Source: Myxococcota bacterium | GTDB taxonomy: Bacteria; Myxococcota; JAJVIH01 | Assembly (NCBI GenBank): GCA_022072125.1 | Contig: JAJVIH010000016.1 | Coordinates: 29,081 to 93,080 of the forward strand | Direction: 5' to 3' | DNA length: 64,000 nt | In this document: piece by piece, positions 1 through 64,000 of the stretch | Position numbering within the stretch: position 1 is the stretch's first letter | Layout of the letters: each line of letters starts with the position of its first letter | Notes under the pieces: generated by a model | Seen by the model: the letters and a program-made list of their open reading frames with translations, nothing else | Database searches by the model: none | What the model was told of the DNA's origin: nothing | Program-made: the position numbers and the translations under genes

Positions 1-627
1 ACCCAGGTAGCCAATCTGGATGGGTGATTTTCCGGGCAGCGGCTGGGCGGGCAGACGGGCGGGATCCACGCCTTCCATCATCACCAGCACGTCGCCCGCC
101 TTGCGTCCGCGGGAGAGGACGAATTCCTTCGCGGCCGGCGAGCCGCAAATCACCAGGTCCGCCTGTTCAATGCAGGCTTTTTCCTGGTTGCGCATGCGTT
201 TGATGACCTGCTCCCGGGCCGCCAGGCTGGGGTTGGTGTCCTTGATGTCCCAGGTGGGCAGCGTGTGAAGCTGGAACGCCATGCGGAAGCGGGTGGACGC
301 CTGCTGTTTGAGCGCCACCGCCCCGGAAAAGGGATCGTGACAATGCACGATGGCGTAGTCGCCGCTGGTGATCTGCCGTTCGACGGCGCGGCGGTACATT
401 TCAATATGGTCCAGCAGCCGGGCGCCGCTGACCGGAACGCGGAAGACGCGGGCGCCGTTGATTTTCTGGACGTGCGGAACCTCGCCGATCTTGAGCGAGA
501 CGATGTCCACCTCGAAATCCACGGTCAGGCCGGGCAACAGATCAAGAATCCGCTGGCTGACGCCCGAGGGTCCGGGAATCTGCGCGAATGCGGTGATCAG
601 CAGCCGTGGGTTATCGCTGGACAACAT
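1..627 (-). CDS. Glycosyltransferase family 1/4, N-terminal part; gene runs off the window start
   Basis: Own translation of the minus strand from ATG (complement 625-627): MLSSDNPRLLITAFAQIPGPSGVSQRILDLLPGLTVDFEVDIVSLKIGEVPHVQKINGARVFRVPVSG...HCHDPFSG...EQADLVICGSPAAKEFVL, a typical GT4 N-terminal domain. Absent from the ORF track because there is no stop inside the window. Confidence 0.7.
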   Translation of the reverse strand, partial: MLSSDNPRLLITAFAQIPGPSGVSQRILDLLPGLTVDFEVDIVSLKIGEVPHVQKINGARVFRVPVSGARLLDHIEMYRRAVERQITSGDYAIVHCHDPFSGAVALKQQASTRFRMAFQLHTLPTWDIKDTNPSLAAREQVIKRMRNQEKACIEQADLVICGSPAAKEFVLSRGRKAGDVLVMMEGVDPARLPAQPLPGKSPIQIGYLG

Positions 628-962
628 CTCTGGGAATGGCTCCCGGTGAAAGACAATCCGGGGACAACATGTCACAAGATCGCGGGAGCGGCGTCCGCCA
701 ACTGGCCTTCGCCTGTCTGGCTTGTAACGTGAACGTCACGGGGGGTCAATTGCATGGAGGAAGCAGCGGCAAGGGGAAAACAGACGCGGCGGCGGGACGA
801 TTCCCATGTCCATGAAAGATCGCGGCGCTGCTTTCGCCATCTCCGGTCTTCACGCGCTCCTCCCCGCGGCCAAAACCGGGATGCGGCGGGTTTATCGCAC
901 CCGCCCGTTGACTTCATTGCGCCGGTCCGATAGGAAAATTCAGCTCCGTATTCATGAAACGG

Positions 963-1037
<75 letters not shown>

Positions 1038-1102
1038 CTTTCTTTCCTGGCGCGCATGCATGGGGGATCGCGCGCCATCCTTGGTCCCCAGGAGACTTTT
1101 CC

Positions 1103-1696
1103 ATGCCATTCCGCACCTCCCTTCCCGCGTTTGTGATCTTCGCCTGCGCTCCGTTTGTCATCGCGGGATGCGGCGCCAAAACTCCTGATGCGGCGGCGCC
1201 CGCGGCGCAAGCCGCCCCGTCCATTGACGAACGGCTGGTGTCCACGCCTTATGTGGACCGCGCCCGCGGCTTCAGCATTCATGCTCCCGCGGGGTGGCAG
1301 GTGGAAGACGGGGCTTCCCTCGGCGTGCATGTGGTGATGAAGGCGCGCGAACAGATCCTGTCCTCGTACGGGCCTTTCCTGCCCAACATGAACGTGGTGT
1401 CGGAACCGGTGCGGGGAATGGGGCTGGACAAATTCGTGGATTATTCGCTGGTCAACCTGAAAAAGGGATTCACCGGCTTCAAGATTGTGAACGAGCGCTA
1501 CATACAAACCCAAACGCACAAAGGCCGTCTGCTGGAAGCGGAATTTGAGTCCAACGGTTATAAGCTGCAACTCATCCAGCTTTTCGTGGTTCACAAGGGA
1601 ACCGGATTCGTGGTCACCGGCACCGTGCCGGTGGACAACTGGCTGCAGTTCGAATCGCTCTTCGAGGCCACCATGGCCTCCTTCTCCGCCCTCTGA
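1103..1696 (+). CDS. Hypothetical lipoprotein, 197 aa
   Basis: ATG at 1103 preceded by GGAGA; signal peptide with lipobox (FVIAG-C). The long track ORF 806..1696 overlaps the tRNA, so its upstream part is rejected. Confidence 0.7.
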   Translation: MPFRTSLPAFVIFACAPFVIAGCGAKTPDAAAPAAQAAPSIDERLVSTPYVDRARGFSIHAPAGWQVEDGASLGVHVVMKAREQILSSYGPFLPNMNVVSEPVRGMGLDKFVDYSLVNLKKGFTGFKIVNERYIQTQTHKGRLLEAEFESNGYKLQLIQLFVVHKGTGFVVTGTVPVDNWLQFESLFEATMASFSAL

Positions 1697-2223
1697 TCAA
1701 AGATGGTTCTTCCACGAATCCCATGGATGGCTTCACTTTGACTGAATCCAGCCATCCCGCCGCGCATTGACCGCGTTTTCCGGCCGCAACATGGTCCGGC
1801 GATCCTGAAAATTCTCATTGGGACGCCCCGTGAGATATTCGTAAAGCGATCACATTCACCAGCGCCATGGATTCTGAATCTCCCTGATGCTCTTCGCCCG
1901 CCAGGGCTCCAATCCCGCCCCCCTACCGGACCGGATGGCCCGCAAATGATTCCGGCGCCCCCAGTGGCGCGGCTTGATCGCAAGCAACCTCTTTCCATGA
2001 AATGGTGGAACGAACGCCCCCGGTGGAAACCACGCTGCTTCTTCCGGTGATACAGCATCATTTCCTGAATCATGGTTTGGGCTGGAGGGCTTGATGCGGC
2101 CAGGGCGGACCATTCAGGAAGGAATCACCTGTGCATGACCATTGGAAAGAAGCGCGGTCCGGAGATCAGGGGGAGGATGATATATATATACAGCAGGAGT
2201 CTTAGCGCCTGTGGATATGTGGA

Positions 2224-2252
2224 AAAGAAAAGCGGAGCCTTGAGGGATAAGG
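2224..2252 (-). terminator. Rho-independent terminator for the small RHH gene
   Basis: Perfect 10-bp stem GCGGAGCCTT/AAGGCTCCGC with 7-nt loop, followed on the minus-strand transcript by a U-rich run (rc of GGAAAAGAAAA). Confidence 0.55.
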
Positions 2253-2349
2253 CTCCGCGTCATCGCCGTCACCGTGGAAAAACCGGAGAGAGAGGGCTTC
2301 TTCTTCAGGAGGATATTTTTCCACAGTCCGGCAATTCACATATCCACAA

Positions 2350-2541
2350 TCATGCGTGGACAGTCCGCACGTAACGGGCGCGCCGTTGCAGGGTGCTGGA
2401 GAGCGAGGCGTTGGCGAGGGCCAGGGCTTCGCGTTCATTGCCCGCCAGTTTGCCTGCTTCGTCCATGATGCGCTCGGCCAGTTCGAAGATGGTCAGGGTG
2501 ATGGTCTTCTTTTCCGGGGTGCTGGAAGCGGTGTTTTTCAT
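2350..2541 (-). CDS. Small ribbon-helix-helix (CopG/Arc-like) DNA-binding protein, 63 aa
   Basis: ATG with GGAG 7 nt upstream; KKTITLTIFELAERIMDEAGKLAGNEREALALANASL matches the RHH strand-helix-helix pattern; lies in a locally AT-richer stretch. Confidence 0.5.
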   Translation of the reverse strand: MKNTASSTPEKKTITLTIFELAERIMDEAGKLAGNEREALALANASLSSTLQRRARYVRTVHA

Positions 2542-3122
2542 CTGTTTGCTCCATCGGAGGTTGTTGGTGAAACCAAAGCAAAAGCCATGCCAGGTTCCGG
2601 TTCGCGCGGATTATCAACCGGTTCGTTGGGAGAATGGGACAAAAAAACAGGTTGTATTTCAACGGGTTGTGATGGATCGCCTGATTGTCATCCCGGTGAA
2701 ATCCGGGAGCACCGGATGACGGGAAATCCGGCGCCATGTGGATGAATGGACACATTCAGGGTGTGAGGAAACACAAGGCTGTTGTTTCGCGGCCACGGAA
2801 GCAGGAAAAGATCCAGGGCTGGCGCGCGCCAGCGATTGACGAAGAAAGAAGGGGATATTGGTATGGTCGCGATGATAAACGTCGGCCCGTGGCGTTTCCA
2901 CCACGGGCCTAGGAGGCCTGATCGCTCCATGCCAGCGGGTTGGCAACCGCAGGCCCGATCGGGACAAGGCCGCGCTCCTGCGATTAACAGTAGTATGCAG
3001 GCTATCGCCGGTGGATGCAAATCCGGCTTCTTCGTCGCGCCGCTATTCGTAGCGTATCTCGCTGCCTGGGCGTACGGGCTCGATGTAGCGGGGCGCGGTG
3101 GCCGATCCGGCGGGAGCGGAGG

Positions 3123-4613
3123 TCAATCCATCCGTTTTTCGGAGTGTTCACGGCCATTGAAGGTCAGCAGCACGCCGTGTTCCTCGGTGCGGGAATGCAG
3201 GTTCACCGGACGGCGCCAGATCTGGAAGATGTTGCGCAGGGTGTCGCGGGCGTAACCGGGATCCAGGTCCACGCCTTCCCATTTGTGATTGAGCAGAAGT
3301 TCGCCGCGGTTCTCGAAGTTGGCGTCTTCGACGAAAATGAAGGGGCGGCCCGCGTTGGTGAGTTGCTGGAGCAACCGCTGTTTGACCTGTTTGAACTCGC
3401 GCGACTCGATCTCCCAGCGCGAGCGATCATTGTTGAAGGAAAAGCTGAACAGCTTCTGTTCGCGGGCGAAATCCTCGGTCAGGAATTCGTCAATGAAGGT
3501 GATGTCATTGTGGATTTTCCGCACCTCGAAAATTTTCTTCCGTCCCAGGCCGAGTTTTTTGTCCCAGTTCTGGCGCGCCACGTAGTCATCGCAATCCAGC
3601 CATTCCTTGCCGAACTGGCCGCGGTCCCACCGTTCCTCGATATGCCGGAACAGTTCGATGCCCAGCTTGTAGGGATTGAGCCTCCCCCCCGCCGTGCTCA
3701 TGGTGCCGGCATGCGTGCAGGCGTAATCTATGACCTCCGCGTCCCGGAGAATCTTCGTGGTCATGAGTTTGGAGTGCCAGTATGAAGCCCAGCCCTCGTT
3801 CATGATCTTGGTCATCATCTGCGGCAGGAAATAATAGGCTTCTTCGCGGATGATGGAGAGCACATCCTGCTGCCAGGATTCCAGCGGGGCGTTTTCCATC
3901 AGGAAGAGCATGACATCGCGCTCCGGCTGGGCGGGAAATTTCCGCGGCTTGCCCTGTTCGGCCTCGCGCTTCTTCCGCTGTTCTTCAAGAAATTCCGGCG
4001 GATTGATGTAGTCGTTCATGTATTTGCGGGAAGACGGCAGCTTGTATTCCTCGCGCGGGGTCTCCGGCTCCGCATCGCGCGGGGGTTCCGCGCTGGCGGA
4101 AACCCGGTGCGGGGCCTGGGGATCAATCAGGTCTTCAATGCTCAGGCAGATGTCGAGGAAGTTTTCCACCGCCTCGATGCCATGGCGATCGATATACCGG
4201 CGGACGCGGGCGGCGTGATTGCCCATTTCATCGAGCATCTTGCGGTTGGTTTGGGCGAAGCAATAATTGTTCTTGAAGAAATCGCAGTGGCCGTACACAT
4301 GGGCCATCACCAGCTTCTGATCCACCATGGGGTTGGATTCCAGCAGGTAGGCATAGCAGGGGTCGCTGTTGATGACCATCTCGTAAATTTTGGACAGGCC
4401 GTAGCGGTAACTCTTCGACAGGTGCTCGTATTCCATGCCGAAGCGCCAGTGCGGATAGCGGTTGGGGAATCCGCCGTAGGCCGCGACCATGTTCATTTCC
4501 TGGAAGTCCAGCACTTCAAACACCGTTTCGAAGCAGTCGAGCCCCGCCTCCTTGGCGTGGCGTTCGATGATGGTCTGGGCCTCGGCGAGTTCAGGCGTGA
4601 GCTTTTTCGGCAT
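3123..4613 (-). CDS. spoVR: SpoVR family protein (YcgB-like)
   Basis: Conserved SpoVR stretch ...LVMAHVYGHCDFFKNNYCFAQTNRKMLDE...; start taken at MPKKLTPELAEAQ (ATG complement at 4611-4613). Confidence 0.88.
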   Translation of the reverse strand: MPKKLTPELAEAQTIIERHAKEAGLDCFETVFEVLDFQEMNMVAAYGGFPNRYPHWRFGMEYEHLSKSYRYGLSKIYEMVINSDPCYAYLLESNPMVDQKLVMAHVYGHCDFFKNNYCFAQTNRKMLDEMGNHAARVRRYIDRHGIEAVENFLDICLSIEDLIDPQAPHRVSASAEPPRDAEPETPREEYKLPSSRKYMNDYINPPEFLEEQRKKREAEQGKPRKFPAQPERDVMLFLMENAPLESWQQDVLSIIREEAYYFLPQMMTKIMNEGWASYWHSKLMTTKILRDAEVIDYACTHAGTMSTAGGRLNPYKLGIELFRHIEERWDRGQFGKEWLDCDDYVARQNWDKKLGLGRKKIFEVRKIHNDITFIDEFLTEDFAREQKLFSFSFNNDRSRWEIESREFKQVKQRLLQQLTNAGRPFIFVEDANFENRGELLLNHKWEGVDLDPGYARDTLRNIFQIWRRPVNLHSRTEEHGVLLTFNGREHSEKRMD

Positions 4614-4807
4614 GGCGCTCCGGGATTGCATGAAGCCGCGGCGGCATGGCCGCGGCGTTGCGGGATTGTAGGCGTCCCCCGCCGCCGGGAGCAAGCGGAA
4701 CCCGCCCCGGACCGCTTCCCGGGCCTTGAGACCCATGGGCAGTCCGGCTACGCTGCGGCGCGCGTACGCGCGGTTTTCCCCCGGTGTCGCGATCAGGCCT
4801 TCCAGTC

Positions 4808-5689
4808 ATGCTCCAGAAAGAACTGCTGCGGAAAATCCGGCGGATTGAAATCGTCACCAACCGGGCGGCCGACGAGTCCCTGGCCGGGCGGTATCATTCC
4901 GTCTTCAAGGGCCGCGGCATGGAATTCGCCGAGGTGCGTCCCTACCAGCCTGGCGATGACATCCGCTTCATTGACTGGAACGTCTCGGCGCGCATGAACG
5001 AACTCTTCGTGAAGGTCTTCCACGAAGAGCGGCAACTGACCATCATGCTGCTGGTGGACGTGTCCGCCTCGGGAAGGTTTGGCACACGCTCCCACTTCAA
5101 ATCCGGACTGGCGGCGCAGATCACCGGGCTGCTGGCGTTTTCCGCCATCAAGAACAACGACAGGGTCGGCCTGCTGCTGTTCAGCAACCGGGTCGAGCAA
5201 TACGCGCCGCCGAAGAAGGGGCGCAAGCATATTTTGCGCCTGATCTCGCTGATCTTCTCGCACCAGCCGGAGCACGCGGGCACCAACATCACCCAGGCGC
5301 TGGATTACCTGAACCGGGTGCAGCACCGCCGCGCCATCGTCTTTCTGATCAGCGACTTCCAGGAAGGCGGCTACGCGCGCCGGCTGGGAGCGGTGGCGCA
5401 CCGGCACGATTTGATCCCGGTGGTCATCCGCGACCCGATGGAGAGCCGCATCCCCCCGGCGGGAGTGGTTTGTTTCGCCGACGCCGAAACGGGCGCCCTG
5501 ACCTGGCTGGATACCTCCAGCCGGCGCGGCCGGGCGCTGTTTGAAAAACGGGTGGCAGAGGAAGATCTCCTGCGCCGCCAGCTTTTCAAGCAGCTTGGGC
5601 TCGACAGCATTCATCTGGAGACCCACCGGGACCCCGCGCCGCCGCTGGTCGAGTTTTTCCAGAAAAGGGCCAAACGCCTTGCTCCGTAG
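4808..5689 (+). CDS. DUF58 domain protein (MoxR/Bat-operon-associated)
   Basis: Typical DUF58 sequence: ...DIRFIDWNVSARMNELFVKVF...MLLVDVSASG...; a GTG at 4784 is an alternative start. Confidence 0.85.
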   Translation: MLQKELLRKIRRIEIVTNRAADESLAGRYHSVFKGRGMEFAEVRPYQPGDDIRFIDWNVSARMNELFVKVFHEERQLTIMLLVDVSASGRFGTRSHFKSGLAAQITGLLAFSAIKNNDRVGLLLFSNRVEQYAPPKKGRKHILRLISLIFSHQPEHAGTNITQALDYLNRVQHRRAIVFLISDFQEGGYARRLGAVAHRHDLIPVVIRDPMESRIPPAGVVCFADAETGALTWLDTSSRRGRALFEKRVAEEDLLRRQLFKQLGLDSIHLETHRDPAPPLVEFFQKRAKRLAP

Positions 5690-5696
5690 CTGGTTC

Positions 5697-6794
5697 ATGG
5701 CGCTGGATTTCCGGATGCTGTCGCGGGCGGCGGCGATGGTCTGCTGCCTGTGGGCGGGGTGGACGCCGGCGTCCGCCCGGGCGCAATCCGCCGCCAGCCC
5801 GGGTGTATCCGCCGCGCCCGCCACGGGGGCGAACCTCCACCTGCCGCTGTCCCATTTCGTTCAGGAAGGCCAGTACCAGTTGACCGCCACGCTGGCGCGT
5901 CAGGAGGCGGAGCTGGAAGACCCGGTTGGATTCGAGGTGCTGATCACCCACCCCAGGGGCGTGGTGTTGCGGCTGGCGGACAACCAGAAAATGCCCGAAG
6001 GCCTGCGCATGCGGACCGGCGAGGGCGGGCCGGTGGAAGCCAGCAATGGAACCCAGCACCGGTTCCAGATGGAGTTCTCCCTCACGGACGTGGCGGACGC
6101 CACGATTCCCCCGGTTGAATTCGTGGATGGCGGCGGTCAGGTGGTCATCCGCACGAACGAAACGCCGCTGCGTTTCCGGCCCACGCTGCCGCCGGATCAG
6201 GACCCGGCCGCCATCGAGGCGCAACCCGTCACGGAAATGGAAAGCATTCCGCGCAGGGATTTCCGGCGGTTGTACTGGCTGTTGGGAAGCCTGGGCGCGC
6301 TGCTGCTGGCGGGGCTGATCCTGTGGCGGGCGCGCAACCGCAAACCGGCGCCCGCGCCGGCGCCCCCGCCGATCCGGCCTCCGCATGAGGTGGCGATGGA
6401 GCGGCTGGAGGCGATCATGCGCAAGCGCCACCTCGCGGCGGGCCGCGTGAAGGAACATTATTTCGAGGTGACGGAGGTGCTGCGCGAATATCTGGGCCGC
6501 CGCTACGGTTTCTATTCCATGGACATGACCACCGGCGAACTGTTGCGGGAACTCCAGTTGAAGCGCACCCACGCCCTTGATCTGGTGGCGCTGGAAAAAT
6601 TTCTCCACCACGCCGATCTGGTGAAGTTCAGCACCTACCAGCCCACGCCCGGAGAGTCCGGAAGCGTGCTCGACGCCGCATTTCATTTTGTCGAGGCCAC
6701 CGCGCAGCGCGCGCAGCCGCCCGCCGCCGCGTCATCCGCCGCCCGCGCCATCGCGGCGGCGGAAAGCGGCGGGGAGAAGGACGCCGCGCCATGA
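5697..6794 (+). CDS. Membrane protein with periplasmic BatD-like domain, single TM helix and cytoplasmic DUF4381-like tail
   Basis: Signal peptide, TM helix LYWLLGSLGALLLAGLILW, Pro-rich linker PAPAPAPPPIRPP; sits between the DUF58 and BatA genes. Confidence 0.65.
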   Translation: MALDFRMLSRAAAMVCCLWAGWTPASARAQSAASPGVSAAPATGANLHLPLSHFVQEGQYQLTATLARQEAELEDPVGFEVLITHPRGVVLRLADNQKMPEGLRMRTGEGGPVEASNGTQHRFQMEFSLTDVADATIPPVEFVDGGGQVVIRTNETPLRFRPTLPPDQDPAAIEAQPVTEMESIPRRDFRRLYWLLGSLGALLLAGLILWRARNRKPAPAPAPPPIRPPHEVAMERLEAIMRKRHLAAGRVKEHYFEVTEVLREYLGRRYGFYSMDMTTGELLRELQLKRTHALDLVALEKFLHHADLVKFSTYQPTPGESGSVLDAAFHFVEATAQRAQPPAAASSAARAIAAAESGGEKDAAP

Positions 6795-7792
6795 ACGGGA
6801 GTTTTTCATTCGGCGCGCCATGGGCCCTTCTGGCCTTCGTCTTGTTCCCGTTCTTCCTGTGGCGGCTGGCGCGCGTCAAATGGCGGAATCCCCCCGCCAT
6901 GACCTATTCGCATACCGGCCCCTTGCGCGGGCTTTCCAGCGGGCCGCGTTCCTCCGCCGTCTATCTGCCCGATATCATCCGCCTGCTTGGACTGGCGGCG
7001 TTCGTGATCGCGCTGGCGCGCCCGCAGATCATCACGCAGCGACCGCCGGAGGAGACGGAAGGCATTGATATTGTCATCACGCTGGATATCTCCCGCTCCA
7101 TGCTGGCTGCGGACTTCCAGCCCAGCCGCCTGCACGTGGCCAAGCAGGTGATCCGCGAGCATCTGATCGAGCGATCCACGGATCGCATGGGCCTGGTGGT
7201 GTTCGCGGGCGAGGCCATGACCCAGTGTCCGCTCACGCTCAATCACCGCATCCTGAGTTTCATCCTGGAAACCGTGGCCGTGGAGGAGCGGCCGACCGGC
7301 ACGGCGATAGGCAACGCCATCGGGGTGAGCCTGAACCGCCTGCGCGACTCGAAGGCGAAGAGCCGGGTGATCATCCTGCTGACCGACGGCGATTCCAACT
7401 CGGGCAATATCGCTCCGGAAGACGCGATGGCGATGGCGAAGAACATGGGCGTTCGCATCTACACCATCCAAGTGGGATCGGGGGGGCTGGTGCCCGTGCC
7501 GGTGACCACGGGCCCCTTCGTGGATTTTCAGCAGGCGTTTCTGCCGGTGAATCCCGAGCTATTGAAGAAGATCGCCAGCGAAACCGGCGGCGCCTATTTC
7601 GTGGCGGACAACGGCGAGGCGCTGAAAAACAACCTCAACCAGATTCTGTCCGAACTGCAGAAATCCAAAATCCAGGATACCGGCATGCTGGAAGACCGCG
7701 AGGAGTTTTACCAGTGGCCGCTGGGTGCGGGTTTCGCCCTGGTGTTGCTGGACATCCTGTTGATGTTCACCTTGTTCCGCCGCTTCCCGTGA
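6791..7792 (+). CDS. batA: vWA domain protein BatA (aerotolerance-operon type)
   Basis: N- and C-terminal TM helices; vWA MIDAS motif DISRSM...ILLTDGDSNSG; 4-nt overlap with the upstream gene. Confidence 0.85.
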   Translation: MNGSFSFGAPWALLAFVLFPFFLWRLARVKWRNPPAMTYSHTGPLRGLSSGPRSSAVYLPDIIRLLGLAAFVIALARPQIITQRPPEETEGIDIVITLDISRSMLAADFQPSRLHVAKQVIREHLIERSTDRMGLVVFAGEAMTQCPLTLNHRILSFILETVAVEERPTGTAIGNAIGVSLNRLRDSKAKSRVIILLTDGDSNSGNIAPEDAMAMAKNMGVRIYTIQVGSGGLVPVPVTTGPFVDFQQAFLPVNPELLKKIASETGGAYFVADNGEALKNNLNQILSELQKSKIQDTGMLEDREEFYQWPLGAGFALVLLDILLMFTLFRRFP

Positions 7793-7968
7793 ACGGCGGT
7801 TTCGCGGGCCGGCCCGGCGCGCGCCAACCAAGCGGTTTTTCCTGTGAAATCCCGCGGCGATCCGGCGGAGCATCCCCCCCCGGTTTTCCCTTCCCCGGGC
7901 GTGACCTGGAGGATGCTTGCCCGGAACGGCGGAGGGAATTATCCTGCCGGGCCTGAGGTTGAAGACCC

Positions 7969-9103
<1,135 letters not shown>

Positions 9104-9120
<17 letters not shown>

Positions 9121-10006
9121 ACCGGCCCCGCCGGCGCCTGTCGTGGCGATCATCGGCGGCAGCGGCCACCAGCATTTCGCCGGTCTCCAGACCGGGGAGG
9201 AAATCCGCCTCGACACGCCGTTTGGCGCACCTTCCGCTCCCATTGTCCGCGGCGCGCTGGATGGCCAGACGGTTTATTTCCTGCCCCGGCACGGCGCGGG
9301 CCACCACCTGATCCCCTCCGATGTGCCCTACCGCGCCAATGTGTGGGCGCTCAAGAAACTGGGCGTCAACTGGGCGATTTCCATTTCCGCCGTGGGTTCG
9401 CTGGCCGAGCATATCGCTCCGGGCGACGTGGTGATTCCCGATCAGTTGATTGACCGCACCTTCCGCCGCGTCCCCACGTTTTTTGGCGATGGCGTGGCGG
9501 CGCATATCCAATTCTCGAAGCCCTGTTGCCCGGTGCTGGCGGCCGTGCTGGCTCAGGCGGCGCGGCAGGAACTGGCCCGCGAACCCGGCGCGGTTCATGC
9601 GGGCGGAACCTATGTTTGCATCGAAGGTCCGGCGCTGAGCACCCGGGCGGAATCGGAATTGTACCGGTCGTGGGGCGCGCGGGTGATCGGCATGACCGCC
9701 CTGCCAGAAGCAAAACTGTTCCGCGAGGCGGAGATCGCCTGGGCGCAACTGGCGCTCTGCACCGATTACGACTGCTGGCGCGAGGGAGCCGCGGAGGTTT
9801 CCGTCGAAACCGTGCTGGCGGTCCTGCGCGCCAATGTGGCCAAGGCCCAGCGCACGGCCCGCGCGGCGGTTCCACTGCTGGCCCGGGCGCCCCGCTCCCT
9901 GGCGCATGACGCCCTGGGGTTCGCCCTGATCACCCGCCCGGAACACATGAGCGCGGAAACCCGCCAACGCCTGGAACCGCTCCTCGCACGATACATGGCC
10001 GGATGA
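9104..10006 (+). CDS. mtnP: S-methyl-5'-thioadenosine phosphorylase
   Basis: PNP/MTAP family: VAIIGGSG...YFLPRHG..H...VNWAISISAVGSL...GMTALPEAKLFREAEIAWAQLALCTDYDCW; overlaps rlmN by 17 nt. Confidence 0.9.
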
Positions 10007-10711
10007 TTGGTCCGCTCACGTTCCTGGCGCGGTGAACGGAACAACAAACGGGCGCGGACAAGGCGCGCCGGCAGGGATGGCTGCCACCGGCCATGATCGC
10101 ATGGAGGTCCGCCGCCGCTGCCTTGCGGCAGCGGCGGCCCCGCCCCGCGCAAAGGCCCGGGAGCGCGCGCCGCCGCATCCAAACTCCCCAACCCCGGACG
10201 ATCACCGGCGCAGGCCGCGCGCAGGCGGATGAACGGGCGCCGGTGTGCGGGTACGGCTTCCGCGGCCCGGCGGTCAGCCATCCGCGCGGGGCCTGCGCGG
10301 CCATGCGGCCCCGCCTGAAGCCGCGCGCGATCCCGGGCCTTTTCGCCTCCACCCCCCCGCGCCCCCCGGTCCCCTGTTCATGCGCATGCTGGCGCCCGTA
10401 CGAATGATCTTGCTTCATGCGCGCATCCCGCTCGCACGGACACGGGGACCGCCCGTTCCGCGGCCGCGCGCCTGGTGCGCGCGAGGCGCGGAACGGAAGC
10501 CGCCTGCGGCGGCCGGGGGGCGCAGGGGGGGTGGAGGCGGCGTGCGCAAAGCGCCCGCGCGCGGGGCGGGGCCTCCCCCCGCTTTCAGCGGGGGGAGGCG
10601 GACGCCGGTGATCGAACTTGGGGTGGAGATACGCCGCTTGGGGGCGAAACCGTCATGGCCGCCGCGGCGCGCATCGTGGACCTCGACGCCGCCCGCTGGT
10701 TTTGATTATGC

Positions 10712-10742
10712 GGATAAAAAAAGCCGGGAGCTGCTCCCGGCT
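10712..10742 (-). terminator. Rho-independent terminator of groES
   Basis: Stem GCCGGGAG/CTCCCGGC with 3-nt loop, followed on the minus-strand transcript by UUUUUUUAUCC; lies directly after the groES stop. Confidence 0.8.
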
Positions 10743-10767
10743 TTCGCGTTGGAGTGGCGAAACGCGA

Positions 10768-11055
10768 TCACTCGATGACGCCGAGGATGTCTTCCTCGCG
10801 CAGGATCAGGTGCTCCTCGCCGTCAATCTTGACCTCGGCGCCGCTGTACTTGCCGAAGAGAATCTTGTCGCCTTTCTTGACCTGAAGCGGATGAACCTTG
10901 CCGGTGTCTCCGATGCGGCCCTCACCCACGGCGATGATCAGACCCTCCAGGGGTTTTTCCTTGGCGGTGTCGGGGATGATGATCCCGCCCTTGGTTTTCT
11001 GTTCGCTTTCCAGGCGCTTCACCAGCACGCGATCGTGCACGGGACGAATCTTCAT
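10768..11055 (-). CDS. groES: Co-chaperonin GroES (10 kDa chaperonin)
   Basis: [38 protein letters not shown]...[34 protein letters not shown]; AGGAG lies 8 nt upstream of the ATG. No groEL follows. Confidence 0.92.
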
Positions 11056-11265
11056 GGATGGACTCCTGTCGAGAATGGGTTTGCGGCCCAGTTGAAATGC
11101 AAAGCCAAGGGTAACCACCCCCCGGTCCCGGTCAAGGGGCGCCGGCCCATGAAAGGGGGCCGGAATGGCCGATCCTCCACGCGGGAACCGGATGGATTCC
11201 CGGCCGCTTGACGGCGTTGGCGGTTCGGTCTTTACAGATCGGATGAAACCCCATCCTGGAAATTC

Positions 11266-11616
11266 GTGGTGAAGGGAACCGGTCCAGACGGGCGGGCGCG
11301 GTTGCACGAACTGATGGCCGCGGATGGGCCGAAGCCCAGCGTATTCGCCCATTACTGGGCGCGCATCGCCCTGGATTGCTGCGACGAATTGGGGCTGCAT
11401 CCATCGGGCCTGGACCTGACTGGGGAAGGCGGGGTGCGTATTCAATTGCCGGGAGACGGCTGGCGCGCCGAACTGGATTGCGAAGCGGACGCCGGAATTT
11501 GCCTGGAAATCTGGAGCCGCGGCGCGCGGCGGCTGGAGGACGTTCCATCCACCGCGGAGGACCTGTGGCTGGCGCTCAAACGCCTGCGGGAGCAGCAGAC
11601 CGGCGGCCGCGGATGA
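11266..11616 (+). CDS. Hypothetical protein, 116 aa, GTG start
   Basis: Open frame between the groES promoter region and the fur 3' end; no recognisable domain, weak RBS, 40-nt convergent overlap with fur. Confidence 0.25.
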
Positions 11617-11986
11617 TCACCTGGGTTTCGTGGATGTCCAGCCCAGGCAGGTCTTTCAGGCGGCGGACTTCCAGCGTGTCGAAGGGGATATCGAGAATAT
11701 CGCCGGATTCCTCGTCCACGAAATGGTGATGGGGATCCAGCCGGGGGTCGAACACGCTCTTGCCTTCGGTGATGATCAACTCGCGGATCAACCCCTTTTT
11801 CACGAAGAGATTCAGGGTGTTGTACACGGTGGCCCGGGACAGCCAGGGGAAATTCTCCTTGACCCGCTCCCAGACCTGTTCCGCCGAGGGATGCTCTTCC
11901 GTGAACAAGACATACCCGCCCACCGCGACCCGCTGGGCCGAGGGCTGGATATGATGCTCACGCAGGAGTTTGGTTACCCGTTCCAT
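11576..11986 (-). CDS. fur: Fur family transcriptional regulator
   Basis: Winged-helix signature ...[22 protein letters not shown]... and His-rich C-terminal region [14 protein letters not shown]; no CxxC pairs. Confidence 0.85.
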
Positions 11987-12146
11987 GCTGTCTTAGAGTT
12001 AGTCCAAATTCCATCCATGTCAAGAACCCGGGAAATATCCATGACATCAAGGGGATACGCCCCTGTTTCCGGATGGAAAAACCCCTCCGGATGGCGTCCG
12101 GAGGGGAAAGGGAAGGGGAAGCGGCGGATGGCCGTCCGGCGGCGGC

Positions 12147-12542
12147 CTACATGCCGCTGACCAGGCGCGGGCCGGGGATTTCCTTGCGGTTCAAGGGGAC
12201 GATGCGGTTCTGGTCATCCACGAACACCAGCCTGGGCTCGTGCTTTTTCGCCTCGGTGTCCTCCATGTGGACAAACGAGGCGATGATCACCTTGTCGCCA
12301 GGGGCGCACAGGCGCGCGGCGGCGCCGTTCAGGCAAATCACGCCAGAGCCCCGATCACCGCGCAGCGCGTAGGTTTGCAGCCGGGAGCCGCAGGTCACGT
12401 TCCAGATGTGGACCATTTCGTTTTCGATGAGGTCCGCGGCGTCCAACAGGTCGGCGTCAATGGTCACGCTGCCTTCGTACTGCAGGTTGGCGTGGGTGAT
12501 GGTCGCCCGGTGGATTTTGGACTTGAGCATCTCGCGTTGCAT
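12147..12542 (-). CDS. panD: Aspartate 1-decarboxylase
   Basis: [54 protein letters not shown] aligns with E. coli PanD, including the autoprocessing Gly-Ser site (YEGS). Confidence 0.9.
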
Positions 12543-12923
12543 GGCCGGCTCCGTTTGACCGGAAGCGCGCGGATGCAAGGATGGACTGGTGGGAAATTCA
12601 GGCGCGGGTTTGCGCCCTGGCCCCGTGTCCGTCCCGGTTCACCGCGTGAATCCAGGCGTTACAGGTTTGGCGGTCGTGCGTTTGATGTTGGGTGGGGCCC
12701 CTTGCGGGTGCCTCTCCAGCGCGCACGTCAACTATATACAACCGCCGGTGCCCCAGGGCAAGAGGATGGAGCGGAATCAAGCCGGGATTTTGGCGCCCCA
12801 TCCCGGCGGCGGTTCGTTTCCATGAAGAAGGTGTTCGTGGCCCGTTCCGCCCGGCGGGACACAAGGGGGCGCGAAACGGCCGTGCTCGGAATGAGGCGTC
12901 CATCGCGCCGCCTGTCTCTTCGC

Positions 12924-14399
12924 CTACAACGACTTGAGGAACTCCACCAACGCGCGTTTGTCTTCCGCCGGGAGGGCGACGCCCCATTCGTGGCCCTGGT
13001 TTGAATTGCCTTTGCGGGTGGTGTCCACTTCGAAACCCGGCGCCGGGCCGATCCGGAATTTCTTCGGGCGATCTGCCGCGGGCTTCAGCAAATCCTCCAG
13101 CGTGGGGACGCTGCCGTTGTGCAGGTAGGGCGCGGTCGCCCACAAGCCCCGCAGATCGTTGACGCGGTAGCCATCGGTCGGGCGAACCTTGAGCTTCTTC
13201 TCGACAATGAATTTGAGCAGATTGCCGCGCCCCGCGTCCGTATTGCCGCTGCCGTCCGGCGGCGCTTCGGGATCGCCTCCCCCCTGCAGCATCTGGTAGT
13301 GAATAAACGAGGTGCGGATGGAGCCGCGCGGAAACGCCGGATCTTCGCCGGGCAACCGTTCCTTGCCATCGGGTTTGTCATCCAGCGCCGTCACGCCGTC
13401 TTTGTTGACATCGGGAGTCAGGCGTCCGTCCGGGCCGGTTTTCATGTTGTGGCAGGCGATGCATTTCGCCTCCTTGAACACGGTTTCTCCCCGCGCAATC
13501 AGCGCGCCGTCGCCTGGCGGCCCCTTCGGCGCATCCATGGAGGCGAAGAAGGTCAGGAACAGGCTGGTTTTTTCCCCGGGCGGAAACGGGATGGCCGGTT
13601 TGGATTTGGAGGGGTCCCCCGCGCCGAAGGCGAAGATGCTCAGGTACGCCTCGCTGCGGATTTCCTGGCCGGTGCCCATGTAATTCAGCGCCGTGCGCTC
13701 GCCCAGCGTGAAGTAGGGCGGGAAATCGGCGGCGACGGGGTATTTGTATGCGCCGGTGCTGGCGTCGGTGCGGCCCGGGCCGAATTCCAGGGCCTTGTCC
13801 TTGCCGTACTTGCTGTCGAAGAGGGTGGGGTTGCCATCGGAGACCCAGCGTTTGTCCACCTCGAAATTGAAGCGGGAGAGGTCGAGGTTGCGGTTGGGCG
13901 CGCCCAGCCACAGGCGTCCATCGGGCAATTCGGCCACATGGCAGATGGCGCAGGTTTCACGGGCCCTGGCGGGATCTTTTTTCCCGCGCTTGAAGCCCAC
14001 CGGCAGATCATCCGCCGGATCGGGAATGAAGCCGAACCTGCTGAATTGATCGCCGAAGACCTCCGGCTCCCGTTCTTGCAGCCTGACCATCCAGTCCGCG
14101 GGCGGCCAGCCAGCCAGTCCTTCGGTGTCCCAGGTTTCGTGCAGGAACATCAACTGACCGGCGTAACGCGGATCGTTTTTGTCCACCCCGTTGGCGAATA
14201 CCAGTTCCTGCCTGGGCGGCGGACCAGAAATACCGGCCGCGGAGGCGGGTCCGCCGTCCTGGATGGCGCTGTCCGGAGAAACCGCCGCGCCGTCCGGAAC
14301 AATGGGATTCGTGATGGTACAGGCCGCCGTTCCCAACACCGCCAGCAATAGCAATGGAACCGGCGTGCGGCGAAGAGGTTCTGAAATCAATGGCTTCAT
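12924..14399 (-). CDS. Di-heme cytochrome c peroxidase-family lipoprotein (size and heme spacing fit the DUF1111-type)
   Basis: Lipobox LAVLGTAAC; two heme-binding motifs, CAICH at about aa 140 and CIACH at about aa 320; 491 aa. Confidence 0.82.
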   Translation of the reverse strand: MKPLISEPLRRTPVPLLLLAVLGTAACTITNPIVPDGAAVSPDSAIQDGGPASAAGISGPPPRQELVFANGVDKNDPRYAGQLMFLHETWDTEGLAGWPPADWMVRLQEREPEVFGDQFSRFGFIPDPADDLPVGFKRGKKDPARARETCAICHVAELPDGRLWLGAPNRNLDLSRFNFEVDKRWVSDGNPTLFDSKYGKDKALEFGPGRTDASTGAYKYPVAADFPPYFTLGERTALNYMGTGQEIRSEAYLSIFAFGAGDPSKSKPAIPFPPGEKTSLFLTFFASMDAPKGPPGDGALIARGETVFKEAKCIACHNMKTGPDGRLTPDVNKDGVTALDDKPDGKERLPGEDPAFPRGSIRTSFIHYQMLQGGGDPEAPPDGSGNTDAGRGNLLKFIVEKKLKVRPTDGYRVNDLRGLWATAPYLHNGSVPTLEDLLKPAADRPKKFRIGPAPGFEVDTTRKGNSNQGHEWGVALPAEDKRALVEFLKSL

Positions 14400-14406
14400 G
14401 ATGAAC

Positions 14407-16314
14407 TCACAGGGTGTGCAGGAAGAAGATCAGCGCGTCAAGGTCTTCGGGTTTCAGCCGGGAAGTGACGCCATGGCTGTCGCCGGGGTTGTGAATGGCA
14501 AAAAGGTCTTTCAGGCTGGCGGCGCGGCCATCGTGCAGATAAGGGGCGCGGGCGCGCACGCCGCGCAGCGGCGGCGTGATCACTTTTTCCATGCGGGCGT
14601 CGCCGTCGGAAGAAGCAGCGCTGACCGCATGCGGGGATTTGTCCGTGAACCACTCCCCCTGATGGCAGCCGGCGCAGCCGGTCTCCTTCGAGTAAAAGAG
14701 TTCGCGTCCGCGGTTGAGAAGAGGCCCTTCTTCATCCGCGACCGGACGGCCCGGAGGGGGCTTCAGTTCATCCATGTAGGCGGCGAAAGCATTGAAGTTG
14801 ACCACCAGGCCCGCGCCTTCCATCAGTTCCAGCGTGGTGGCGCGGCTGAGCACCGCCGTATCCTTGAATTTTCCGTCCCGGGGATAGGGGGCCAGGCTGG
14901 CCTTTGCGTTCCATGCGGCCGGGGTGCGCCGCAGTTTGCGGGGCACGCCGCGTGTATGCAGAAACCAGTTCAGGCCATCCTCTCCGCCGTTGGGGTGACA
15001 GGTCGCGCAGGTCACCACCCCGCTGGGCGTGAGCTGGATATTCTCCGCGTCGTGGAACAGCTTGCGGCCTTCGAGCGCCGCTGGAGACAGGCGTTTGGGC
15101 GACACGGGCCAGGTGCGCTCCGGGGATCGTCCGATCACCCGCGTGTCATCCGCCGGCGCGGGCGCCTCCAGACGGGCCACCGACCAGTCGAAGGCGCAAT
15201 CCACCCAGGCGGTCCTGCCATCCCGGCTCAGCGCGATTCCACGCGGCCCGCTGTTGACCGGAAAATTGGCGATGACCCGGCCGGAGCCGATCAGGGCGAC
15301 ATTGTTGGTGGTCTGGTGCGTCACCCAGAGCAGGCCGCTCGCGGCGGAATACGCCATGGCCGAGGGGCTGTTGAAGACCTTCGGCCCGCCGGAAAACCCG
15401 GCGTAACGAAAATCCCACGGCCCCCACAACACCGGTTCGATGCGGGGCTTTCCATCCGCGACCGAACCGTAACCCCCCTGTTCCGGCGGACGGCCGCGGT
15501 CGCCGTCGTTATCCACCAGCAGGGCGGCGGCGGCGAAAGGCTGGGACAACCCGATCAAGGGCGTCAACGCATGAAAGCTGGAAATCCGCCGGGGTGCGGC
15601 CCCGGGGGGCTGAATATTCATGACCGCCGCCGGTTCCAGGGGCCGCGCTTCGGCGGAAGCCGATCGCCGCGCGGCGGGAATATTCAGCATGGCGATCCGT
15701 CCCGAACGCCAATACGCAATCGCCAGTTGATCGCCCAGAACCGCCAGCGTTCCCGGCGCATCCGGCGTGGTCAGGCGGTGGGTGATGGTCCATTCGCGGG
15801 TGTCGAGGCGGAGCACCAGGTTGTCGTTGTTGCAGGACACCCACGCCGCTTTGCCGTCCGCATCCTCGGCCACGACGCCGAAGGTTCCGCCGCAGGGCGT
15901 ATCCACGTAACGAACCGCGGGACTGGGCGTGCTCCAGTCCACGATGGCCAGACGGCGGTCCTGTGCGTGGGTGATGACCAGCCGGCCATTGGGCAGCAGG
16001 GCCAATTGAACGGGATGGAGCCCTGTCTCCGCGGCGCCTGTCGCCTCAAGGGTTGCGGAGTCCAGCCGCATCACCCGGTCATCGTCGCTGGAAAGCACGA
16101 AGACCCGCCGCTCATCGCCGTCAAGAGCGATGGAGGTGGAGCGCGCCTGGTGGATGGCGGCCTGGGCGCCCGCATCGGGCGTATCCGGCCCGCCGGTGCT
16201 GGAGCAGGCGAACAACAGCGCCGCCGCGCAAAGCGCGGCGGCGCCGGGATGGCTTCCCCTCCCCGGCGGTCCGCCGGATCCGGCGGAACCGCGGGCGCGG
16301 CGGGACGGGATCAT
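14407..16314 (-). CDS. Beta-propeller (YVTN/NHL-like) domain fused to a di-heme cytochrome c peroxidase domain, lipoprotein
   Basis: Lipobox LLFAC; N-terminal repeat-rich region; C-terminal CATCH and CAGCH motifs; 4-nt overlap with the upstream gene. Confidence 0.82.
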   Translation of the reverse strand: MIPSRRARGSAGSGGPPGRGSHPGAAALCAAALLFACSSTGGPDTPDAGAQAAIHQARSTSIALDGDERRVFVLSSDDDRVMRLDSATLEATGAAETGLHPVQLALLPNGRLVITHAQDRRLAIVDWSTPSPAVRYVDTPCGGTFGVVAEDADGKAAWVSCNNDNLVLRLDTREWTITHRLTTPDAPGTLAVLGDQLAIAYWRSGRIAMLNIPAARRSASAEARPLEPAAVMNIQPPGAAPRRISSFHALTPLIGLSQPFAAAALLVDNDGDRGRPPEQGGYGSVADGKPRIEPVLWGPWDFRYAGFSGGPKVFNSPSAMAYSAASGLLWVTHQTTNNVALIGSGRVIANFPVNSGPRGIALSRDGRTAWVDCAFDWSVARLEAPAPADDTRVIGRSPERTWPVSPKRLSPAALEGRKLFHDAENIQLTPSGVVTCATCHPNGGEDGLNWFLHTRGVPRKLRRTPAAWNAKASLAPYPRDGKFKDTAVLSRATTLELMEGAGLVVNFNAFAAYMDELKPPPGRPVADEEGPLLNRGRELFYSKETGCAGCHQGEWFTDKSPHAVSAASSDGDARMEKVITPPLRGVRARAPYLHDGRAASLKDLFAIHNPGDSHGVTSRLKPEDLDALIFFLHTL

Positions 16315-17999
16315 AGTTTGGGCAGCAGAATCGCGAACTGCACGTCGAAGGGCTGCTCAAAGCAGGACAGCTTGTACCCGCCGATGGGAATGAACACCGG
16401 GTCGCCCTGATCGGGTCCGGGGTCCTTGGGATCGGCGTTGCCGTCAATATCCATGAAGCCCAGAACCTGGTAGTCGCCCGCCGGAACCTGATCCTCAATC
16501 AAAAATTCCGTGGAAGGACGTCCGCCCTCGATGGAGACATTCTCGAATTTGAAGCTGGCGACCGGTTTGGTCCCTTCCTTCGGGCCGGCGATGGTGACAT
16601 CCTCGGATTTGTAGATGCTTCCCGAGACGGTTCCCTTGAGGGGCGCCTTCACCCGCCCTTCCTTCTCCGCCTTGCGGATGACATCCGAGCTGACAAAACG
16701 CACCTTGAAACGGCCCTGGGGCGCTTCGTAGCTGCCCAGCTCGGAGCATTTGGTCTGCTTGGTCGGCCAAGTTTCAGGAATTTCCATGGTTTTCGGATAG
16801 GGGACAAAATCCACGTCGCGCAGGAAATTGATCGGCGACTCCACCGCGTAGGCGATATCGAAACGCCCGGCCTTGCCGGTGGCCACCACCGCCACCACGC
16901 CGCCGGAATGGGGATCGTCATAGTAGAACGGCGCCTGCCAGTCGGTGGGCTTCTTGCCTTCTTTCTGCTCGCGTTCGTTCTGATCCAGCATCACGAACAC
17001 CGCTTGGCGGAACTGATCGCCGGCGATGAATGAAGCGGGCGCCCGGGCGAAGGGCACCCGGCTCTTGTCCAGCTTGACCACCTCGAAGGCCACGTCAATG
17101 AATTTGTCCTTCAGCTTGGGCGTGACCGTCAGGCGCAGCCACTTGTGCGGAAGCAACTGGAAATCGCGGAAATTCTGGTCCGCGCCCGGAGAAATGCCGT
17201 AAGCGCGCTGCACGAAGAAGGTGAACTCGTCGCGGGAAGGCGCGAACCAAGCGGTTCCGGCGATGGATTCATAGGGCTTTCCGCTGAAAGCTGGACCATT
17301 GAGCTTGCCGCCGCTCAACGAGGTTTGCGGGGTGTTGATATTCAACACCAATTTGGTGCGGGGCTCGCGTTTCGGCTCGAAATCAAAGCGGACGCCGAGA
17401 CTGCCGCCGTTGGAAGAGCGGCTGCGATACTCCAGCCAGAAGGGCGCGCCTCCGCCGGGCTCTTTTTGCTGCACTTCCAGAGCGGTGGCTGTGGCGGTGC
17501 GGACGGCGTCCATGAACAGCTTGCCGTAAGCCTTGGAGGCGGGCGCGCGCATCATGGTGCGGCGCTTGTCGTTCTCATTGGCCGGCTCGACCGGAATCAG
17601 GTCGCCCTGAATGAGAATCTGATCCGGCGTCTGCGGATCCGCCGACGAACCAATCTCGATATTTTCCTTGATCTTCACTCCAGAAGCGAATTGCCCGGCG
17701 GAAGCGCCGTCGCCGAGGATCGGATCAAACATCGCGACAAATTCATCGAGGGTCATGTCCCGCTCCACCGTCAAGCCAATGTATTCGATGGGATTGGCGC
17801 GCGGACGGAAAGCGGTTTCATCGGGGCTGGCGGCCGCGCCGCCCGTGGCCGGACCAGGTCCGGCGGCGTCCTGTCCTCCCGCATTGTTGTTCTGGTTGGC
17901 GGGAGGGTTGTTGTTGTCGCTGGCGCATCCGGCCAGCAGGACCAGCGCCGCCGGCGCGAGCAGGAGATGGCGGCGGGGGAACTTCGTCGAGGGAATCAT
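16311..17999 (-). CDS. Hypothetical lipoprotein, 562 aa, first gene of the peroxidase operon
   Basis: Lipobox LLAGC followed by an Asn/Gly/Ala-rich linker; no recognised domain. Confidence 0.78.
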   Translation of the reverse strand: MIPSTKFPRRHLLLAPAALVLLAGCASDNNNPPANQNNNAGGQDAAGPGPATGGAAASPDETAFRPRANPIEYIGLTVERDMTLDEFVAMFDPILGDGASAGQFASGVKIKENIEIGSSADPQTPDQILIQGDLIPVEPANENDKRRTMMRAPASKAYGKLFMDAVRTATATALEVQQKEPGGGAPFWLEYRSRSSNGGSLGVRFDFEPKREPRTKLVLNINTPQTSLSGGKLNGPAFSGKPYESIAGTAWFAPSRDEFTFFVQRAYGISPGADQNFRDFQLLPHKWLRLTVTPKLKDKFIDVAFEVVKLDKSRVPFARAPASFIAGDQFRQAVFVMLDQNEREQKEGKKPTDWQAPFYYDDPHSGGVVAVVATGKAGRFDIAYAVESPINFLRDVDFVPYPKTMEIPETWPTKQTKCSELGSYEAPQGRFKVRFVSSDVIRKAEKEGRVKAPLKGTVSGSIYKSEDVTIAGPKEGTKPVASFKFENVSIEGGRPSTEFLIEDQVPAGDYQVLGFMDIDGNADPKDPGPDQGDPVFIPIGGYKLSCFEQPFDVQFAILLPKL

Positions 18000-18288
18000 A
18001 AAGGGGAGCCTGGGTTGGTTGATCCTGGGGCGCGCCCCGGGCGCGGGCGCGGAGGGAGGCTACGCATCGCCCGCGCGCCCTGTCAAGGCGTTTCAATGGA
18101 ACGCCGCGTTACGAAAACGCGCCCGCGCCACACGTGGATGCGCCGCCCCATCCGTTTCCCCGGTGAAACCCGGGAGGGAAAGCGGAAATGTTTCACGTGA
18201 AACAACGTTCAGCTTCCCATCCGGGAAGGAAAAACCCCGCCGCGGGGCCTCCCGGGCGGGGGGGGCGAGCAGGCCGGGAAGCGGGCGC

Positions 18289-20094
18289 TTATTCCGGCGG
18301 CTTCCAGTCCGGGGCCATCATGCGCTGGAAGGCGTTGGCGACCGTGGGGGCGTAGTTGGGACCCGCCGAATTGATCTCGCCATACTGGCATTCGCGCTTG
18401 CCATAGGCGCACGGGGTCACCTGATCCCACTGGGATTTTGGAATCATATATCCCAGTTCGTCATTGGCCAGACCGAAGATCCACTGCTGGGCGGCGTTTT
18501 TGCGCATCTGGTCGCGGATGATGGGTTCGCGCGGCGAACCGGGGAAATCCACGTTGGGTTCGTTGGGGTCGGCGTACATCTCCTTGCCATTGGCGTCGCG
18601 CGACCCGATTTCGGGATAGATTTCTCCGGGGATGGTGGCGAACTGGAGGGGACCGATATCCACCGCGTTGACCTCGGTCTGGATAAAAATCTTGTATTCG
18701 GCGTCGCTGATCTTGTTGCGGTTGGTGACCAGCCGGCCATTTTCGTCATAGGCGTTGCGCGTGATCGCGCCCAACTGGGCGAAGACGCGCAGGCCCATGT
18801 TCTCCAGCGGCAGCAGGAACGAATACCGCCGGAATCCGATCGCCGCATCGGGCTGGATGGCGATGGTCCCGGTGGCGTTGCCCAATCCTTCCAGCGTTTT
18901 CTCCGCCAGCAGTTCGCCCAGGCGGTCGGCCATCTCCAGGTTGTTGTCCGTCATCATGGTCCCGTCCTTGCGGGGGATTTTGATGTTGAGGGGCGTCATC
19001 AGACCGCCGACCATTCCCTGGAAATACACGGAGGTGCTGCCTGGGAAGGCTTCTTCCATCTTGAGGCGGAACATGTGGGCGAAATCGGAGCTGATCAGGT
19101 TGTTGCCGGAACCCGCGGCTTCGGGGTGGTTGCCATACAGGGTGAAGGTGCCGAACACCTTGCCGGATTCATCCATGACCTTCACCGCGTACAGATCGTA
19201 ATCCACGAAATAGGGGATGCGGGTGTCGCGGTTCCACTCCGGCGGCGTGGGGATTTTCGCCGCGGCCATGGTCGCCGTCTTCATGTTGGCGAGGGCTTCC
19301 TCGATGGCCTCGACCGTCTTGATGCGCGACGATTCCAGGTGCAGCGGGTTGGTTCCGTTCTTGCCCACGCCCTCGCCCCAGATGCCCAGGGTGTCGGCGG
19401 CCTGGTGGGTATGGGTGCTGGCGATCATGATGTGATCCACGTCCAGCCCCTTTTCCTTGGCGAGACGGCGGATTTCAATGACCTGGTCATGCATGAAACC
19501 GACGCAATCCCAGATGCCGAGCGCAATCGTGATGTCGTTCTTTTTGAAGACCACCACGCGCGCCCACATGTCGTCATGCACGCCGGCGGCGGGTTTGCCC
19601 ATGCCGAATCCCGCCACCCACACTGGATCGAACTTGCCGTTGCCGTTGAGGTCCTCGAATTTCTCCCCCCGGTCGTATTTGCGGTTTTTATTGGCGTCTT
19701 CCCATTTCTCGATGGGCGGGGTGATGACCCGCTTGCCAAACCCCACCATCAGCTTGCCGTCGCCGGTTCCCGCGCAACCAGGGCCGCCAGGGCAGACGAT
19801 ATTGGTGGTTCCTGCAAACTGAGGAACCTTTTCCGCGTTCAGCGGGGGGCCGTCGCCGCCTGTATCTTCCGGCGCGGCGTCTGCTGTTCCCGTGTCGCTG
19901 GCGCCGCCGCCGGTATCCGGGGCGGAAACATCGGCGGGGGCGGCGCCATCCTCCGCGGGAATATCGGCGCCGGAAGCGCCGGCGTCCTGGCCGGTGCTGG
20001 CGCCGTCGCCCTTGGGCGGATCGGAAGAACAGGCGGAGATCACAAGCGCGGACGCCATGACCAGCATCCAGGACGGTTGGCGGGAGAGAATCAT
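18289..20094 (-). CDS. Neutral/alkaline ceramidase-like lipoprotein
   Basis: Start taken at MILSRQPSWMLVMASALVISAC (lipobox); GVHDDMWARVVVF...DITIALGIWDCVG...IMIASTHTHQAADTLG resembles the ceramidase N-terminal zinc-site region (GVHD...THTHSGP). Confidence 0.65.
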   Translation of the reverse strand: MILSRQPSWMLVMASALVISACSSDPPKGDGASTGQDAGASGADIPAEDGAAPADVSAPDTGGGASDTGTADAAPEDTGGDGPPLNAEKVPQFAGTTNIVCPGGPGCAGTGDGKLMVGFGKRVITPPIEKWEDANKNRKYDRGEKFEDLNGNGKFDPVWVAGFGMGKPAAGVHDDMWARVVVFKKNDITIALGIWDCVGFMHDQVIEIRRLAKEKGLDVDHIMIASTHTHQAADTLGIWGEGVGKNGTNPLHLESSRIKTVEAIEEALANMKTATMAAAKIPTPPEWNRDTRIPYFVDYDLYAVKVMDESGKVFGTFTLYGNHPEAAGSGNNLISSDFAHMFRLKMEEAFPGSTSVYFQGMVGGLMTPLNIKIPRKDGTMMTDNNLEMADRLGELLAEKTLEGLGNATGTIAIQPDAAIGFRRYSFLLPLENMGLRVFAQLGAITRNAYDENGRLVTNRNKISDAEYKIFIQTEVNAVDIGPLQFATIPGEIYPEIGSRDANGKEMYADPNEPNVDFPGSPREPIIRDQMRKNAAQQWIFGLANDELGYMIPKSQWDQVTPCAYGKRECQYGEINSAGPNYAPTVANAFQRMMAPDWKPPE

Positions 20095-20336
20095 CCGTTT
20101 TTCCTCAACGGTTGGAACAGGCAGAGTGGATTGGCGCCCCCGGACAGACCCAACTGTGTAACACAATTGTGACGTGATGGGGAAGTCCGGGGTTCACCCT
20201 GCTGGCGGAACCCGGCCAGGAACCATAAGAAATGACATGGCGGGCGGCGCCCGGCCGCCCGTGCGCGGGTGAAATATCCCGCCCGGGCCATCCGCCGGCG
20301 CGGTTGTTCATATTGGCAGGTTGCGGCGATGCGCGC

Positions 20337-21776
20337 TCACGGGCGCGTTCTCTGCAATTCCTGGCGGTGGTGCTCAAAGGACGTGAAGCGGGTGCATTCG
20401 CCATCGAACTGCAGTTCGATTTTTCCGGTGGGGCCGTTGCGCTGCTTGGCGATGATGATCTCGGCGACTCCGGTGCGTGCGTCCGGTCCCTCGCTGGCCT
20501 TCTGTTCGGCGGTCTTGTAGGCGTCCTCGCGGTAAATGAACAGCACCACGTCGGCGTCCTGCTCGATGGCGCCCGACTCGCGCAGATCGGAGAGCTGCGG
20601 TCTTTTGTTGCCGCGCTGCGCGGACTCGGTCTGGCGCGACAACTGGGACAGCGCCAGCACCGGCAGCTTGAGTTCCTTGGCGATGCCCTTCAGCGAACGG
20701 GAGATATAGGCCACCTCCTGCTCGCGGGAATGCACCTGTTTGCCCGCCGTCATCAGTTGCAGGTAATCCACGATGACCAGGCCCAGCTTGCCGCCGTAAT
20801 CCGCCTGCAGCCTGCGCAAACGCGCCCGCAGCTCCAGCACCGAAAGGGCCGCCGAGTCGTCAATATGCACCGGCAGGCGGGCGATTCCGCCCATCACCCG
20901 GATGAGGTCCTGCCATTCATCCTGCTGGATGGTTTTCGGACGCCGGAATTTCATCATGTTCATTCTGGATTCCGACGACAGGATGCGCAGCATCAACTCG
21001 CGGGCGCTCATTTCCAGGCTGAAGATGGCGATCGGATGACCCTGCTGGGCGGCGTGGGCGGCGATATTCAGGGCGAACGAGGTTTTTCCCATGCCGGGCC
21101 GCGCGGCGATGATGACCAGATTGCCTTCCTGAAATCCGCTGGTCCGGATATCCAGATCGGGAAAGCCGGAAGCCACGCCGGAGACATCCTGCGGGTCCTT
21201 ATCCGCTTTCTGGTTCAGGTCGTTCATGGTTTTTTCGAGCAGGCCATCCATTTTCTGGAACGGGCTGCTGACCTTGTTGACCGCGACCTCGAAAACCTTC
21301 GCCTGCGCCTTGTCGAGAATCTCGTCCACGCCGTCCGCACCGGAATAGGCGTCGGTCTGGATGTCGTTGGTGACGGTGATGAGCGTGCGCAGCAGCGCCA
21401 TCTCGCGGACAATGCGCGCGTAGTACAGGATGTTGGCGGCGGTGGGGGTCGAACTCTCCAGCTCGGCCAGATGGCCGTAGCCGCCGATCTGGTTGAGCAG
21501 GTCGCGCGCCTTCAGCAGGTTGGCGACGCTGACGATGTCCACCGGCTCGCGTTTGTCGCGCAGATCGAGCATGACCTGGAAGATGTCGCCGTGGCCTTTC
21601 CGGTAAAAATCCGCCGGCTTGACCGTTTCGGACGCCTTGTCGAGGGCGTCGTTGTCGAGCAGGCAGCCGCCCAGCAGCGCGCGCTCGGCCTCGTAATTGT
21701 GCGGCTGCATGCGCGCCACCTGCGCGGCGGCGGGAACACTGGTCTGGACGGCGGTTCTGGAGTCCCGGCGGTTCAT
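20337..21776 (-). CDS. dnaB: Replicative DNA helicase
   Basis: N-terminal ...NYEAERALLGGCLLDN; Walker A ARPGMGKTSFALN; full DnaB architecture with no intein. Start taken at MNRRD. Confidence 0.9.
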   Translation of the reverse strand: MNRRDSRTAVQTSVPAAAQVARMQPHNYEAERALLGGCLLDNDALDKASETVKPADFYRKGHGDIFQVMLDLRDKREPVDIVSVANLLKARDLLNQIGGYGHLAELESSTPTAANILYYARIVREMALLRTLITVTNDIQTDAYSGADGVDEILDKAQAKVFEVAVNKVSSPFQKMDGLLEKTMNDLNQKADKDPQDVSGVASGFPDLDIRTSGFQEGNLVIIAARPGMGKTSFALNIAAHAAQQGHPIAIFSLEMSARELMLRILSSESRMNMMKFRRPKTIQQDEWQDLIRVMGGIARLPVHIDDSAALSVLELRARLRRLQADYGGKLGLVIVDYLQLMTAGKQVHSREQEVAYISRSLKGIAKELKLPVLALSQLSRQTESAQRGNKRPQLSDLRESGAIEQDADVVLFIYREDAYKTAEQKASEGPDARTGVAEIIIAKQRNGPTGKIELQFDGECTRFTSFEHHRQELQRTRP

Positions 21777-21903
21777 CGGACTTGTCAGATCACCAAACCA
21801 TCCGCCGGGAGTCAAGCGGGTGAATCGCGATCATCATGCGGTAACCATGTTCCCATCCATGGACGGAAAAATTCTGGTTTTCCCGATCACGAATGAGGCG
21901 GGA

Positions 21904-22116
21904 AACATGAAGCGGCGTGATGCCGAAGCGTTGCGGGTTTCCATCGCCGGAGAAATGGCGGCAAGGAAGTCATGGACTGAAAACTCCCGGGCTTCCGCAG
22001 CGGGGGATTACACATGGGCGCAGGCCGCGCGCGCCATCGCGGCTTGCGGAGACGCCCTGCCCGCCACGCGCATCGCGGAAGCGGACATTCAACCGGTTCC
22101 GCCCGGTCCTGAATGA
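21904..22116 (+). CDS. Hypothetical small protein, about 70 aa
   Basis: ATG with GAGG 8 nt upstream, in the divergent region between dnaB and the antiporter; no known domain. Confidence 0.25.
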   Translation, partial: NMKRRDAEALRVSIAGEMAARKSWTENSRASAAGDYTWAQAARAIAACGDALPATRIAEADIQPVPPGPE

Positions 22117-22226
22117 ATCCTTTCCAGCCGCTGGATGAATGGCGTTGCCACCGGCGTCATTGTGGAATTATAGTCCTGTCATCTCACGCCACGCGGCCTG
22201 GGAAGGGGATACAGCAAGAGGGGCCT

Positions 22227-23801
22227 ATGCGTTCCAGCAAAAGATTGGGATGGGCTCTGCCCGTCGCCTTGGCAGTGTGTCTCGGATTGGCGCAGTTGGG
22301 CGCTTCCGTGGGCTGGGCGGATTCATCCGGAGGCGGCGCTCCCGCGACCGGGACCGTGGCGGCGGTCGGCGCGGACCACGGCGGCGGGCACGGCGATGAC
22401 GGTGGGGGAGGCGGGCACGCGGATCCGGTCGCCTCGGTCATTCTGGGCGTGCTGATCATCCTGATTGTCGCCAAGGTGGGCGGCGATATCGCCGAACGGC
22501 TGAAACAGCCTTCGGTACTCGGCGAGTTGATCGGCGGCATGGTCGCGGGCAACGCCTTCTTCTGGGTCGGCAACGAGTTTTTCACGGTGCTGCGGGAGGG
22601 CAGCACCATCGAGGCCATCAAGCACGAAATCTTCGCCGGCAAGGCCCACGACTGGTTCACCGCCGCCAAAAATATATTGCCGGAGTCGGCCTTCGCGGGG
22701 GAGGGCGTCAGTCACGGCCTGCACCTCGCGCAAATCCTGTCGAGCGCCCACGGCGCGGATATCGCCAACTCAGTCGCCGCGATTGATATCTTGGCGCGCA
22801 TCGGCGTCATCGTGCTGCTGTTCATGGTGGGGCTGGAATCGAGCGTCCGCGACATGATGAAAGTCGGCGTCACCGCGTTTGCCGTGGCGATCGCCGGCGT
22901 CGTCGCCCCCATGATTCTTGGATATATCGCGACCGCCATGCTGATGCCGGAATCCTCGGTCAACACCCGGCTGTTCATTGGCGGCACGCTGTGCGCCACC
23001 TCGGTTGGCATCACCGCGCGGGTGTTCAAGGACCTGGGCAAGCTACAGGTGCAGGCCGCCAAGATTATCCTGGGCGCCGCGGTGATTGACGACGTGCTGG
23101 GCCTGATTGTGCTGGCCATCATCATGGGCATCATCCAGTCCGGCGGACATATTGACCCAGTCGAGGTGACGTGGATTTCCGCCAAGTCGCTGGGGTTTGT
23201 CGCGGCGTCCATCGCCATTGGCATGTACGTGTCGCCGTTCCTGATCAAGGCGGTGTCCAGGTTGCGCGTGCATGGGGTGAAACAGGCGTTCGCCCTGGTG
23301 TTCTGCTTTGTTCTCGCCTGGGCGGCCAACGCGATTGGCCTGGCCGCCATTGTCGGCGCCTTCGCCGCCGGCCTGGTGCTGGAAGAGCTGATGTTCAAGG
23401 ATTTTCATGGCCACGAGGCGACCCTGCTGGAGAGTTTCGAGCCGATCGCGGCGTTTCTGGTGCCGATCTTTTTTGTGCTCATGGGCATTCAGGTCAAGCT
23501 GGAAGCCTTCGCCGACCCCAAGGTGCTGATGGTGGGGCTGATCATCACCCTGGCCGCCATCGCCGGCAAACAGGTCTGCGGCGCCGTGGTCAAGAAGGGG
23601 ATGGACCGGCTGACCATCGGCATTGGCATGGTGCCCCGCGGGGAAGTCGGCCTGATCATGGCGGCCATCGGAAAAAACATCGGCGTGCTCAACGACGCCA
23701 TGTTTTCCGCCATGGTCATCATGGTCATTGGCACCACCCTGATCACGCCCCCCCTGCTCAAATTCTCGCTCGCCCGGTGGGACAAAAAGCAGCCCGCGTG
23801 A
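22227..23801 (+). CDS. Cation:proton antiporter, CPA2 (Kef/Nha-type), with signal peptide and His/Gly-rich N-terminal segment
   Basis: ATG at 22227 preceded by GCAAGAGGGG; multiple TM segments; ...IGGMVAGN...; N-terminal ADHGGGHGDDGGGGGHAD tract. Confidence 0.85.
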   Translation: MRSSKRLGWALPVALAVCLGLAQLGASVGWADSSGGGAPATGTVAAVGADHGGGHGDDGGGGGHADPVASVILGVLIILIVAKVGGDIAERLKQPSVLGELIGGMVAGNAFFWVGNEFFTVLREGSTIEAIKHEIFAGKAHDWFTAAKNILPESAFAGEGVSHGLHLAQILSSAHGADIANSVAAIDILARIGVIVLLFMVGLESSVRDMMKVGVTAFAVAIAGVVAPMILGYIATAMLMPESSVNTRLFIGGTLCATSVGITARVFKDLGKLQVQAAKIILGAAVIDDVLGLIVLAIIMGIIQSGGHIDPVEVTWISAKSLGFVAASIAIGMYVSPFLIKAVSRLRVHGVKQAFALVFCFVLAWAANAIGLAAIVGAFAAGLVLEELMFKDFHGHEATLLESFEPIAAFLVPIFFVLMGIQVKLEAFADPKVLMVGLIITLAAIAGKQVCGAVVKKGMDRLTIGIGMVPRGEVGLIMAAIGKNIGVLNDAMFSAMVIMVIGTTLITPPLLKFSLARWDKKQPA

Positions 23802-24496
23802 AGTTCCCGTCTCCGCTGATTCGCGGCGTCCTGATCCAGCGCTACAAGCGTTTTCTCGCCGATGTCCGGCTCGACGCGGGCGAGGTGGTCACCGCGCATA
23901 CGGCCAATTCCGGGTCCATGAAGGGGCTGACCGCGCCAGGCAATATGGTCTGGCTGAGTCATCACGACAATCCCGCGCGCAAGCTCAAATACGGATGGGA
24001 GCTGGTGCGGGCGGGGCCGGTCCTGGTGGGGATCAACACCGCGTTGCCCAACCTGCTGGTGGAAGAGGCGCTCGCCGCGGACCGCATTCCGGCGCTGGCC
24101 GGCTACGCCAGCCGCCGGCGGGAGGTGAAGTACGGCGTCAATTCCCGCGTGGACCTGCTGCTGGAGGATGCGCGGCGTCCGCCCTGCTATGTCGAGGTCA
24201 AGAACGTGACCCTGGTGGAGCACGGCAAGGCGCTGTTTCCCGATGCGGTCAGCGAACGCGGGCGCAAGCACCTGGAAGAACTGGGCGGAATGGTCCGGCA
24301 GGGCGCCCGCGCGGTGCTGTTTTACGTGGTGCAGCGGGACGACGCGCCGGTGGTGGCGCCGGCGGCCGCGATTGATCCCGCCTATGCGGAAAGCCTGCGC
24401 CGCGCCGCCCGGCAGGGCGTGGAGGTGATGGCCTGGCGGGCGCGCGTGACGCTGGAATCCATCGAACTGGAGACGCCGCTGGCGGTGGAGACCTGA
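23798..24496 (+). CDS. sfsA: Sugar fermentation stimulation protein A (DNA-binding, nuclease-related fold)
   Basis: VKFPSPLIRGVLIQRYKRFLADV...AHTANSGSM...YVEVKNVTL matches SfsA; GTG start overlaps the antiporter stop (GTGA). Confidence 0.85.
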   Translation: MKFPSPLIRGVLIQRYKRFLADVRLDAGEVVTAHTANSGSMKGLTAPGNMVWLSHHDNPARKLKYGWELVRAGPVLVGINTALPNLLVEEALAADRIPALAGYASRRREVKYGVNSRVDLLLEDARRPPCYVEVKNVTLVEHGKALFPDAVSERGRKHLEELGGMVRQGARAVLFYVVQRDDAPVVAPAAAIDPAYAESLRRAARQGVEVMAWRARVTLESIELETPLAVET

Positions 24497-24675
24497 GGGG
24501 GGCATCCGGAATGGCTCGCGGGCGGTTCCCGGGAACCGCCGGACTCACGCGGGATAGAGGAAATCCGCCGGTCCATCTTCCAGCCGCGGGCGGCGGCGTG
24601 ACCTGGAGGGACGCCGCGGCGGTCCGGATGGCCGTTTCACGGTGTTGAATGGACTGCTCGCGCGCAGGGGTGCGT

Positions 24676-24704
24676 TTGACACCCCCCGACCCCAAAACTA
24701 TATT
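24676..24704 (+). promoter_or_regulatory. Sigma70-like promoter for icd
   Basis: TTGACA (24676-24681), 17-nt spacer, TATATT (24699-24704), about 85 nt upstream of the icd ATG. Confidence 0.5.
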
Positions 24705-24789
24705 GCCCGCACTGAATTTCAGGCAGGATTCCGTGGTTTCGCCTGAACATCCCGGCTCTGGTCCGGGATTTTCTTTCCTGGAGTGTTCC

Positions 24790-27010
<2,221 letters not shown>

Positions 27011-27043
27011 TCGCCGGTTCGCTAACCAGCAATCGCGCATGCA

Positions 27044-27077
27044 CATGGGCCGCCCTTTGGCGGCCCATGTGTTTTTT
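27044..27077 (+). terminator. Rho-independent terminator of mdh
   Basis: 11-bp stem CATGGGCCGCC/GGCGGCCCATG with loop CTTT, followed by TGTTTTTT. Confidence 0.85.
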
Positions 27078-27160
27078 GGAGAGCCGCTTTTCCCGGGCCG
27101 CGCGGGTTCGCCTGGGGAATGATGTTCCGCGTCCGGCCGTATTTTCCCGCCGCCGCGCTC

Positions 27161-28101
27161 TCAGCCCGCGCGGACGCCTTCCGCGCCCAGCGCGATCGCC
27201 CACGCCTGCCAGTTGCGCTGGGCGCAATCGTGCAGGAACGCGGCGCGGTCCGGCTCTTCCTCGAAGGCGGCGAGCAGGCAGTCTCCGCCGCCGGCGCCGG
27301 TGGGCCGTGCGATTCCCTGATGCCGCGCCGCCAGCTCCAGCACCGGATCGTAGGCGTCAATCCAGGCTTCCTTCAGGCAGGCGCGCAGAAACTCCGTGTA
27401 TCGCTCGGCCCATACCCACATGGCGAGCACGGGGGTGAATTTCCACGATGTGCTGACCAGGTGCGCGGCGTCGCGCAACTCCTCCAGCCCGCGCCGGAAG
27501 TCATCCGCCGGGTGGTCCTGCCGCTGGCGGAACAACGACACCAGATGCCGTGTGGGTTGCGACACGCCCGAATAGATCAGCGCGAGGAAGATGTCGTCAT
27601 CGGGCAAACCGGCCTCCGTGACATGGGGCTCGCCATCCCGCACCACCACCTTCCGCACGCCGCCCAGCAGCGCGGCCGCCAGATCGGCCCCGGAACCGGG
27701 CTCCAGCTCCGGGCGCCGCATCAGCGCGCGCAGTTCCGCCAGCGATTCCGGGCGCGCCGGAGCGGGGATCATCTCCAGCACGGCGGCGAGGGCGGCCGGC
27801 TCGGCGGCGCTGGAGCCCAGCCCGAGTTTGCGGCCGTCCCGGGCGTATAGATCCGAGCTGTCGAGCACGATGCGCCCGGCGGGAACGCCGCGTTCCAGCG
27901 CCCGGGCGAACACCGCATGGCTTTCTCCTTCGTGGATGGGGGTCTCCGCGCCGTGAACGCGCCGCAGCAGGGTGGGCGACCTTCCGCCGCTTCGGCGAGC
28001 ACGCGCATGGGCGCGGCGGCCGCCAGGGCGGGGGAGCCGGTCAGTACAGCGTATTCGCCGGTCAACATGATCTTTCCGGGAGCAGACGCCTGGGTTTTCA
28101 T
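27161..28101 (-). CDS. Phosphomevalonate kinase (GHMP kinase family); apparent -1 frameshift near 27975-27990
   Basis: N-terminal frame MKTQASAPGKIMLTGEYAVLTGSPALAAAAPMRVLAEAAEG; a second frame continues ...VFARALERGVPAGRIVLDSSDLYARDGRKLGLGSSAAE...ARPTGAGGGDCLLAAF (PMK motifs GLGSSAA and GAGGGDC). ATGA overlap with the mvaD stop. Confidence 0.6.
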
Positions 28102-29060
28102 CCGGTCACCTCCACGCCGCCGGCGGCCGCGCTGACAATCACGCGCTCCAGGCCGGGGATGGCCAACAGGGTTTCGCGCACGCGCGCCGCATGCTGGGGC
28201 GGATGCATCAACACGGGATGCGGCCCGGCGTCGCAGGTGAACCACGCCATCACGCCCTGGCGCCGCAATTCCACGGCGGCGCGCCAGGCGGCCAGCGTCG
28301 CAGGCAGAAAATACACCAGCGGCGGCCGGGCGGCGAAGCCGTCCGCATGCATCGCCAGGGCGTTGGCCTCAATCAGCGCGCCCGCGCCATCCACATCGCC
28401 GGAAAGCACGAGCCGCTCCAGGGTCTCCGCATCCTCCCGCGCGCGCCGGATCCACGCATCATGAAAGGAGGAGGTCTCCGCGCACGCCGCCATGCCGTCG
28501 CGCGAGGAGATGTCCTTGGGGCCGGTCTTCGCCACGCCAATGCTCCACACCCAGGGCAGGGCTTCCGGCGGTGCGATGCTGACAGCGTAAGGTTCGTCCA
28601 CGTCCGGAATCAGCCGGGTCACGCCGCCGGGAATGGCGCGGGCCGCCGAGCCGCTGCCCTTGCGGGCCAGGGCGGACAGCGCCCGTTCATCCAGGCGCAA
28701 ATCCGCCGCGTGCGCCGCGGCGGCGGCCAGCGCCGCGAAACCGGATGAAGACGAGGCCAGTCCCGCCGCCGTGGGAAAATCGTTGCGGCTTTCGATGCGG
28801 AAATGAAGCGGCTTGCCCGCCAGTTCGCGCACCAGGTCGAGAAAGGCGCCCGCCCGCGCAGCGGCTTTTGGCGAGTTTTCCCCATCGAGGCGTATCTCGT
28901 CCCGATCTCCGTCAATCACGCTGGCGGTGGTGATGGTGCGCAGGGCCTTGAGATTCACTCCCACGCTGCCGGCGGCGGGCAGGTTTCCCGCGCCGGGACG
29001 TTTGCCCCAGTATTTGGCCAGCCCCAGGTTGGCGTACGCGATGGCGGTGGCGCGGCTCAT
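28098..29060 (-). CDS. mvaD: Diphosphomevalonate decarboxylase
   Basis: AIAYANLGLAKYWGKR...GLASSSSGFAALAAAA (MVD motifs); ATGA overlaps on both sides. Confidence 0.88.
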   Translation of the reverse strand: MSRATAIAYANLGLAKYWGKRPGAGNLPAAGSVGVNLKALRTITTASVIDGDRDEIRLDGENSPKAAARAGAFLDLVRELAGKPLHFRIESRNDFPTAAGLASSSSGFAALAAAAAHAADLRLDERALSALARKGSGSAARAIPGGVTRLIPDVDEPYAVSIAPPEALPWVWSIGVAKTGPKDISSRDGMAACAETSSFHDAWIRRAREDAETLERLVLSGDVDGAGALIEANALAMHADGFAARPPLVYFLPATLAAWRAAVELRRQGVMAWFTCDAGPHPVLMHPPQHAARVRETLLAIPGLERVIVSAAAGGVEVTG

Positions 29061-29941
29061 GGCGTTTTCCACGGTTCCCGGGCGCCCAGCAGGGTCATCT
29101 CCCGGAAGTTGAAGGTGATGCGCAACAGGAAGCGGAAACCTTCCCGCTCCGTCAGTTCCAGGGCGCTGATGGGAACCTGCGCGCCCATGCCCAGCTCCCA
29201 CGCGCCGCCGCTGGCGAAGGTGACGGCGGGGCAAATGAACATGCCCCACTGCTTGCGTCCCGAGTCATAACTGGCGTTGACCTCCAGCAGGGGCGCGATC
29301 TGTTCGTACTGGAACAGGTAGGTCAGGGCGGCGTTGCCAATCCATATCCAGTCTGGACGGCGATCCGCCTCGCCGCCCGCCGCCAGCCAGACTCCGCTCT
29401 CCACCTGCGGGAAAAACCGGGCGGAACGCACGGGGACCATCGCCGCGACATAGGGACGGATGAAGGAATGGCGCGCGGCGCGGGCCGCGGCGGCGGCGTC
29501 CAGCCCCAGGTTCAGGCGCATCCAGACATCCGCGCCGAGGCCCAGCACGAATGGCGCGCGGGCGGGATCGCCGAAAGGCGTCAGCTTTCCGCCGAAGCGC
29601 AGGTAATCCACGCGGAAGTCGTTGGGCGTGCTGTCGGGATTGATGCGCAGCGGCAGGACGAAACCCAGTTCGCCGTAATGGAACAGGTTCCAGTTGACGC
29701 TGGGAAATTCGACATCAAACCCCACCTCCGGCGACGGACGAGGTTGTTCGAAAGGGCGGTTGATGACGCGAAGCTGCAGGTTGAAATCGGAGTCGGCCCA
29801 CGCGCGCCGGGTGAACATGGGCGTGATGGCGTGAAAGACGGTTTTGCCGTTCTCGACCGTGGCGACATGGGCGCGCGCGGCGAAGGGGGCGCAAACCAGG
29901 ACGAGCGCCAGCAAAATCCATGTTGAACCAGGCGGCTTCAC
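29057..29941 (-). CDS. Exported hypothetical protein with beta-strand-rich alternating pattern (possible OM beta-barrel)
   Basis: Signal peptide ...WILLALVLVCAPFAARA; start ambiguous (GTG about 29941 or TTG 29980); stop overlaps the mvaD start (ATGA). Confidence 0.65.
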   Translation of the reverse strand: MKPPGSTWILLALVLVCAPFAARAHVATVENGKTVFHAITPMFTRRAWADSDFNLQLRVINRPFEQPRPSPEVGFDVEFPSVNWNLFHYGELGFVLPLRINPDSTPNDFRVDYLRFGGKLTPFGDPARAPFVLGLGADVWMRLNLGLDAAAAARAARHSFIRPYVAAMVPVRSARFFPQVESGVWLAAGGEADRRPDWIWIGNAALTYLFQYEQIAPLLEVNASYDSGRKQWGMFICPAVTFASGGAWELGMGAQVPISALELTEREGFRFLLRITFNFREMTLLGAREPWKTP

Positions 29942-30320
29942 GGCGCGCGGGACTCTACGGGAGCCCCTCGCTTTGCTCAACCTCCGGCCGGGTCTTCGTC
30001 AGGGGGCCGCAACACCTGATGCAATTCAGGCGGCGCATTCCAGGCGCGGCCGCCCCTGTCACCCGGAATGATGGAGAAAAGGCGGCGCGTTTCCGTTGTG
30101 CGGACTCGCAAGATCCATTGAAGACACGGGCGGAACATCACGCTGACAACCGGTCAATGGCATGTGGGAGAAACGCCGATTCCGGATGACCGCGGGCGGC
30201 CTCCGCCCAGGCCGCCATTCGCGCGAAGCTCGAACCCGATGAACGGCCGATGCCGATCCTGTTGGCGTTTCTCCTGGCCGGCGCCGGGGCGCCGCACGGA
30301 TGTGTGTTCTTCCGGGAGGG

Positions 30321-32027
30321 TTACGCCCGGGATTTCCTTTTCCGGACGGGAGGCGGCGGGTCCGGGTCAATCAAGGGGAACCCGGCGCGAAATTCCGAAC
30401 CCTCGCCGGGAAGGCTCTCCAGTTCGATTTGTCCCTGGTGCAGGTCCACAATCTGCTTGACCACGTACAGGCCGATGCCTGCTCCGCCATGCCGGCGCCG
30501 TGGCGACGAATCCGCCTGGAAAAACATCTCGAATACCCGGCGCTGGTCTTCCATGGAAATCCCCACCCCGTGATCGCGCACGCTCGCCCAGCCGTGGCGG
30601 TTTTTCCGGAACGCCTTCACTTCCACGGGTTCGCCGGGCCGGCTGAACTTGATGGCGTTGTCAATCAGGTTGATGAGCATGCGATGGATTTTCGCCGCGT
30701 CTCCCCGGATGAACAGCGCCTCCGGACAGTCCACCACCAGGGGTCCCGCGCCCGGGCGCGCCGCGAAGACATCCGCGGCGTCGCGCACGGCGCGGGCGAG
30801 GTCCATGGGTTCGGGATTGATCCGCTCCATGTCGCGTTGACGGCGCGCGGAAAAGATCAGGTTTTCGATCAGATCCACCAGCATGCGGATATTCTTGTGG
30901 GAGACTTCCAGCCCGCGCCGCTGCTCGCTGGTGAGCGGTCCCAGCTCCTCGCCCAGCATCAGCTCCGTGTAGCCCAGAATGCTGACCAGCGGCGACCGGA
31001 GTTCGTGGGAGATCGTGGCCAGCAGGTTGGTTTTGATCTGGTCGAGGGCGCGCAATTCCACGTTGGCGGCTTCCAGCCGGGAGCCGCGCGCCTCCAGTTC
31101 GCGGATCAGTTCGATCTTGTCGAGGAGAATGCTGAGGCTGTGCGCCATCAACTGGATGAACTCGGCGCCGCCTTCTTGCTGCCAGCCCGGGGTGGAAGGC
31201 AACACCATGCAGCCGGAAACCCGGGCGGTGGTGCGCAGCAGAAAGGTTTCGATGGCCAGTCCGGGGATCTGACGGCTGATCTCGCCTTCGCTCCAGACGT
31301 TCACCAACTCCCCGGCGCCGCCGCGGAGCACCGCTGGAAGCCGCGGCGGACCTTCCGCCGTGGCGACGCAGACCTCCGCCAGGTGAAAATCATCGCCTCC
31401 GGCGCCGCGCCAATAGAGGGCGGCCCACGGCATGTCGAGCAGCATCAGCATCTGCAGCAGAACCCTGCGCACCGGCGCGTGCTCGTCACCGGCCCCGGCG
31501 ATGGCCTCCGTCGCCTCCCGGGCCAGCCGGATCTGCCGTTCGCGGGTTTCCAGGGCGAAGCGGATGCGCCGCATCTGCCCCAGCCGGGACAGCGCCGCCC
31601 CAGCCAGGCGCCCGGCCAGGCTCGCCGCCAGTTGGGCGGGTTCCGCTTCCGCGGTCACCGGATCCGTTCCGCCGGACGCCATGACCGGACGGACAAACCG
31701 CAGCACCAGCACTTCCTGGTTCTCCTCCGCAACCGGGGTTTGCATCCATTCGGTCTGGAACCGCTGATCATCGCTGGCGGGACTGTCCTCCCACCAGCGT
31801 TTGTCCTCCATGGTGATGCGTTCGCCGTTGGGAAATATCCCCCAGGAATAAAGGGGCGTCATCCGCCGCACGCCGCGATAGATGCCCAGGCGATCCACGG
31901 GGAGAAATTCCGTGGCCCAGTTGGTCAGTTCCTCATGGATGTCGCCGTTGCTGGTGCAGGATTGCAGCCGCAATCCCAGGTCGGCCAGGCTGCGCAACAG
32001 ATCGCCAGATGTGGACGCCGTGTTCAT
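30321..32027 (-). CDS. Sensor histidine kinase with N-terminal GAF-like region (HisKA + HATPase_c)
   Basis: H-box ATISHELRSPL, N-box LIDNAIKFS, G-boxes DHGVGI...GGAGIGL. Start taken at MNTAS (32027) so as not to overlap the divergent OMP gene; an ATG at 32135 is the alternative. Confidence 0.82.
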   Translation of the reverse strand: MNTASTSGDLLRSLADLGLRLQSCTSNGDIHEELTNWATEFLPVDRLGIYRGVRRMTPLYSWGIFPNGERITMEDKRWWEDSPASDDQRFQTEWMQTPVAEENQEVLVLRFVRPVMASGGTDPVTAEAEPAQLAASLAGRLAGAALSRLGQMRRIRFALETRERQIRLAREATEAIAGAGDEHAPVRRVLLQMLMLLDMPWAALYWRGAGGDDFHLAEVCVATAEGPPRLPAVLRGGAGELVNVWSEGEISRQIPGLAIETFLLRTTARVSGCMVLPSTPGWQQEGGAEFIQLMAHSLSILLDKIELIRELEARGSRLEAANVELRALDQIKTNLLATISHELRSPLVSILGYTELMLGEELGPLTSEQRRGLEVSHKNIRMLVDLIENLIFSARRQRDMERINPEPMDLARAVRDAADVFAARPGAGPLVVDCPEALFIRGDAAKIHRMLINLIDNAIKFSRPGEPVEVKAFRKNRHGWASVRDHGVGISMEDQRRVFEMFFQADSSPRRRHGGAGIGLYVVKQIVDLHQGQIELESLPGEGSEFRAGFPLIDPDPPPPVRKRKSRA

Positions 32028-32133
32028 TTTCAGTGCGGAAAACCCTGTCTCCGGCTCCGGCGTTCTGGCTGCCCCTTCCAGAAACGGGATACGGGGATTG
32101 ACGGTGCGCCGATTTGATGATCTTTTCGCCGCC

Positions 32134-33294
32134 ATGGCAATTCAGGGGCGAGGCGGCGCGCCATCCAGAAGGAGCGGGGGCCAGGACCATCGGCGTCCGT
32201 CTTCCGTTTGGCCCCCGCTTCTCTTGATCGCCGGGCTGCTGGCGCTGCCGCCCGCGGAGGGCCGGGCCGCCAATTTCGGCTATCGCCTGGTGCTCAATGT
32301 CTGGCCCGAGGCCGACACCAACGCCACCCGCGTCACCAACAACGCCAATCCGCCGCCGGTCGCCGGCGGTCTGATCAACGCCTCCCTGTTCGCCGACGGC
32401 GCATGGCTCGCCGCCAATCGCCAGCATCTGGTAGACTTGTCCTGGTCCATTGGAGGGAAGGTCTTTTTCAGCGAGCGCACCGAGGATATGCTCGTCAACG
32501 CCGCCGACGCGCGATACTCCTTCCGCCCCATCCCCATGCTGGCGTTCGGCGTGCAGGGCCGCCTCAAGGATATGCGGCTGCGCCTGAGCGACCGCGATTT
32601 CACCTCGCTTTCCGGCATGGGCACGGCGGACATCCAGACCTGGCCCATGGGGTCCATCCAGGGCCGCGGCGGCGTGCGCGGCTTCGCGTTCCATCCCGAC
32701 CCGACCTTCAGTTTCGTCGCGCCGTCCGTGGGTGGAAGTTTGCGCCAGGGCATTGTCGGCAAGCTGGCGGCGGCGGCGGGATATGATCTCTTTCTCAAGA
32801 ATTTCTCCAGCGCCGCCTTCGTGCGGGTGGCCGATCCCACCGGAAAAGTCGCGGTGGCTCAGGGCGAGGCCAGCCGTTCGGACAACCTGCACGCGCTGTC
32901 CTTCAACCTGTCGTGGACAGGCAGCTTCATCGCGGAAGGCGGTTACTTGTTGCAGATCAACAACTCCAACAGCGTGGGCGAATCCATCACCCGCCACCGC
33001 GTCACCGCCGGCGTGACCTTCGTGCCCTTCTGGGAGATCTTCGCCCAGCTTCAGGGACAACTTCAGTTCACGCGGTTTGGCGACGGCATCTTCCTGTCGC
33101 AAACCTTGTTCCTGGAAAACGACGATGAAAACCAGAGCGCCGTCATGGCCGCGATCGGCAGGGAGATCGGCTCTGGATTCACCCTGCAAGGCCAATACAA
33201 ACTGTTCGCATCCGAGTTTTCGCGCAACGGGGCCGTATTCACCCGTCATGTAATCACCTTCGGGATTACCTGGCGATTTGAAGGAGTTCTCTGA
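32134..33294 (+). CDS. Outer-membrane beta-barrel protein (hypothetical)
   Basis: Long n-region signal peptide; alternating beta-strand pattern; C-terminal ...ITWRFEGVL with terminal aromatic signature. Confidence 0.7.
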   Translation: MAIQGRGGAPSRRSGGQDHRRPSSVWPPLLLIAGLLALPPAEGRAANFGYRLVLNVWPEADTNATRVTNNANPPPVAGGLINASLFADGAWLAANRQHLVDLSWSIGGKVFFSERTEDMLVNAADARYSFRPIPMLAFGVQGRLKDMRLRLSDRDFTSLSGMGTADIQTWPMGSIQGRGGVRGFAFHPDPTFSFVAPSVGGSLRQGIVGKLAAAAGYDLFLKNFSSAAFVRVADPTGKVAVAQGEASRSDNLHALSFNLSWTGSFIAEGGYLLQINNSNSVGESITRHRVTAGVTFVPFWEIFAQLQGQLQFTRFGDGIFLSQTLFLENDDENQSAVMAAIGREIGSGFTLQGQYKLFASEFSRNGAVFTRHVITFGITWRFEGVL

Positions 33295-34679
33295 TGAAGC
33301 GGAGAGCCCGTGAATTGATTCCCTGGATGATCCTGTCTCTGGCCGCGGGCTGCGGCGCGGAAAGCGCCCTGGTCACGAATGCGCCTGGGGATGGCGTGAT
33401 CCGGCTGTTTGATGTTCCGATCACCGGCATGAAGATCGAGGCGCCGGCGGCGGCGGGCCCCCCCGTCAAGGCCGAATTGAGCGGAACCCTGCGCGAGCCC
33501 TGCGGATCCATCAACCGGATTTACGCGGAGGCCGGCGGCAAACGCCTGCGCTTCCGGGCGCTGGAAGGCCGCAGTTTCACCCCATGCCAGAACGGCGGTC
33601 CCAGCGAATTCCTCGAACGGGCGGAAGTATTCGGGCTGGGAGCGGGCCGCCACCAGTTCATTGGCGGCGGCCAAACCGTCGAGGCGTTGATCGCGCCAGA
33701 GGCGGAAGGTCTGAAATCCTGTCCGGAACAACCCTTCGCCATTCGCAACGTGGTCATTCCCTCGCGGGTTCCGCGCGGGAGCCCTTGGGTCGCGGAAGGC
33801 GTGGTCCGGACCGATCATCTTTGCCAGTTGCCGGTCCGGCCCGAGGTCAACATGGAAGGCGACCGCATCCTCATGTCCTGGATGGGGCATTCCTGCGCCG
33901 CGGGAGGCGAAGGCTGCGAGGATATTCCGGGTGAGGAGCCGGTCCAGGTCAAAATCCCGCCGCTGTGGTCTCCGTTCATCACCGTCAACTGGGGTGAGGG
34001 AGATCGCCGCATCCAGCTCATGGAGCCCACCCGCGAATGTTCGTCCGGGCAACCGCTGTCCGCCAATGTCCGGCTGGAAAAAGCGGGATTGCGCGAACCG
34101 CCGGGTCATGTCATCGCCGCGGACTTCACCCTGCCGGGGGGAACCTGGCCCACGCCCGTTGAACTGGTGCGCATCGGCGCCTCGTTCGAGGTGGTGCTGG
34201 GCTGGTATGAATGTGATCCGGGCAGTTCCGTGGAGCCGCCGCGCGCCATCGTCCGCCGCATACCGGTGGGTGAATTGCCGCCGGGCGAATACCAGATCGG
34301 CGTCAACGGCGGCGTTCCCGTCAAGGCGCGGGTGGATCTGCCTTGCGTGGAAACCGCCGCCGCCGCCCGTGAGGTCCTGCTCTCCTCGGGCGCCAGCGCG
34401 GCGGGTGAAAATTTCATCCTGGCCGCCGGGCAGCCGCTGACCATTCAGGCGTCCGGAAACACCCTCGACGGCTGCCATGACGCCGTGGGCCTGGCCGTCA
34501 AGCGATCCGGTCAGGATATTTCCCTGCGCGTCCGGCAGCAGCGCTGCAACCCCGTTTCCTTCTGCGAGGCGCCCCCCAGGGAATACCGCCTGCACGCCCT
34601 GGTGACCGGCCTCGGCGTTGGGAACTGGCGCGTGCAGACGGCGGAGGATCAGCCTCCCATGACCTTCCAGGTGCGCTGA
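33294..34679 (+). CDS. Cys-rich hypothetical lipoprotein, 461 aa
   Basis: Lipobox LAAGC; about 16 Cys; 1-nt stop/start overlap with the upstream gene. Confidence 0.78.
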   Translation: MKRRARELIPWMILSLAAGCGAESALVTNAPGDGVIRLFDVPITGMKIEAPAAAGPPVKAELSGTLREPCGSINRIYAEAGGKRLRFRALEGRSFTPCQNGGPSEFLERAEVFGLGAGRHQFIGGGQTVEALIAPEAEGLKSCPEQPFAIRNVVIPSRVPRGSPWVAEGVVRTDHLCQLPVRPEVNMEGDRILMSWMGHSCAAGGEGCEDIPGEEPVQVKIPPLWSPFITVNWGEGDRRIQLMEPTRECSSGQPLSANVRLEKAGLREPPGHVIAADFTLPGGTWPTPVELVRIGASFEVVLGWYECDPGSSVEPPRAIVRRIPVGELPPGEYQIGVNGGVPVKARVDLPCVETAAAAREVLLSSGASAAGENFILAAGQPLTIQASGNTLDGCHDAVGLAVKRSGQDISLRVRQQRCNPVSFCEAPPREYRLHALVTGLGVGNWRVQTAEDQPPMTFQVR

Positions 34680-34680
34680 A

Positions 34681-35415
34681 GTGAGCGGACGCCTGCCGCC
34701 GGCGAAAACGCTGCTGTGGTGGTTGTGCGGCGTCACCGCCTGTGTGGGAGTAATTGGCGCCCTCGGCCGCCTGATCCCGGTCTTTGGACCGCATTCCGGC
34801 GCGCTGATCTCGCTGCTGCTGTTCGTATCCGCTGTCGCCGCCGCCCACCGGTATCAACTCGATAATCCGGAGATCGGACTGACGCTGGAGCGTCCCCGCG
34901 TCTGGGCGGTTCAGGCGTTGGCCTGGTTTGTGATCACCGCTGTTCCGTGGACGCCGCTTTTCCTGGCCTGGTCCGGACTGATGAAAACCGGCGGATGGAC
35001 CAGCGCCTTCACCTCGCCGCAGGAGTGGATCAACAGCTTCCAGCGGGAGTGGGCGGCTTTCCAGTTCCGTTTGCCCGATGGATTCGCCGGACTGGCGCTG
35101 TCGCAGGTGCTCGCGGTCGCCCTGCCCGAGGAGCTGTTTTACCGCGGACTGGTTCAGGGACACCTGGAGCGGTGCTGGCCCGCCCGCCGGAGATTATGGG
35201 GCGCGCCAGTGGGACGGGCGTTGCTGGCGACCAGCGCGGTCTTTGCCGCGGGACATGTCATCAGCTATATGCATCCCCAGCAGGCGGGGGTGTTTTTTCC
35301 GGCGTTGCTGTATGGCTGGCTGCGCGCCCGCAGCGGAGGCGTCGCCGCGCCGGTGCTGGTCCACGCGGGACACAACCTGTGGGCGGCGGTCATGTGGGAA
35401 AGCGTCTGGCGGTGA
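34681..35415 (+). CDS. CPBP family intramembrane metalloprotease (CAAX protease-like)
   Basis: Motifs EELFYRG, FAAGH and HAGHN on a multi-TM scaffold; GTG start. Confidence 0.85.
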   Translation: MSGRLPPAKTLLWWLCGVTACVGVIGALGRLIPVFGPHSGALISLLLFVSAVAAAHRYQLDNPEIGLTLERPRVWAVQALAWFVITAVPWTPLFLAWSGLMKTGGWTSAFTSPQEWINSFQREWAAFQFRLPDGFAGLALSQVLAVALPEELFYRGLVQGHLERCWPARRRLWGAPVGRALLATSAVFAAGHVISYMHPQQAGVFFPALLYGWLRARSGGVAAPVLVHAGHNLWAAVMWESVWR

Positions 35416-35419
35416 GTTG

Positions 35420-35641
35420 ATGATGAGATTCCTTCGCATCCTGTTGCTGATGGCGTTGGGCGCCGCGCTGTTCTGGTATTTCCAGCGGTTGACCCGGGCG
35501 ATGAAAGAACGCCGCCGCCGGGAAAACGCCTCGCGCGGAGAAATCATCGAGGCCGAATACACCGCGCAGCCCCATCCGCGCCCCGGCGGCGGTCCGGGCG
35601 AAGACGGCGGAGAAAATTCCGGTCCCGCCAGCCCACCCTGA
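35420..35641 (+). CDS. Small membrane protein, 73 aa
   Basis: MMRFLRILLLMALGAALFWYFQ TM helix followed by a charged tail; starts 5 nt after the CPBP stop. Confidence 0.45.
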   Translation: MMRFLRILLLMALGAALFWYFQRLTRAMKERRRRENASRGEIIEAEYTAQPHPRPGGGPGEDGGENSGPASPP

Positions 35642-35725
35642 TCCGGGCTTCCCGTTGAAATGACTTCGCGGCCTCCGGAGCGGAGACCGCAAAAGGGTTG
35701 AATGCATCCGCCAAGGGGCGGGCGA

Positions 35726-38386
35726 TCATTCCTTCCCGGCGAGTTCCAGTTTCTTGAGATTTGGATCGGCGGAAATCGCCGCCTCGCTGAACAGGATATC
35801 CCGGAATTTGCGGGACGAGAACAGTCCGGTCTGATCGGCGAAGTGGGGCGAACGGCTGTCTCCCGACTGCGAATAGGTCAGGATGGCTTTGGCCCGCGGC
35901 CCCTGGTCCGTATACTCCAGCGCCATCACGAAGCTGCTGCCGTGCCCCACCACGTATCCCAGATCGCTCAGCCCCGTCAGGCCGTTGATGGTCTTGCCCT
36001 TGGGGATGCGCGGCAGGAGCGTTCCATTCATGGGTTCGCCGATATCCATCATGTTGAAAGCGCCCTCGACCGTGCCGTTGCCGCCGGGAACGGGAATGCG
36101 CTTGCCGTTCTTCACGAAATGCTGCGCCTCGCCGAGGGGAGTGTCCGGCTTGAGTTTGGCCTGCTCCAGGCGCTGGAAGGCCTTCGCGATGTTGATCAGG
36201 ATGAGGTCCTGGGTTCCGGCCGCCGCCAGCCCCGAAGGCGTGGACTCCGGCTTCGCCGGATCAAAAGCCTGGGAAAACAGCTTGCCCTTGTCGAAATAAT
36301 CCTTCCACTCAAAACTTCCCAGGAATTCGCGCCAGGCCAGCGCGCCCCTGCTATCCGGATGCAGGCGGCCGTCCCAGTTGCGCAGCGCGTCGCACATGCT
36401 GGAAATATTGATCGCCTTGCCGGCCACCGTGACCTCCTTCAGCCCGGTGCAACGCTCGATCACGGGCTGGCGCAGGGTTTCTTCCATCCAGCCGCGGTTG
36501 GCGGCGAGGACGCCCGCCAGTTCATCGAGGGTGAATTTGCCATCCGCGCCGGAGACGCCGCCCTCGCGCGTTTCGGTGATCATCACCAGGTTGAGGCGGG
36601 TGCGCGGATCGCGCGGGGTCTTCTCCAGCCCGAACAAGGGCGAAAAACCTTCCAGCCGCTGCGCCGGATTGCTCAGCCAGTGGCTGTCGTTGGAATTGAA
36701 AACAAAGTCCGTGCGCCGGAGCCTGGGCGCTTTCGACAAGGGAACCAGACCGGGGCGCGGCGAATCCGCTTCCGTGACCCACTCGAACACCGGGTCGGAG
36801 CCATCCAGCAGCACCGCGCCATTGTTGTAGACCAACCCCACCAGCCCATCCTCCTTGATCAGCTTTTGCCAGGCTTCCAGGCCCTCCTTGCTGAGGTTGG
36901 GAACGGAGGTGGAGTCCATGTACAGGACGTTGCCTTCCTTGTCGGCGGCCATGGTGTTGACCCAGGGAATGCCGTGAACCTTTTCGTGCGCGCCGGCGAA
37001 TTCATCCATACTTCCCGCCGACGCCATGCGGTAGAACTGCTCCAGCAGGGCGCTGCTGTCGTCGTTGGCGTCGCGCATGGTCAGGCCAAGCTGCGGCTGC
37101 CAGCCGAAAGGCTGGACGTTGAGCATGGGACCGTAGTGGGTGCGGTACAGCACACGTTCGCGTTTGGCCAGGGAGCCGTCCGCCTGTTTGACCTCGATGG
37201 AGAAGCGCGTCGCAGTCATGTTCCGCCACTCCTTGCCGTAGCGGTACTGGGTGGGATTGCGCGGGTTGATGGTCAGTTTGTAGAGCGTGAATCGCTGCGA
37301 GGACGATACGGTATGCGTCCAGCCCACGTTTTCATTGAAGCCGATGTTGATTCCCACCACGCCCATCAGCGCCACGCCGTAGGCGTTGAGCTTGCCCGGC
37401 ACGGTCAGGTGGACTTCATGCAGCTTGAGTTCGCCTTCCCAGGGGAAATGCGGATTGGCCAGCACCATGCCCCGTCCGGAAGCGCTGCGTTCCCTGCCGA
37501 TGGCCCAGCCGTTGCTGCCCAGCCGCGGCCGCAGGTTGGGAAAGCCCTTCATATCTCCCGGCTGGATGGACGGCGGCGCCTTGCTCGGGGAAGGCGCGGG
37601 CGGTGACGCGGCGGCCATGGGATTGAGGAACTGCAGGCCCGAGGCGAAATGTCCCAGCGCGAAATAATAGGCCGTCAGGTCATATGGCGATACCGGGCGC
37701 ACCCAGGGCTGGTTGGCGCATTCCGCCGGGAGGTCCGCCGGTTTGGTGTCCGCCAGGTATTTGTTGAAGCCCGCCGCGTAGCCCCGGATCATGTCACGCA
37801 GTTCCGGACTGAATTTGGGCAGCGCCAGGCGCGCCTTGCGCATCACATCCAGTTGCAGGAAGGCGAAGTCGCTGTCCACATGGCGGTCATTGTTGCCCGG
37901 GCCGAGGAACATCGCCCGTTCGCCGCGCACGCGCACGATCTGATCGGCGAGGGTGCAAACATGATCCTGGGCGAATGCGTAACCCTGGCCGAAGGCGGCG
38001 CTTCCCGGATCATCCGCGGTGATATGCGGGACGCCATAACTGGTGCGGCGGATCACGGCCTTGTATTCGCGCGCCTCGAATTTCTCCTCCGGCGGCAGGA
38101 CAAAACCGGTGATGGTGACGCCGCCCGGTCCCCCGTCCGGTTCGTCCGGGCCGGATGATCCGCCATCGCTTCCCCCGCCGCCTGTATCGGCGGGCGCGGT
38201 GTCTGGCGCGGTGTCCGGTCCGGCGGCGTCTCCCGGTCCGGCGTCTTCAGCCGGGGCGGCGTCCGCGGGCGCGCCGTCCCGATCCCCCGGCGCGGGGCCG
38301 GAATCATTGACATTCTCCGTGGAGGAACAGGCGGCGGACAGCAGCGCGGCGATCAACCAGACATACAGGTGCTTGCGCATGGCCAA
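35726..38386 (-). CDS. Penicillin amidase / acyl-homoserine-lactone acylase family (Ntn hydrolase) lipoprotein
   Basis: Lipobox LLSAAC; internal GSNGWAIG at the beta-subunit nucleophile site; 886 aa. Confidence 0.85.
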   Translation of the reverse strand: MAMRKHLYVWLIAALLSAACSSTENVNDSGPAPGDRDGAPADAAPAEDAGPGDAAGPDTAPDTAPADTGGGGSDGGSSGPDEPDGGPGGVTITGFVLPPEEKFEAREYKAVIRRTSYGVPHITADDPGSAAFGQGYAFAQDHVCTLADQIVRVRGERAMFLGPGNNDRHVDSDFAFLQLDVMRKARLALPKFSPELRDMIRGYAAGFNKYLADTKPADLPAECANQPWVRPVSPYDLTAYYFALGHFASGLQFLNPMAAASPPAPSPSKAPPSIQPGDMKGFPNLRPRLGSNGWAIGRERSASGRGMVLANPHFPWEGELKLHEVHLTVPGKLNAYGVALMGVVGINIGFNENVGWTHTVSSSQRFTLYKLTINPRNPTQYRYGKEWRNMTATRFSIEVKQADGSLAKRERVLYRTHYGPMLNVQPFGWQPQLGLTMRDANDDSSALLEQFYRMASAGSMDEFAGAHEKVHGIPWVNTMAADKEGNVLYMDSTSVPNLSKEGLEAWQKLIKEDGLVGLVYNNGAVLLDGSDPVFEWVTEADSPRPGLVPLSKAPRLRRTDFVFNSNDSHWLSNPAQRLEGFSPLFGLEKTPRDPRTRLNLVMITETREGGVSGADGKFTLDELAGVLAANRGWMEETLRQPVIERCTGLKEVTVAGKAINISSMCDALRNWDGRLHPDSRGALAWREFLGSFEWKDYFDKGKLFSQAFDPAKPESTPSGLAAAGTQDLILINIAKAFQRLEQAKLKPDTPLGEAQHFVKNGKRIPVPGGNGTVEGAFNMMDIGEPMNGTLLPRIPKGKTINGLTGLSDLGYVVGHGSSFVMALEYTDQGPRAKAILTYSQSGDSRSPHFADQTGLFSSRKFRDILFSEAAISADPNLKKLELAGKE

Positions 38387-38477
38387 CTCCGATCAGATGG
38401 CGGACAGGTGGAAGGAAAGGATGGTTCGAAGGCCCCGGAAGCCGTCATGAGCCTGCCGGGCGCCGCCGGAAAGACAA

Positions 38478-39290
38478 TCAATTGGACAGCCGGATGGGCA
38501 GATCCGCCGCCAGCACACGGTCTCCGCCGTCGTCGCGCGCGGCCCCCCGGTTGCTGACCCGCATGCGGATGCTGTCGCGGTAATGGTCGTAGAAACCGAC
38601 GTAGATCTTGGCCTCGTACGACTGGAAATTCGAGTACACGTAGTGGGTGAAGCGGTCGGCCACCAGTTCGCCTTTGCGCCACATGTCTGTGGGGTATTTT
38701 CCATCCGCCGGGAAATGATCCTTGATCATGCGGGTGGAGCCGTCCATGTGTACGAAAATCTTGTAGTCCACCCCCACGGGCTGAAGTACGCGGTAATACA
38801 GGATCACATCCACGCGCTCGGTCGGGGCGAAATGCTCGCGCATCACCTGCCAGGGCCGGCCGTCCACGAACTTGTTGGGAACGCCGTCAAGCTGGATGAC
38901 ATCGCCCTGCACGCCGGTGATTTCGTACTTCTCGTAGTAACCTTCCGGATCGCCGGTGAAGAACAGGTCCCCGGCGCGCACGCCCTTTGCGGGCAGCCCC
39001 GCGCCTTCCAGCAGAAGCGCCTTGTCCTGACCGGAAACCCGCTTCGCCTCCTTGCCATCGGCGAGGATATTGTTCACGCCGAAGAAATCGGTTCCTTCCA
39101 GCTTGAGGGCGTTGTCCCAGATGGCCTGGGAACGGCGTTTTTCGGGGATGCGCGGCATCTCCGGCAGGATCACGCTGCCCAGTTTTTCCCGGTTGAAATT
39201 GTGCCGGGTTTCTTCCACCGATTGCGGATCCGGCAGGCAGGCGCCAAGGGCCAGAACCACCGCCGGAATAGCCATGAATTTCTTCATCAT
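38478..39290 (-). CDS. Hypothetical lipoprotein, 270 aa
   Basis: MMKKFMAIPAVVLALGAC lipobox. Confidence 0.72.
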   Translation of the reverse strand: MMKKFMAIPAVVLALGACLPDPQSVEETRHNFNREKLGSVILPEMPRIPEKRRSQAIWDNALKLEGTDFFGVNNILADGKEAKRVSGQDKALLLEGAGLPAKGVRAGDLFFTGDPEGYYEKYEITGVQGDVIQLDGVPNKFVDGRPWQVMREHFAPTERVDVILYYRVLQPVGVDYKIFVHMDGSTRMIKDHFPADGKYPTDMWRKGELVADRFTHYVYSNFQSYEAKIYVGFYDHYRDSIRMRVSNRGAARDDGGDRVLAADLPIRLSN

Positions 39291-39339
39291 CGGATCAATG
39301 GTGTGAGGAGGGAGGCGGGATGGCCGCTGGCCGGCGCCG

Positions 39340-40548
39340 TTATTTTTTCTCTTCCGCGGGTTTGGGCGCTTCTTCAGGCTTTTTCTCTCCGGCCGTGCCG
39401 TTGGCTGGCGCTTCCTTGCCGTTCTCGTCGGAAGGCGGCGCCGCGGCGGGGGCTTCCGGAGGCGGAATCAACGGCACGAAATTTTTCTGCTGTTTGACGA
39501 CCAGAAGGGTGTGCGAACCGCCCTTGGCGGGAATCTGCACGGCGGCGATCTCCTCCGTCAGCGCCACGCCGGTTTCCACGGTGCCGCCGGTGACCTCGCC
39601 CAGTTCGGTCAGGACGTTGTTGAAGAGTTCAGCCGCCTCTTCCTTCTGTTTGGCCATCTCCTTGGGCAGCATTTTGCGGAAGCCCTTGTCGTCCTTCTTG
39701 ATGAGGACCTTGACCAGCTTGTTGCCGTAATCCAGCCATTCCCCCAGTTCAGCGGCGGGGCGGTAATGATGCACGATGACCATGGATTTATCCGCCTGCG
39801 CCAGCAACAGGGGAGCAGGGGCGCGCCCTCCCCCCACGAACGCGAGCCAGTTGCCGTCGCCCAGGTCCCGCAGGCTCTCCACCTTGGCGCCTTCGGTGCC
39901 GGTGGGGAAAAACGCCTTCTTCCAGTTATCGAGCCATTTGCGGAAATTGTCCGCCGAAAACCCTTTTTTCGCCGCCTCGGGGAGACCATTCTCGTACGCG
40001 CTGGCGTCATCCTGCCTGATTTGCTCGAAGACTGCTTTCGCCAGCGCCTGCGGGCTGTCCCCGCTTTCCTCCTGGTTCCCGTCGAACGAGGTCCACGCCC
40101 AGGTTCCATCAATTTTTTCCAGGTTGATGGATAGCGCCTGCTTGTCCAGACCGATCTTGAACTGGACATGGGTATTGTCAGTCCATTGGGGATCTCCGAT
40201 TAACTGGATTTTCTCCAGGGGCACCCCCTCGAAATAAAATTCTTCGTAATTCTTCATTTCCTCATCGAATTGCGCCTGGGTGAATTTCTCCCGCATGGAC
40301 ATGGGCAACAGGTCCCGGAACGCCGCGTAATTGCGGGTGTTGATGGCCTTGACGTAACGCTGGGCGATGGACTTCACATCCACCTTGTCGAGGCCTTCCA
40401 CCAGTCCGGTTCCCTGCTGAGCGGGTGCGGCGCCAGGCGCCGGGGCTTCCTGTTTCTTTTCGCACGCGGACAGGACAAACCACGCGGCGGACACCAGCAG
40501 AAGGAACATCCAGCGCGGGCGGGCGGAGCAATACGGACGCGGGCTCAT
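39340..40548 (-). CDS. Hypothetical lipoprotein with Lys/Glu/Pro-rich C-terminal tail
   Basis: Start taken at MSPRPY...FVLSAC (lipobox); C-terminal ...EKKPEEAPKPAEEKK. Confidence 0.72.
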   Translation of the reverse strand: MSPRPYCSARPRWMFLLLVSAAWFVLSACEKKQEAPAPGAAPAQQGTGLVEGLDKVDVKSIAQRYVKAINTRNYAAFRDLLPMSMREKFTQAQFDEEMKNYEEFYFEGVPLEKIQLIGDPQWTDNTHVQFKIGLDKQALSINLEKIDGTWAWTSFDGNQEESGDSPQALAKAVFEQIRQDDASAYENGLPEAAKKGFSADNFRKWLDNWKKAFFPTGTEGAKVESLRDLGDGNWLAFVGGGRAPAPLLLAQADKSMVIVHHYRPAAELGEWLDYGNKLVKVLIKKDDKGFRKMLPKEMAKQKEEAAELFNNVLTELGEVTGGTVETGVALTEEIAAVQIPAKGGSHTLLVVKQQKNFVPLIPPPEAPAAAPPSDENGKEAPANGTAGEKKPEEAPKPAEEKK

Positions 40549-40640
40549 GTCGTTTCTCCAGTCAGGGGACGCCCCGGTGGATACCACGGGAGCACGGGCT
40601 TGAAAAGCAGCAGACAGCCCCCGGCAGGCGGGGCGAGCCA

Positions 40641-41153
40641 TCACCACACCTTCCAGCACCAGACGCCGTAGTTCCATTCAAACTGGGCCGGCAATTCAAG
40701 CTGGCCTTCACCATAGGTGACACTGGCGGTGCGGGCGCGGTGGAATTTCACCGATTTGACCTTGATGTTATCCACCTTTCCGTTAAAGGGCAGATGAATC
40801 ATCGTCACGAGCTGGTCGAAGGCCTGTTTTTCCACTTCTTTGCGGACGGGATCGGGATAGAGCCGCAGAAACGCCTTGAAATCCTTGCGTTTGATGGTGT
40901 CCAGGAAGCGGTTGAAGGACGCCGTCACCGCCGCCGGATCGCGCGGCGCTTTCTGGGCGGCGCGCGATCCATCCCCCTCTGGCCGCGAAGCGGAATGCGC
41001 CTTTCCGGAAGAAACCGGCGCAAGTGTCCCGCTGCTTTCCATTCCCCCCGGGTTGGATGGTTTCGCCGCCGCCTCCCGGTCCGCCGCCGCGCCCATTATC
41101 AGGAACATGGCGGCGGCTCCAGACAATACGCGGATCAAACGGGTTTCAGCCAC
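40641..41153 (-). CDS. Secreted hypothetical protein, about 170 aa
   Basis: GTG start with AGGAGGA 7 nt upstream; signal peptide ...VLSGAAAMFLIMGAAA. Confidence 0.6.
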   Translation of the reverse strand: MAETRLIRVLSGAAAMFLIMGAAADREAAAKPSNPGGMESSGTLAPVSSGKAHSASRPEGDGSRAAQKAPRDPAAVTASFNRFLDTIKRKDFKAFLRLYPDPVRKEVEKQAFDQLVTMIHLPFNGKVDNIKVKSVKFHRARTASVTYGEGQLELPAQFEWNYGVWCWKVW

Positions 41154-41356
41154 GCGATTCCTCCTGTCATTCCGGATCATGGATGGGGCGGGTCTTCCAG
41201 CGCCCGCCGGACGAATAGTGTACCGCATCCGGGCGCGAAGCTCACGTGTTCCATTTCAACAGGTCCCCTGGCGCGGTCTCTCCGCCTCTTTTCGTTTCCG
41301 TGTGGCGGTCTTTATGGTCCTTCAGGAAGTTGATGCCAGGCCTTTCATCGTCCGGC

Positions 41357-41386
41357 AAAAAAGCAGGCCCATGGGCCTGCTTTTTT
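41357..41386. terminator. Bidirectional rho-independent terminator
   Basis: AAAAAA-GCAGGCCC-at-GGGCCTGC-TTTTTT: an 8-bp GC stem flanked by an A-run and a T-run, between convergent genes. Confidence 0.85.
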
Positions 41387-41411
41387 GTTTGTTGGATCCC
41401 AGGATACCGAA

Positions 41412-44400
41412 TCAGTAGGTTCCAATTTCTCCATTCTTGCCGGTTTCGCCCTGTTCTCCGCCGGCGCCGCCCGCGCCTCCGCCGCCGGGAATGAGCTGGT
41501 TGTTCAACGTGGTGGGCTTGGAACTGCCGGCCTGGATAATGGCGAAGGAAGGACCGCCTCCGCCTCCGCCGCCATCACCGCCCTTGCCGCCCTTGCCGCC
41601 ATCTCCGCCGCGCCCGCCGGCGCCGCCGTCGTTGCCGCTGTAGCTGGTGCTGCCGCCGGCGCCGCCGGTTCCGGCCTTGGCGGATTCGCCGCCGCGGCTG
41701 CCATCGCCGCCGTCTCCGCCCTTGCCGGAGATGATCGTGGAGTATTCAATCTTCGGCGAGGAATTCCACAGGAAGAGCCCCGCGGAAGCGCCGCCGGGTT
41801 CGCCGCCCTTGCCGCCCACGCCCCCTGCTCCACCGCCTCCGCCGCCGCCGCCCGCTCCGCCATAATCGGCGCAGCACCAGCCCAGATCGCCATCGCATCC
41901 GCCGCCACCGCCGCCACCACCGCCTCCGCCGCCGCCCGGCTGGCCATCTTCGCCGTCTCCGCCCTTGCCGCCGGTCCACTGGCCGTTCACCACCGAGCCC
42001 AAGCCATTGCCCATGGCGCCCGGAACACCGTCCTTGCCATCCTTGCCGCGTGCTCCCAGGCCGCCGCCTCCGCCGCGGGAACCGCCGCTGCCCGCGCCGC
42101 CCGCGCACCCACCCGCTCCGTCAGGGCCGGAGCCGCTGTCCGGATTGCACGGCTGAGCGCCCGCGCCCGGCGTTCCGGCGTTGCCGCCGCCCTTCTTGTG
42201 ACCCGGCACGCCGCCGCTGCCGCCGGTATTGGCGCCGTTGCCGCCGCTGCCCACATTGGGACGGCTGCACGAAGCGCAGCCCAGGCTGCCAATCCCGCCG
42301 ATGCCCCATTTTTCGCCGCCCGATTCGCATTGTGGATTGCCGGGGTTGCCAGTCTGGCCAATGTTGGCGTTGGCGGGAACCGGATCACCCGGCTTGCCGT
42401 CGGCGCCGTCGCCCGCCTGGATGACCGCCTTGTTGATCAGCAGGAAATCCTTCGAATCGCCCACCGCCACGCAGAACGCCGCTTCGCCGGGGGTGAAGGC
42501 GGACTGGCACTGCAATCCCACGTGATCGAGCACGGTCAATTCGGTCAGCCCCTGAACGAACATGATTCGCGGTTTCGAGCTGATCAGCTTGACCTCGTGG
42601 GTCTGGGAGCGTTTCCATGCGGCCTGCTGGTTGTAACCGCCGTACAGTTTGATGCCGTTGGGCAGCGAGATCGGGTTTTTGATGTTGTAGACGCCCTGCG
42701 AGATGTACACCGACTTGCTCGGGATATTCCGCGCGGCGGCGATACCGGCCTCGATGGTCTTCTTGGGTTTGTCCATCGTTCCGGGGGAGCCGTCGCTGCC
42801 CGAGGCGGAAACGTAGATCGCCTGGATATTCTTCGGATCCCGGCTTGCGAGGCCATCCACCCCATCGCAGTTGGAATCTTCGTAATCGTTGTCGGGAACG
42901 TCGTCCGGGCCCACGTAGTCGCAGGCGTATTCACACCCATTGGCCGGGTCGCCATCCAGATCCACCTTGCCCTTGTCGCATCCGGTGCCTTCGCCAAACA
43001 GCTTGAGCACCGTGCGTCCCGATCCGAATTTGGCGTGGACGATCGTGACTTCCGCTTCCACCGCTCCCACCTTGGTGGGTTGCAGGATGGCGGTCAGCTT
43101 GAGCACGGTCTTGTTGCCCGCTTCATTGACCAGTTCCGCCGGGTAGATGGTCGGAATGCCGTTGACCACAATCGCCGGATCGGGTTTGGTCACGGAAATG
43201 CTGTCAATTTCGATGGTTCCGGTGCCCGCGTTCTGCACGTAGATTTCCTTGGGGGGCGATTTGCCGCCAATGGACACCTTGCCCAGGTCCACCGGCGCGG
43301 GCGGGGTGATCTGCAGCTTGGGCTCCGATCCGACGCCTTCCACGGGGACTTCCACCGCGTTGGGCGAAGCCGCCGTGAGAATGAGGATTTTGTTTTCCCT
43401 CAGCCCCGCCTGCTTCGGTTCGAAGCTGACCTTCATTTCGTAAGTCTGCCCCGGGTCCACGCGGGTGGGCGCGTTGATCAGCTTGAAGTCGTCGCTGGTG
43501 ACGGCGAGTTTGACCTCCTTCACCACCAGGGATTCATCCGGCGAGACGTTGGTCAGGCGCAGGCTCTTTTCCGACTTCTGCCCCATCAGCGTTTCCGGGA
43601 AATTCAGCTTGGAGGGGTCCACCACAAGGCCTGCCGGGGTGACGCCCGCCGCCGCGCTCAGGGTGATGGTGGTCGCGCCGTCGTCGGGTTGGCCGTTGTT
43701 GTCAATGTCGGTGTCGTTGGTCTTGACATCAATCACCGCGTCATGACGGCCTTTTTTCTGTGCGAGGAAATTGACCGTGACCTTCACCTCCTGGCCGGGG
43801 TTCAGGAAGATCGGAATCTTCGCGTTGGGGTTCACGCCCACCACGTCGAAAGTCAACTGGAATTGATCAAACGCCGTGCCCGCCGTCTGCCGGACCTTGA
43901 ACTCGTTGAGTCCCAGGATGCTGGTTCCATTGCCGTTGTTCTTGACCGTGAAGACCTGATTGACCGGCTTGTTCACGTCGGTGGCGCCGAAGGTGATGGA
44001 ATGGTTCGCCGGGCCATTGGCGGCGGGCCACACCACCGTCGCCGGAGAGGCGTTGTTCTGGACGATGTTGTAATCCACCTCTCCCTTGTAGGTGCTGGCC
44101 ATCGCCACGCTGATTTTGGGGGTCTTGGCGTTGGAGATGACCTCGATGGTCCCGGAATCCGGCTTTTCATCGTCGGGTGAATACACCACCTGGAACACCG
44201 TCACGTCGCCCGGCTCCAGGATGGCCGCGGGGACCGGGTTGGGATCCAGCGCGAACGCCTTGCTGGTGGTGGATTCAAACTTCACTTCCAGCAACTGCAC
44301 CTTGCTCTGGCCCACATTGGAAATGCGCACCTGTTTGGTGGATGAACTGCCGAAACTGACCGCGCCGAAATCCAGCACCTGCGGGCTCACCTCCAGCACG

Positions 44401-44930
44401 CCCTCCGGGTTGATTTCGATTGGAGTGCATTTGCCCGTCTGGACCACGCAACGCTCGATATCCGGCTTGCAGTCCTTGTCGGATTTGCAGCCGCTGCCCG
44501 GGAATTTGCATACGCCCGACACGCAGGCGCCGTCTGGAGCGCAATCCGCGTCGCCGCTGCACAGGACATTGCCCGAACCATCCACGTCGCGGCAGAAAGA
44601 GGCCACGCATTTCTGATCGGACCGGCACTCGCTGTCCGCCGAACAAGGCACGCCGGCCGCGCCCTGGCAAACGCCGCCTTCACAGGTCTGCCCAGCCGGG
44701 CAGTCCAGGTTGCCGGTGCAGGAGATGGGGCCATCCCCCGGCGCCTCGCAGGTTCCTTCCTTGCAGACCTCGCCTTCGCCGCAGTCGAGGTCCGCCTGGC
44801 AGTTTTTCTGCGTCTGGCGGGGAGTGGGTTTGCCAACGCCCGCGTCGAGAATGCCGCCCGCGTCGCCACATCCCGCAATTCCCAAGGCGATGACCGTCAG
44901 GGCTGAAAATACAATGGAACAGGTCTTCAT
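41412..44930 (-). CDS. Giant multidomain surface lipoprotein, 1172 aa: Cys-rich EGF-like repeats, Ig-like (PapD/ASH-like) beta domains, beta-helix-like segment, Gly-rich collagen-like C-terminus
   Basis: Start taken at MKTCSIVFSALTVIALGIAGC (lipobox); C-x-x-G-x-C repeats; C-terminal about 330 aa is more than 50% Gly with GKDGKDGVPG / GKPGDPVP triplets and G13 runs. Confidence 0.85.
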   Translation of the reverse strand: MKTCSIVFSALTVIALGIAGCGDAGGILDAGVGKPTPRQTQKNCQADLDCGEGEVCKEGTCEAPGDGPISCTGNLDCPAGQTCEGGVCQGAAGVPCSADSECRSDQKCVASFCRDVDGSGNVLCSGDADCAPDGACVSGVCKFPGSGCKSDKDCKPDIERCVVQTGKCTPIEINPEGVLEVSPQVLDFGAVSFGSSSTKQVRISNVGQSKVQLLEVKFESTTSKAFALDPNPVPAAILEPGDVTVFQVVYSPDDEKPDSGTIEVISNAKTPKISVAMASTYKGEVDYNIVQNNASPATVVWPAANGPANHSITFGATDVNKPVNQVFTVKNNGNGTSILGLNEFKVRQTAGTAFDQFQLTFDVVGVNPNAKIPIFLNPGQEVKVTVNFLAQKKGRHDAVIDVKTNDTDIDNNGQPDDGATTITLSAAAGVTPAGLVVDPSKLNFPETLMGQKSEKSLRLTNVSPDESLVVKEVKLAVTSDDFKLINAPTRVDPGQTYEMKVSFEPKQAGLRENKILILTAASPNAVEVPVEGVGSEPKLQITPPAPVDLGKVSIGGKSPPKEIYVQNAGTGTIEIDSISVTKPDPAIVVNGIPTIYPAELVNEAGNKTVLKLTAILQPTKVGAVEAEVTIVHAKFGSGRTVLKLFGEGTGCDKGKVDLDGDPANGCEYACDYVGPDDVPDNDYEDSNCDGVDGLASRDPKNIQAIYVSASGSDGSPGTMDKPKKTIEAGIAAARNIPSKSVYISQGVYNIKNPISLPNGIKLYGGYNQQAAWKRSQTHEVKLISSKPRIMFVQGLTELTVLDHVGLQCQSAFTPGEAAFCVAVGDSKDFLLINKAVIQAGDGADGKPGDPVPANANIGQTGNPGNPQCESGGEKWGIGGIGSLGCASCSRPNVGSGGNGANTGGSGGVPGHKKGGGNAGTPGAGAQPCNPDSGSGPDGAGGCAGGAGSGGSRGGGGGLGARGKDGKDGVPGAMGNGLGSVVNGQWTGGKGGDGEDGQPGGGGGGGGGGGGGCDGDLGWCCADYGGAGGGGGGGGAGGVGGKGGEPGGASAGLFLWNSSPKIEYSTIISGKGGDGGDGSRGGESAKAGTGGAGGSTSYSGNDGGAGGRGGDGGKGGKGGDGGGGGGGPSFAIIQAGSSKPTTLNNQLIPGGGGAGGAGGEQGETGKNGEIGTY

Positions 44931-45177
44931 GTACCGCACGGCGGACCTTTCGATATGACCAGGCCGGACTTCTCGCACCCCCCGGATGACAAAATCCCAG
45001 AATCGAGGTGAAGGGGATATGATATCCGCCACACCTGACTGGCGACCCTCATCACTATAGCCAAACCGGGGAAAGATTGCATCCCCCAGTTGACCGTCCT
45101 TGCGCGTCAAATATGACGCGGCGCGTTATTAATGACTGCCCCCCCTCCCGAAGCGGCCGGGTCACGCCCGGGTTTCA

Positions 45178-45561
45178 TCATGGTTTTTCGGGAGGCGGTT
45201 GCCAGAGTTCCACGCGGCGGCCATCCGGATCGGTGAACCAGCCGAAGCGTCCGAACTCCGACTCTTCCACGTGTTCATCCACCGCTACGCCGCCGGCGCT
45301 GAGTTGGGCGAGCATGGCGTCAAGGTCATCCACCATCAGATTGATCATGAACGGCGAATCGCCCGGGCCAAAATAGGCCGTGTCCTGCGGGAAGGGCGAC
45401 CATACCGAGGCGCGCCGCGCCCCGCCGCCGGACACCCAGGGGAATACGGCGCCATTCCATGCTTCCACTGGCAGCCCCAGGTGCTGCTTGTACCAGGCCG
45501 CCAGCGCCGCCGGATCCCTGGTGCGAAAAAACACTCCGCCAATACCAACCACGCTCGCCAT
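45178..45561 (-). CDS. VOC (glyoxalase/bleomycin-resistance) family protein
   Basis: MASVVGIGGVFFRTRDPAALAAWYKQHLG...GWFTDPDGRRVELWQ. Confidence 0.78.
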   Translation of the reverse strand: MASVVGIGGVFFRTRDPAALAAWYKQHLGLPVEAWNGAVFPWVSGGGARRASVWSPFPQDTAYFGPGDSPFMINLMVDDLDAMLAQLSAGGVAVDEHVEESEFGRFGWFTDPDGRRVELWQPPPEKP

Positions 45562-45664
45562 GACTCCTCCGGGGGATGAGATGAAGATTTTCCGTGTGTG
45601 CAAGAATAGCCGCCCCGCGGGCGCGAAGTCATCTTTGAAGACCTGGCGAATCCCGCGCGCGGGG

Positions 45665-46435
45665 TTATTCCGGTTTTGGGCGCGGTTTCACGACCGGGAC
45701 GCCCATGGCGTCGTAGATTTCCGCCCACATGGGGCTCTTGTGACTGCGCACGCGGATGCCCGCCACCCGGAATTGCACGCCCACATACCAGGTGCGCGGA
45801 CGGAATGGATGGGGAATCCGGTAGAGCGTATCCGGCACGGCCAGCAGGTCCACGTAGGGCATGGTGTGCGGGAGCATCAGCTCCAGATTCTGGTTGGTGA
45901 CCGCGTCGAAAGGTCCGATGGCGAACTGGCGGCGCGGCGCGCGCAAGCCGAATTTGTCGTCGCGGATGCCCGGCGAGGGTTTATCCATCGCCACCGAATA
46001 CAGCCAGGTCGCGCCATCCTGTTCGCGGGTGGGAAGCTCCACCGCCAGTTCCAGCCAGAATTTGAGCGGACGCGGGTCTTCCCTGACAAAGCTGAACTCC
46101 GCGTTGACCTGGCGGGTCAGCGGAAAATGATCAAACAGCAACAACTTGCCGCGCACCTTGCGGAAACGGTCTTCATTGGCCTTCCAGCAGGCGGCGAAGC
46201 CCGGATGTTTTTCCGGCGGACATGGTTTGACCACCGAGTCCACCCACGCCATCAGGCCGCGCACCGACTCGCTGCCAGAACCCCAAAGCAGGAAGTCGCG
46301 ATCCGGCCGGCTGGAGATGTCCACGGTCTTGTTCTTCGGCGCGGACTGGCTGGCGGCGGTTCCGCCCTGCTGGGCGAGAAGCATGGAGGCGGGAAGCAGA
46401 CAGGACAACAGCGCCGCCGCCCCTGCGAGGCCCAT
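45665..46435 (-). CDS. Secreted hypothetical protein
   Basis: Start taken at MGLAGAAALLSCLLPASMLLAQQ signal peptide; no known domain. Confidence 0.6.
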   Translation of the reverse strand: MGLAGAAALLSCLLPASMLLAQQGGTAASQSAPKNKTVDISSRPDRDFLLWGSGSESVRGLMAWVDSVVKPCPPEKHPGFAACWKANEDRFRKVRGKLLLFDHFPLTRQVNAEFSFVREDPRPLKFWLELAVELPTREQDGATWLYSVAMDKPSPGIRDDKFGLRAPRRQFAIGPFDAVTNQNLELMLPHTMPYVDLLAVPDTLYRIPHPFRPRTWYVGVQFRVAGIRVRSHKSPMWAEIYDAMGVPVVKPRPKPE

Positions 46436-46526
46436 TCCGCGGCGTCCCCCGGGAGAGTTCACGCGCGGGCGCGCTTGAGGGACTTGCGGGCCGCGGGTTA
46501 GTGTTTGGCGCTCACCTGGAATCGCC

Positions 46527-49500
46527 ATGCGCAAGAACCTGTTGCTTCCAGTCTGCTTCGGAATATTCATCGCCGCCATCCAGTCGTGTTCGGGATGCCG
46601 TGAAACCGGCGGAGCCCCGCGCGCGCTGCGCGAGGCTAGCACCCAACCGGTCGCCGCCGTCAAGGAAATCCGCGCCCTTGCGGCCGCTGACTGGGGCGCC
46701 GCGGTTGGCGGCTCCGATGGCGTGGTGGCGGGCGTTCCCGCAAACGGATCGGCGCCCTTCGAGTTGCGCGGGCACGCAGCGCCGGTGACCCGGTTGTGCT
46801 TCGCCGCGAATGGCGAGCGGCTGGTTTCACTGGATCAATCCGGCGCCGCCAAGGTCTGGAACATCACATCGAAATCATGGTTGCGGGACCTGGCGCAAAA
46901 GGCCCCGGCCGTCACCGCCATGGCCAGCGAAGACGGATGGGCGGCGGCTGGCGCGGCGACCGGCGATATCACCCTGTGGCGGCCCGGGCCCGGGGGCGCT
47001 CCGGAACGGATCGAGGGACTATCAGCAGGGTCGGCCGTGCGCGCGCTGGCGTTTTCGCCTCGCGCAAAGCTGCTCGCCGCGGGAACCGAGGACGGCGCGT
47101 TGCGCATCCTCGATGTGGAATCGGGGTCGTGGCGGCCCTCCGCGGCCGCCTCCGGACCCGCCATCGCCGCCGTGCGCTTCGTCGAGACAAACGGCGTGAC
47201 GCGGCTCGTGGCGGTGCGGCGCAATGGTGAGTTCGCCTGGGCCGCGCCGGACGCCACGGACTTTCCGTGGCGGTCCTCCGGCCTCGATAAATTGAGCGCC
47301 GCCGCCATCGGCGGGCGCGGTGAAATCGCCGTGGCCCGTGACAGCGATCTGCGCGTATTCTTTCCCTCCGCCAAAAACAGCGGTGACTGGGAGCCGTGGA
47401 CTCTGCCCGCCGCCATTCCCCACGCGGCCGGCATCAGCGCATTGCATGTCTCGGGAGATGGAAAAACCGTTCTCACGGGCGGGCGTGACGGTCTTGTGGG
47501 TGTTTGGGATTCCCGCGGCGACGAGGTGAAAATCGTCTTTCGTGATCACGGCAATGTTGTAAGCGCCCTCGCCATGGACCCCCAGGGCAAGGTGATCGCC
47601 AGCGCGTCGGCGGATGGACAGATGATCTTCTGGCGGCTCAAGGGCGAGTTGCTGATCCTCAAGGCGAAGGCGGCGGGACCGCTCGCCGCACTGACGTTCG
47701 CAGCGCCGGACCGGGTGATTTCCGGCGGCGCCAGCGGCGAGATCGCGGCGTGGGATGTCTCCCTGACCCTGCCCGAATTGTACATGCGCCGGTACGTGCC
47801 CAGCGACTACCAGTACGCCTGCGCCAGCGGCGGCCAAATCATCGCGGCGGGGGATGGCTCGCGCAATGTGTGGCTGTGGGACAAGGACAACAACCGCATT
47901 CGCGTCATGCTCAAGGGTCTGACGGGGGCGGTGACGGCGATGGCGCTCAATCAGGCCGGGACAAAACTGGCGCTCGCCACCGGAGACGGGAAGCTTTGGA
48001 CATTCAATCCGGGAGATGGACAGCAGTTGCGCGAGGCGCCGCTGGTCACGTTGTCCCAACATGCGTTGAGTTCGGCTTTGATCCACCGCCTGGCGGCGGC
48101 GGGAGACTGGGTGATCGCCGCCGGTCCGCGTCATGTATGGGTGTGGAACAGCGCCGCCTCTTCCGTGAACGTGGTGGAGTCTCCCGGGGCGGCGGGCGGG
48201 CCGGTGGACGTGGCGGTTTCCGGCGATTCATCCGCCGCCATCCTGCACGACCGGCACGTGCGGCTTCTGGACCCGGCCAAACCGCCGCAAATACAAACCA
48301 TTGTATTGCCCAGGAGCGGCGCCAGCCGCATCGCGCTGGCGCCCGGCGGCGGCTTTGTCGTGGGGTTCGGCGATGGCGCGGTCGAACGCTACAACGCCAA
48401 AGGGATGGCGGCGGGCGGTTGCAAGGGGCTGACTGGTCCCGTGTTGCGCTTGGCGGTTTCCGCCACGGCCATCGCCGCCTCAACCGCCGGCGACGAGATG
48501 CGCTGGCCGGTCACGTGCGGCGCGGGCAAGCTGGCGCAGGCGCCCAGCGACATGGCGGCCGCGTGCCGTTATCAGAATGGACATTTGGTCGAGACCTCTC
48601 CGGCGCTGCTCGATTCCTTGCGCACCGAGGAGCCGCAACTGTTTGAACTGGTCGAGCCGCGGCGCCGGGAATTCACCGCGGCCGCGGCCGGGTCCAGCGG
48701 CATGGGCGGACAAATGGTGCTTGTCGCGTCGGCAGCCGGCGAGGTTTCCGTGCGCGACGCCGCCGCCGGCCGCGTGATCAACGCCTGGCCGCATTCCTCT
48801 CCGCGCACCGCCGCTTTGTCCGTGCCGCGCGCGCCCATCTTCGTGGTGGGATCGGAAGACGGCGCGTTGCAGGTGCTCGACGCCAGCACCGGCAAGGATC
48901 GCGTGTTCACCCAGACGGGGCGCGGCGGCGTGCGCGCCATGGCGGCCGGGCCCGATCAGTTCGCCGTGCTCTACGAAAAGGGCGTGGCCCTGCGCGCCTT
49001 CGCCACCCTCGCCGAAACCGCGTGGGCGCCGCTCGAAGGCGTGAACGCGATCAGCGTGGCGGCCGGCAAGGACATGGTTTGGGTGGGAGATGACAAGGGC
49101 GCCATCCACCCCATTGGGGTCAATGGAGAAAAATCCCGTCCCGTGCAGGCGGGAAACGCGCCCATCCGCGCCCTCGCCGCCGGGAAGGATGGCGTATTGT
49201 GGGCGGGCGACAACGCCGGTTTCCTGTGGCGGATTCCCGCCAGCGGCGCGCCGGAAAAATTCCCGCTGGATTCCACGGCCGTCACCGGGCTTCAGTTGGT
49301 CTGGAATGATCAATGGCTGATCGCGCTGACTTCCAGCGGCAAACTGCTGGCGTGGGACATCGCCCAATCGGTCATCCGGTTTGAAAAAACCGGCCTGGGC
49401 GGTCACAGCGATGTGCTGGCGGTCAGCGCGGACAACGCCTGGGTCATCAACGCCGGGCAGACGGGAGCGCAGGTCTGGCGGCTGAGCCGCGGCGAATTTC

Positions 49501-50090
49501 TTGCTTCATTGAAGGAGAGCGCGCCCATCTTCGCCGGGCTGGCCTGCCATCCCGCCCAGCCCGTCGCCTGGGTGGTCACCTCGCGCGATGAACTGTGGGA
49601 ATATCAACTGGATAGCGGTCAGGCCGGTGTCAACAAGAGTTTTTCCGGGGCGATACTGCGGCGCAACAAGGAAGAAGAGGAAGCCGCCTGGTCAGTGAGC
49701 ATCAACGGGGCCGTCATACCGGTTGACAGGGATTCCATGTCCGGGATCGGGGAGCGCAAACAGACCCGTATGCGGGCCGGCATGGGGGACGTGATCACAA
49801 CCATTCACCAAAAGGGCGATAGCTGGGTCTGGTCCCACCCCGCGCTTCCGGAGGAAGGCCTGAAGGTGTTTCCCGCGGGCGCACGGCTGTTGGCCTATGA
49901 CTGCGGTGGAAAGGATGCCTGCACCGCCGTGGCCACGGATCGGGTGGTGTGGCTGAAGGCGGCGCCCCAGGCGTCGTCCGTGACGAGACCGTTGCCCCGT
50001 CCCGCCATCCTGGCCCGGATTCATGGCGACCGGCTTTTCGCCGCCGGGGCGCCCAATATCGTGACGGTTTATCCGTTGCAGGCGGATTGA
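46527..50090 (+). CDS. Giant WD40/beta-propeller repeat lipoprotein, 1187 aa
   Basis: Lipoprotein signal peptide MRKNLLLPVCFGIFIAAIQSC; repeated WD-like ...GHxxxVxxLAFSPxGxxLAxGxxDGxLRIWD patterns throughout. Confidence 0.85.
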   Translation: MRKNLLLPVCFGIFIAAIQSCSGCRETGGAPRALREASTQPVAAVKEIRALAAADWGAAVGGSDGVVAGVPANGSAPFELRGHAAPVTRLCFAANGERLVSLDQSGAAKVWNITSKSWLRDLAQKAPAVTAMASEDGWAAAGAATGDITLWRPGPGGAPERIEGLSAGSAVRALAFSPRAKLLAAGTEDGALRILDVESGSWRPSAAASGPAIAAVRFVETNGVTRLVAVRRNGEFAWAAPDATDFPWRSSGLDKLSAAAIGGRGEIAVARDSDLRVFFPSAKNSGDWEPWTLPAAIPHAAGISALHVSGDGKTVLTGGRDGLVGVWDSRGDEVKIVFRDHGNVVSALAMDPQGKVIASASADGQMIFWRLKGELLILKAKAAGPLAALTFAAPDRVISGGASGEIAAWDVSLTLPELYMRRYVPSDYQYACASGGQIIAAGDGSRNVWLWDKDNNRIRVMLKGLTGAVTAMALNQAGTKLALATGDGKLWTFNPGDGQQLREAPLVTLSQHALSSALIHRLAAAGDWVIAAGPRHVWVWNSAASSVNVVESPGAAGGPVDVAVSGDSSAAILHDRHVRLLDPAKPPQIQTIVLPRSGASRIALAPGGGFVVGFGDGAVERYNAKGMAAGGCKGLTGPVLRLAVSATAIAASTAGDEMRWPVTCGAGKLAQAPSDMAAACRYQNGHLVETSPALLDSLRTEEPQLFELVEPRRREFTAAAAGSSGMGGQMVLVASAAGEVSVRDAAAGRVINAWPHSSPRTAALSVPRAPIFVVGSEDGALQVLDASTGKDRVFTQTGRGGVRAMAAGPDQFAVLYEKGVALRAFATLAETAWAPLEGVNAISVAAGKDMVWVGDDKGAIHPIGVNGEKSRPVQAGNAPIRALAAGKDGVLWAGDNAGFLWRIPASGAPEKFPLDSTAVTGLQLVWNDQWLIALTSSGKLLAWDIAQSVIRFEKTGLGGHSDVLAVSADNAWVINAGQTGAQVWRLSRGEFLASLKESAPIFAGLACHPAQPVAWVVTSRDELWEYQLDSGQAGVNKSFSGAILRRNKEEEEAAWSVSINGAVIPVDRDSMSGIGERKQTRMRAGMGDVITTIHQKGDSWVWSHPALPEEGLKVFPAGARLLAYDCGGKDACTAVATDRVVWLKAAPQASSVTRPLPRPAILARIHGDRLFAAGAPNIVTVYPLQAD

Positions 50091-50258
50091 ATGACCGGCG
50101 CGCCGTTGCGGCGCAAGAACCCGGGAGTGGACCTGTTCAACGCCTGAACCCGCCGTTCGTCCACGGCGGATATGCAAGGAGGGCCAGGCGCGCGCTTCAC
50201 GGGGCGCGGGCGAATGCGTCCAATTGCGGTCCGGGGGACCGGACGCTAGATTGCCGCC

Positions 50259-51443
50259 ATGCGTGACCCGCTCATCATCGGCTCCCGGGGGAGCGATTTG
50301 GCGTTATGGCAGGCGCGGAGCGTGGCCTCGGCGCTGCAATCGCAACTGGGCCTGCGCGCCGGATTGCAGATTATCAAAACCCAGGGCGATCAGATTGATC
50401 ACCTTCCGCTCAACAAACTCGAAGGCAAGGGATTCTTCACCAAGGAACTGGAGGAAGCCCTGCTCGCGGGCCGCGTGGATATCGCCGTCCATTCGCTGAA
50501 GGATTTGCCCGTGGAACAGCCGCCCGGCCTGGTCATCGCGGCGATTCCGGAACGGCACGATCCCGGCGAACTGCTGCTGTTCCGGCCCGATGTGTTTGAT
50601 CCCGCCAATCCATGGCTGCCCATCCGCGCGGGATCGCGGGTGGCCACTTCATCGCCGCGCCGCGAGGAGCAGTTGAAGGAAATGGGATTCGCCTGCACGG
50701 GCATGCGGGGCAATGTTCCCACGCGTATCCGCAAGCTGCGGGACGGCGCCGCGGACGCCCTGTTGCTGGCCGTCGCCGGCGTGGAGCGGCTGGGGCTGAA
50801 CTTGTGCGGGCTGGGCGCGGCCAACGCCAGCGCAGGCCCCGGTTCCGTTTCCGGCGGCGTGATACCGGCGCCGGGGCAAGGCGCCCTGGCCATCCAGATC
50901 CGTCAAAGCGACGGAGCTCTGTTCAAGGCGCTGCAAGGGCTGGATCACATGGAAACCCGTTTGTGCGTGACCGCGGAGCGGCTCTTGTTGTCGCGCCTGG
51001 GCGGCGGATGTCACCTTCCGCTGGGTGCGCGGATTCGCCCTGGCGCCGGGGCATGGACCGCGCAGGCCGCCGTGTACACGGCGGGGCTTTCAGGCCGTTG
51101 CGCCTTCACCACGAACGCCAACTGGCCGCGGCGCGCGGAAGAGGCCGGGGTGGACCGCGCCGCGGCGGAGCTGGCGGATGAAATGGAACACCAGTTGCGG
51201 AACAAGGCCGGACCGCTTTCCGCGCCGGACCCCGCCAGTTCGCGTCAGACCGTCCTGATGGCGGGAGAGTCCCTGCCGGCGGAAGAGGTGTTCCGCCGCT
51301 TTCACCAGGGCGCCTGCGTGGTGTGGCGCGCCTCGGTTGATCCCTGGCCTTTTGGCGAGGCGTTCTTCGATGAGGCCCTGGCGGCGGACGCGCAGGCGGC
51401 GGATATCATCCGCGCCCATGCCCGGCGGGTGCGGGTGGCGTGA
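50259..51443 (+). CDS. hemC: Hydroxymethylbilane synthase (porphobilinogen deaminase) with an about 80-aa C-terminal extension
   Basis: IGSRGSDLALWQA...GNVPTRIRKL...LSRLGGGCHLPLGA HemC core; 394 aa versus a usual length near 310. Confidence 0.88.
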   Translation: MRDPLIIGSRGSDLALWQARSVASALQSQLGLRAGLQIIKTQGDQIDHLPLNKLEGKGFFTKELEEALLAGRVDIAVHSLKDLPVEQPPGLVIAAIPERHDPGELLLFRPDVFDPANPWLPIRAGSRVATSSPRREEQLKEMGFACTGMRGNVPTRIRKLRDGAADALLLAVAGVERLGLNLCGLGAANASAGPGSVSGGVIPAPGQGALAIQIRQSDGALFKALQGLDHMETRLCVTAERLLLSRLGGGCHLPLGARIRPGAGAWTAQAAVYTAGLSGRCAFTTNANWPRRAEEAGVDRAAAELADEMEHQLRNKAGPLSAPDPASSRQTVLMAGESLPAEEVFRRFHQGACVVWRASVDPWPFGEAFFDEALAADAQAADIIRAHARRVRVA

Positions 51444-51519
51444 CCCCGCTGCCCGGTGAAGCGGGCTTGCGGACACAGTCCCTGCGCAATCCCGGCAAGT
51501 TTGCAATCCATCCTTCCCT

Positions 51520-51700
51520 CCATTAGGTTGGTTTTCACGCCCTGACATGTCGTCAGGACGTGGGAGGAAGCCGGTGCGAATCCGGCGCTGACCCGCAACC
51601 GTGAGTTCTGTTTCCGACAGAACAAGCCGGGAACTCCTTCACTGCAACTCCCTCGTGGTCTGGGGCAGGCAGAATCCGCATTCAGCGCCGCATGGCCGTG
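51520..51700 (+). ncRNA. Cobalamin (B12) riboswitch candidate
   Basis: Core GGGAGGAAGCCGGTGCGAATCCGGCGCTGACCCGCAACCGTGAG matches the consensus AGGGAA..GGTG.AA.TCC..GC.G.CCCGC.AC.GT.A; B12-box-like TTCACTG and GGGGCAGG downstream; in the 5' leader of the 51785 gene. Confidence 0.6.
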
Positions 51701-51784
51701 CCGTCAGGCCGGCCGGCGCCATCCGGTTTCTCTCCACAAACACGATGGGGTTTCTCACGCGACCCTTCTCTGGAGGAAGCCGAG

Positions 51785-52816
51785 ATGACCCATCCCAAGT
51801 CCGTTCATTCCATTTCCCTTGCCGTGCTGCTGGCGCTTTCCTGCTGGCTGGCCGGCTGTTCCGGCGACGCCGCGTCTTCCGATGGCGGATCAAACGCCGG
51901 CGGCGCCGGCCCCAAGGACGCCTCGCCGCCGCCGGATGCGGGCCCCGCCGATGGCGCCTTATCTGACAGCGCCCCGGCGGACGCCGCTCCAGGCGATGTG
52001 GCTGCAACTGACACGGCGCCTGGCGACGCCCAGCCGGCGGATGCGGGCGCGCCAGATGCGAATCCAGTGGACGCCGGCCCCGCGGATACGGCGCCCGCCG
52101 ATGCGCAGCCCACCGACACCCAGCCCGGCGATGGCGGTCCGGCGACGGCCCCGGGGCTGGCGATTGCGGGCGTTTACGCCAACAGTTTCGGCGGCTACGA
52201 GGAAATCACCAGCGCCCTGTGGAACGATACGCCCATCGTCGAGTTCGATAACAACAAGCGCGTGGTCTATACCCGGAATCCAGCGGATGCGAAGTTCAGC
52301 CCGGGCAAATTCAACAAGATCGTATTCACGGTTCCGGGCGGCGCATCGTTCCATTACTGCTTCGCGGACTTTGGCCTTGACTCGCTGGAGGCGGCGAAGG
52401 CGTCATCCAAGGCCGTGGACGAAAGCGATCCGGACAAGAAAGGCTGCGGCGGATTCTCCTGGACCAAATTGACCGCCACGGATCCGATTGAAATCGCCGG
52501 AACCTGGTCCAGCAATTTCGGCGGCGAGGAGATCATCCGCAGCATCCGCTGGGGCAAGGCGTCCATCAAACTCTTCGATAACGGGTCCAACACCGCCTAC
52601 ACGCAGAATCCGGAAGACGCCCCGGCCGGAGCCAGGAAATTCAGCAAGCTGGTCTGGACCGAACCGGTGGGCGGCGTTTTCCACTACTGCACGGTGGATT
52701 TCAACCTGGACACCCTCGCCGCGGCGCAGGCTTCGGCCAAAACCGCCGATCCATCCAACCCTGAAAAGGGAGGCTGCGGCGGGTTCTCCTGGACCAAACT
52801 CAACAGGAAAAACTGA
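51785..52816 (+). CDS. Lipoprotein with two tandem ~100-aa repeats of an unrecognised domain
   Basis: ATG with GGAGGA RBS; lipobox LAGC; PADA-rich linker; repeats IAGVYANSFGG...FHYCFADFGLDSLEAAKAS...KKGCGGFSWTKL and IAGTWSSNFGG...FHYCTVDFNLDTLAAAQAS...KGGCGGFSWTKL. Confidence 0.78.
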   Translation: MTHPKSVHSISLAVLLALSCWLAGCSGDAASSDGGSNAGGAGPKDASPPPDAGPADGALSDSAPADAAPGDVAATDTAPGDAQPADAGAPDANPVDAGPADTAPADAQPTDTQPGDGGPATAPGLAIAGVYANSFGGYEEITSALWNDTPIVEFDNNKRVVYTRNPADAKFSPGKFNKIVFTVPGGASFHYCFADFGLDSLEAAKASSKAVDESDPDKKGCGGFSWTKLTATDPIEIAGTWSSNFGGEEIIRSIRWGKASIKLFDNGSNTAYTQNPEDAPAGARKFSKLVWTEPVGGVFHYCTVDFNLDTLAAAQASAKTADPSNPEKGGCGGFSWTKLNRKN

Positions 52817-53580
52817 TGCGCCATCTGTATTTCTGCGCCGCGGCCCTGTGGCTGGCGGCCTGCGGGGAAAACATCATCCCAACCGTCCACTCCACCCCCG
52901 ATGCATCCATGGCGGATGCATCGGGGCCGTCCGGTGATGCGGGTTCCGCGGACGCCGCGGTTTCCGGCGGCGATGCTTCCGCCGGGTCTGGCGGGGAGGC
53001 GGACGCCGGCGCCACCCCCGCGCGCAAGGCCAGTCCCCACGCGGGGCGGGTGGCCGGATACAAGCCCGGCGAGGGAGCGGGCTTTGGCCAGGACAAAATG
53101 CCGGACATCGTGCTGGGGCCGCCGCAGGGCGCCGGACCCGAAGCCGGCAGCCTGCATGTCCTCTCCCTCGGCAAAAATGGTCATATCGTTCTTGAATTCG
53201 TGGATATGGTGATGGTGGATGGCCCGGGACCCGACCTGCTGGTCTTTGAAAACGCCTTTCCGGCCTATCAGGAGACGGGCGTGGTGGCCGTCAGCGATGA
53301 TGGCCGGAACTGGTCCGAATGGCCTTGCGCCGCAACGGATAAGGAGAACCGCTTCCCGGGCTGCGCGGGGGTGAACCCGGTGCTGAGTTCGCCGGACAAC
53401 GGCGTTCCGGCGAACGATCCCCGGCAATCCGGCGGGGACGCCTTTGATCTGGCGGAATTGGGTGTGAAGCGGGCGCGTTTTGTGCGCATCCGGGACAGCG
53501 GATACAACAGCTACGAGGGAATCAGCGGCGGCTTCGATCTGGACGCCGTGGCCATCATCAACGGCGAGCCGGTGAAATGA
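52816..53580 (+). CDS. Hypothetical lipoprotein (beta-rich)
   Basis: Lipobox LAAC; Asp/Ala/Gly-rich linker; 1-nt overlap with the upstream gene. Confidence 0.78.
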   Translation: MRHLYFCAAALWLAACGENIIPTVHSTPDASMADASGPSGDAGSADAAVSGGDASAGSGGEADAGATPARKASPHAGRVAGYKPGEGAGFGQDKMPDIVLGPPQGAGPEAGSLHVLSLGKNGHIVLEFVDMVMVDGPGPDLLVFENAFPAYQETGVVAVSDDGRNWSEWPCAATDKENRFPGCAGVNPVLSSPDNGVPANDPRQSGGDAFDLAELGVKRARFVRIRDSGYNSYEGISGGFDLDAVAIINGEPVK

Positions 53581-54053
53581 CCCGCCGGGAATGGCTGATC
53601 CAAACCGGCGCCATGGCGGCTTCGGCCTGCGCGGGAGGATGCGCGGCCGGTGGGCCGGGAACTGGCGGGGTTGCGGATGCAGGCCAGGCCTTCGCGGCGG
53701 CGGAAGCCTGCGGCGATCTTCCTCCGCCGGACAGCGGTTGGCACGCCATCCCGCTGGCGGAAATTCCCGGGCTGGCGAGCCAGGGGGTGGCGCGGGTGCG
53801 CGCCCGCGAAGCCCTGCTGCAGGTGTGGGTGGTGCGGGAGTCATCCGCCTGCCACCGGGCGGTGTGGGCGATTTGCACGCACGGGGCCTGTGAACTGGAC
53901 TGGAAACCGGAAGAACGCTGGCTGGAATGCCCATGCCATGGCTCCCGGTTCAACACACTGGGCGCCATCGTGCGCGGGCCCGCGACCCAACCGGTACGTA
54001 CGCTGCCAGCCCAGGTGCGCGAGGGTTATTTGTATATCAAACGCCCGTTCTGA
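53577..54053 (+). CDS. Tat-exported Rieske [2Fe-2S] domain protein, 158 aa
   Basis: Twin-arginine signal MTRREWLIQTGAMAASA; Rieske box I CTHGAC and box II CPCHGS; ATGA overlap with the upstream gene. Confidence 0.85.
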   Translation: MTRREWLIQTGAMAASACAGGCAAGGPGTGGVADAGQAFAAAEACGDLPPPDSGWHAIPLAEIPGLASQGVARVRAREALLQVWVVRESSACHRAVWAICTHGACELDWKPEERWLECPCHGSRFNTLGAIVRGPATQPVRTLPAQVREGYLYIKRPF

Positions 54054-54068
54054 CGGCGGAGGACTCGA

Positions 54069-55109
54069 TCACTTCACGTACACGGGGAAGCGGATTTCAC
54101 GGCCGTTGCCATTGAAGGCGGGAAATTTCCACTGGTTGACCGCGGCCACCAGACATTGACGGAACGCCTCGTCGGGAGAGTCCGGCTCCGCCACCGCCAC
54201 CGATCCCGGCGACCCGCTGGGCTGCAATACGAACTGAATCACCACGCGCGAGGTGGCGTTGTCCTCGTTGCGGTCGCGGTCGGCCTCGAAACAGGGCAGC
54301 AGCCTGGGGATATTCCGGCGAATCCGCGAATAAATATCCGTGGCGGAGACCTGTCCTTCGTCCACATCCATGTCTTCGCCTCCGCCGCCGCCAGGGGGCG
54401 CCGTTTCGCCCGGACCGGCGGGAGCGGGGGGCGGCGGCGGCGCGGTTTCTCCGGAGGGCGCATTTTGTTTGGGCTGGGGAGCGGCCGCCGCCAGCGCTTT
54501 CCCGGCTTTGGGCGGTTTGGCGGCCTTTGGCGCGCCAACGGCGGCGGCGACAAATTCATCCATATTGCCAATCGAAATGATCGGCGGCGGACGCTTGATC
54601 CACGCCTTGTTGTCGCCCACGGACGGCGGCTTCGCCAATGCGGCCGCCGGCGGCTGCGCGCCCGTAGTACCCGTTGGAGCGGTCTTGGCCGGGGCCTGAG
54701 CCGTTGGAGCCGCGGCGGCGGGGGATTTCTTGCGCATCCGCATCCACCCCCAGCCGGCCACCCCCACCGCGCCAAGGAGGAGAACCGCCACGGCGCCCGC
54801 CAGCAGGTTGCGGCGCGACCGGGCTGTTTCCGCTTCCAGGCGTTGCTGGTGCAGGGCCCGTTCGCGGGCCGCCTTGCCCGCCCATTCCACGAATTCAGGG
54901 ATTTCCCGGAGCGGCCGCCAGTGCGTGATCTCCGCTGGGGTCGCCTCGCAGGAATCGTCGAGTTCCCCGCGGTAGAGGCGATCCACAATCACCTGGGCGG
55001 GGGCCGGACCCTGTACGGTTCCGCCCGATCGAAACATCCATTCGCCGGGAATATTGACCTGGGGGGCCTTGGGATGGGGGGAACTGCGCGCCATGACACC
55101 GATCTTCAT
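54069..55109 (-). CDS. Protein with N-terminal DUF4339 (GYF-like) domain, TM helix, Pro/Ala-rich linker and TonB C-terminal-like domain
   Basis: GEWMFRSGGTVQGPAPAQVIVDRLYRGELDDSCEATPAEITHWRPLREIPEF; TM LLAGAVAVLLLGAVGVAGW; C-terminal ...VVIQFVLQPSGSPGSVAVAE...EIRFPVYVK. Confidence 0.78.
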   Translation of the reverse strand: MKIGVMARSSPHPKAPQVNIPGEWMFRSGGTVQGPAPAQVIVDRLYRGELDDSCEATPAEITHWRPLREIPEFVEWAGKAARERALHQQRLEAETARSRRNLLAGAVAVLLLGAVGVAGWGWMRMRKKSPAAAAPTAQAPAKTAPTGTTGAQPPAAALAKPPSVGDNKAWIKRPPPIISIGNMDEFVAAAVGAPKAAKPPKAGKALAAAAPQPKQNAPSGETAPPPPPAPAGPGETAPPGGGGGEDMDVDEGQVSATDIYSRIRRNIPRLLPCFEADRDRNEDNATSRVVIQFVLQPSGSPGSVAVAEPDSPDEAFRQCLVAAVNQWKFPAFNGNGREIRFPVYVK

Positions 55110-55421
55110 AACCCGCACCCGCCTCCACCCGCAATGGAAATGCACAGCCGCCCGTCGCGGGGTCCTGCTTTTGCGCGGCATGGCGGTTGATGGCGTGAGG
55201 CGGGCTTTTCCGGCCCATCCGGCTGGCGCCGCGGGAAAACTCCCGGGTCTGCATCCCTGACCTGCATGAAGGCTGTTCTGGAACCGGGGTCCGGCGTGGA
55301 AAGCGCCTTACCGTGCTTTCCACGCCTGCCGGAAAGCATAAGATGAATCCCGGTCCTGGCGGTCAGACGCCGGCGGCCGGGGCGGGAAACCCGCCGCGAA
55401 CGGTTGTCCGGGCGGATTCCG

Positions 55422-55450
55422 TTGACTTTTCGCGGGTGTTTTCCTAGACA
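55422..55450 (+). promoter_or_regulatory. Sigma70-like promoter for the lpd operon
   Basis: TTGACT, 17-nt spacer, TAGACA, about 45 nt upstream of the GTG start with AGGAG RBS. Confidence 0.4.
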
Positions 55451-55494
55451 CTCCGGGCCCTTCTCGCCCCCCATCCATCATCAGGAGTCCATCC

Positions 55495-56898
55495 GTGAGC
55501 GAGCATACCTTTGACGTAGTGGTGATCGGCAGCGGACCGGGCGGTTATGTCGCCGCGGCGCGCGCCGGAGCGCTTGGCCTGAAAACCGCTGTCATTGAAA
55601 AGGACAATGTTCTGGGCGGCACCTGCCTCAACCGCGGCTGCATCCCCACCAAGGCCATCCTGCACGCCGCCGATATTCTCACCGAACTCCACGAAGCCAG
55701 TCAGTACGGCATCACCACCAATTCGGTGAACGTGGATATCGAGAAACTGATGAAGCGCAAGCAGGCGGTGGTGGCGGGCCTGAACGGCGGCGTCAAGACG
55801 CTGATGAAAAAGCGCAACGTCACGGTGTTCGAGGGCCTGGGCGCCTTCCGCGACGCCAACACCATCACCGTGTCCAAAAACGGCCAGGTCACCGATGTGC
55901 TGAAATTCAAGAACGCCATCGTGGCCGTGGGCACGGTTCCCCGCGAACTTCCAGGCTTTGAGTTTGACGGCCAGCGGGTCATTTCCAGCGACCATGCGCT
56001 CAACATCACCAAGGTTCCCGCGCGCTTCCTGGTGCTGGGCTCCGGCGCCGTCGGCGCCGAATTCGCCAGCGCCTACGCCCGCTTCGGGTCGAAGACCACG
56101 GTGGTCGAGATCATGCCGCGCCTGATGCCCCTCGCCGACGCCGATGTCTCGGCGGAGTTGAAAGCGGATTTCGAGCGCCAGGGCATCGAGTGCATGATCA
56201 ACACCAAGATGGAAAGCGTCACCCGCACCGCCAATGGCGTCGCCGCGAAGGTCCGCATGCAGGATGGCGGCGAGCGCGTGCTGGAGGCCGATCAATTGCT
56301 GGTGGCGGTGGGTCGCAAAACCCTGGTCGAGAATATCGGCCTCGACAAGGCGGGCGTGAAGGTGGAGCGCGGCATGATCGTGGCCAACGAATTCATGCAG
56401 ACCAGCGCGCCGCATATTTACGCCATCGGCGATGTGGTGGGAAAAGCCGCCCTCGCCCACGTGGCCTCGGCGGAAGGGCAGGTCGCCGCCGAGCATATCG
56501 CCGCCGGCAAGGCGGAAACCGTTCCCTACCATGCGATCCCCTGGAACGTGTACACCGAACCGCCCATTGGCTGGGTTGGATTGACCGAGCAGCAGGCCCG
56601 GGACAAGGGTTACGATGTCGTCACCGCCAAATTCGGATTTTCTCACAGCTCCAAGGCGACCATCCTCGGCAAGCGCCGCGGCTTCATCAAGATCGTCAGC
56701 GAAAAAAAACACGGCGAGGTGCTGGGCGCCCATATCATCGGCCCCGCCGCCACCGAGTTGATCGGCGAATTGGGCTACGCCATCACCATCGAAAGCAGCG
56801 TGGAGGACATCGCCCGCACGGTGCATGCCCATCCCACCCTGTACGAAGGCATCATGGAAGCGGCGGCGATGGCGGCCGGACACCCCATCCACGGTTGA
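55495..56898 (+). CDS. lpdA: Dihydrolipoyl dehydrogenase (E3)
   Basis: VVVIGSGPGGYVAA...GGTCLNRGCIPTK redox-active disulfide; full E3; GTG start. Confidence 0.92.
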   Translation: MSEHTFDVVVIGSGPGGYVAAARAGALGLKTAVIEKDNVLGGTCLNRGCIPTKAILHAADILTELHEASQYGITTNSVNVDIEKLMKRKQAVVAGLNGGVKTLMKKRNVTVFEGLGAFRDANTITVSKNGQVTDVLKFKNAIVAVGTVPRELPGFEFDGQRVISSDHALNITKVPARFLVLGSGAVGAEFASAYARFGSKTTVVEIMPRLMPLADADVSAELKADFERQGIECMINTKMESVTRTANGVAAKVRMQDGGERVLEADQLLVAVGRKTLVENIGLDKAGVKVERGMIVANEFMQTSAPHIYAIGDVVGKAALAHVASAEGQVAAEHIAAGKAETVPYHAIPWNVYTEPPIGWVGLTEQQARDKGYDVVTAKFGFSHSSKATILGKRRGFIKIVSEKKHGEVLGAHIIGPAATELIGELGYAITIESSVEDIARTVHAHPTLYEGIMEAAAMAAGHPIHG

Positions 56899-56900
56899 TC

Positions 56901-57860
56901 ATGGCCATCAGCAAGCAGGAAAAGAAGGAACTCTACCGCCTGATGGCGCTCAACCGCGCCATCGAGGAGCGCCTGACCATCCTCTACCGGCAGGGCAAGG
57001 TGGTGGGCGGCCTGTATCGCTCGCTGGGACAGGAGGCGACCAGCGTGGGCGCCGCCTATGCGCTCCGGGACGGCGACTACATCGGCGCCATGATCCGCAA
57101 CCTGGGCTCGCTGATCGTGCGCGGCGTCAAGCCCCGCGAGGTCATGCTCCAGTACATGGCGCGCAAGGAAGGCCCCACCGGCGGCCGCGACTGCAACCTG
57201 CACATGGGCGACATGAGCCGGGGCATCGTCGCCTGCATTTCCATGCTTGGCGATCTGATACCGGTCATGGCGGGGGTGGGGCTGGCGCTCAAGAAACGCA
57301 ACCAGCGGAATGTCGCCATGACCTTCATCGGCGACGGCGGCGCGTCCACCGGCGCCTTTCACGAGGGACTGATCATGGCCGCCGCCATGGAGGTCCCGCT
57401 GGTGCTCATCGTCGAGAACAACGGCTACGCCTACTCAACCCCCACCAGCAAGCAGTTCAAGACCAAGGACCTGCTGGTGCGCGCCCAGGCCTATGGCATT
57501 GAAGCCGCGCAGGTGGACGGCAACGACATCGAGGCGGTGGTTGAAACGGCGCGGGCCGGTTGTGAATACGCCCGCAAGACCTGGAAGCCGTACTACATCG
57601 AGGCCATGACCTTCCGCATGAAGGGCCACGCCGAGCATGACGACGCCTCCTACGTGCCAAAATCCCTGATGGACAAATGGCGCGTGAAGGATCCCATCAT
57701 CAATTACGAAAAGAAGCTGCTGAAGGCCAAAGTGCTGACCCAGGCCGAGGTGGACGCCATTCACAAGGAAATCCAGTCCGCGCTCGATCTGGAAGTGGAC
57801 GCCGCCCTCAACAGCTCATTCCCCGATCCCGCCGCCGTGGGCGATCGGGTTTACGCCTGA
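56901..57860 (+). CDS. 2-oxoacid dehydrogenase E1 component alpha subunit (TPP-dependent; BCKDH/PDH-type)
   Basis: ...IGDGGASTGAFHEGLIMAA...VLIVENNGYAYSTP TPP-binding motif; 319 aa. Confidence 0.9.
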   Translation: MAISKQEKKELYRLMALNRAIEERLTILYRQGKVVGGLYRSLGQEATSVGAAYALRDGDYIGAMIRNLGSLIVRGVKPREVMLQYMARKEGPTGGRDCNLHMGDMSRGIVACISMLGDLIPVMAGVGLALKKRNQRNVAMTFIGDGGASTGAFHEGLIMAAAMEVPLVLIVENNGYAYSTPTSKQFKTKDLLVRAQAYGIEAAQVDGNDIEAVVETARAGCEYARKTWKPYYIEAMTFRMKGHAEHDDASYVPKSLMDKWRVKDPIINYEKKLLKAKVLTQAEVDAIHKEIQSALDLEVDAALNSSFPDPAAVGDRVYA

Positions 57861-57870
57861 TGGAGCAACC

Positions 57871-58845
57871 ATGCCGGTGATGACCTATCTGGAGGCCATC
57901 AAGGATGGCATCCGCCACGAGATGCGGCGCGATCCAAACGTATTCGTGATCGGCGAGGACGTGGGCGGGTACGGCGGCGCTTTCAAGGTGACGCAGGGGC
58001 TGATTGACGAATTTGGCGAGGACCGGGTCATGGACACCCCCCTGGCCGAAACCGGATTCGTCGGCGCCGCCATTGGCGCGGCCTATATGGGTTTCCGGCC
58101 CGTGGTCGAGATGCAGTTCATTGACTTCATCGCCTGCGCTTTCAACCAGATCACCAACATGGCGGCCAAGAGCCACTACCGCTGGGGCCAGCAATGTCCC
58201 CTGGTGATCCGCGGTCCCTCGGGCGGCGGCGTATCCGGCGGCCCCTACCATTCCCAGTCCCCGGAATCGTATTTTGTCCATACCGCCGGCCTGAAGGTGG
58301 TCATGCCCGCCACCGCGGCGGACGCCAAGGGACTGATCATCGCCTCCATCCGCGACAACAACCCGGTCATCTACCTGGAGCACAAATTCCTCTACCGGCG
58401 CGTCAAGGACGACGTTCCCGGGGGAGAGTTCGTGGTCCCCCTGGGCAAGGCGCGCCTGGCCCGGGAAGGGCGGCATATCTCCGTCATCACCTGGGGCGCC
58501 ATGGTGCATACCGCCCTCGACGCCGCCGGCCAGTTGGAAAAAGACGGCGTGTCGCTGGAGATCATTGACCTGCGCAGTCTCGTTCCATGGGACAAGGAGA
58601 TGGTGCTCGCCTCCGTGAAGAAGACCGGCAAGGTGATTGTTCTGCACGAGGCGCCCCACACGGGCGGCTTCGGCGGCGAGGTGTCGTCGTACATCACCGA
58701 ACACGCCTTTTCCTGGCTGGATGGCCCGGTGCGCCGCATTTCGGCGCTGGATACTCCGGCGCCCTACAGCCCGCCGCTGGAGCAGGCCTACCTGCCGCAG
58801 GCCCATGATATCGTCCGCGTCTCCCGCGAACTGGCCGCTTTCTGA
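57871..58845 (+). CDS. 2-oxoacid dehydrogenase E1 component beta subunit
   Basis: ...VFVIGEDVGGYGGAFKVTQGL...GFVGAAIGAAYMGFRPVVEMQF... Confidence 0.92.
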   Translation: MPVMTYLEAIKDGIRHEMRRDPNVFVIGEDVGGYGGAFKVTQGLIDEFGEDRVMDTPLAETGFVGAAIGAAYMGFRPVVEMQFIDFIACAFNQITNMAAKSHYRWGQQCPLVIRGPSGGGVSGGPYHSQSPESYFVHTAGLKVVMPATAADAKGLIIASIRDNNPVIYLEHKFLYRRVKDDVPGGEFVVPLGKARLAREGRHISVITWGAMVHTALDAAGQLEKDGVSLEIIDLRSLVPWDKEMVLASVKKTGKVIVLHEAPHTGGFGGEVSSYITEHAFSWLDGPVRRISALDTPAPYSPPLEQAYLPQAHDIVRVSRELAAF

Positions 58846-58848
58846 TGC

Positions 58849-59859
58849 ATGGTGAATGGAATGAGCGCGATCATTCTGCCCAAACCCGATCGTCTGAGCC
58901 CGCTGGCCCGCCGCGTCCTGCGCGCCAGGGGACAAACCGCGCCGCCGGTGAAGGGCTCCGGCTTTCTGGGCCGTGTGACCCTGGCCGATCTGGAAGGCAG
59001 GGCCGCTCCTCCTCCCGCTCCCCCCGCGCCGTCGGCCGCGGCTTCCGCTGTCTCCGCCGCCCCATCCGCGAGAGCGGCGCCGCCATTGCCCGCCGCGGTG
59101 AAGCCCAGGGAGCCGCTGACCATGCTGGGCTCTCCGGTTCCACCTGAAGAAGCCGCCGCCTGCGGCCCGGACGCCGAAGTGCGCCGCATGCCGCCCATGC
59201 GCAAGACCATCGCCGCCAACATGATCGAGTCCAAGCGCACGAGCGCTCATGTCAACTCCTTCTGGGAAGCGGATATGGAGCGCATCGCCCGCCACCGCGA
59301 CGCGGCGAAGGATCGTTTCAAGGAGCGGCAGGGAACTTCATTGACCTTTCTCGCCTATATCGCCCGCGCGGTGGCCTGGTCCCTGGCCCGGCATCCCTAC
59401 GTCAACTGCTCGGTCAGTGGAACGGACATCGTGTTTCACAAGCACGTCAACCTCGGCATCGCCGTCGCGCTGGATCAGGGATTGATCGTGCCGGTCATCC
59501 GCCGCGCCGAGGAACTCAACACCACCGGCCTGGCGCGGGCGATCGCCGATCTGGCGGCGCGGGCGCGCAACCGCAAGCTCCAGCCGCAGGATGTCCAGGG
59601 CGGCACCTTCACCATCACCAACATCGGCAGCTTTGGAAATTCCACCGGCATGCCCATCATCAACCAGCCGCAAACCGCCATCCTGGCGGCGGGCGCCATC
59701 CGCAAACAGCTTGTGGCGCTGAATGACAGCGATGTGGCGATCCACCATGTGCTCAAGATGAGCCTGTCCTTTGATCACCGCGTCATTGACGGATCCGCCG
59801 CGGATCTCTTTCTCGGCGACGTGAAAAAATTCCTGGAAGGCTGGAACGAGGGACTCTGA
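58849..59859 (+). CDS. Dihydrolipoamide acyltransferase (E2) catalytic core with E3-binding domain but no lipoyl domain
   Basis: PSBD SPLARRVLRARGQTAPPVKGSGFLGRVTLADLEG at residues about 13-50; Pro/Ala linker; catalytic domain ending ...LSFDHRVIDGSAADLFL; starts 4 nt after the E1beta stop. Confidence 0.85.
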   Translation: MVNGMSAIILPKPDRLSPLARRVLRARGQTAPPVKGSGFLGRVTLADLEGRAAPPPAPPAPSAAASAVSAAPSARAAPPLPAAVKPREPLTMLGSPVPPEEAAACGPDAEVRRMPPMRKTIAANMIESKRTSAHVNSFWEADMERIARHRDAAKDRFKERQGTSLTFLAYIARAVAWSLARHPYVNCSVSGTDIVFHKHVNLGIAVALDQGLIVPVIRRAEELNTTGLARAIADLAARARNRKLQPQDVQGGTFTITNIGSFGNSTGMPIINQPQTAILAAGAIRKQLVALNDSDVAIHHVLKMSLSFDHRVIDGSAADLFLGDVKKFLEGWNEGL

Positions 59860-59902
59860 TGACGGCGGGCGGCGGTGAGAATTTGATTGCGGGAGCGGCG
59901 TC

Positions 59903-60937
59903 ATGAGCAACGGCAAACCATCCCGCGGGGAACAACTGGGGGCGCTCCTGACGGCGGACGACAGCCCGCAACGGCGGGCCTTTGTATCCATCGCGGTGGA
60001 CGCCCTGCTCGACACCCCCGTGAACCAGTTGCTGGACGCGGGAGAAATCAGCGAGTGGATCACCCTGCTGCTGGCCGAAGCCCCCATGCGCCGGGCCCTC
60101 CGCCTGCATGTCCGGCCCGGCTGGGATCGCGCCCGCGAACGGGCCCGGCAAAGCGGCGAAACCCTGGGCGATTGGGTTCCGGAAGGCGCCGGAGATGAAA
60201 TCGCTGCGCTGATCGCGCACCGGCCGCAACCCAAATTCGAGTGGCTCAAGGGAGCGTTGGATGGCGCGCTGGTCCAGCAGCTCGTCGCTCCGGTGCTTCA
60301 GGAAACCCTGGTCAGCTTTGTGCAGAAGGTGCGTTTGCCGGTGGGCGACGGCGCTCCCGCGGCGGCGGTCGGCGCCGCCATTGGCGGCGTGGCGGGCCTG
60401 CTGAAAAAGCAGGTGGAGAAAAACGCCGATCTGATCAAGGCCGTGGGTAAGGGTGTGATGGGCAGTCTGGGCGCCGAGATGGAATCGCGCCTGCAGGAAA
60501 TGGCGAAGGATTTCAGCCGCACCGCCTCGAAGCAGATGCAGGAGTCTTTCCAGGCCCGCGTCAACAGTCCGGAAGGCCGGAAGCTGGTGAAGGAAATCCA
60601 GTCCAGGTTCCTCGATCATCTGGCGAAAACCCCCGTGCAGGTGATCCTCGACGACCTGTCCGTGCTGCCTTTTGACCGCATGGATGAACTGAATATCCGC
60701 ATCAACGCCCACAACGCCGGGCGAGACGGCTTCCGGGCGGCGTTGCGCGCGGAAGCGGAAGCCGTGCTGGCGGCCGAGAGCGGCAAGACCCTGCGCGCCA
60801 TCCTCCAGGAAACCGGCCAGATCGATGATTTCCTGCGGCTGGCGCCGCCGCCGGCGGATCGCCTGGCGCGCGCCATCTTCGCCTCTCCGGCTTTTTCCGC
60901 CTGGCTGAATGATTTGATCGAATCCGCCGCGGAATGA
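59903..60937 (+). CDS. Hypothetical alpha-helical protein, 344 aa
   Basis: Complete ORF with no known domain; stop overlaps the next frame (ATGA). Confidence 0.65.
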   Translation: MSNGKPSRGEQLGALLTADDSPQRRAFVSIAVDALLDTPVNQLLDAGEISEWITLLLAEAPMRRALRLHVRPGWDRARERARQSGETLGDWVPEGAGDEIAALIAHRPQPKFEWLKGALDGALVQQLVAPVLQETLVSFVQKVRLPVGDGAPAAAVGAAIGGVAGLLKKQVEKNADLIKAVGKGVMGSLGAEMESRLQEMAKDFSRTASKQMQESFQARVNSPEGRKLVKEIQSRFLDHLAKTPVQVILDDLSVLPFDRMDELNIRINAHNAGRDGFRAALRAEAEAVLAAESGKTLRAILQETGQIDDFLRLAPPPADRLARAIFASPAFSAWLNDLIESAAE

Positions 60938-61050
60938 CGAAATGGTCCGTGGACCGGGCCGGTTGCGCCGGCGTCCGCCTGCCGGTTGACCTTTTCCCGG
61001 GAAGGTACATACTGGTTGCGTCACGGACGGGTTCGAAGGAGAAGATCATC

Positions 61051-62079
61051 ATGGCGGATCCAGTCATTCTTCGGACAGTAAAATGGGGTGTCGCGGTCTC
61101 CGCGCTGGCGCTGGGCGCCTGTGGCGGCGGGACCGCGCCGGAAAGCGCCATCGCGGTATCCAAATCCGCTCTGGGAGGCGATGCCTTCGCCATGGTCGCC
61201 GGGCTATTCGAGCCCGCGCAGCCGCCACGGATACGCCCCTCCGCCGCAGGCGAATCCACCCCCGGGCAGTACTGGGCGCTGGATGGCGTCCAGGTCGAGG
61301 AACTGGCGCTGGGGGTTTATCCCAACGGCGATCTGTCCGTGGATCGCGGCGAGATTTGGTTCGCCGATACGGGTCTGGACGCCATTTTCCGGCTGAAGGA
61401 TGGACAGCCGGAACTGGCGCTCAAGCTGGCGGAAGACATCTCCACCTTCAAGGTCGAGAACCAGCGCGTGTGGGTCAGCACCTACGCGCCGGAGGGCGTC
61501 TCCATGTTGCGTTCGTTCGAGTTGAACGGCGAACAGCGGGAGACCATCGCCCTCGACTCCACCGGAGACTCCTTCCTGACCGTGCTGGATATCGCCGAGG
61601 CGCCCGACGGGGCATGGCTGATCGCCGGGGCCGATTCCAGCCCCGATCCGGATCGCCTGACCATCCTCTCCGCCGAAAGCGGCGTGGACATGGTATCCGC
61701 TCCCGGCGTGATGGAGGATATCGCCGCCACGGCCTGGTGGAATGGGCATGATGTCATTGCGGTGCGGCGCTTCGAGACCCAGGGACCCGTGCTGGCCTTC
61801 AGCGATGGACAACCCATCGCCGCGTCCGTTTCGCTTCCCGCGCCCGGCCCCCATGGCGAAGCCGGTCTGGCGGCGGACTCCGCGGGAGCGCTCTATTACG
61901 TATCCCCGCGCTCCAATATGCTCTACCGCCTGCGGGAGACGGACCAGGAAGCCGTTCCGGTGGCGGGTGGATTTCATGCGCCCACGGATGTGGTTTACGA
62001 CGGCGAGAACCACCGGCTGATCGTGGCCTGCGCCGATCGAATCGTATCGGTCCGCCTGCCCTCCGCGGCGGGGATGTAA
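61051..62079 (+). CDS. Hypothetical beta-propeller-like lipoprotein
   Basis: ATG with AAGGAGAAG RBS; MADPVILRTVKWGVAVSALALGAC lipobox. The 60934 ATG that overlaps the upstream stop is the alternative start. Confidence 0.7.
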   Translation: MADPVILRTVKWGVAVSALALGACGGGTAPESAIAVSKSALGGDAFAMVAGLFEPAQPPRIRPSAAGESTPGQYWALDGVQVEELALGVYPNGDLSVDRGEIWFADTGLDAIFRLKDGQPELALKLAEDISTFKVENQRVWVSTYAPEGVSMLRSFELNGEQRETIALDSTGDSFLTVLDIAEAPDGAWLIAGADSSPDPDRLTILSAESGVDMVSAPGVMEDIAATAWWNGHDVIAVRRFETQGPVLAFSDGQPIAASVSLPAPGPHGEAGLAADSAGALYYVSPRSNMLYRLRETDQEAVPVAGGFHAPTDVVYDGENHRLIVACADRIVSVRLPSAAGM

Positions 62080-62419
62080 ACGTCCCGCGCCGTCCGCACG
62101 CTCCAATTCCTTCGCTTCCCCGGGGGAAGGGCGGAGGTCTTCGCCCTTCGCGTGGCCCGTGTGATCCCCGCCAGGTGACGGACAACAGCCCGCGCATTTC
62201 CTCCCCTGCCCGCGCGGCGGGCGGGGGCTCATTTGATCCGGGCGCGCCCCCGGACCCTTGATGATTGGCCGGCAATGCCGTACACCCTCACGGGCCGCTG
62301 GAGGCGCGGGAGGGAACCGGGCTGGAATGGCGTCATTCCCCGTGCGCGTCCGCCAAATCCGATTATGCCAGACAGGTGAAAATCCGGGCGGCGTTCGTCC
62401 GGATGCGAGGAGAGGACCG

Positions 62420-64000
62420 ATGCAGGCTACCATCACCAAAGGAATGCTCATGGTCATTGCAGCCACCGCCGCCGCGCAAGCCGCGGACAGTCCATCCGCC
62501 ACCCCGATCCAGCACCGCGCCTTCGAGTATGTGACGCGATCGAAGGATGGCAAGATCGTCGAGTACCGGCACAAGAAGAACGGCATTCAGGTCCTGGTGG
62601 CGGAAAACCACGCGGCGCCGGTGGCGACCTTCATGGTGACCTATAAGGTAGGCTCCCGCAACGAGGCGGTGGGCCATACCGGATCCACTCACCTGCTCGA
62701 ACACCTGATGTTCAAGGGATCGGACCGCTTCAACAAAAAAGCGGGCACCTCGATTGACAACACGCTGCGCCCGATTGGCGCGCAGTTCAACGCCACCACC
62801 TGGAACGATCGCACCAACTACTTCGCCACGCTGCCGTCGTCCAGGCTGGAGATGTACGTGGACATGGAAGCGGATCGCATGACCAACGCCTGGATCCGCG
62901 AGGAAGATCGCCGCGACGAAATGACCGTGGTGCGCAACGAACTGGAACGCGGTGAAAACGATTTCAACGAGGTGCTGTCCAACAACCTGTATGCGCACGC
63001 CTTCAAGGCCCATCCCTATCACCACCCGACCATCGGATGGGTCAGCGATGTCGAAAACGTCAGTATCGAGCGGCTGCGCCAGTTCTACCGGGAGTTCTAT
63101 CACCCGGCCAACGCCTCGCTGATCTTCGCGGGGGATGTCACCGTGAAGCAGGCGCTGGATCTGTCGGAAAAATATTTCGGCAAGATCAGGAATCCGAAGA
63201 ACCCTCCGCCGAAGGTGTACACCACCGAACCGGAACAGCAGGGAGAAATCCGCTTCACCATCGAGCGCGACGCCCCCGCCGCCCATGTGATGATCGGCTA
63301 CCGCACCCCGCCGTCGCTGCACGAAGACACCTACGCCCTGCTGGTGCTGGACGCCATCATGTCGGGCGCCTACGGTTCCAAGGTAACCAGCCGCCTTTAC
63401 CAGGCGTTGATGGAGACCCAACTGGCGACCGAGTTTTACTCCAATCCGGATTTGTTCCACGACGAAGGCTTGTTCAAGCTCTACGCGGCGGGCCGTCCCG
63501 GAGTCCACCAGGCGGCGCTGGAACAGAAACTGCTGGAGGTCGTGGATGATATCCGCCGCAATGGCGTGCGCGCCGATGAAGTGGTGAAGGCGAAAAATCA
63601 GACCGCGGCGGCGTTCGTATACGCCCAGGAGGGAACCACCGGCCTCGCATTCAACCTGAGCGAGTCGGTGGCGCGCGGCGACTGGCGCTTCTATGAAACC
63701 TATCTGGAAAAGGTGAACAAGGTGACGGTGGATGATGTCAAGCGCGTCGCCAACAAGTACCTGGTTCCGCGCAACCGCACCGTGGGCGTGCTGCTGCCTC
63801 CGCTGGATGGACAAGGCGGCGGATCCGGGGGGCATGGACATGGTTCCGGCGGCCTCGCCTCCCGTTCGCGGGACTGGAGCGGCGTGGCGCTGCCCATCGG
63901 CTACAAGAACGCCATGGAGCATGCGGGGGGGCCGCGTTTTCTGCTGCCGCCATCCCGCGACGATTTTCCGGCGATTCCCGCCGCGTCCCCGCCTCCAGCG
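62420..64000 (+). CDS. M16 family zinc peptidase (pitrilysin-like), partial at window end
   Basis: Own translation from ATG 62420 (RBS GAGGAGAGG): MQATITKGMLMVIAATAAAQA signal peptide; HTGSTHLLEHLMFKG inverted zinc motif HxxEH. Absent from the track because there is no stop inside the window. Confidence 0.82.
   Translation, partial: MQATITKGMLMVIAATAAAQAADSPSATPIQHRAFEYVTRSKDGKIVEYRHKKNGIQVLVAENHAAPVATFMVTYKVGSRNEAVGHTGSTHLLEHLMFKGSDRFNKKAGTSIDNTLRPIGAQFNATTWNDRTNYFATLPSSRLEMYVDMEADRMTNAWIREEDRRDEMTVVRNELERGENDFNEVLSNNLYAHAFKAHPYHHPTIGWVSDVENVSIERLRQFYREFYHPANASLIFAGDVTVKQALDLSEKYFGKIRNPKNPPPKVYTTEPEQQGEIRFTIERDAPAAHVMIGYRTPPSLHEDTYALLVLDAIMSGAYGSKVTSRLYQALMETQLATEFYSNPDLFHDEGLFKLYAAGRPGVHQAALEQKLLEVVDDIRRNGVRADEVVKAKNQTAAAFVYAQEGTTGLAFNLSESVARGDWRFYETYLEKVNKVTVDDVKRVANKYLVPRNRTVGVLLPPLDGQGGGSGGHGHGSGGLASRSRDWSGVALPIGYKNAMEHAGGPRFLLPPSRDDFPAIPAASPPPA

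Follow-up and report, generated by a model that had tools for sequence, protein, structure and literature searches.

A Myxococcota lipoprotein with a conserved, fixed-length C-terminal module that includes a glycine-rich domain of confidently predicted fold

Bundles of polyproline-II/polyglycine-II (PPII/PGII) helices are known from the glycine-rich parts of springtail antifreeze proteins (3BOG, 7JJV), the phage S16 gp38 tip (6F45), the Obg N-domain (1LNZ), acetophenone carboxylase (5L9W), and the ALK/LTK glycine-rich domain (7N00), and such packing demands Gxx, GGx, and all-Gly patterns (bioRxiv 10.1101/2023.11.25.568672; PMC9436101). In the mycobacterial PE_PGRS proteins, the PGRS domain is a predicted PGII sandwich, for which a function as a "sail" has been proposed (PMC9436101); a beta-roll was once proposed for the same proteins (PMC5054227). 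In the Leptospira LIC10774/LIC10365 surface protein family (NCBIfam NF047854), LIC10774 is a calcium-binding surface protein according to the title of Passalia 2020a (cited in PMC8657130). Here we compare with these systems a protein encoded by a Myxococcota MAG.

The gene lies in a window of 64,000 nucleotides (the whole stretch of DNA analyzed) and is real, not an artifact. The preliminary description had its coordinates and its length of 1172 aa right; to these, the ORF listing and translation add the strand, which is minus, with the start ATG at 44930 and the stop codon at 41412-41414. ATG 44930 was taken as the start because a signal peptide with a lipobox comes right after it. Other in-frame starts are present upstream, at 44939, 44978, 45032, and 45110. 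In order, the protein comprises the lipobox, five 4-Cys repeats, four ASH/choice-of-anchor D Ig-like domains, and a C-terminal module of ~520 aa (aa 650-1172). This bears out the succession proposed earlier, from lipobox through Cys repeats, Ig-like beta-sandwiches, and a beta-helix-like stretch to a Gly-rich end, and a cell envelope or surface role for the protein is plausible. The features are as follows.

41412..44930, minus strand: complete CDS, 1172 aa plus stop (ORF listing and translation)
44868..44930, minus strand: lipoprotein signal peptide, aa 1-20, and lipidation site Cys21 (MKTCSIVFSALTVIALGIAG before the Cys; +2 residue Gly; PS51257-type pattern)
44427..44801, minus strand: five 4-Cys repeats (C-x5-C-x5-C-x4-C), aa 44-168 (Cys positions; Pfam DUF7107)
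42987..44405, minus strand: about four Ig-like beta-sandwich domains (choice-of-anchor D/ASH/HYDIN type), aa ~176-648 (NCBIfam and Pfam)
42852..42980, minus strand: Cys/Asp-rich motif opening the module, aa 651-693 (CDKGKVDLDGDPANGCEYAC...DVPDNDYEDSNCDGVDG), putative Ca2+ site (conservation)
42411..42830, minus strand: short right-handed beta-helix (DUF1565/pectin-lyase-like) with N-terminal cap motif, aa 701-840 (IQAIYVSASGSDGSPGT..P..TI..., YGGY, W772, R774; AF2 and Foldseek)
41415..42410, minus strand: Gly-rich folded domain, aa 841-1172, 41.6% Gly (Gly conservation and AF2)
41898..41936, minus strand: G13 run, aa 999-1011, in mixed GGC/GGA/GGT codons (matched in the alignments by the family consensus run GGGGGGGG(x)GG)
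41730..41786, minus strand: beta-helix-type rung inside the Gly-rich domain, aa 1049-1067 (SAGLFLW..SPKIE..TII; module positions 400-406, 409-413, and 416-418 are strands in AF2)
41490..41549, minus strand: second embedded rung, aa 1128-1147 (SFAIIQA...; module positions 479-485, 491-493, and 496-498 are strands in AF2)

The lipobox, LTVIALGIAG followed by C21, fits PROSITE pattern PS51257, and the same kind of lipoprotein signal is found in 142 of 236 members (60%) of the module family described below. The repeats at aa 44-168, earlier taken for EGF-like C-x-x-G-x-C repeats, are indeed Cys repeats, but their EGF identity is rejected, since they form five 4-Cys DUF7107 units and not 6-Cys EGF domains; Pfam DUF7107 matched in four stretches (E = 2e-6; 28.4 bits versus a cutoff of 24.6), and NCBIfam Myxo_Cys_RPT stayed under its cutoff (17 versus 25 bits). 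The PapD/ASH-like beta-sandwich segments were confirmed by NCBIfam NF012200 (choice-of-anchor D; four stretches, 135 bits versus a cutoff of 45) and, in Pfam, by HYDIN_VesB_CFA65-like_Ig (E = 2.8e-25), Cep192_D4 (5e-23), ASH (1.8e-16), and PapD-like (4.4e-8), the domains being bounded, approximately where they adjoin, at aa ~176-275, ~300-425, ~433-534, and ~540-648.

An exhaustive phmmer search with aa 650-1172 recovered 3628 cluster representatives with E < 1e-3, of which 1760 also passed E < 1e-10 and 216 passed E < 1e-30; among the 150 matches listed, nearly all run over the query almost from end to end and stop close to the C terminus of the subject. The carriers are mostly Myxococcota and mostly lipoproteins, and tblastn confirmed 507 module loci in species-representative genomes, again mostly of Myxococcota, including Polyangium and Sorangium (e.g., Polyangium jinanense, P. 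fumosum, and Sorangium cellulosum So ce26). The module ends 0 to 4 aa before the stop in nearly all of the ORFs fetched, and in 80 related loci, it runs for a median of 453 aa (IQR, 447-464) from its Asp motif to the stop. The N-terminal parts, in contrast, vary widely, with total lengths from 484 to 2643 aa, and many members (484-600 aa) consist of little beyond a signal peptide and the module. Relatives are recorded in databases as "hypothetical protein," with "collagen-like protein," "DUF1565 domain-containing protein," and "putative metal-binding motif-containing protein" as rare exceptions; the Gly-rich part of the module lies outside every Pfam and NCBIfam model, and among the neighboring genes of module loci none is conserved that might suggest a function. 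Rather than belonging to a well-characterized family, the module defines one that is large but uncharacterized, and the Gly-rich tail is part of a fixed-length, highly conserved C-terminal domain common to thousands of unnamed bacterial proteins.

The Asp-rich motif that opens the module has the family consensus D-x-P-D-x4-D-x-N-C-D-G-[IV]-D-G; D677, P679, D680, D685, D689, and D692 are 98-100% conserved in 60 homologs, and on this sequence pattern the motif probably binds Ca2+. Model NF047854 matched 13 of 25 relatives weakly and locally, at this motif and the beta-helix cap (20-26 bits versus a cutoff of 380, over ~60 of 358 model positions), a lead to Ca2+ binding by way of LIC10774; it gave no match to the query's own module. 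For the stretch beginning NIQAIYVSASGSDGSPG (aa 701), the earlier beta-helix-like assignment held: AlphaFold2 (AF2) predicts repeated three-strand rungs at a pLDDT of 94-98, and Foldseek retrieved pectin-lyase-fold/DUF1565 proteins, namely, rhamnogalacturonan lyase 5olq (E = 3.6e-3), RbmB, and CBA120 TSP1 in the PDB and a DUF1565 protein in BFVD (E = 6.2e-6). Pfam PF12708 fell below threshold on the query (E = 0.0022), and PF07602 was matched by 2 of the 25 relatives.

The GKDGKDGVPG stretch (aa 962-971) and the G13 run are present in the tail as described, and the tail is Gly-rich as claimed, though its fraction over the last 332 aa is 41.6% and not more than 50%, a level exceeded only in the 50-aa block 1001-1050 (62%). 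Gly is kept at every third residue in eight segments (Gxx, GGx, and all-Gly runs), with autocorrelations of 0.44, 0.20, and 0.14 at lags 3, 6, and 9. The 60 homologs, at 35-44% identity to the query, keep Gly in the same alignment columns, so this composition is not due to chance. AF2 folded the whole module at a pLDDT of 92.1 (pTM 0.83) and the Gly-rich part alone at 91.9 (pTM 0.84); the latter is acidic and compact in the model, mostly at a pLDDT of 95-98 and almost without helix or strand, DSSP assigning only "neither helix nor strand." Rungs patterned like those of the N-terminal beta-helix reappear within it at module positions 400-418 and 479-498, where S1049 of the first embedded rung is invariant in module homologs and the second has the family consensus PSxGI. 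The fold of the module is predicted with high confidence, and its Gly-rich part is without a solved counterpart: Foldseek found no significant match to it in the PDB, the sole matches (E, 0.6-2.8) being two PPII-bundle antifreeze proteins (7JJV and 3BOG) and the tail tip of Bxb1, which Gly composition alone could explain. The model and the conserved Gly pattern of this domain fit a packing of PPII/PGII helices.

We favor, at a rough probability of 0.55, a lipid-anchored envelope protein in which a stalk carries a distal folded module with a PPII/PGII Gly domain, serving as a non-enzymatic binding head. Lipidation of Cys21 would anchor the N terminus in the envelope, and the five disulfide-type 4-Cys repeats and four Ig-like domains would act as a spacer or stalk bearing the conserved ~520-aa module at its far end. 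The module would be a single folded unit of the Asp-rich motif (putative Ca2+ site), the short right-handed beta-helix of DUF1565/pectin-lyase type, and the Gly-rich domain, in which glycine segments of ~60-200 aa would separate additional beta-helix rungs. A Gly at every third residue is what left-handed PPII/PGII helices need to pack side by side; all-Gly helices would then occupy the core and Gxx helices the edge. In this best explanation, the seemingly "low-complexity" tail would be a rigid, fixed-length structural domain. We infer exposure at the surface rather than a periplasmic location; our best guess for function is a distal head that binds a polysaccharide or another surface, the stalk keeping it off the membrane. 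The head is read as non-enzymatic because the conserved non-Gly residues in the 60 homologs are the Asp cluster and the structural residues W772, R774, and S1049, with no catalytic-looking set.

Choice-of-anchor D domains owe their name to co-occurrence with alternative C-terminal anchors, and this, like the pairing of a constant C terminus with a highly variable N terminus that is typical of sorting or anchoring domains, would suit a module that retains variable N-terminal passengers either by holding the cell's own lipopolysaccharide/exopolysaccharide or, in the manner of the PGRS sail, by resting on the surface of the outer membrane. Beta-helix proteins often bind surface polysaccharides (compare the Foldseek matches to tailspikes), and the Gly-rich part is acidic, as PGRS faces are. 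We nevertheless regard such an anchoring role as unlikely: lipidation already anchors most members at the N terminus, the members that are little more than signal peptide and module suggest that the module is the functional part, and a conserved hydrophobic edge is not demonstrated.

Slightly less likely still is an extracellular enzyme of the pectin-lyase fold that degrades or modifies polysaccharides (a lyase, hydrolase, or epimerase), its substrate groove having the Gly-rich part as an accessory wall. The top structural matches of the N-terminal part are enzymes (rhamnogalacturonan lyase, the RbmB lyase, tailspike depolymerases, and GH/PL enzymes), and Pect-lyase_RHGA_epim and a rhamnogalacturonidase model match weakly in Pfam/NCBIfam, but the structural matches are themselves weak (PDB E ≥ 3.6e-3; TM < 0.25) and extend over no more than ~150-200 residues, rungs are few in the beta-helix, and outside the Asp-rich motif no acidic/basic catalytic cluster is conserved among the 60 homologs. 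The beta-helix might still be an enzyme with a poorly conserved active site.

The collagen-like C terminus of the preliminary description, taken as a triple helix that would trimerize the protein, is largely refuted and very improbable. Gly does recur with period 3, there are short G-X-Y runs such as GARGKDGKDGVPGAM, one relative (P0204) is named "collagen-like protein" in its database record, and profile searches matched PDB collagens (E, 1e-6 to 1e-3); yet these matches are weak and scattered over many overlapping placements, as a common Gly period would give, Pfam Collagen does not match at E ≤ 1, strict G-X-Y runs reach 5 triplets at most, the prevailing GGx/poly-G repeats are broken by conserved Cys and hydrophobic beta strands, and the AF2 monomer is compact (pTM 0.83-0.84).

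A disordered low-complexity region, a length-variable, slippage-prone contingency tract, or an assembly artifact is as improbable, and this reading too is largely refuted. The GC content of the tail reaches 75-77%, TRF reports imperfect period-3 and period-9 arrays, and GGC is the dominant Gly codon (103 of 138 tail glycines), but the supposed (GGCGGC)n repeat is a poor slippage substrate, with a longest perfect (GGC)n of 4 units (12 nt) and runs broken by GGA/GGT, as in the G13 codons (GGC GGC GGC GGA GGC GGT GGT GGC GGC GGT GGC GGC GGA). Nor do Gly-tract lengths suggest phase variation in the 80 related loci, where module length is narrowly distributed and the longest G run is mostly 7-12; Gly columns, poly-G runs, and total length are kept across hundreds of distant homologs, and the pLDDT of >90 argues against disorder. 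Misassembly of the tail is excluded because the same Gly pattern is conserved family-wide. Least probable is an RTX-like Ca2+-binding beta-roll of GGxGxDxUx nonapeptides: the tail is Gly- and Asp-rich, but its period is 3 and not 9, no Asp or hydrophobic position is conserved in nonapeptide register, Pfam HemolysinCabind does not match, and the Gly segments are almost without strands in the AF2 model.

Compared with its own family in Myxococcota (e.g., P0020, P0023, P0001, and P0011, which align over the whole module at 35-47% identity), the protein shares the Asp motif, cap motif, Gly columns, poly-G runs, hydrophobic rungs, and C-terminal position, and its closest relatives likewise have ASH/choice-of-anchor D domains upstream. 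It differs in having no close orthologue (top module identity, 47%), a slightly longer module (488 aa; median, 453), a G run that at 13 is the longest seen, and no Cys at position 1035, where one is widely conserved. The Leptospira family has a similar surface lipoprotein context, without a match to the Gly-rich domain. With DUF1565/pectin-lyase-fold proteins (lyases and phage tailspikes), the query shares the cap motif G-x-D-x-N-x-G-T...P..TI and three-strand rungs (Foldseek matches 5olq, 9ozd, 4oj5, and one BFVD DUF1565 protein), but only ~140-190 aa match, no Pfam threshold is reached, conserved catalytic residues are absent, and the long Gly-rich insertions have no counterpart there.

Like PE_PGRS, it is a bacterial envelope protein with a large, acidic-faced, GGx-rich domain confidently predicted by AlphaFold (PMC9436101), but it comes from a different taxon and lacks the PE domain, the GRPLI motif, and the type VII secretion context, being a Sec/Lol-type lipoprotein whose Gly domain lies C-terminal to a beta-helix; PGRS domains, moreover, are polymorphic (tens to >1000 aa), whereas the module family is of fixed length. 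With the PPII/PGII bundle proteins it shares the spacing of Gly at every third residue, stretches of GGx or of Gly alone, conserved Cys, and, in the model, a compact fold without helix or strand; its PPII geometry is a prediction, homology is not detectable, and the Foldseek matches are not significant. As in ALK and gp38, the Gly assembly appears grafted onto a beta-rich scaffold (bioRxiv 10.1101/2023.11.25.568672), but here, unlike in those proteins, that scaffold is a predicted right-handed beta-helix, its rungs interleaved with the Gly segments.

ORF listing and translation confirmed the 1,172-aa protein placed at 41412-44930 by the preliminary description and located it on the minus strand:

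44930 to 41412, minus strand: target CDS, ATG at 44930, stop codon at 41412-41414, 1,172 aa

Four in-frame upstream start alternatives exist, none of which is followed by a signal peptide. The N terminus of the 1,172-aa product (MKTCSIVFSALTVIALGIAG directly before C21) fits the lipoprotein signal pattern PROSITE PS51257 (a positively charged and a hydrophobic region plus a lipobox [LVI][ASTVI][GAS]C, inside the N-terminal ~35 aa), in agreement with the lipobox noted earlier, and the protein is accordingly classed as a bacterial lipoprotein with a predicted Sec/SPII signal. Twenty Cys residues form five 4-Cys repeats at aa 44 to 168, in units of 4 Cys per ~18 to 25 aa. The repeats had been called EGF-like; their presence stands, and they match DUF7107 (PF23416; 28.4 bits versus a cut-off of 24.6, in four stretches), with NCBIfam TIGR04201 (Myxo_Cys_RPT) under threshold (17 versus 25 bits). 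An EGF-like domain was rejected on its need for six-Cys units of ~35 to 40 aa with 1-3, 2-4, and 5-6 disulfides, as against 4 Cys per unit here, and no EGF-type family occurs among the Pfam matches of the protein at E ≤ 1. The PapD/ASH-like beta-sandwiches of the preliminary description correspond to four choice-of-anchor D/ASH/HYDIN-type Ig-like domains at aa ~176 to 648 (NF012200, 135 bits versus 45, four stretches), with PF22544 (88.9 versus 25.5) and PF15780 (60.5 versus 27) also above their Pfam cut-offs. A search around the gene yielded no sigma-70-like promoter and no convincing terminator. Opposite it lies an Ala/Arg-rich antisense ORF (41385-44180, plus strand, 931 aa), and the plus-strand frame over the target's coordinates has stops; this is a shadow ORF rather than a gene, and its equivalents cluster over 36 related loci solely because the sense gene is conserved.

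Neither Pfam nor NCBIfam covers the protein significantly from aa 650 onward. A search with the whole protein found no close orthologue, low-complexity words having probably crowded the candidate list; two of the relatives that it recovered (P0001 and P0011) align over aa 650 to 1060 and further, with the Gly-rich part included. The region from aa 650 to 1172, hereafter the module, comprises an Asp-rich motif, a predicted short right-handed beta-helix, and a Gly-rich domain (aa 841 to 1172). Used alone as the query in an exhaustive phmmer search of 1.84 billion cluster representatives, it recovered 3,628 matches at E < 1e-3, 1,760 at E < 1e-10, and 216 at E < 1e-30, with E values down to 6.6e-65. 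Nearly all of the 150 matches listed extend over virtually the full query and stop close to their own C terminus, and the matched proteins are 500 to 2,643 aa long. An hmmsearch with a profile of 60 module sequences gave E = 2.3e-119 and a C-terminal gap of 0 for the window module, a partly circular result, since that module is among the 60; independent support comes from the phmmer search with the window module alone. By sequence, we assign it to an unnamed Myxococcota "beta-helix plus Gly-rich" family as defined here.

A genome scan queried with the module's N-terminal, non-Gly part confirmed at least 507 loci, mostly in Myxococcota (including Polyangium jinanense, Polyangium fumosum, and Sorangium cellulosum So ce26), the others being in a few Bacteriovoracia and in metagenome-assembled genomes (MAGs) with other labels. 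Across 80 loci, a median of 453 aa (interquartile range [IQR], 447 to 464) separates the Asp motif from the stop, and the longest Gly run is 7 to 12 in most. About 60% of the members have a lipobox. The ASH/choice-of-anchor D stalk is common to the target and its closest relatives, and in other members the module is preceded by MopE-type Cys motifs, Big_2, other domains, or almost nothing. Databases name the members "hypothetical protein" or, rarely, "collagen-like protein," "DUF1565 domain-containing protein," or "putative metal-binding motif-containing protein." Some genomes carry several module genes with differing N-terminal parts (loci L010 and L027 in CAVSWE010000009.1; L042 and L067 in assembly CAZCWA01), a pattern that indicates paralogous expansion and not tandem duplication. 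The 64-kb window holds no second copy of the module, and a plasmid DNA search gave no match. Many members end in an aromatic residue, which Pro often follows (..IYP, ..TYP, ..VF, and ..VY; EIGTY at aa 1168 to 1172 in the window), and the model described below has a short strand at the very C terminus.

The gene neighborhood offers no constant associate: clustering over 84 module loci recovered no conserved partner gene and no synteny with the window, and the top clusters (antisense shadow ORFs, Ser/Thr kinases, OmpA-TSP3 proteins, and sigma-54 activators) are all generic for Myxococcota. The window itself contains the following features:

963-1037, plus strand: tRNA-Gly(CCC), found by ARAGORN and Rfam
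35726-38386, minus strand: penicillin amidase family protein, 886 aa, PF01804 E = 7e-133, ending the same-strand gene string
38478-39290, minus strand: MCG3172566.1, "hypothetical protein," lipobox-like (..LGAC), without a Pfam domain
39340-40677, minus strand: ORF with a lipobox-like N terminus (..LSAC), without a Pfam domain
40641-41228, minus strand: ORF on the same strand as the target
46527-50090, plus strand: WD40 beta-propeller protein, 1,187 aa, MCG3172572.1 (hypothetical), ~1.6 kb upstream of the target start on the opposite strand
50259-51443, plus strand: HemC (porphobilinogen deaminase), 394 aa
51521-51654, plus strand: cobalamin riboswitch, Rfam RF00174, 39.9 bits versus a gathering score of 31.5

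Together with the target, the three small ORFs downstream of it (38478-41228) could make up a lipoprotein cluster; none of their homologues lies beside a module gene in the other loci. Directly after the riboswitch is an ORF of 374 aa (51692-52816) without a Pfam match. The best non-self relative of HemC is just 54% identical, which places the MAG in a poorly sampled Myxococcota lineage, and many of the top HemC matches are Bacteroidota HemC-HemD fusions.

Conservation within the module was read from alignments of 25 and 60 members. The Asp-rich motif (D-x-P-D-x4-D-x-N-C-D-G-[IV]-D-G; aa 677 to 693) is nearly invariant, and its residues are present in the window. It is followed by a beta-helix cap motif ([AS][IV]FV..xGxDxNxGT...P..TI..A), then YGGY, W772, and R774; by eight segments in which Gly is kept at every third residue (Gxx, GGx, or all Gly), with a family-wide run of ~8 to 13 Gly; and by two hydrophobic blocks, (A)SxxLxL..S....I at aa 1049 to 1067 and PSxxI at aa 1128 to 1147. 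AlphaFold2 (AF2), supplied with the 60-sequence alignment, modeled aa 650 to 1172 with a mean pLDDT of 92.1 and a pTM of 0.83; for the Gly-rich part by itself (aa 835 to 1172), the values are 91.9 and 0.84. Three-strand rungs are repeated at module positions ~56 to 189, and rungs of this type reappear at positions 400 to 418 and 479 to 498, the two hydrophobic blocks. Between and after the rungs lie Gly-rich stretches of ~210, ~60, and ~25 residues with pLDDT mostly at 95 to 98 and a few lower-confidence loops, to which DSSP assigns neither helix nor strand.

The AF2 rungs fit the beta-helix-like stretch seen earlier in the sequence, with a right-handed parallel beta-helix as the putative fold. 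Of the Pfam beta-helix models PF07602, PF13229, and PF12708, only PF12708 was hit by the window module, below its cut-off (E = 0.0022; 18.3 bits versus 27), and PF07602 was reached by 2 of 25 relatives. Foldseek searches with the whole module recovered partial, weak beta-helix matches in the PDB (rhamnogalacturonan lyase, PDB code 5olq, E = 3.6e-3, the lowest PDB value; RbmB; CBA120 tailspike) and a DUF1565 protein as the best match in BFVD (E = 6.2e-6); probabilities are 0.96 to 1.0, with TM scores of <0.25 because only part of the module aligns. For the Gly-rich model, a search of 350,542 PDB chains gave nothing significant; the four matches at E ≤ 10, all non-significant, are chains of the PPII-bundle antifreeze structures 7JJV and 3BOG and one mycobacteriophage tail-tip chain.

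For polyproline-II and polyglycine-II (PPII/PGII) helices, a packing rule has been described whereby one buried face requires Gxx, two require GGx, and a fully surrounded helix is all Gly; it covers springtail antifreeze proteins, phage S16 gp38, ALK/LTK, and predicted PGRS domains (bioRxiv 10.1101/2023.11.25.568672; PMC9436101). Such helices are left-handed, with backbone dihedrals near -75/+150 degrees, and in sequence a bundle of them calls for Gly at every third residue over successive segments of ~9 to 12 residues, with GGx or GGG in buried helices. The module shows this sequence pattern, with period-3 Gly and eight conserved Gxx, GGx, or poly-Gly segments. A confidently predicted compact fold without helix or strand, a strict Gly period of 3, the gradation from Gxx through GGx to all Gly, and conserved Cys together match what side-by-side PPII/PGII packing needs. 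These lines point the same way, toward a predicted PPII/PGII helix assembly, and for the modeled fold both prediction and conservation provide good support.

From its sequence features, the target would be exported by Sec, lipidated, and anchored at its N terminus. In Myxococcus lipoprotein sorting, Lys at +2 is an inner-membrane retention signal; residue +2 of the target is Gly, so that it probably resides in the outer membrane. A stalk would be formed by the Cys repeats together with the four Ig-like domains, with the module at its distal end. The module could instead be an anchoring or retention domain, and it ends 0 to 4 residues from the stop in nearly all fetched ORFs; many members have little beyond a signal peptide and the module, and on that ground we regard it as the functional head. 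A polysaccharide-active enzyme is a second alternative, with the lyase among the weak structural matches; besides the Asp cluster, the aligned members conserve no polar residues fit for an active site and, since no catalytic set is conserved, the head would bind rather than cleave. The Asp cluster may bind Ca2+. In 13 of 25 short relatives (e.g., P0071, P0073, and P0076), the N-terminal ~60 aa of the module show weak local similarity to NF047854, the LIC10774/LIC10365 family (model positions ~62 to 126; 20 to 26 bits versus a whole-protein threshold of 380), and the window module has no match to this model at E ≤ 10; this suggests that the Asp-rich motif and beta-helix cap are shared more widely than the Gly-rich domain. 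Passalia 2020a, an entry in the reference list of PMC8657130, names Leptospira LIC10774 in its title as a calcium-binding surface protein.

Other readings of the tail were rejected. Both motifs pointed out in the preliminary description are present (GKDGKDGVPG at aa 962 to 971; G13 at aa 999 to 1011), and the Gly content of aa 841 to 1172 is 41.6%, not the >50% given there. The proposed collagen-like C terminus would be a trimeric rod built on a long unbroken (G-X-Y)n in which neither X nor Y is Gly; it fails on a longest strict G-X-Y run of 5 triplets, on the predominance of GGx and poly-Gly, and on the lack of any PF01391 match in the target at E ≤ 1. The AF2 models, of monomers only, are compact (pTM, 0.83 to 0.84). 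A PDB profile search did give weak collagen matches, scattered across numerous overlapping placements in the way expected of a shared Gly period, and a single "spindle fibril" match with a negative domain score; a PDB sequence search returned chance matches only. A disordered tract, or the slippage-prone (GGCGGC)n suggested earlier, likewise fell away: GGC is the commonest Gly codon, GGA and GGT codons interrupt the runs, no perfect (GGC)n exceeds 4 units, and module length is near constant over the 80 loci. As the tail belongs to an unnamed domain family that is both large and conserved, its misassembly, a doubt raised in the preliminary description, is excluded, and slippage-driven variation is very unlikely; the other doubt raised there, that the protein might match a well-characterized family, does not apply to the module, whose family is uncharacterized. 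An RTX beta-roll (PF00353) expects GGxGxDxUx nonapeptides and has no Pfam match, and the Gly period is 3, not 9 (autocorrelation of 0.44 at lag 3, 0.20 at lag 6, and ~0 at lags 1, 2, 4, and 5).

A further-reaching reading, to which we give a probability of roughly 0.4, is that the module represents an undescribed fold class in which a multilayer PGII lattice with ALK-like all-Gly core helices is interleaved with the final rungs of a right-handed beta-helix, giving the envelope lipoproteins made by predatory and social Myxococcota a rigid, Ca2+-stabilized recognition head. If so, with >1,700 sequence clusters, no other bacterial family of these assemblies outside PE_PGRS would come close to it in size, and many Myxococcota tails annotated as "low-complexity, collagen-like" would be structured domains. 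A thousands-strong, fixed-length family with conserved poly-Gly runs and a scaffold of beta-helix type would provide a large natural data set on a new architecture, and folded Gly-rich PPII assemblies are of interest to protein designers (bioRxiv 10.1101/2023.11.25.568672). For annotation, there is a case for a new domain model; for myxobacterial biology, the family would constitute an abundant unnamed class of envelope lipoproteins with candidate roles in adhesion, matrix, or prey recognition, and homologs occur in cultivable Sorangium and Polyangium strains.

We found no description of the family in the searchable literature, including a 2026 PPII-predictor paper. Membership in PE_PGRS was rejected, as the N terminus carries a lipoprotein signal and Cys repeats without a PE domain or GRPLI linker and no PE family is among the Pfam matches; a polymorphic, length-variable Gly domain of the PE_PGRS type is likewise at odds with the narrow length IQR. 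According to a review, solved folded Gly-rich PPII assemblies come in only a handful of kinds, namely, springtail antifreeze, Obg, acetophenone carboxylase, a phage fiber tip, and ALK/LTK (bioRxiv 10.1101/2023.11.25.568672). Set against the solved bundles, the Gly-rich domain of the window has the Gly period and a compact model, with non-significant Foldseek similarity. The combination lies outside the Pfam and NCBIfam copies used and is without a significant Foldseek counterpart in the PDB, and its building blocks are known: a lipoprotein, an Ig-like stalk, a beta-helix, and Gly-rich PPII assemblies.

Follow-up and report, generated by a model that had tools for sequence, protein, structure and literature searches.

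The closest described counterparts of the locus analysed here are the cobamide-capturing surface lipoproteins of Bacteroides. In Bacteroides thetaiotaomicron, the BtuH family, which comprises BtuH1, BtuH2 and the H-domain of BtuG1/BtuGH, consists of B12-binding surface lipoproteins (PMC8941943, PMC10404256, PMC13616437). BtuH-type domains bind cobamides with nM to pM affinity, and in BtuH2 the residues that contact B12 are Tyr510, Trp511, Trp577, His476, Asn399 and Gln333, in addition to which there are Ca2+ ligands. BtuH proteins act in a cobamide relay in which BtuB is served by BtuG, BtuH, BtuJ/DUF4465, BtuK and BtuL; among these accessory proteins, a beta-propeller fold is shared by BtuG and BtuK, whereas BtuJ adopts a jelly-roll and BtuL belongs to the L-domain proteins (PMC13616437). 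The logic of this relay is that riboswitch-repressed accessory lipoproteins with long linkers are made when B12 is scarce and aid a TonB-dependent transporter. According to a September 2026 review, B12-capturing surface lipoproteins are so far known only in gut Bacteroidota and a few Firmicutes.

A second point of reference is provided by two adjacent Leptospira genes, LIC13354 and LIC_13355, which are both induced approximately 3.7-fold in the host (PMC3953431). The product of LIC_13355 has been studied as an adhesin (PMC11891782). Neither a riboswitch at these genes nor a link of the Leptospira genes to B12 was found in the literature. A host-induced small RNA of Leptospira, LIC1nc80, remains unexplained. 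We likewise found no published description of the arrangement reported here, in which a riboswitch is followed by two lipoprotein genes (P1 and P2) and a gene for a small Rieske protein (P3).

This arrangement lies in a 64-kb stretch of DNA, the whole of which was analysed and is called the window below. A near-consensus B12 riboswitch core had been claimed for its leader in an earlier note, which had also proposed a search with the Rfam cobalamin family RF00174. When the entire window was scanned against Rfam at the gathering threshold, only two matches were returned, one of which was RF00174 at 51521-51654 on the forward strand, significant at 39.9 bits against a gathering score of 31.5 (E 1.3e-6) and covering the whole model (1-189). 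The conserved core occupies 51562-51605, where the consensus GGAA-CCGGTG..AATCCGG..CCCGCAAC.GT is present, and a custom 51-position riboswitch core model (R1), validated against all Rfam matches, gave 65.6 bits at 51556-51606, bearing out the claim. The B12 box AAGCCGGGAACTCC, at 51624-51637 on the same strand, aligns to the B12-box positions of the RF00174 consensus and is kept in 29 related riboswitches; together with the core it aligns with 28 Rfam-validated relatives. The sequence TTCACTG, which the note had called B12-box-like, sits 3' of the true box in the Rfam alignment, within the closing helices, so that part of the claim was mistaken.

The low Rfam score of the aptamer is explained by a 12-nt hairpin that replaces 62 consensus positions of the P6 extension, and the aptamer is therefore a compact variant. 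Its margin over the Rfam threshold is only 8 bits. At least 11 further loci have kept this compact form. Alignment of the window aptamer with 11 compact relatives (12 sequences) revealed compensatory changes on both sides in 8 of the 19 consensus pairs, but support from covariation is only moderate because the aligned riboswitches share ancestry. The element is a genuine cobalamin riboswitch; that it binds a corrinoid and represses the operon is inferred.

Compact class-II cobalamin riboswitches, which lack the P6 extension, are functional, and such riboswitches control translation initiation. The window element has in common with them the conserved core, the B12 box, a short P6 hairpin and an SD-sequestering platform, whereas its best Rfam family is the general RF00174. 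Its membership of class II, and hence any selectivity for aquo- or methyl-cobalamin, is an inference that rests on the missing extension. The 3' end of the aptamer lies 130 nt ahead of the P1 AUG on the same strand, and the expression platform between them (51655-51787, forward strand) was defined by ViennaRNA folding only. In the minimum free energy structure, an anti-SD strand at 51720-51736 pairs with the SD GGAGGAAG (51772-51779) and with the AUG at 51785-51787, giving a predicted 16-bp helix that sequesters the ribosome-binding site and start codon of P1, and the partition function puts the unpaired probability of both SD and AUG at approximately 0. We infer, on thermodynamic prediction alone, that this helix may lock the translation start of P1. 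No intrinsic terminator was found in the leader, and a promoter and terminator scan of 51300-54300 found nothing.

Directly behind the riboswitch, P1, P2 and P3 are encoded on the same strand as overlapping genes, with TGATG shared by P1 and P2 and ATGA by P2 and P3. The reading frames and the source genome annotation, which holds the same three proteins (P0001, P0063 and P0333, each 100% identical), agree on the gene structure that the note had read from the sequence. Its description of the products as a tandem-repeat lipoprotein, a second lipoprotein and a Tat-type Rieske protein was also upheld by the lipobox LAGC and GCGGFSWTKL repeats of P1, the lipobox LAAC of P2, and the TRREWL motif and Pfam PF00355 match of P3. 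The order resembles operon-1 of B. thetaiotaomicron (riboswitch, btuK1-btuK2, btuH1) in that a riboswitch is followed by a partner lipoprotein and a protein with a BtuH-like domain, which is P2 in the window. No B12 transporter gene is encoded in the 64-kb window.

P1 (51785-52816, forward strand) carries its lipobox at Cys25, followed by a disordered linker of approximately 100 residues rich in Pro, Asp and Ala, and by two lipocalin-like beta-barrels at residues ~125-233 and ~234-343, each with the GCGGFSWTKL motif at its C-terminal end. The barrels are modelled by AF2 with a pLDDT of 97 and meet the criterion for a lipocalin/calycin fold, with a predicted eight-stranded antiparallel beta-barrel and a flanking helix. 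A lipocalin signature at the sequence level is limited to a G-x-W motif at the first strand, with no Pfam match, and a search of all PDB chain sequences with a P1 profile (A2) found nothing. The conserved residues (invariant or at least 90%) are Gly, Trp, Thr, Pro and two Cys per barrel; the Cys are invariant in barrel 1 and at least 90% conserved in barrel 2, and, judged from sequence alone, the pair in each barrel looks like a disulfide. Among known proteins, P1 comes closest to bacterial lipocalin-like lipoproteins and to the Treponema pallidum protein Tp0751 (pallilysin), which is not known to be connected with B12; identity is only 15%, and P1 is set apart by its tandem arrangement of two barrels and by the conserved pair of Cys in each. 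We know of no B12 binder with the lipocalin-like fold of P1.

P2 (52816-53580, forward strand) has its lipobox at Cys16, a linker of about 55 residues and a beta-sandwich domain of approximately 185 residues (~70-254; 53023-53577), which contains many invariant Asp, Glu, Asn and Gly positions. The earlier note had suggested comparing the three proteins with BtuG, BtuH and BtuF folds, and by structure comparison P2 was positive against the BtuH domain, meeting the fold criterion set by the BtuH2 C-terminal domain (PDB 7BIZ) or the BtuG1 H-domain (8BLW). In Foldseek, BtuH2 and BtuG1 (E ~5e-4, TMq 0.41) were not separated from generic discoidin/CBM32 domains. At the sequence level, neither 7BIZ nor 8BLW was matched at E<=10 in searches of all PDB chain sequences by phmmer with the single sequence or by hmmsearch with a close-family profile (A3) and a 28-domain profile (A4). 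The modelled P2 domain thus resembles the B12-binding domain of BtuH through a link that is structural only, with the BtuH2 contacts unmapped, and cobamide binding by P2 is inferred only. Its core is also shorter, at ~185 residues compared with ~250 for the BtuH domain.

The P2-type BtuH-like domain family is unannotated and comprises approximately 4,000 clusters at the 50% identity level. In some fusion proteins the domain comes after an Ig-like domain or a weak match to a YncE-like propeller, a layout comparable to that of BtuG1 and BtuH2 of Bacteroides; apart from one weak YncE-like and one Ig-like match in such fusions, Pfam returned nothing for P1, P2, the fused P2 proteins or the alternative partner lipoprotein described below. 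The sole curated families that match P1 and P2 are those of the Leptospira pair, whose genes are adjacent as in the window. P1 reaches 63.4 bits in two stretches against NF047669 (LIC13354 exoprotein; cutoff 130), which makes it a remote relative and not a member, and P2 reaches 22.3 bits against NF033170 (LIC_13355 lipoprotein; cutoff 120), also as a non-member. P2 resembles a known B12-binding domain by fold, whereas P1 and P3 have no Bacteroides counterpart, since no accessory protein there is lipocalin-like or a redox protein. Because of the likeness of P2 and the remote kinship of P1 and P2 to the LIC13354 and LIC_13355 families, the system is less unprecedented than first claimed.

P3 (53577-54053, forward strand) is a small Rieske [2Fe-2S] protein that carries both a twin-arginine signal and a lipobox-like Cys. 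It scores 44 bits against PF00355 (gathering score 20.3), and the cluster motif CTHGAC-x15-CPCHGS, of the high-potential bc1/b6f type, is present in P3 and four sequenced orthologues. Assignment as a cytochrome b6f/bc1 subunit (PetC/QcrA) was rejected, as equivalog cutoffs were not reached (56.5 bits against a cutoff of 250 for PetC, the closest NCBIfam model, and 37.8 against 97.4 for the proteobacterial Rieske model) and no cytochrome b gene is adjacent, the neighbours being P2 and a convergent TonB-like gene; the source-annotation name 'b6-f subunit' is misleading for the same reasons. Only 21 homologues of P3 were found. The P3-type gene directly follows the P2 gene in all ten loci with visible context, which are the window, L032, L036/L039, L037, L038, L042, L045, L046, L048 and L060, and the complete order of riboswitch, P1, P2 and Rieske gene is repeated in L037 and L048. 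The idea that the Rieske protein is not conserved was overturned by a Stigmatella locus and by the homologue search, in which it formed a small subfamily always attached to P2.

The association of these genes with the riboswitch extends well beyond the window. Among 28 loci with P1 homologues, RF00174 was found just upstream on the same strand at the gathering score in 20 and slightly under it in 4 more; R1 recovered all of these together with L028 and a contig-truncated copy in L024, so that a riboswitch precedes P1 in 26 of the 26 loci with upstream sequence, and it gave no stray matches in 402 kb. Riboswitches of 85-98 bits were also present at every P2 locus chosen independently; the sources were metagenomes, an alphaproteobacterial MAG and cultured Corallococcus, Stigmatella and Melittangium. 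In an unbiased sample of 80 metagenome P2 loci, the core was found upstream on the same strand in 29 of 34 loci with at least 2 kb of upstream sequence and in 20 of 22 with at least 4.5 kb; it was absent upstream of P2 in L044, L073 and L095 despite long upstream sequence. The leader position of the riboswitch is conserved in more than 60 loci. The expectation that homologues of the operon should occur behind B12 riboswitches or near corrinoid genes in other genomes is met by the P1 and P2 loci alike, and transporter neighbours are frequent.

The P2 gene directly follows P1 in 17 of the 28 P1-homologue loci, and one homologue (P0061) is a natural fusion of P1 and P2. In other lineages P1 is replaced beside P2 by a different partner lipoprotein, termed 'type-B'. 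The 495-aa and 433-aa partners in Corallococcus were tested as P1-like proteins and found not to be; they make up an uncharacterised family of their own, for which PDB and Pfam yielded only a match to a low-complexity linker. The partners of P2 differ from those of BtuH, with a lipocalin-like P1 or a type-B lipoprotein and a Rieske protein in place of BtuG/J/K/L, as do the host phyla, which are Myxococcota, Alphaproteobacteria and environmental lineages for P2, and gut Bacteroidota and a few Firmicutes for BtuH. TonB-dependent transporter genes adjoin P2 in approximately 18 loci and BtuC-type permease genes in about 5 distinct loci. The order riboswitch, P2, TonB-dependent transporter occurs in L069 and L088; in L085 P2 stands between a riboswitch ~1.5 kb upstream and the transporter, and in L078 and L093 P2 precedes the transporter with no riboswitch detected in the short upstream sequence present. 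P2 accordingly qualifies as a lipoprotein of a riboswitch-regulated B12 transport locus by virtue of TBDT/FecCD neighbours in many relatives, not in the window. Cobalt transporter genes (HupE/UreJ, NicO, CbiMNQO) and riboswitch-controlled nrdAB also occur in loci with P1 or P2 homologues.

Observation covers the riboswitch, the layout of the operon and the conserved association of riboswitch, P1, P2 and Rieske protein with each other and with transporters; the folds are shown as predictions. The reading that we favour, and consider probable without regarding it as settled, is that the operon is a B12-repressed envelope system for corrinoid capture, in which ligand binding, location, the direction of regulation and the role of the Rieske protein are inferred. 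Its logic is that of the Bacteroides relay. When corrinoid is plentiful, it would bind the compact riboswitch and the P1 ribosome-binding site and start codon would stay in the 16-bp helix; a joint shutdown of all three genes is proposed because the genes overlap. When corrinoid is scarce, three lipid-anchored exported proteins would be made. P2, through its BtuH-like beta-sandwich domain, is the likely corrinoid binder, for which there are no binding data. P1, with two barrels on a disordered tether of ~100 residues, is probably a second binder or hand-off partner, as suggested by its fusion to P2 in one homologue and its replacement by another partner lipoprotein. The corrinoid may then be passed to a BtuB-type TonB-dependent transporter, encoded elsewhere in the genome and adjacent in many relatives. 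Our guess for P3 is that it acts on the bound cobalt, altering its redox or ligand state and so aiding release or transfer of the cofactor. A bolder version, in which an extracytoplasmic corrinoid relay has P3 as its dedicated redox component (for example, switching the cobalt oxidation or axial-ligand state so that a very tightly held cofactor leaves P2/P1 for the transporter) and the P1 barrels are a new class of corrinoid- or corrinoid-precursor-binding domain, is speculative and in our judgement doubtful.

Envelope-located corrinoid acquisition had been one of two suggestions in the earlier note, and it is supported by the BtuH-like fold of P2 and the association with riboswitch and transporters, binding being inferred. 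The other was a B12-sparing periplasmic redox pathway, which we considered in the form of a Rieske-centred redox activity of the envelope needed only without B12, as for metE and nrdAB, with P1 and P2 as substrate-binding or scaffold subunits. The constant attachment of the P3-type gene to P2 is in keeping with such a pathway, as is L039, where a single riboswitch precedes P2, the Rieske gene and nrdAB, which encodes a classic B12-independent isozyme and which the other two genes overlap in the same orientation. However, tblastn found no P3 homologue in any of the 28 P1-based loci, and the P3-type gene is present in only 5 of the 80 metagenome P2 loci, a sample in which many sequences end too early to reveal what follows P2; a component of this rarity cannot be the core activity. 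P3 is instead a recurrent but minority, lineage-restricted accessory dedicated to P2, whose role is unknown. Moreover, P2 has the fold of a binding domain with no catalytic signature, and transporter adjacency points to uptake. To our knowledge, there is no B12-dependent envelope process in these organisms for the operon to replace. The fold match of P2 to BtuH therefore favours corrinoid acquisition, and we consider a B12-sparing function unlikely.

Similarly improbable is the acquisition of cobalt ions, in which P1 and/or P2 would be envelope Co2+ chaperones supplying an importer for de novo B12 synthesis, and metal redox would fall to the Rieske protein. TonB-dependent transporters and BtuC-type permeases are far commoner neighbours than cobalt transporters; in addition, P1 lacks a conserved cluster of His, Met or free Cys, and the best structural matches of P2 bind B12 and not metal ions. 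It is more unlikely still that the window riboswitch is degenerate and non-functional, leaving the operon constitutive in the source genome: the modest Rfam score and the missing P6 extension could be read in this way, but the compact form recurs with compensatory changes in other loci, the core scores highly with R1 and a strong predicted SD-sequestering helix is present. Finally, we find it hardly credible that these are host- or matrix-adhesion proteins, as proposed for LIC_13355 of Leptospira, with no B12 role behind an incidental or vestigial riboswitch. Adhesion would fit the binding activities that the title of PMC11891782 reports for recombinant LIC_13355, the annotation of P2 homologues as 'cell surface protein' and the frequency of the discoidin/CBM32-like fold in adhesins and lectins. 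However, where enough sequence exists, the riboswitch lies upstream in 85-100% of the loci, which come from Myxococcota, diverse metagenomes and an alphaproteobacterial MAG, so that the association is not incidental, and the Leptospira data transfer poorly because P1 and P2 of the window fall well short of the cutoffs that NCBIfam sets for the LIC families.

The analysis reveals a large unannotated BtuH-like family that is subject to control by cobalamin riboswitches in Myxococcota, many environmental bacteria and an alphaproteobacterial MAG. Two types of partner are new relative to Bacteroides: one is a protein with tandem lipocalin-like barrels, the other an exported Rieske iron-sulfur protein dedicated to this system. 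These proteins are testable candidates for corrinoid competition by soil and aquatic predators and other B12 consumers, and P2 loci are present in the culturable hosts Corallococcus, Stigmatella and Melittangium. They also raise the question of why an iron-sulfur redox protein is tied to B12 capture. If the redox-relay role of P3 were true, bacterial B12 uptake would for the first time have a described redox step outside the cytoplasm; corrinoid binding by P1, if true, would be the first case of a B12-binding lipocalin-like fold. Were both to hold, the Leptospira 'adhesin' pair LIC13354/LIC_13355 would be recast as cofactor scavengers, and our analysis thereby offers an alternative hypothesis for proteins that are now studied as adhesins.

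At the Rfam gathering threshold, the whole 64-kb window contains one tRNA, one cobalamin riboswitch (RF00174), and nothing else. The riboswitch is located at 51521–51654 on the + strand, within the 341-nt gap between hemC and the lipoprotein gene P1, with a score of 39.9 bits (gathering score 31.5; E 1.3e-6). The riboswitch core recognized in the earlier note is present in this significant match at 51562–51605, but the B12 box proposed there, TTCACTG, was placed at the wrong site; the true box is AAGCCGGGAACTCC at 51624–51637 on the + strand. The modest score is due to the replacement of the P6 extension, spanning 62 consensus positions, by a 12-nt hairpin. An alignment of 12 compact riboswitches from related loci supports 19 consensus pairs, with compensatory changes in 8 of them. 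On the 3' side of the aptamer, ViennaRNA predicts that 51720–51736 pairs with 51771–51787, a helix that contains the Shine-Dalgarno sequence GGAGGAAG and the AUG with an unpaired probability of approximately zero. With these elements buried and no intrinsic terminator predicted, the riboswitch likely acts on translation initiation, an inference made from folding only.

The three genes behind it encode proteins (P0001, P0063, and P0333 for P1, P2, and P3) that are 100% identical to annotated proteins of the source genome (GMKNLPBB_00728, GMKNLPBB_00729, and the product of the adjacent gene). Because the genes overlap at both junctions (TGATG and ATGA), P1, P2, and P3 are, judging from this arrangement, almost certainly co-expressed. 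P1 (343 aa; 51785–52816) carries a lipobox (LAGC), a Pro/Asp/Ala-rich tether of approximately 100 residues, and two repeats of approximately 108 residues each, which were modelled by AlphaFold with very high confidence (pLDDT 96.9). Its homologues have one to five such barrels, each with two conserved cysteine residues, and in one natural fusion protein (P0061) P1 barrels are joined to a P2 domain.

Other genes surround the operon. Directly upstream of the riboswitch, hemC (50259–51443, + strand) encodes a hydroxymethylbilane synthase of 394 aa; HemC models stop near residue 303, leaving a C-terminal extension of approximately 90 aa without explanation. Two genes upstream of the operon (46527–50090, + strand), a protein of 1,187 aa combines multiple WD40 beta-propellers with an N-terminus that resembles a signal sequence or lipobox. 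Convergent with P3 (54069–55181, − strand) is a gene for a TonB_C/AgmX-PglI C-terminal domain protein with a weak GYF_2 match, which is probably unrelated to the operon since it is not kept beside P1 or P2 in other loci.

The earlier note took its reading to fail if homologous operons never lay behind B12 riboswitches or near corrinoid genes elsewhere; such riboswitches were found in other genomes. Scanning the P1 alignment against 185,579 species genomes gave 28 loci, nearly all in Myxococcota MAGs; RF00174 was detected just upstream on the same strand at the gathering score in 20 and just below it in four more. A 51-position core model made from the Rfam-validated riboswitches of these loci regained every validated element and added one in L028 and another, truncated by its contig, in L024, with no stray match in 402 kb, so that a riboswitch is present in all 26 P1-based loci having upstream sequence. 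P2 directly follows P1 in 17 of the 28, several others stopping at a contig edge. Every locus picked via P2 alone also has a strong riboswitch: Corallococcus coralloides has three within 7 kb, two of which drive operons ending in P2 homologues, and the P2 loci of Stigmatella, Melittangium, an alphaproteobacterial MAG, and two metagenome contigs have one each. In a sample of 80 metagenome P2 loci, drawn without bias and scored with the core model, 29 of the 34 loci with 2 kb or more of upstream sequence had a same-strand riboswitch core ahead of P2, as did 20 of the 22 with 4.5 kb or more; the distances cluster as if P2 stood first, second, or third in the operon. In the C. coralloides locus (L029, 216–4082), a cobalamin riboswitch drives a TonB-dependent receptor; the next gene encodes a cysteine-rich (Stig1) protein of 535 aa that is MXAN_6577-like, a further unexplained member of the B12 regulon.

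P2 (254 aa; 52816–53580) has a lipobox (LAAC), a tether shorter than that of P1, and a strongly conserved domain of approximately 185 residues, with a mean column identity of 54% over the family and a model core of pLDDT >90. The comparison with BtuG, BtuH, and BtuF folds suggested in the earlier note pointed to BtuH: the two best structural matches of P2 both include the BtuH domain, which binds B12 (PMC8941943, PMC10404256). Foldseek agrees, placing BtuH-domain structures at ranks two and four with the top TM-scores, but it does not set them apart from generic discoidin/CBM32 domains. Because sequence-profile searches found no connection between the two families, we describe P2 as BtuH-like by predicted fold and not as a proven BtuH family member. 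The P2 family is large (>3,400 matches in an indexed search; an exhaustive HMMER scan gave 4,013 clusters at the 50% identity level), and the sole name for its members in cultured Myxococcia is "cell surface protein". The domain also forms the C-terminus of many proteins of 400–935 aa (P0194–P0325), most of whose N-terminal regions have no Pfam match. One has a weak YncE-like propeller match before P2 and another an Ig-like domain, arrangements also seen in Bacteroides BtuG1 and BtuH2.

The partner encoded upstream of P2 is either a P1-type barrel protein, as in the alphaproteobacterial locus (HMM E 1e-26), or, in Myxococcia, an unrelated and uncharacterised lipoprotein of approximately 450 aa ("type-B"). 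Type-B takes the place of P1 behind cobalamin riboswitches in cultured Myxococcia and occurs at L029 4505–5992 and 7489–8790, L032 3667–5004, L034 3634–5004, L035 3640–5004, and L038 2316–3749. These proteins (~430–495 aa) start with a Cys-rich N-terminus (GCGxECxDxFDC), continue through a (DAGT)n linker, and end in a domain of ~300 aa, with no Pfam, NCBIfam, or PDB-sequence match. In Melittangium and a related metagenome contig, a B12-binding radical SAM gene (L034 1341–3215; L035 413–2284) lies just upstream of the riboswitch/type-B/P2 operon.

P3 (158 aa) belongs to the Rieske proteins (Pfam, 44 bits) and has a twin-arginine motif (TRREWL), a lipobox-like Cys, and the cluster motif CTHGAC-x15-CPCHGS, as is typical for Rieske proteins of the high-potential bc1/b6f type. 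Its scores for PetC and QcrA are far under the cutoffs. Its source annotation (P0333, 53577–54053), "Cytochrome b6-f complex iron-sulfur subunit", is probably wrong, because P3 scores 56 bits against a family cutoff of 250 and no cytochrome b gene is in its neighbourhood. P3 homologues are missing from all 28 P1-based loci, which suggested a passenger; this idea was dropped, as P3-type genes directly follow P2 in every member with visible context. The subfamily is small (21 matches), with contexts in Stigmatella (47% identity), Myxococcaceae JPH2, two metagenome contigs found via P3, and five more from the metagenome P2 sample; L037 and L048 repeat the full order of riboswitch, P1, P2, and Rieske gene. 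The cluster ligands are kept in all sequenced orthologues (L032, L036, L037, L038), and the RR-plus-lipobox N-terminus is clear in three of the four, the start in L036 being uncertain. P3 is therefore a minority accessory specific to P2.

Transport genes recur beside these operons. A TonB-dependent transporter (TBDT) adjoins P2 in approximately 18 loci, in the order riboswitch, P2, TBDT in L069 and L088. In L085 the riboswitch is ~1.5 kb upstream of P2 and the TBDT follows P2; L078 and L093 have P2 then TBDT, with no riboswitch detected in the little upstream sequence there. BtuC-type permeases occur in about five distinct loci. In L016 (3167–10414), a riboswitch precedes a HupE/UreJ_2 transporter, two unannotated ORFs (105 and 121 aa), P1, and P2, followed by a second riboswitch driving a TonB-dependent receptor and an unannotated 464-aa protein. 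The 64-kb window itself contains no B12 transporter. Together with the BtuH-like fold of P2, this transport-gene context leads us to favour corrinoid capture, a function that is inferred without binding data; handling of cobalt ions instead remains a minor alternative. A B12-sparing activity is less favoured on the same two grounds. In L039 (5225–10978), a riboswitch is followed by nrdA-nrdB, an overlapping P2 homologue, a P3-type Rieske gene, and a thioesterase; nrdAB encodes a B12-independent ribonucleotide reductase, and a further riboswitch is located within 7 kb, as are NicO and CbiMNQO.

Among curated families, P1 and P2 match only LIC13354 and LIC_13355, both well below cutoff; these are an adjacent pair of remote relatives in Leptospira interrogans. 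Both are induced ~3.7-fold in the host, and LIC_13355 has been studied as an adhesin; the transporter context and the fold of P2 nevertheless favour corrinoid capture over adhesion. The literature on the pair reports no link to B12 and has not considered a role in B12 scavenging, and a full-text search found no paper joining a cobalamin riboswitch with a Rieske protein and a lipoprotein. Of known systems, the Bacteroides cobamide relay, in which BtuB acts with BtuG/H/J/K/L, comes closest. P2 is at best a very remote relative of Bacteroides BtuH, whose homologues are, according to the most recent review, restricted to gut Bacteroidota and a few Firmicutes; none of the Bacteroides accessory proteins is lipocalin-like, unlike P1 (by predicted fold), or a redox protein, unlike P3. 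By inference, the P1-P2-P3 operon nonetheless shares the logic of that relay, in which riboswitch-repressed accessory lipoproteins serve a TBDT.

Follow-up and report, generated by a model that had tools for sequence, protein, structure and literature searches.

A cobalamin riboswitch-controlled Myxococcota operon encoding a tandem-module lipoprotein, with a possible role in cobamide capture

The operon described here consists of a cobalamin riboswitch and three translationally coupled genes, encoding a lipoprotein with two tandem modules, a second lipoprotein of the LIC13355 type and a TAT-exported Rieske protein (Table 1). The module, of ~107 aa, is a real, conserved domain. We regard it as highly probable that the operon serves the uptake of B12 or other cobamides. 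The explanation that accounts best for the findings, and to which we give somewhat better than even chances, is a B12-repressed cobamide-capture operon in which the module is a new binding or hand-off unit. All positions refer to the window, i.e., the whole stretch of 64,000 nucleotides that was analysed.

Table 1. Coordinates of the operon and of its parts in the window
Feature	Position	Strand	Remarks
Cobalamin riboswitch aptamer, RF00174	51521..51654	+	Rfam 39.9 bits, gathering score 31.5; B12 box GCUGACCCGCAACCGUGAG
Probable expression platform	51655..51784	+	Shine-Dalgarno sequence (SD) GGAGGA within a long hairpin; inferred
343-aa ORF	51785-52816	+	Translated; identical to an NCBI "hypothetical protein" of a Myxococcota MAG
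Signal peptide and lipobox L22-A23-G24-C25	51785..51859	+	Seen directly in the sequence
Low-complexity tether, aa 26-123, 98 aa	51860..52153	+	28% Ala, 17% Asp, 17% Pro, 15% Gly
Module copy 1, aa 124-230	52154..52474	+	HMM domain score 141 bits; Cys192/Cys221 pair
Module copy 2, aa 234-340	52484..52804	+	51% identical to copy 1; Cys302/Cys331 pair
254-aa lipoprotein, "cell surface protein"/LIC_13355 type	52816..53580	+	TGATG overlap of its start with the stop of the 343-aa ORF
TAT-exported Rieske [2Fe-2S] protein, 158 aa	53577..54053	+	Pfam Rieske E 2e-11; ATGA start/stop overlap with the 254-aa lipoprotein gene

The gene of the 343-aa lipoprotein has its SD, GGAGGA, at 51773-51778, spaced 7 nt from the ATG. 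Essentially all homologues of the protein keep the lipobox, and the length of the tether differs among them. A preliminary description of this DNA had called the tether Pro/Ala/Asp-rich; its four main residues are Ala, Asp, Pro and Gly (Table 1). The same description had proposed two internal repeats, and these are borne out. Their ungapped alignment has 55 identities over 107 residues (BLASTP E 3e-39); in 10,000 shuffles the highest number of identities was 20. At the DNA level the two repeats are 61% identical. Every one of the shared blocks listed earlier is found twice in the lipoprotein, including NSFGG/SNFGG, FHYC and GCGGFSWTKL.

Homologues of the lipoprotein were collected in a first-round search, which gave 62 proteins, nearly all of them lipoproteins of Myxococcota or "Deltaproteobacteria" MAGs. 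An HMM was built from both repeats and run on these proteins; full-length module copies, one to four of them back to back, were found in 61 of the 62, and Pfam domains in none. An exhaustive profile search against 1.84 billion cluster representatives recovered 1,512 proteins at E <= 1e-3 and 1,269 at E <= 1e-10. The module family comprises ~1,500 clusters at 50% identity, with one to five copies each, and its carriers are mostly Myxococcota, Bradymonadia and Spirochaetota. In extra-long members the added length is a fused partner domain, and Pfam detected no extra known domains in them. For the analysis of gene neighborhoods, 78 species-representative loci were obtained by a pattern scan with one genome per species; in these, 33 ORFs have one module copy, 29 have two, 17 have three and one has four. 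One of the loci, L032, is from the culturable Lujinxingia vulgaris TMQ2.

Conservation was evaluated over 140 module copies. Residues G129, C192, A204, G220, and C221 are invariant, and W146, Q164, P173, V180, W181, T182, G197, D212, P216, G222, F224, W226, and T227 are conserved in more than 90% of the copies, with D155, N156, D168, K178, and Y191 likewise strongly conserved. Trp, Tyr, Phe, Asp, Asn, and Gln are strongly conserved at consecutive strand positions. The conserved Cys pair had been read in the preliminary description as either a disulfide or a ligand site. Its conservation is complete, with both cysteines present in 140 of 140 copies, and as the two invariant residues sit in an exported domain, a structural disulfide is a likelier role for the pair than a ligand site. 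The His of the "HYC" block, which the preliminary description had listed within a shared block, is not conserved, Tyr occupying its position in 56% of the copies; no other conserved His was found anywhere in the module among the 140 copies. A His/Cys metal site at "FHYC" was dropped on account of this variability.

The statement that the domain is unrecognised stands in part. The 343-aa lipoprotein has no Pfam match at E <= 1, and no PDB sequence match to the module was found with either the single protein or the profile. Searches in Pfam, in PDB sequences and in PDB folds gave no confident match to a characterised domain of unrelated function. The module does have remote homology to a named Leptospira family: the NCBIfam model NF047669 ("LIC13354 family exoprotein") matches the lipoprotein at E 3.2e-17 with 63.4 bits, below its cutoff of 130 bits, and the match consists of two stretches of the lipoprotein that fall on profile positions 84-162 of 174. 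By this score, the 343-aa lipoprotein is a homologue of NF047669 that lies outside the curated family.

The two-module region was modelled with AlphaFold2 from an alignment of 40 sequences (mean pLDDT 97, pTM 0.87). In this very confident model, each module consists of seven beta strands plus a short helix, and the last strand is preceded by a 20-residue loop with the motif D-x-S-D-P...G-C-G-G-F. Foldseek found no significant PDB fold match to this model. The top matches, which are weak, are lipocalin-type barrels, for example the lipocalin-fold lipoprotein Tp0751 of Treponema pallidum; the BtuG/K propeller, the BtuH domain and the DUF4465 jelly roll are absent from the 50 best listed matches. 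In Pfam, PDB sequence and Foldseek searches, no resemblance of the module to BtuG/K propellers, BtuH, BtuJ/DUF4465, BtuF or transcobalamin was detected. The small barrels of the calycin/lipocalin type (Tp0751, avidins) are similar to the module in their length of ~110 aa, their up-and-down beta meander and their one short helix. The first strand of lipocalins bears a G-x-W signature, and the first strand of the module has a G-x-W motif (G129 invariant, W/Y131), as in lipocalin-type barrels.

Upstream of the lipoprotein gene, the RF00174 model is matched in full (1-189) by an element that lies on the same strand, with 130 nt between its end and the ATG. When 51640-51800 is folded to minimum free energy, the SD pairs with 51720-51735 (z = -2.1 versus shuffles), and no intrinsic terminator was found in the leader of the gene. 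With the SD buried in a hairpin and no terminator, translational control is suggested, in which the riboswitch would act by SD sequestration.

The association of this riboswitch with the module gene is no local accident. Among the first ten loci, Rfam placed a cobalamin riboswitch directly upstream and on the same strand in nine, the tenth locus being truncated. A covariance model built from the first riboswitch elements (R1) found the element in 62-63 of the 78 loci and had almost no other matches in ~1 Mb. R1 was too narrow: in L043, L065, and L078 it did not pick up riboswitches that score strongly in Rfam; these three, together with L036 and L064, were supplied by Rfam. With R1 and Rfam combined, a riboswitch lies upstream of the module gene in 68 of the 78 species loci, at a median gap of 293 nt between the aptamer and the first module. 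Eight of the remaining 10 loci have too little upstream sequence (contig end or first gene cut), and a riboswitch is absent in only two assessable loci of the 78, L020 and L077. Since the module gene stands alone behind the riboswitch in 18 species, the regulation targets the module gene itself. Genes repressed by cobalamin riboswitches typically function in B12 transport or in B12 or cobalt supply, or encode B12-independent isozymes.

The preliminary description had noted the riboswitch as context and had missed the two coupled genes, i.e., the LIC13355-type partner and the Rieske gene. The Rieske protein has a twin-arginine motif, TRREWL, and the cluster motif CTHGAC...CPCHGS, and its gene is found at the equivalent position in about 10 other species loci. 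Neither a TonB-dependent receptor nor btuFCD genes are present within the 64-kb window. The hemC gene lies directly upstream of the riboswitch. It was rejected as a member of the regulon, as it precedes the riboswitch and this neighborhood is not conserved at other loci. A convergent gene for a GYF/TonB_C protein is also located near the operon, and the nearby WD40 lipoprotein, 2-oxoacid dehydrogenase and Ig-repeat protein genes are unrelated to B12.

The partner lipoprotein is weakly matched by NF033170 ("LIC_13355 family lipoprotein", E 6e-5) and belongs to a family of >3,400 homologues that carries the NCBI name "cell surface protein". In 51 loci its gene either lies beside the module gene or is fused with it. 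In six of them (L031, L043, L053, L055, L058, L063) it is fused to one to four modules, and at least nine more partner-module fusions are found among the cluster representatives (P0061, P0268, P0297, P0300, P0307, P0327, P0354, P0360, P0399); one fused cluster representative has the order module-partner-module. In the AlphaFold2 model of the partner, residues from ~70 to the C-terminus mostly have pLDDT >90 and are predicted to form a discoidin/CBM32-like beta sandwich. Foldseek comparison of this model with 350,000 chains placed BtuGH 8blw_B (E 6e-4) and BtuH2 7biz (E 7e-4) at ranks 2-3, and these are the two PDB entries with the BtuH B12-binding domain (PMC13616437). The BtuH-type matches, with E about 7e-4, stand among many discoidin/CBM32 matches, and PDB sequence and profile searches with the partner returned noise only, so that the BtuH resemblance is without sequence support. 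The resemblance suggested by the model is weak and is taken as a lead. In Corallococcus coralloides, three cobalamin riboswitches are closely spaced; two of them each precede an unrelated lipoprotein of 433 or 495 aa followed by the partner, and the third precedes a TonB-dependent receptor.

All-against-all clustering of the ORFs in the 78 loci did not reveal conserved neighbors beyond the partner and the Rieske protein. Other large ORF clusters were antisense-frame artefacts of high-GC sequence, and the genes downstream of the module gene in "stand-alone" loci are unrelated or unannotatable. A TonB-dependent receptor is encoded in the same operon in L053, L058, L063, L022, L052, L083, and L084. 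In the loci of Spirochaetales MAGs (L053, L058, L063) the riboswitch is followed by the receptor gene, the gene of a 428-aa protein and a module-partner fusion; for this receptor the best match in NCBIfam is TIGR01779, a TonB-B12 model (E 7e-56, short of the model cutoff). In L022 and L052 the receptors are downstream of the module gene. The Leptospiraceae loci (L083, L084) have in their leader an AdoCbl-like element that scores below the Rfam gathering score. This element is followed by genes for a single-module LIC13354-like protein of 184-187 aa, a LIC_13355 lipoprotein (220 bits in L084 versus a cutoff of 120), a DUF4430 protein, a membrane protein with DUF6580, a TonB-dependent receptor and an EamA transporter. 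In B12 binders of the transcobalamin type, DUF4430 forms the C-terminal domain (PMC4350170). With the riboswitch in 68 of 78 loci and B12-uptake genes nearby in other genomes, the corrinoid-related ligand-handling role that had been proposed for the module is its best reading.

The Leptospira genes provide the closest named comparison. The NF047669/NF033170 pair has the same order as the pair in the window, the module protein coming before the LIC13355-type lipoprotein, and the homology of the module with the LIC13354 model covers the C-terminal half of that model, in two stretches (E 3e-17). Leptospiraceae proteins are ~184 aa long with a single module, whereas the window protein bears two behind its 98-aa tether. 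As NF047669 and NF033170 match successive genes, LIC13354-LIC13355 is considered a distant counterpart of the window pair. LIC13355 has been treated as an outer-membrane adhesin, and binding of recombinant LIC_13355 to laminin, to plasminogen and to endothelial cells was seen in vitro (PMC11891782). In leptospires adapted to the host, LIC13354 and LIC13355 were both induced about 3.7-fold (PMC3953431). Two to three cobalamin riboswitches have been reported in Leptospira, and these reports do not name the LIC13354/LIC13355 operon (PMC3493377, PMC7567364). The third L. interrogans RF00174 element, rh4854 (4,078,407-4,078,514 in L. interrogans Manilae; PMC7567364 supplement), resembles the Leptospiraceae element in its 3' half, and its position on the chromosome is plausible for LIC13354, which is no more than a lead. 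Within the literature searched, no paper gave a B12 link for the module, the "cell surface protein" family or LIC13354/LIC13355.

The preferred explanation combines these observations. The operon would be turned off once intracellular B12 suffices, so that its most likely role is the acquisition of cobamides from outside. Transport fits since exported, non-enzymatic lipoproteins accompany BtuB-like receptors and a transcobalamin-type domain. The lipoprotein is probably exported to the outer membrane or the cell surface, where it would consist of a lipid anchor at Cys25, a flexible tether of ~100 residues and two probably disulfide-stapled all-beta modules. Each module would be a corrinoid capture or hand-off unit, and more copies (1-5 in relatives) would mean more capacity. 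The lipoprotein may work together with its discoidin/BtuH-like partner and in the end supply a TonB-dependent B12 receptor whose gene would lie elsewhere in the genome. The module is proposed as the capture unit because it is regulated without the partner in 18 species, has its own anchor and tether, and retains the same Trp/Tyr/Phe/Asp/Asn/Gln set in every copy. For direct corrinoid binding by the module, in a capture or a hand-off role, we put the chances slightly short of even. A more far-reaching version, in which the module represents a new structural class of extracellular cobamide binder beside the BtuG/K propellers, BtuH and BtuJ, with one to five beads on a lipid-anchored tether providing multivalent binding and with a Rieske redox step in some lineages, is offered tentatively and is rather doubtful. 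It would apply to Myxococcota, Bradymonadia and Spirochaetota, the LIC13354/LIC13355 pair of Leptospira included. The redox step, for example reductive release or corrinoid ligand exchange, would be the contribution of the coupled periplasmic Rieske protein. We know of no precedent for a Rieske partner in B12 uptake, and of no B12 uptake system that is known to include such a redox step.

The operon could also serve B12 acquisition with the modules as a non-binding rigid stalk, scaffold or docking adaptor, either for the partner, which would then be the real binder, or for coupling to the receptor. PKD/Ig domains have a stalk-like role of this kind in BtuH2 and BtuK. The fusions run from one or several modules to the partner domain, like PKD-PKD-PKD-BtuH (PMC13616437); modules placed N-terminal to the partner, where BtuH2 has its non-binding PKD spacers, could be a stalk, which speaks against binding by the module. 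A copy number of 1 to 5 is also usual for spacers. The partner family is the larger one (>3,400 homologues versus ~1,500 clusters) and pairs with an unrelated first gene in Corallococcus, which suggests that the partner is a core component. However, with a lipid anchor and a long tether of its own the module protein does not need the partner for positioning, the module gene is the only riboswitch-controlled gene of the locus in 18 species, and the polar and aromatic residues on both strand faces are the same from copy to copy, which is unusual in spacers. A purely structural role of the modules is judged unlikely, and the reading of the module as a binding or hand-off unit is preferred.

Two further explanations place the function outside cobamide capture. 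The module could capture cobalt or another metal for B12 synthesis via its Cys pair and acidic residues, with the riboswitch controlling metal supply, as for CbiMNQO and CbtAB. Control of cobalt transporters by cobalamin riboswitches is known, as for cbtAB of Leptospira licerasiae (PMC3493377); the module also has two invariant cysteines and several invariant Asp, and hemC is located directly upstream. The metal alternative, which the preliminary description had mentioned beside the corrinoid one, is nevertheless left without specific support and is very improbable: the FHYC His is variable and the module has no conserved His, paired cysteines in exported proteins are normally joined as a disulfide, the genes that occur alongside are of the corrinoid type (BtuB-like receptors, DUF4430) and not cobalt transporters, and hemC, upstream of the riboswitch, is not conserved beside the module gene elsewhere. 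The lipoprotein could instead be a host or surface adhesin unrelated to B12, as proposed for LIC_13355, and the riboswitch would then have no functional meaning. This proposal draws on the in vitro binding of LIC_13355 (PMC11891782), on the induction of LIC13354 and LIC13355 in host-adapted leptospires (PMC3953431) and on Tp0751 as the weak top fold match of the module. It is scarcely credible: the carriers are mostly free-living Myxococcota/Bradymonadia MAGs without an animal host, the riboswitch in 68 of 78 species is strong evidence of B12-dependent regulation, and the in vitro stickiness of refolded lipoproteins is weak functional evidence.

To our knowledge, structural and biochemical descriptions of accessory B12-capture lipoproteins have come almost exclusively from gut Bacteroidota. 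The operon suggests that an unrelated equivalent made of two, sometimes three, proteins is widespread among predatory and soil or sediment Myxococcota and Bradymonadia and among Spirochaetota. It offers a testable function for ~1,500 "hypothetical protein" clusters and for >3,400 members of the "cell surface protein" family. B12 acquisition is tied to leptospiral growth in the host, and LIC13354/LIC13355, which have been studied as adhesins and vaccine candidates, may belong to it. The operon also raises the question of why a periplasmic Rieske protein is coupled to a B12-type system.

Among known systems, the nearest in function are the Bacteroides surface lipoproteins BtuG, BtuH, BtuJ, and BtuK, which capture cobamides and relay them to BtuB (PMC13616437, PMC12751083, PMC10404256, PMC8941943). 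They are modular lipoproteins encoded in cobalamin-riboswitch operons, often beside a BtuB-type receptor, they are sometimes fused together, and several non-homologous classes can occur per system (PMC13616437, PMC12751083). The window lipoprotein is like them in having a lipobox, LAGC with Cys25, and a cobalamin riboswitch upstream. Known B12-binding lipoproteins contact the corrin via Trp, Tyr, Phe, Asp, Asn, and Gln (PMC13616437), which are the residue types conserved in the module. According to sequence and fold searches, the module is not a propeller, a DUF4465 jelly roll or a BtuH domain, and in contrast to the Bacteroides systems the module system is found in different phyla, has no receptor within the window and includes a Rieske protein. 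DUF4430 (PF14478), another small exported B12-associated domain (PMC4350170), is without sequence relationship to the module and absent from the window, and its gene shares an operon with the module gene in Leptospiraceae. The system is best classed as one in which the logic of riboswitch-controlled accessory B12-capture lipoproteins is already known, and in which a module unrelated to the known binders, with no solved relative, its occurrence in other phyla and its Rieske companion are new.

The riboswitch-controlled lipoprotein pair of the window, comprising the tandem-module protein and its LIC13355-type "cell surface protein" partner, is translationally coupled to a gene for a TAT-exported Rieske [2Fe-2S] protein. 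The Rieske gene is likewise coupled to the pair in about ten other species, including those represented by loci L035, L046, L054, L059, L067, L070, L071, and L072 (L-numbers denote loci from other genomes carrying module and/or partner genes). To our knowledge, no described B12-uptake system has a periplasmic Rieske protein.

Coordinates of genes and elements in the window and in related loci
Feature	Location	Strand	Position
1,232-aa protein, multiple HYDIN/ASH/DUF1573-type Ig-like domains	window 41412-45110	-	
1,187-aa lipoprotein, mostly WD40 beta-propeller repeats	window 46527-50090	+	directly 5' of hemC
hemC (hydroxymethylbilane synthase), 394 aa	window 50259-51443	+	
Rieske protein	window 53577-54053	+	
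370-aa protein	window 54069-55181	-	convergent with the operon
Second, more divergent single-module gene (Lujinxingia)	L027 6998-7561; L030 6866-7366		
Cobalamin-type element	L083 299-374; L084 5759-5834		5' of LIC13354-like gene
Small DUF4430 and DUF6580 genes	L083 1986-2997; L084 7455-8466		

Upstream of the riboswitch, the Ig-like-domain protein is probably a large surface protein, and the signal peptide of the WD40 lipoprotein ends in a lipobox-like AIQSC motif. The hemC product extends some 90 aa past the end of the TIGR00212 model (293 positions), and this C-terminal extension gave no match in Pfam or NCBIfam. In the convergent 370-aa protein, a GYF_2-like domain at the N-terminus is joined through a Pro/Ala-rich linker to a TonB_C domain at the C-terminus; by tblastn, a protein resembling it was detected in just one related locus, L027.

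The divergent single-module gene in Lujinxingia lies 5' of the riboswitch governing the main module gene, so the module family has paralogues, which may lie outside B12 control. In Corallococcus coralloides (L081, CP172866), three cobalamin riboswitches occur inside 10 kb (2216-11557), one upstream of a TonB-dependent receptor gene and the gene for a 535-aa Stig1/NHL-like protein, and the other two each ahead of a Cys-rich lipoprotein (433 or 495 aa) and a "cell surface protein" partner. These lipoproteins, for which Pfam gave no match, occupy the same slot as the tandem-module protein, yet are unrelated to it.

In two Leptospiraceae loci (L083, L084), the gene for a DUF4430 protein (transcobalamin C-terminal-type) and that for a DUF6580 membrane protein are flanked by the LIC13355 lipoprotein gene on one side and a TonB-dependent receptor gene on the other; their products are possible additional components of B12 uptake. 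The cobalamin-type element of these loci scores below the Rfam gathering threshold; its 3' half comprises AACUGUGA, a hairpin, and AAGCCAGAUCUUCCCCG. The third RF00174 match reported in L. interrogans is rh4854 (Manilae chromosome I, 4,078,407-4,078,514; PMC7567364 supplement). Resemblance of this 3' half of the L083/L084 element to rh4854 suggests that the LIC13354/LIC13355 pair, a distant counterpart of the module and partner genes, would be under riboswitch control in this pathogen as well.

Follow-up and report, generated by a model that had tools for sequence, protein, structure and literature searches.

The four-gene 2-oxoacid dehydrogenase operon of a Myxococcota MAG described here (lpd, E1alpha, E1beta, and E2, in this order, all with intact ORFs and all on the plus strand) encodes an E2 acyltransferase that has no lipoyl domain. 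We put a probability of roughly 45% on the reading that this E2 is a real, derived truncated protein to which a lipoyl domain is supplied in trans. Since the E2 carries no lipoyl arm of its own, either the complex needs an arm from another protein or its normal cycle is impossible. Textbooks explain substrate channeling in 2-oxoacid dehydrogenase complexes by the lipoyl arm tethered to E2, and to our knowledge natural complexes with an armless core are very rare, the known ones being OdhA of Corynebacteriales and the pyruvate dehydrogenase of Mycoplasma hyopneumoniae. If active, the present complex would add a third, independent example from another phylum, with a different layout, in which E2 retains the peripheral subunit–binding domain (PSBD) and no operon partner carries a lipoyl domain. 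It would also be a simple natural system for the weight of tethering, the choice of an in-trans lipoyl domain by E1, and mixed E2 cores in bacteria. If inactive, it would merely be a deletion allele in one MAG and mainly a warning that an automatic annotation ("dihydrolipoyllysine-residue succinyltransferase") masks the defect.

Organization of the operon

The features of the operon are listed in Table 1. The lpd ORF begins with GTG, with AGGAG 7 nt upstream, and its product scored 537.6 bits against NCBIfam TIGR01350 (cutoff, 408.8). The CLNRGC redox disulfide is present in the lpd translation, and the Pyr_redox_2 domain identified by Pfam begins at residue 6, without an N-terminal lipoyl domain. 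The solved structures closest to E1alpha are human BCKDH E1alpha, a Thermus 2-oxoacid DH, and Geobacillus PDH E1alpha; against NCBIfam PDH_E1_alph_x, the subunit scored 254.8 bits, which is below the cutoff. E1beta scored 360.7 bits against NCBIfam NF006667 (cutoff, 321), and its closest homologues, mostly from Acidobacteriota/Terriglobia, are 67–68% identical. As part of our preferred reading, the operon would encode a 2-oxoacid dehydrogenase with a heterotetrameric E1, resembling the pyruvate or branched-chain enzymes. The ORFs are as an earlier, sequence-only reading of this DNA had described them, except that the start of E1alpha was corrected to the ATG at 56901, 2 nt past the lpd stop.

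Table 1. Features of the 2-oxoacid dehydrogenase operon and of the E2 domains
Feature	Position	Strand	Details
lpd (E3, dihydrolipoyl dehydrogenase)	55495..56898	+	467 aa; Pfam PF07992/PF02852; NCBI MCG3172578
E1alpha (ThDP-binding subunit, heterotetrameric E1)	56901..57860	+	319 aa; PF00676, E=4e-68
E1beta	57871..58845	+	324 aa; Pfam PF02779/PF02780; GGAG RBS; stop TGA 58843-58845
E2 acyltransferase without lipoyl domain	58849..59859	+	336 aa; identical to NCBI MCG3172581
E2 residues 2-9 (VNGMSAII), possibly left over from the final beta-strand of a lost lipoyl domain	58852..58875	+	MAFFT placement
PSBD, diverged (E2 residues 16-50)	58894..58998	+	PF02817, sub-threshold
Ala/Pro-rich inner linker, predicted disordered (E2 residues 51-108)	58999..59172	+	AF2, alignment
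Catalytic (CAT-like) acyltransferase domain (E2 residues 109-333)	59173..59847	+	PF00198, E=1.4e-77

The three intergenic spacers are 2, 10, and 3 nt long, compared with roughly 17–200 nt in relatives. At the E1beta–E2 junction, which reads TGA TGC ATG, the two genes share one reading frame and 3 bases separate the stop from the E2 ATG at 58849. A GC3 of 0.80 is in line with that of the neighboring genes. As judged from the sequence, the tight spacers and proper starts fit a co-translated working unit.

Search for lipoyl coding capacity

We searched the window, that is, the whole 64 kb stretch of DNA that was analyzed, for a lipoyl domain encoded elsewhere. Pfam found no PF00364 in lpd, E1alpha, E1beta, or E2 and no lipoyl-type domain in about 45 ORFs of the window. 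A lipoyl HMM built on the N-termini of 112 homologues and run with filters off on the six-frame translation gave zero matches over the entire window. Searches of the window with phmmer --max, using E. coli GcvH, LipA, the AceF lipoyl domain, and the AccB biotinyl domain as queries, likewise gave no match, and neither did an LplA/LipB-type ligase query from Acidobacteriota. Because the E2 ORF opens so close to the E1beta stop, there is no room for an upstream lipoyl domain. Neither the lipoyl HMM nor phmmer nor Pfam revealed a lipoyl domain that is concealed, shifted out of frame, or encoded separately within the window. These results bear out the sequence-only reading, which had claimed that the E2 lacks a lipoyl domain and that none is present on E3, on E1, or elsewhere in the cluster; the in-frame upstream lipoyl domain that it had named beforehand as contrary evidence was absent from all six frames of the window.

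Several E2s in databases also appear to be lipoyl-less, and we examined them individually. P0070 was rejected because it is split by a frameshift, its Biotin_lipoyl domain lying in a 59-aa ORF immediately before it; P0099 and P0009 were rejected because their sequences open with the end of a lipoyl domain; P0007, P0015, and P0082 lie on contigs of ~1 kb. P0027 (401 aa, on a 97-kb contig) has a different N-terminus. Going by their sequences, the lipoyl-less-looking relatives other than P0027 are contig truncations or, in the case of P0070, a frameshift split. Unlike these database artefacts, the present locus retains no lipoyl-coding fragment in any frame.

This difference bears on the explanation that an assembly or consensus error in the MAG produced the truncation, according to which a normal lipoyl–PSBD–catalytic E2 would have had ~0.3–0.45 kb collapsed out. 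The source is a single metagenome assembly, exact-protein look-ups put no independent contig with the same E2, E1beta, or lpd on record, and the precedent of P0070, P0099, and the ~1 kb contigs favors such an origin. However, besides the missing lipoyl-coding fragment, the junction is clean (stop, 3 bases, ATG), the ORF is complete, the window contains 0 Ns, most relatives have just one copy of the lipoyl domain, and the other two spacers of the operon are equally short. We therefore consider an artefact improbable.

Comparison with related loci

The comparison set comprised 164 relative loci, 7 of which were cut by a contig end, leaving ~157 with readable upstream DNA. A lipoyl domain was found 5′ of the E2 catalytic domain in ~157/157 of these, from which it follows that the ancestor had one. 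By this sequence comparison, the missing lipoyl domain is exceptional among relatives. The gene order, by contrast, which had been called atypical, is not so for this family: Acidobacteriota relatives (L015, L043, and L082) also have lpd-E1alpha-E1beta-E2 with a lipoate ligase gene after it, and another locus (L003) has the order lpd-ligase-E1alpha-E1beta-E2. Relatives usually have an adjacent LplA/LipB-type ligase gene, which is absent at the present operon. The commonest context among the relative loci is an E1-less lpd-E2-ligase cluster, and one relative genome, the MAG palsa_357, has two paralogous E2 loci (L008 and L028).

The closest E2 homologue is 47% identical. Searches of 5.8 billion proteins, of GTDB species genomes, and of JGI metagenomes found no E2 with >48% identity over near-full length or >57% within the catalytic domain. 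In all collections searched, a single MAG represents this lineage, its nearest E1beta being 68% identical. An orphan gene downstream of the operon (59903-60937) has one homologue, 35% identical and located in an unrelated context beside a membrane protein. The gene was uninformative as a lineage anchor.

Domain architecture of the E2

The E2 comprises a PSBD and a catalytic domain that is intact, with a linker in between, and the genes for its cognate E3 and E1 subunits directly precede it on the plus strand. Ahead of the PSBD, residues 2–9 (VNGMSAII) align with the last strand of the lipoyl domain, for which the family consensus is VNTVVGTI. By PSSM score, they rank within the highest 0.035% of the 8-mers in the window's ORFs. 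The lipoyl HMM does not pick them up, and AF2 gave pLDDT <50 for residues 1–12. The likeness weakly suggests that residues 2–9 are a remnant of the lipoyl strand, pointing to a 5′ deletion.

The PSBD is strongly diverged. PF02817 scored 18.5 bits on residues 16–49 (cutoff, 23.7), 9 of 21 conserved columns are off consensus, and identity to relatives is 39%, compared with 74% among the relatives themselves. The family-invariant residues S17, P18, R21, G36, G38, R42, and D47 are kept, and AF2 predicts helices at residues 18–27 and 45–49 with a pLDDT of ~80. Within the linker, pLDDT is <50 for residues 54–71 and 83–104. The catalytic domain retains every family-invariant column, including DHRVIDG, S132, and GGTFTITN. 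It matched PDB sequences in phmmer with E-values down to 8e-50, and its AF2 model, with a pLDDT of ~90 or above, matched solved E2 cores in Foldseek with E-values down to ~1e-26.

A lipoyl-independent or altered function was also considered, in which the E2 would act only as a scaffold or as an acyl-CoA transferase relying on a soluble dithiol or some other carrier, or in which TGA read-through would yield an E1beta–E2 fusion. Consistent with this explanation, E1beta and E2 lie in one frame with only TGA-TGC between them, the PSBD is diverged, and no lipoyl-related gene was found within the window. However, a shared frame has a chance expectation of 1/3, lpd, E1alpha, and E2 likewise end with TGA as their normal stop, no lipoamide/CoA catalytic residue has changed, and the literature searched contained no precedent. 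Free lipoamide is, moreover, a very poor E1 substrate, and we regard an altered function as highly improbable.

To look for decay of the E2, we compared deviation at conserved columns, which was 17.5% for the E2 catalytic domain, 19% for E1alpha, and 30% for lpd. Since the deviation of the E2 is about that of E1alpha and smaller than that of lpd, there is no E2-specific decay; E2-specific relaxed selection was likewise rejected, the PSBD alone standing out. The identity of the E2 catalytic domain to relatives is ~2 SD below the expectation from the E1beta distance.

These values matter for the possibility that the operon is a nonfunctional or decaying relic that carries out no oxidative decarboxylation. 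The lipoyl domain would then have been deleted, possibly in the recent past or in the assembled strain alone, and the other ORFs would not yet have been lesioned; lpd may persist by serving other complexes. Such a state would be in line with the joint absence of the lipoyl domain and the flanking lipoate ligase gene of relatives, the diverged PSBD, the slightly low identity of the catalytic domain, and the lack of a conserved sister genome for this singleton in the collections searched. Against it, the four ORFs are intact, have family-typical lengths, and keep their invariant catalytic residues, the E2 deviates no more than E1alpha or lpd, GC3 is the same as in neighboring genes, and the short spacers suggest translational coupling throughout the operon. 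Residues 2–9, if a lipoyl remnant, have already diverged from a near-invariant strand, which argues weakly against a recent deletion. On this evidence, we find a relic possible but doubtful.

Proposed supply of a lipoyl domain in trans

According to our preferred reading, a 5′ deletion in the E2 gene would have removed the lipoyl domain and the outer linker. The same deletion would have taken the E1beta–E2 spacer, leaving a translationally coupled gene for the PSBD, linker, and catalytic domain only. We infer that the truncated E2 would still form a core, dock E1 and E3 via the PSBD, and transfer acyl groups to CoA. The lipoyl-lysine that must visit E1, E2, and E3 would be contributed by some protein whose gene lies outside the window, most likely a full-length E2 paralogue belonging to the same subfamily and acting in a mixed core or in a neighboring complex. 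A free-standing lipoyl-domain or GcvH-like protein would be a less likely donor. Borrowed lipoyl domains or a separate carrier, as the sequence-only reading had proposed, would be the most reasonable mechanism.

The established role of dihydrolipoyl dehydrogenase is to reoxidize protein-bound dihydrolipoyl groups, and because lpd passes the TIGR01350 equivalog cutoff, the genome should encode some lipoylated protein. Supply in trans is further supported by the intact catalytic residues and confident fold of the E2, its freedom from specific decay, the PSBD invariants, the compact operon, and the likeness of residues 2–9 to the lipoyl strand, as well as by the paralogous E2 loci in palsa_357 and the prevalence of E1-less lpd-E2-ligase clusters. 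Conversely, the missing ligase gene equally fits loss of a lipoyl-dependent function, and the sub-threshold PSBD, the low E2 identity, and the occurrence in a single genome also count against this reading. An E1 enzyme discriminates in favor of its cognate lipoyl domain, and a borrowed arm would therefore have to come from a compatible donor.

A further proposal is that this is a free-standing, PSBD-containing E2 core outside Actinobacteria and Mollicutes that permanently has no arm of its own, within an alpha2beta2-E1/E2/E3 complex serviced wholly in trans. The donor would then be a dedicated stand-alone carrier, or domains would be shared with a second complex or a mixed core. We think this unlikely; if true, it would represent a new organizational solution for this enzyme class.

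Comparison with known systems

In a literature search for natural E2s without a lipoyl domain, or for stand-alone lipoyl carriers serving such complexes, the cases from Mycoplasma and Corynebacterium were the only ones to emerge, and a search for the MAG accessions or locus tag gave no match. Among sequenced loci, the Acidobacteriota operons L015, L043, L082, and L003, with their lipB gene, encode the same four enzymes, with order and strand shared. Their E1beta is 56–68% identical to the present one and their E2 catalytic domain 50–58%, and the PSBD–linker–catalytic layout and catalytic motifs are common to both. The E2s of these relatives, however, invariably carry one lipoyl domain or two at the N-terminus, plus an outer linker, and the present E2 has neither.

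In Zymomonas mobilis, Neisseria meningitidis, and Alcaligenes eutrophus, E2 keeps its own lipoyl domain(s). Lipoyl domains displaced to E1beta in the first species and to E3 in the other two are among the cases cited in PMC7873978. They establish evolutionary flexibility in where a complex places its lipoyl domain, whereas in the present operon no subunit carries one.

The likeness to actinobacterial OdhA that the sequence-only reading had drawn holds at the level of function and fails at that of architecture. OdhA is not known to have a PSBD, unlike the Myxococcota E2. In OdhA/Kgd, which forms a hybrid PDH-ODH complex in Corynebacterium and Mycobacterium, the E2o catalytic domain is fused to a homodimeric-type E1o, whereas the present E2 is a separate ORF that accompanies an alpha2beta2 E1. 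In Corynebacterium, the lipoyl-less E2-type succinyltransferase domain of OdhA depends on the lipoyl domains of AceF (PMC10415282, PMC7568260), and this dependence is the model for the mechanism that we propose. The present E2 scored 102.7 bits against NF008907 (cutoff, 878) and matched the OdhA structure 8p5t with E=2e-20, which reflects a generic relation only.

The closest architectural precedent is the pyruvate dehydrogenase of M. hyopneumoniae. The present E2 aligns from the PSBD on, with residue 17 at position 7, to the 308-position profile NF008815 (PRK11857), which we take to be Mycoplasma PdhC. This alignment suggests the same PSBD–catalytic layout, in which a lipoyl domain would not fit; the score of 182.2 bits (cutoff, 378) does not make the E2 a member of that family. 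In M. hyopneumoniae, the lipoyl domain is off E2 and on PdhD/E3 (PMC7873978). There it is fused to the N-terminus of E3, whereas E3 here is a plain 467-aa Lpd. An E2 made up of a PSBD and a catalytic domain only, the layout taken to characterize the M. hyopneumoniae type, is also what the present operon encodes.

Organization of the operon

The spacers between the lpd (E3), E1alpha, E1beta and E2 genes were 2, 10 and 3 nt, respectively. A Pfam scan detected the expected domains in each of the four proteins, lipoyl domain aside. The only matches in E2 were PF00198 (residues 109-333, E=1.4e-77) and a sub-threshold match to the E3_binding/peripheral-subunit-binding domain (PSBD; residues 16-49, 18.5 bits vs a cutoff of 23.7). 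Lpd scored above the dihydrolipoyl dehydrogenase equivalog cutoff of NCBIfam, and E1beta above that of a PDH-E1beta subfamily. Since E1alpha and E2 fell below all curated NCBIfam cutoffs, a pyruvate or a branched-chain 2-oxoacid substrate was not assignable. Proteins of the window were identical to NCBI MCG3172578, MCG3172580 and MCG3172581, from a "Myxococcota bacterium" MAG (371,855-bp contig).

Features of the operon and of other parts of the window
Feature	Position	Strand	Description
lpd (E3)	55495-56898	+	467 aa; GTG start; AGGAG ribosome-binding site
E1alpha	56901-57860	+	319 aa; ATG at 56901, not 56904
E1beta	57871-58845	+	324 aa
E2	58849-59859	+	336 aa
First orphan gene	59903-60937		344 aa; no Pfam or NCBIfam match
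Second orphan gene	60934-62079		381 aa; no Pfam or NCBIfam match
Low-complexity protein	51692-52816		374 aa; no Pfam match
Isocitrate and malate dehydrogenase genes	24649-27010 and 28098-29249		adjoining
Two very large ORFs	41412-45110 and 46527-50090		proteins of 1232 aa and 1187 aa

The sequence-only reading had regarded the order lpd-E1alpha-E1beta-E2 as atypical. This view did not hold, as three relatives' loci (L015, L043 and L082) showed the same order followed by an LplA/LipB-type ligase gene; another, L003, was arranged lpd-ligase-E1alpha-E1beta-E2. The closest E2 homologues occurred most frequently as lpd-E2-ligase, with E1 genes absent. This arrangement recurred among loci L005-L164 (e.g., L013, L021 and L030), mostly from Acidobacteriota, and because no E1 genes are adjacent there, the E1 partner(s) would be encoded elsewhere. 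Unlike the relatives' operons, that of the window lacked both the lipoyl domain and the ligase gene. Its E1beta-E2 spacer was also far shorter than in relatives (roughly 17-200 nt), and all of its spacers were short compared with those of the three syntenic operons (~20-200 nt); compaction thus covers the whole operon, not the E1beta-E2 junction alone.

The first orphan gene, 43 nt past E2, occupies the place of the relatives' lipoate ligase gene; it had a single homologue (35% identity) among 5.8 billion proteins, and that homologue lies in an unrelated context. The second overlaps it by 4 nt, and its product has a hydrophobic stretch at the N-terminus that terminates in Cys and looks lipoprotein-like by eye. 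Elsewhere in the window, the low-complexity protein has an Asp/Ala/Pro-rich region and contains twice a module of ~100 aa ending ...FHYC..DF.LD.L.AA.AS.K..D.S.P.K.GCGGFSWTKL. Near the isocitrate/malate dehydrogenase pair, on the opposite strand, is a gene for diphosphomevalonate decarboxylase, an enzyme of the mevalonate pathway, and the two very large ORFs encode repeated HYDIN/ASH/DUF1573-type Ig-like domains (1232 aa) and multiple WD40 repeats (1187 aa).

Absence of a lipoyl domain

No PF00364 (lipoyl domain) match was found by Pfam in lpd, E1alpha, E1beta or E2. A lipoyl-domain HMM derived from 112 close homologues was run unfiltered on all six-frame stop-to-stop segments of 30 aa or longer and gave zero matches in the 64-kb window, which contains no Ns. 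Searches of the window with phmmer --max likewise returned no match to E. coli GcvH, LipA, the first AceF lipoyl domain or the AccB biotinyl domain, nor to an Acidobacteriota LplA/LipB-type ligase, and lipoyl, GcvH and lipoate-metabolism domains were all absent from ~45 window ORFs scanned with Pfam. Within the window, these results confirmed the earlier claim that neither E2 nor any other part of the cluster carries a lipoyl domain. The E2 ORF begins three bases past the E1beta stop (TTC TGA TGC ATG), leaving no upstream space for a lipoyl domain. It is improbable that the domain is missing through an assembly artefact, as this junction is clean and in-frame and residual lipoyl coding sequence is absent.

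The E1beta and E2 ORFs share one frame, with TGA-TGC between them, so that read-through at 58843-58851 (TGA TGC ATG) would give an E1beta-E2 fusion. A shared frame, however, has a chance expectation of one in three, and chance together with translational coupling probably accounts for it; such a fusion, or a lipoyl-independent role, is very improbable.

Rarity among relatives

The closest E2 among 5.8 billion proteins was only 47% identical, and almost all E2 homologues listed in that search carried PF00364. The few without it were mostly truncations. Three candidate lipoyl-less E2s (P0007, P0015 and P0082) were rejected because they were cut by ~1-kb contigs, two (P0099 and P0009) because their N-termini start in the tail of the lipoyl domain, and P0070 (L002 5796-7212) because it was split by a frameshift, with a separate 59-aa Biotin_lipoyl ORF immediately upstream. 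P0027 (401 aa, 97-kb contig) had no PF00364 and a different N-terminus. Database entries such as P0070, P0099 and P0009 thus appear split or mis-started, and architecture counts that include them would overestimate lipoyl-less E2s.

We also compared 80 loci from GTDB species genomes, 80 from JGI metagenomes and 4 context loci. A lipoyl-domain match lay just 5' of the catalytic domain in all loci with upstream DNA present; the seven exceptions all begin at a contig end. The two Myxococcota relatives recovered were L057, which has the lipoyl domain, and L077, which is truncated by the start of its contig. No sister genome of the window's MAG was present in the collections searched. Judged from these loci, the truncated E2 is a derived state, so far unique to this MAG.

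Condition of E2 and probable origin of the truncation

The E2 catalytic domain retained all family-invariant residues, including DHRVIDG, S132 and GGTFTITN. The window departed from its relatives at 17.5% of conserved columns in this domain, 19% in E1alpha, 11% in E1beta and, over another and larger locus set, 30% in lpd. By these rates, the window is a general outgroup, without E2-specific decay in the catalytic domain, whose pairwise identity was slightly low (0.53 vs 0.61 +/- 0.04 at comparable E1beta distance). The PSBD was an outlier, with 39% identity to relatives vs 74% among relatives and deviations at 9/21 (43%) conserved columns, against 26/117 (22%) for the catalytic domain in the same alignment; its invariants S17, P18, R21, G36, G38, R42 and D47 were kept. 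In the AlphaFold2 model (overall pLDDT 77, pTM 0.65), residues 1-12 and the linker were disordered and the PSBD was small and helical (pLDDT ~80); the catalytic domain was modelled with confidence and matched solved E2 cores with Foldseek E-values of ~1e-26. The diverged PSBD, the loss of the ligase gene along with the lipoyl domain and the singleton status in the collections searched would all fit a non-functional deletion allele, but the operon is intact and compact, and we consider this explanation rather unlikely.

In a MAFFT alignment, E2 residues 2-9 (VNGMSAII) fell on the final beta-strand of the lipoyl domain in relatives (VNTVVGTI). Against a PSSM of this strand, the octamer ranked within the highest-scoring 0.035% of window-ORF octamers and was the sole scoring register near the E2 N-terminus; the full lipoyl HMM did not detect it. 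These matches weakly but coherently suggest a remnant of the last strand. The lost domain and the 3-nt junction would both follow from a single 5' deletion that began in the E1beta-E2 spacer and extended into the lipoyl domain, together with loss of the outer linker. If VNGMSAII is a remnant, its divergence from a strand nearly invariant in relatives would softly disfavor a very recent event.

Putative source of the lipoyl carrier

In the established enzymology of 2-oxoacid dehydrogenase complexes, E1 reductively acylates lipoyl-lysine, E2 passes the acyl group on to CoA, and the dihydrolipoyl group is then reoxidised by E3. The operon as encoded provides all three active sites and a predicted docking domain but no lipoyl-lysine carrier. 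The best-supported reading, with a probability of roughly 0.45, is that another protein would supply a putative carrier in trans; the interpretation given in the sequence-only reading is thus supported in part. The likely candidate donor is a paralogous full-length E2. Paralogous E2s are common in relatives: L008 and L028 belong to a single MAG, and E1-less lpd-E2-ligase clusters are frequent. A free-standing lipoyl protein would be the other candidate. An lpd that is intact and of equivalog grade implies the presence of lipoylated proteins in the organism.

This principle has precedents. Corynebacterium OdhA draws on the lipoyl domains of AceF (PMC10415282, PMC7568260), and in the M. hyopneumoniae pyruvate dehydrogenase the lipoyl domain sits on PdhD (PMC7873978). 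NCBIfam NF008815 is a short-E2 model of 308 positions. Unlike OdhA, the window E2 is not fused to E1o; unlike in M. hyopneumoniae, the window E3 has no lipoyl domain; and the window E2 scored 182 bits against NF008815, vs a cutoff of 378. On these grounds, it belongs to neither precedent family.
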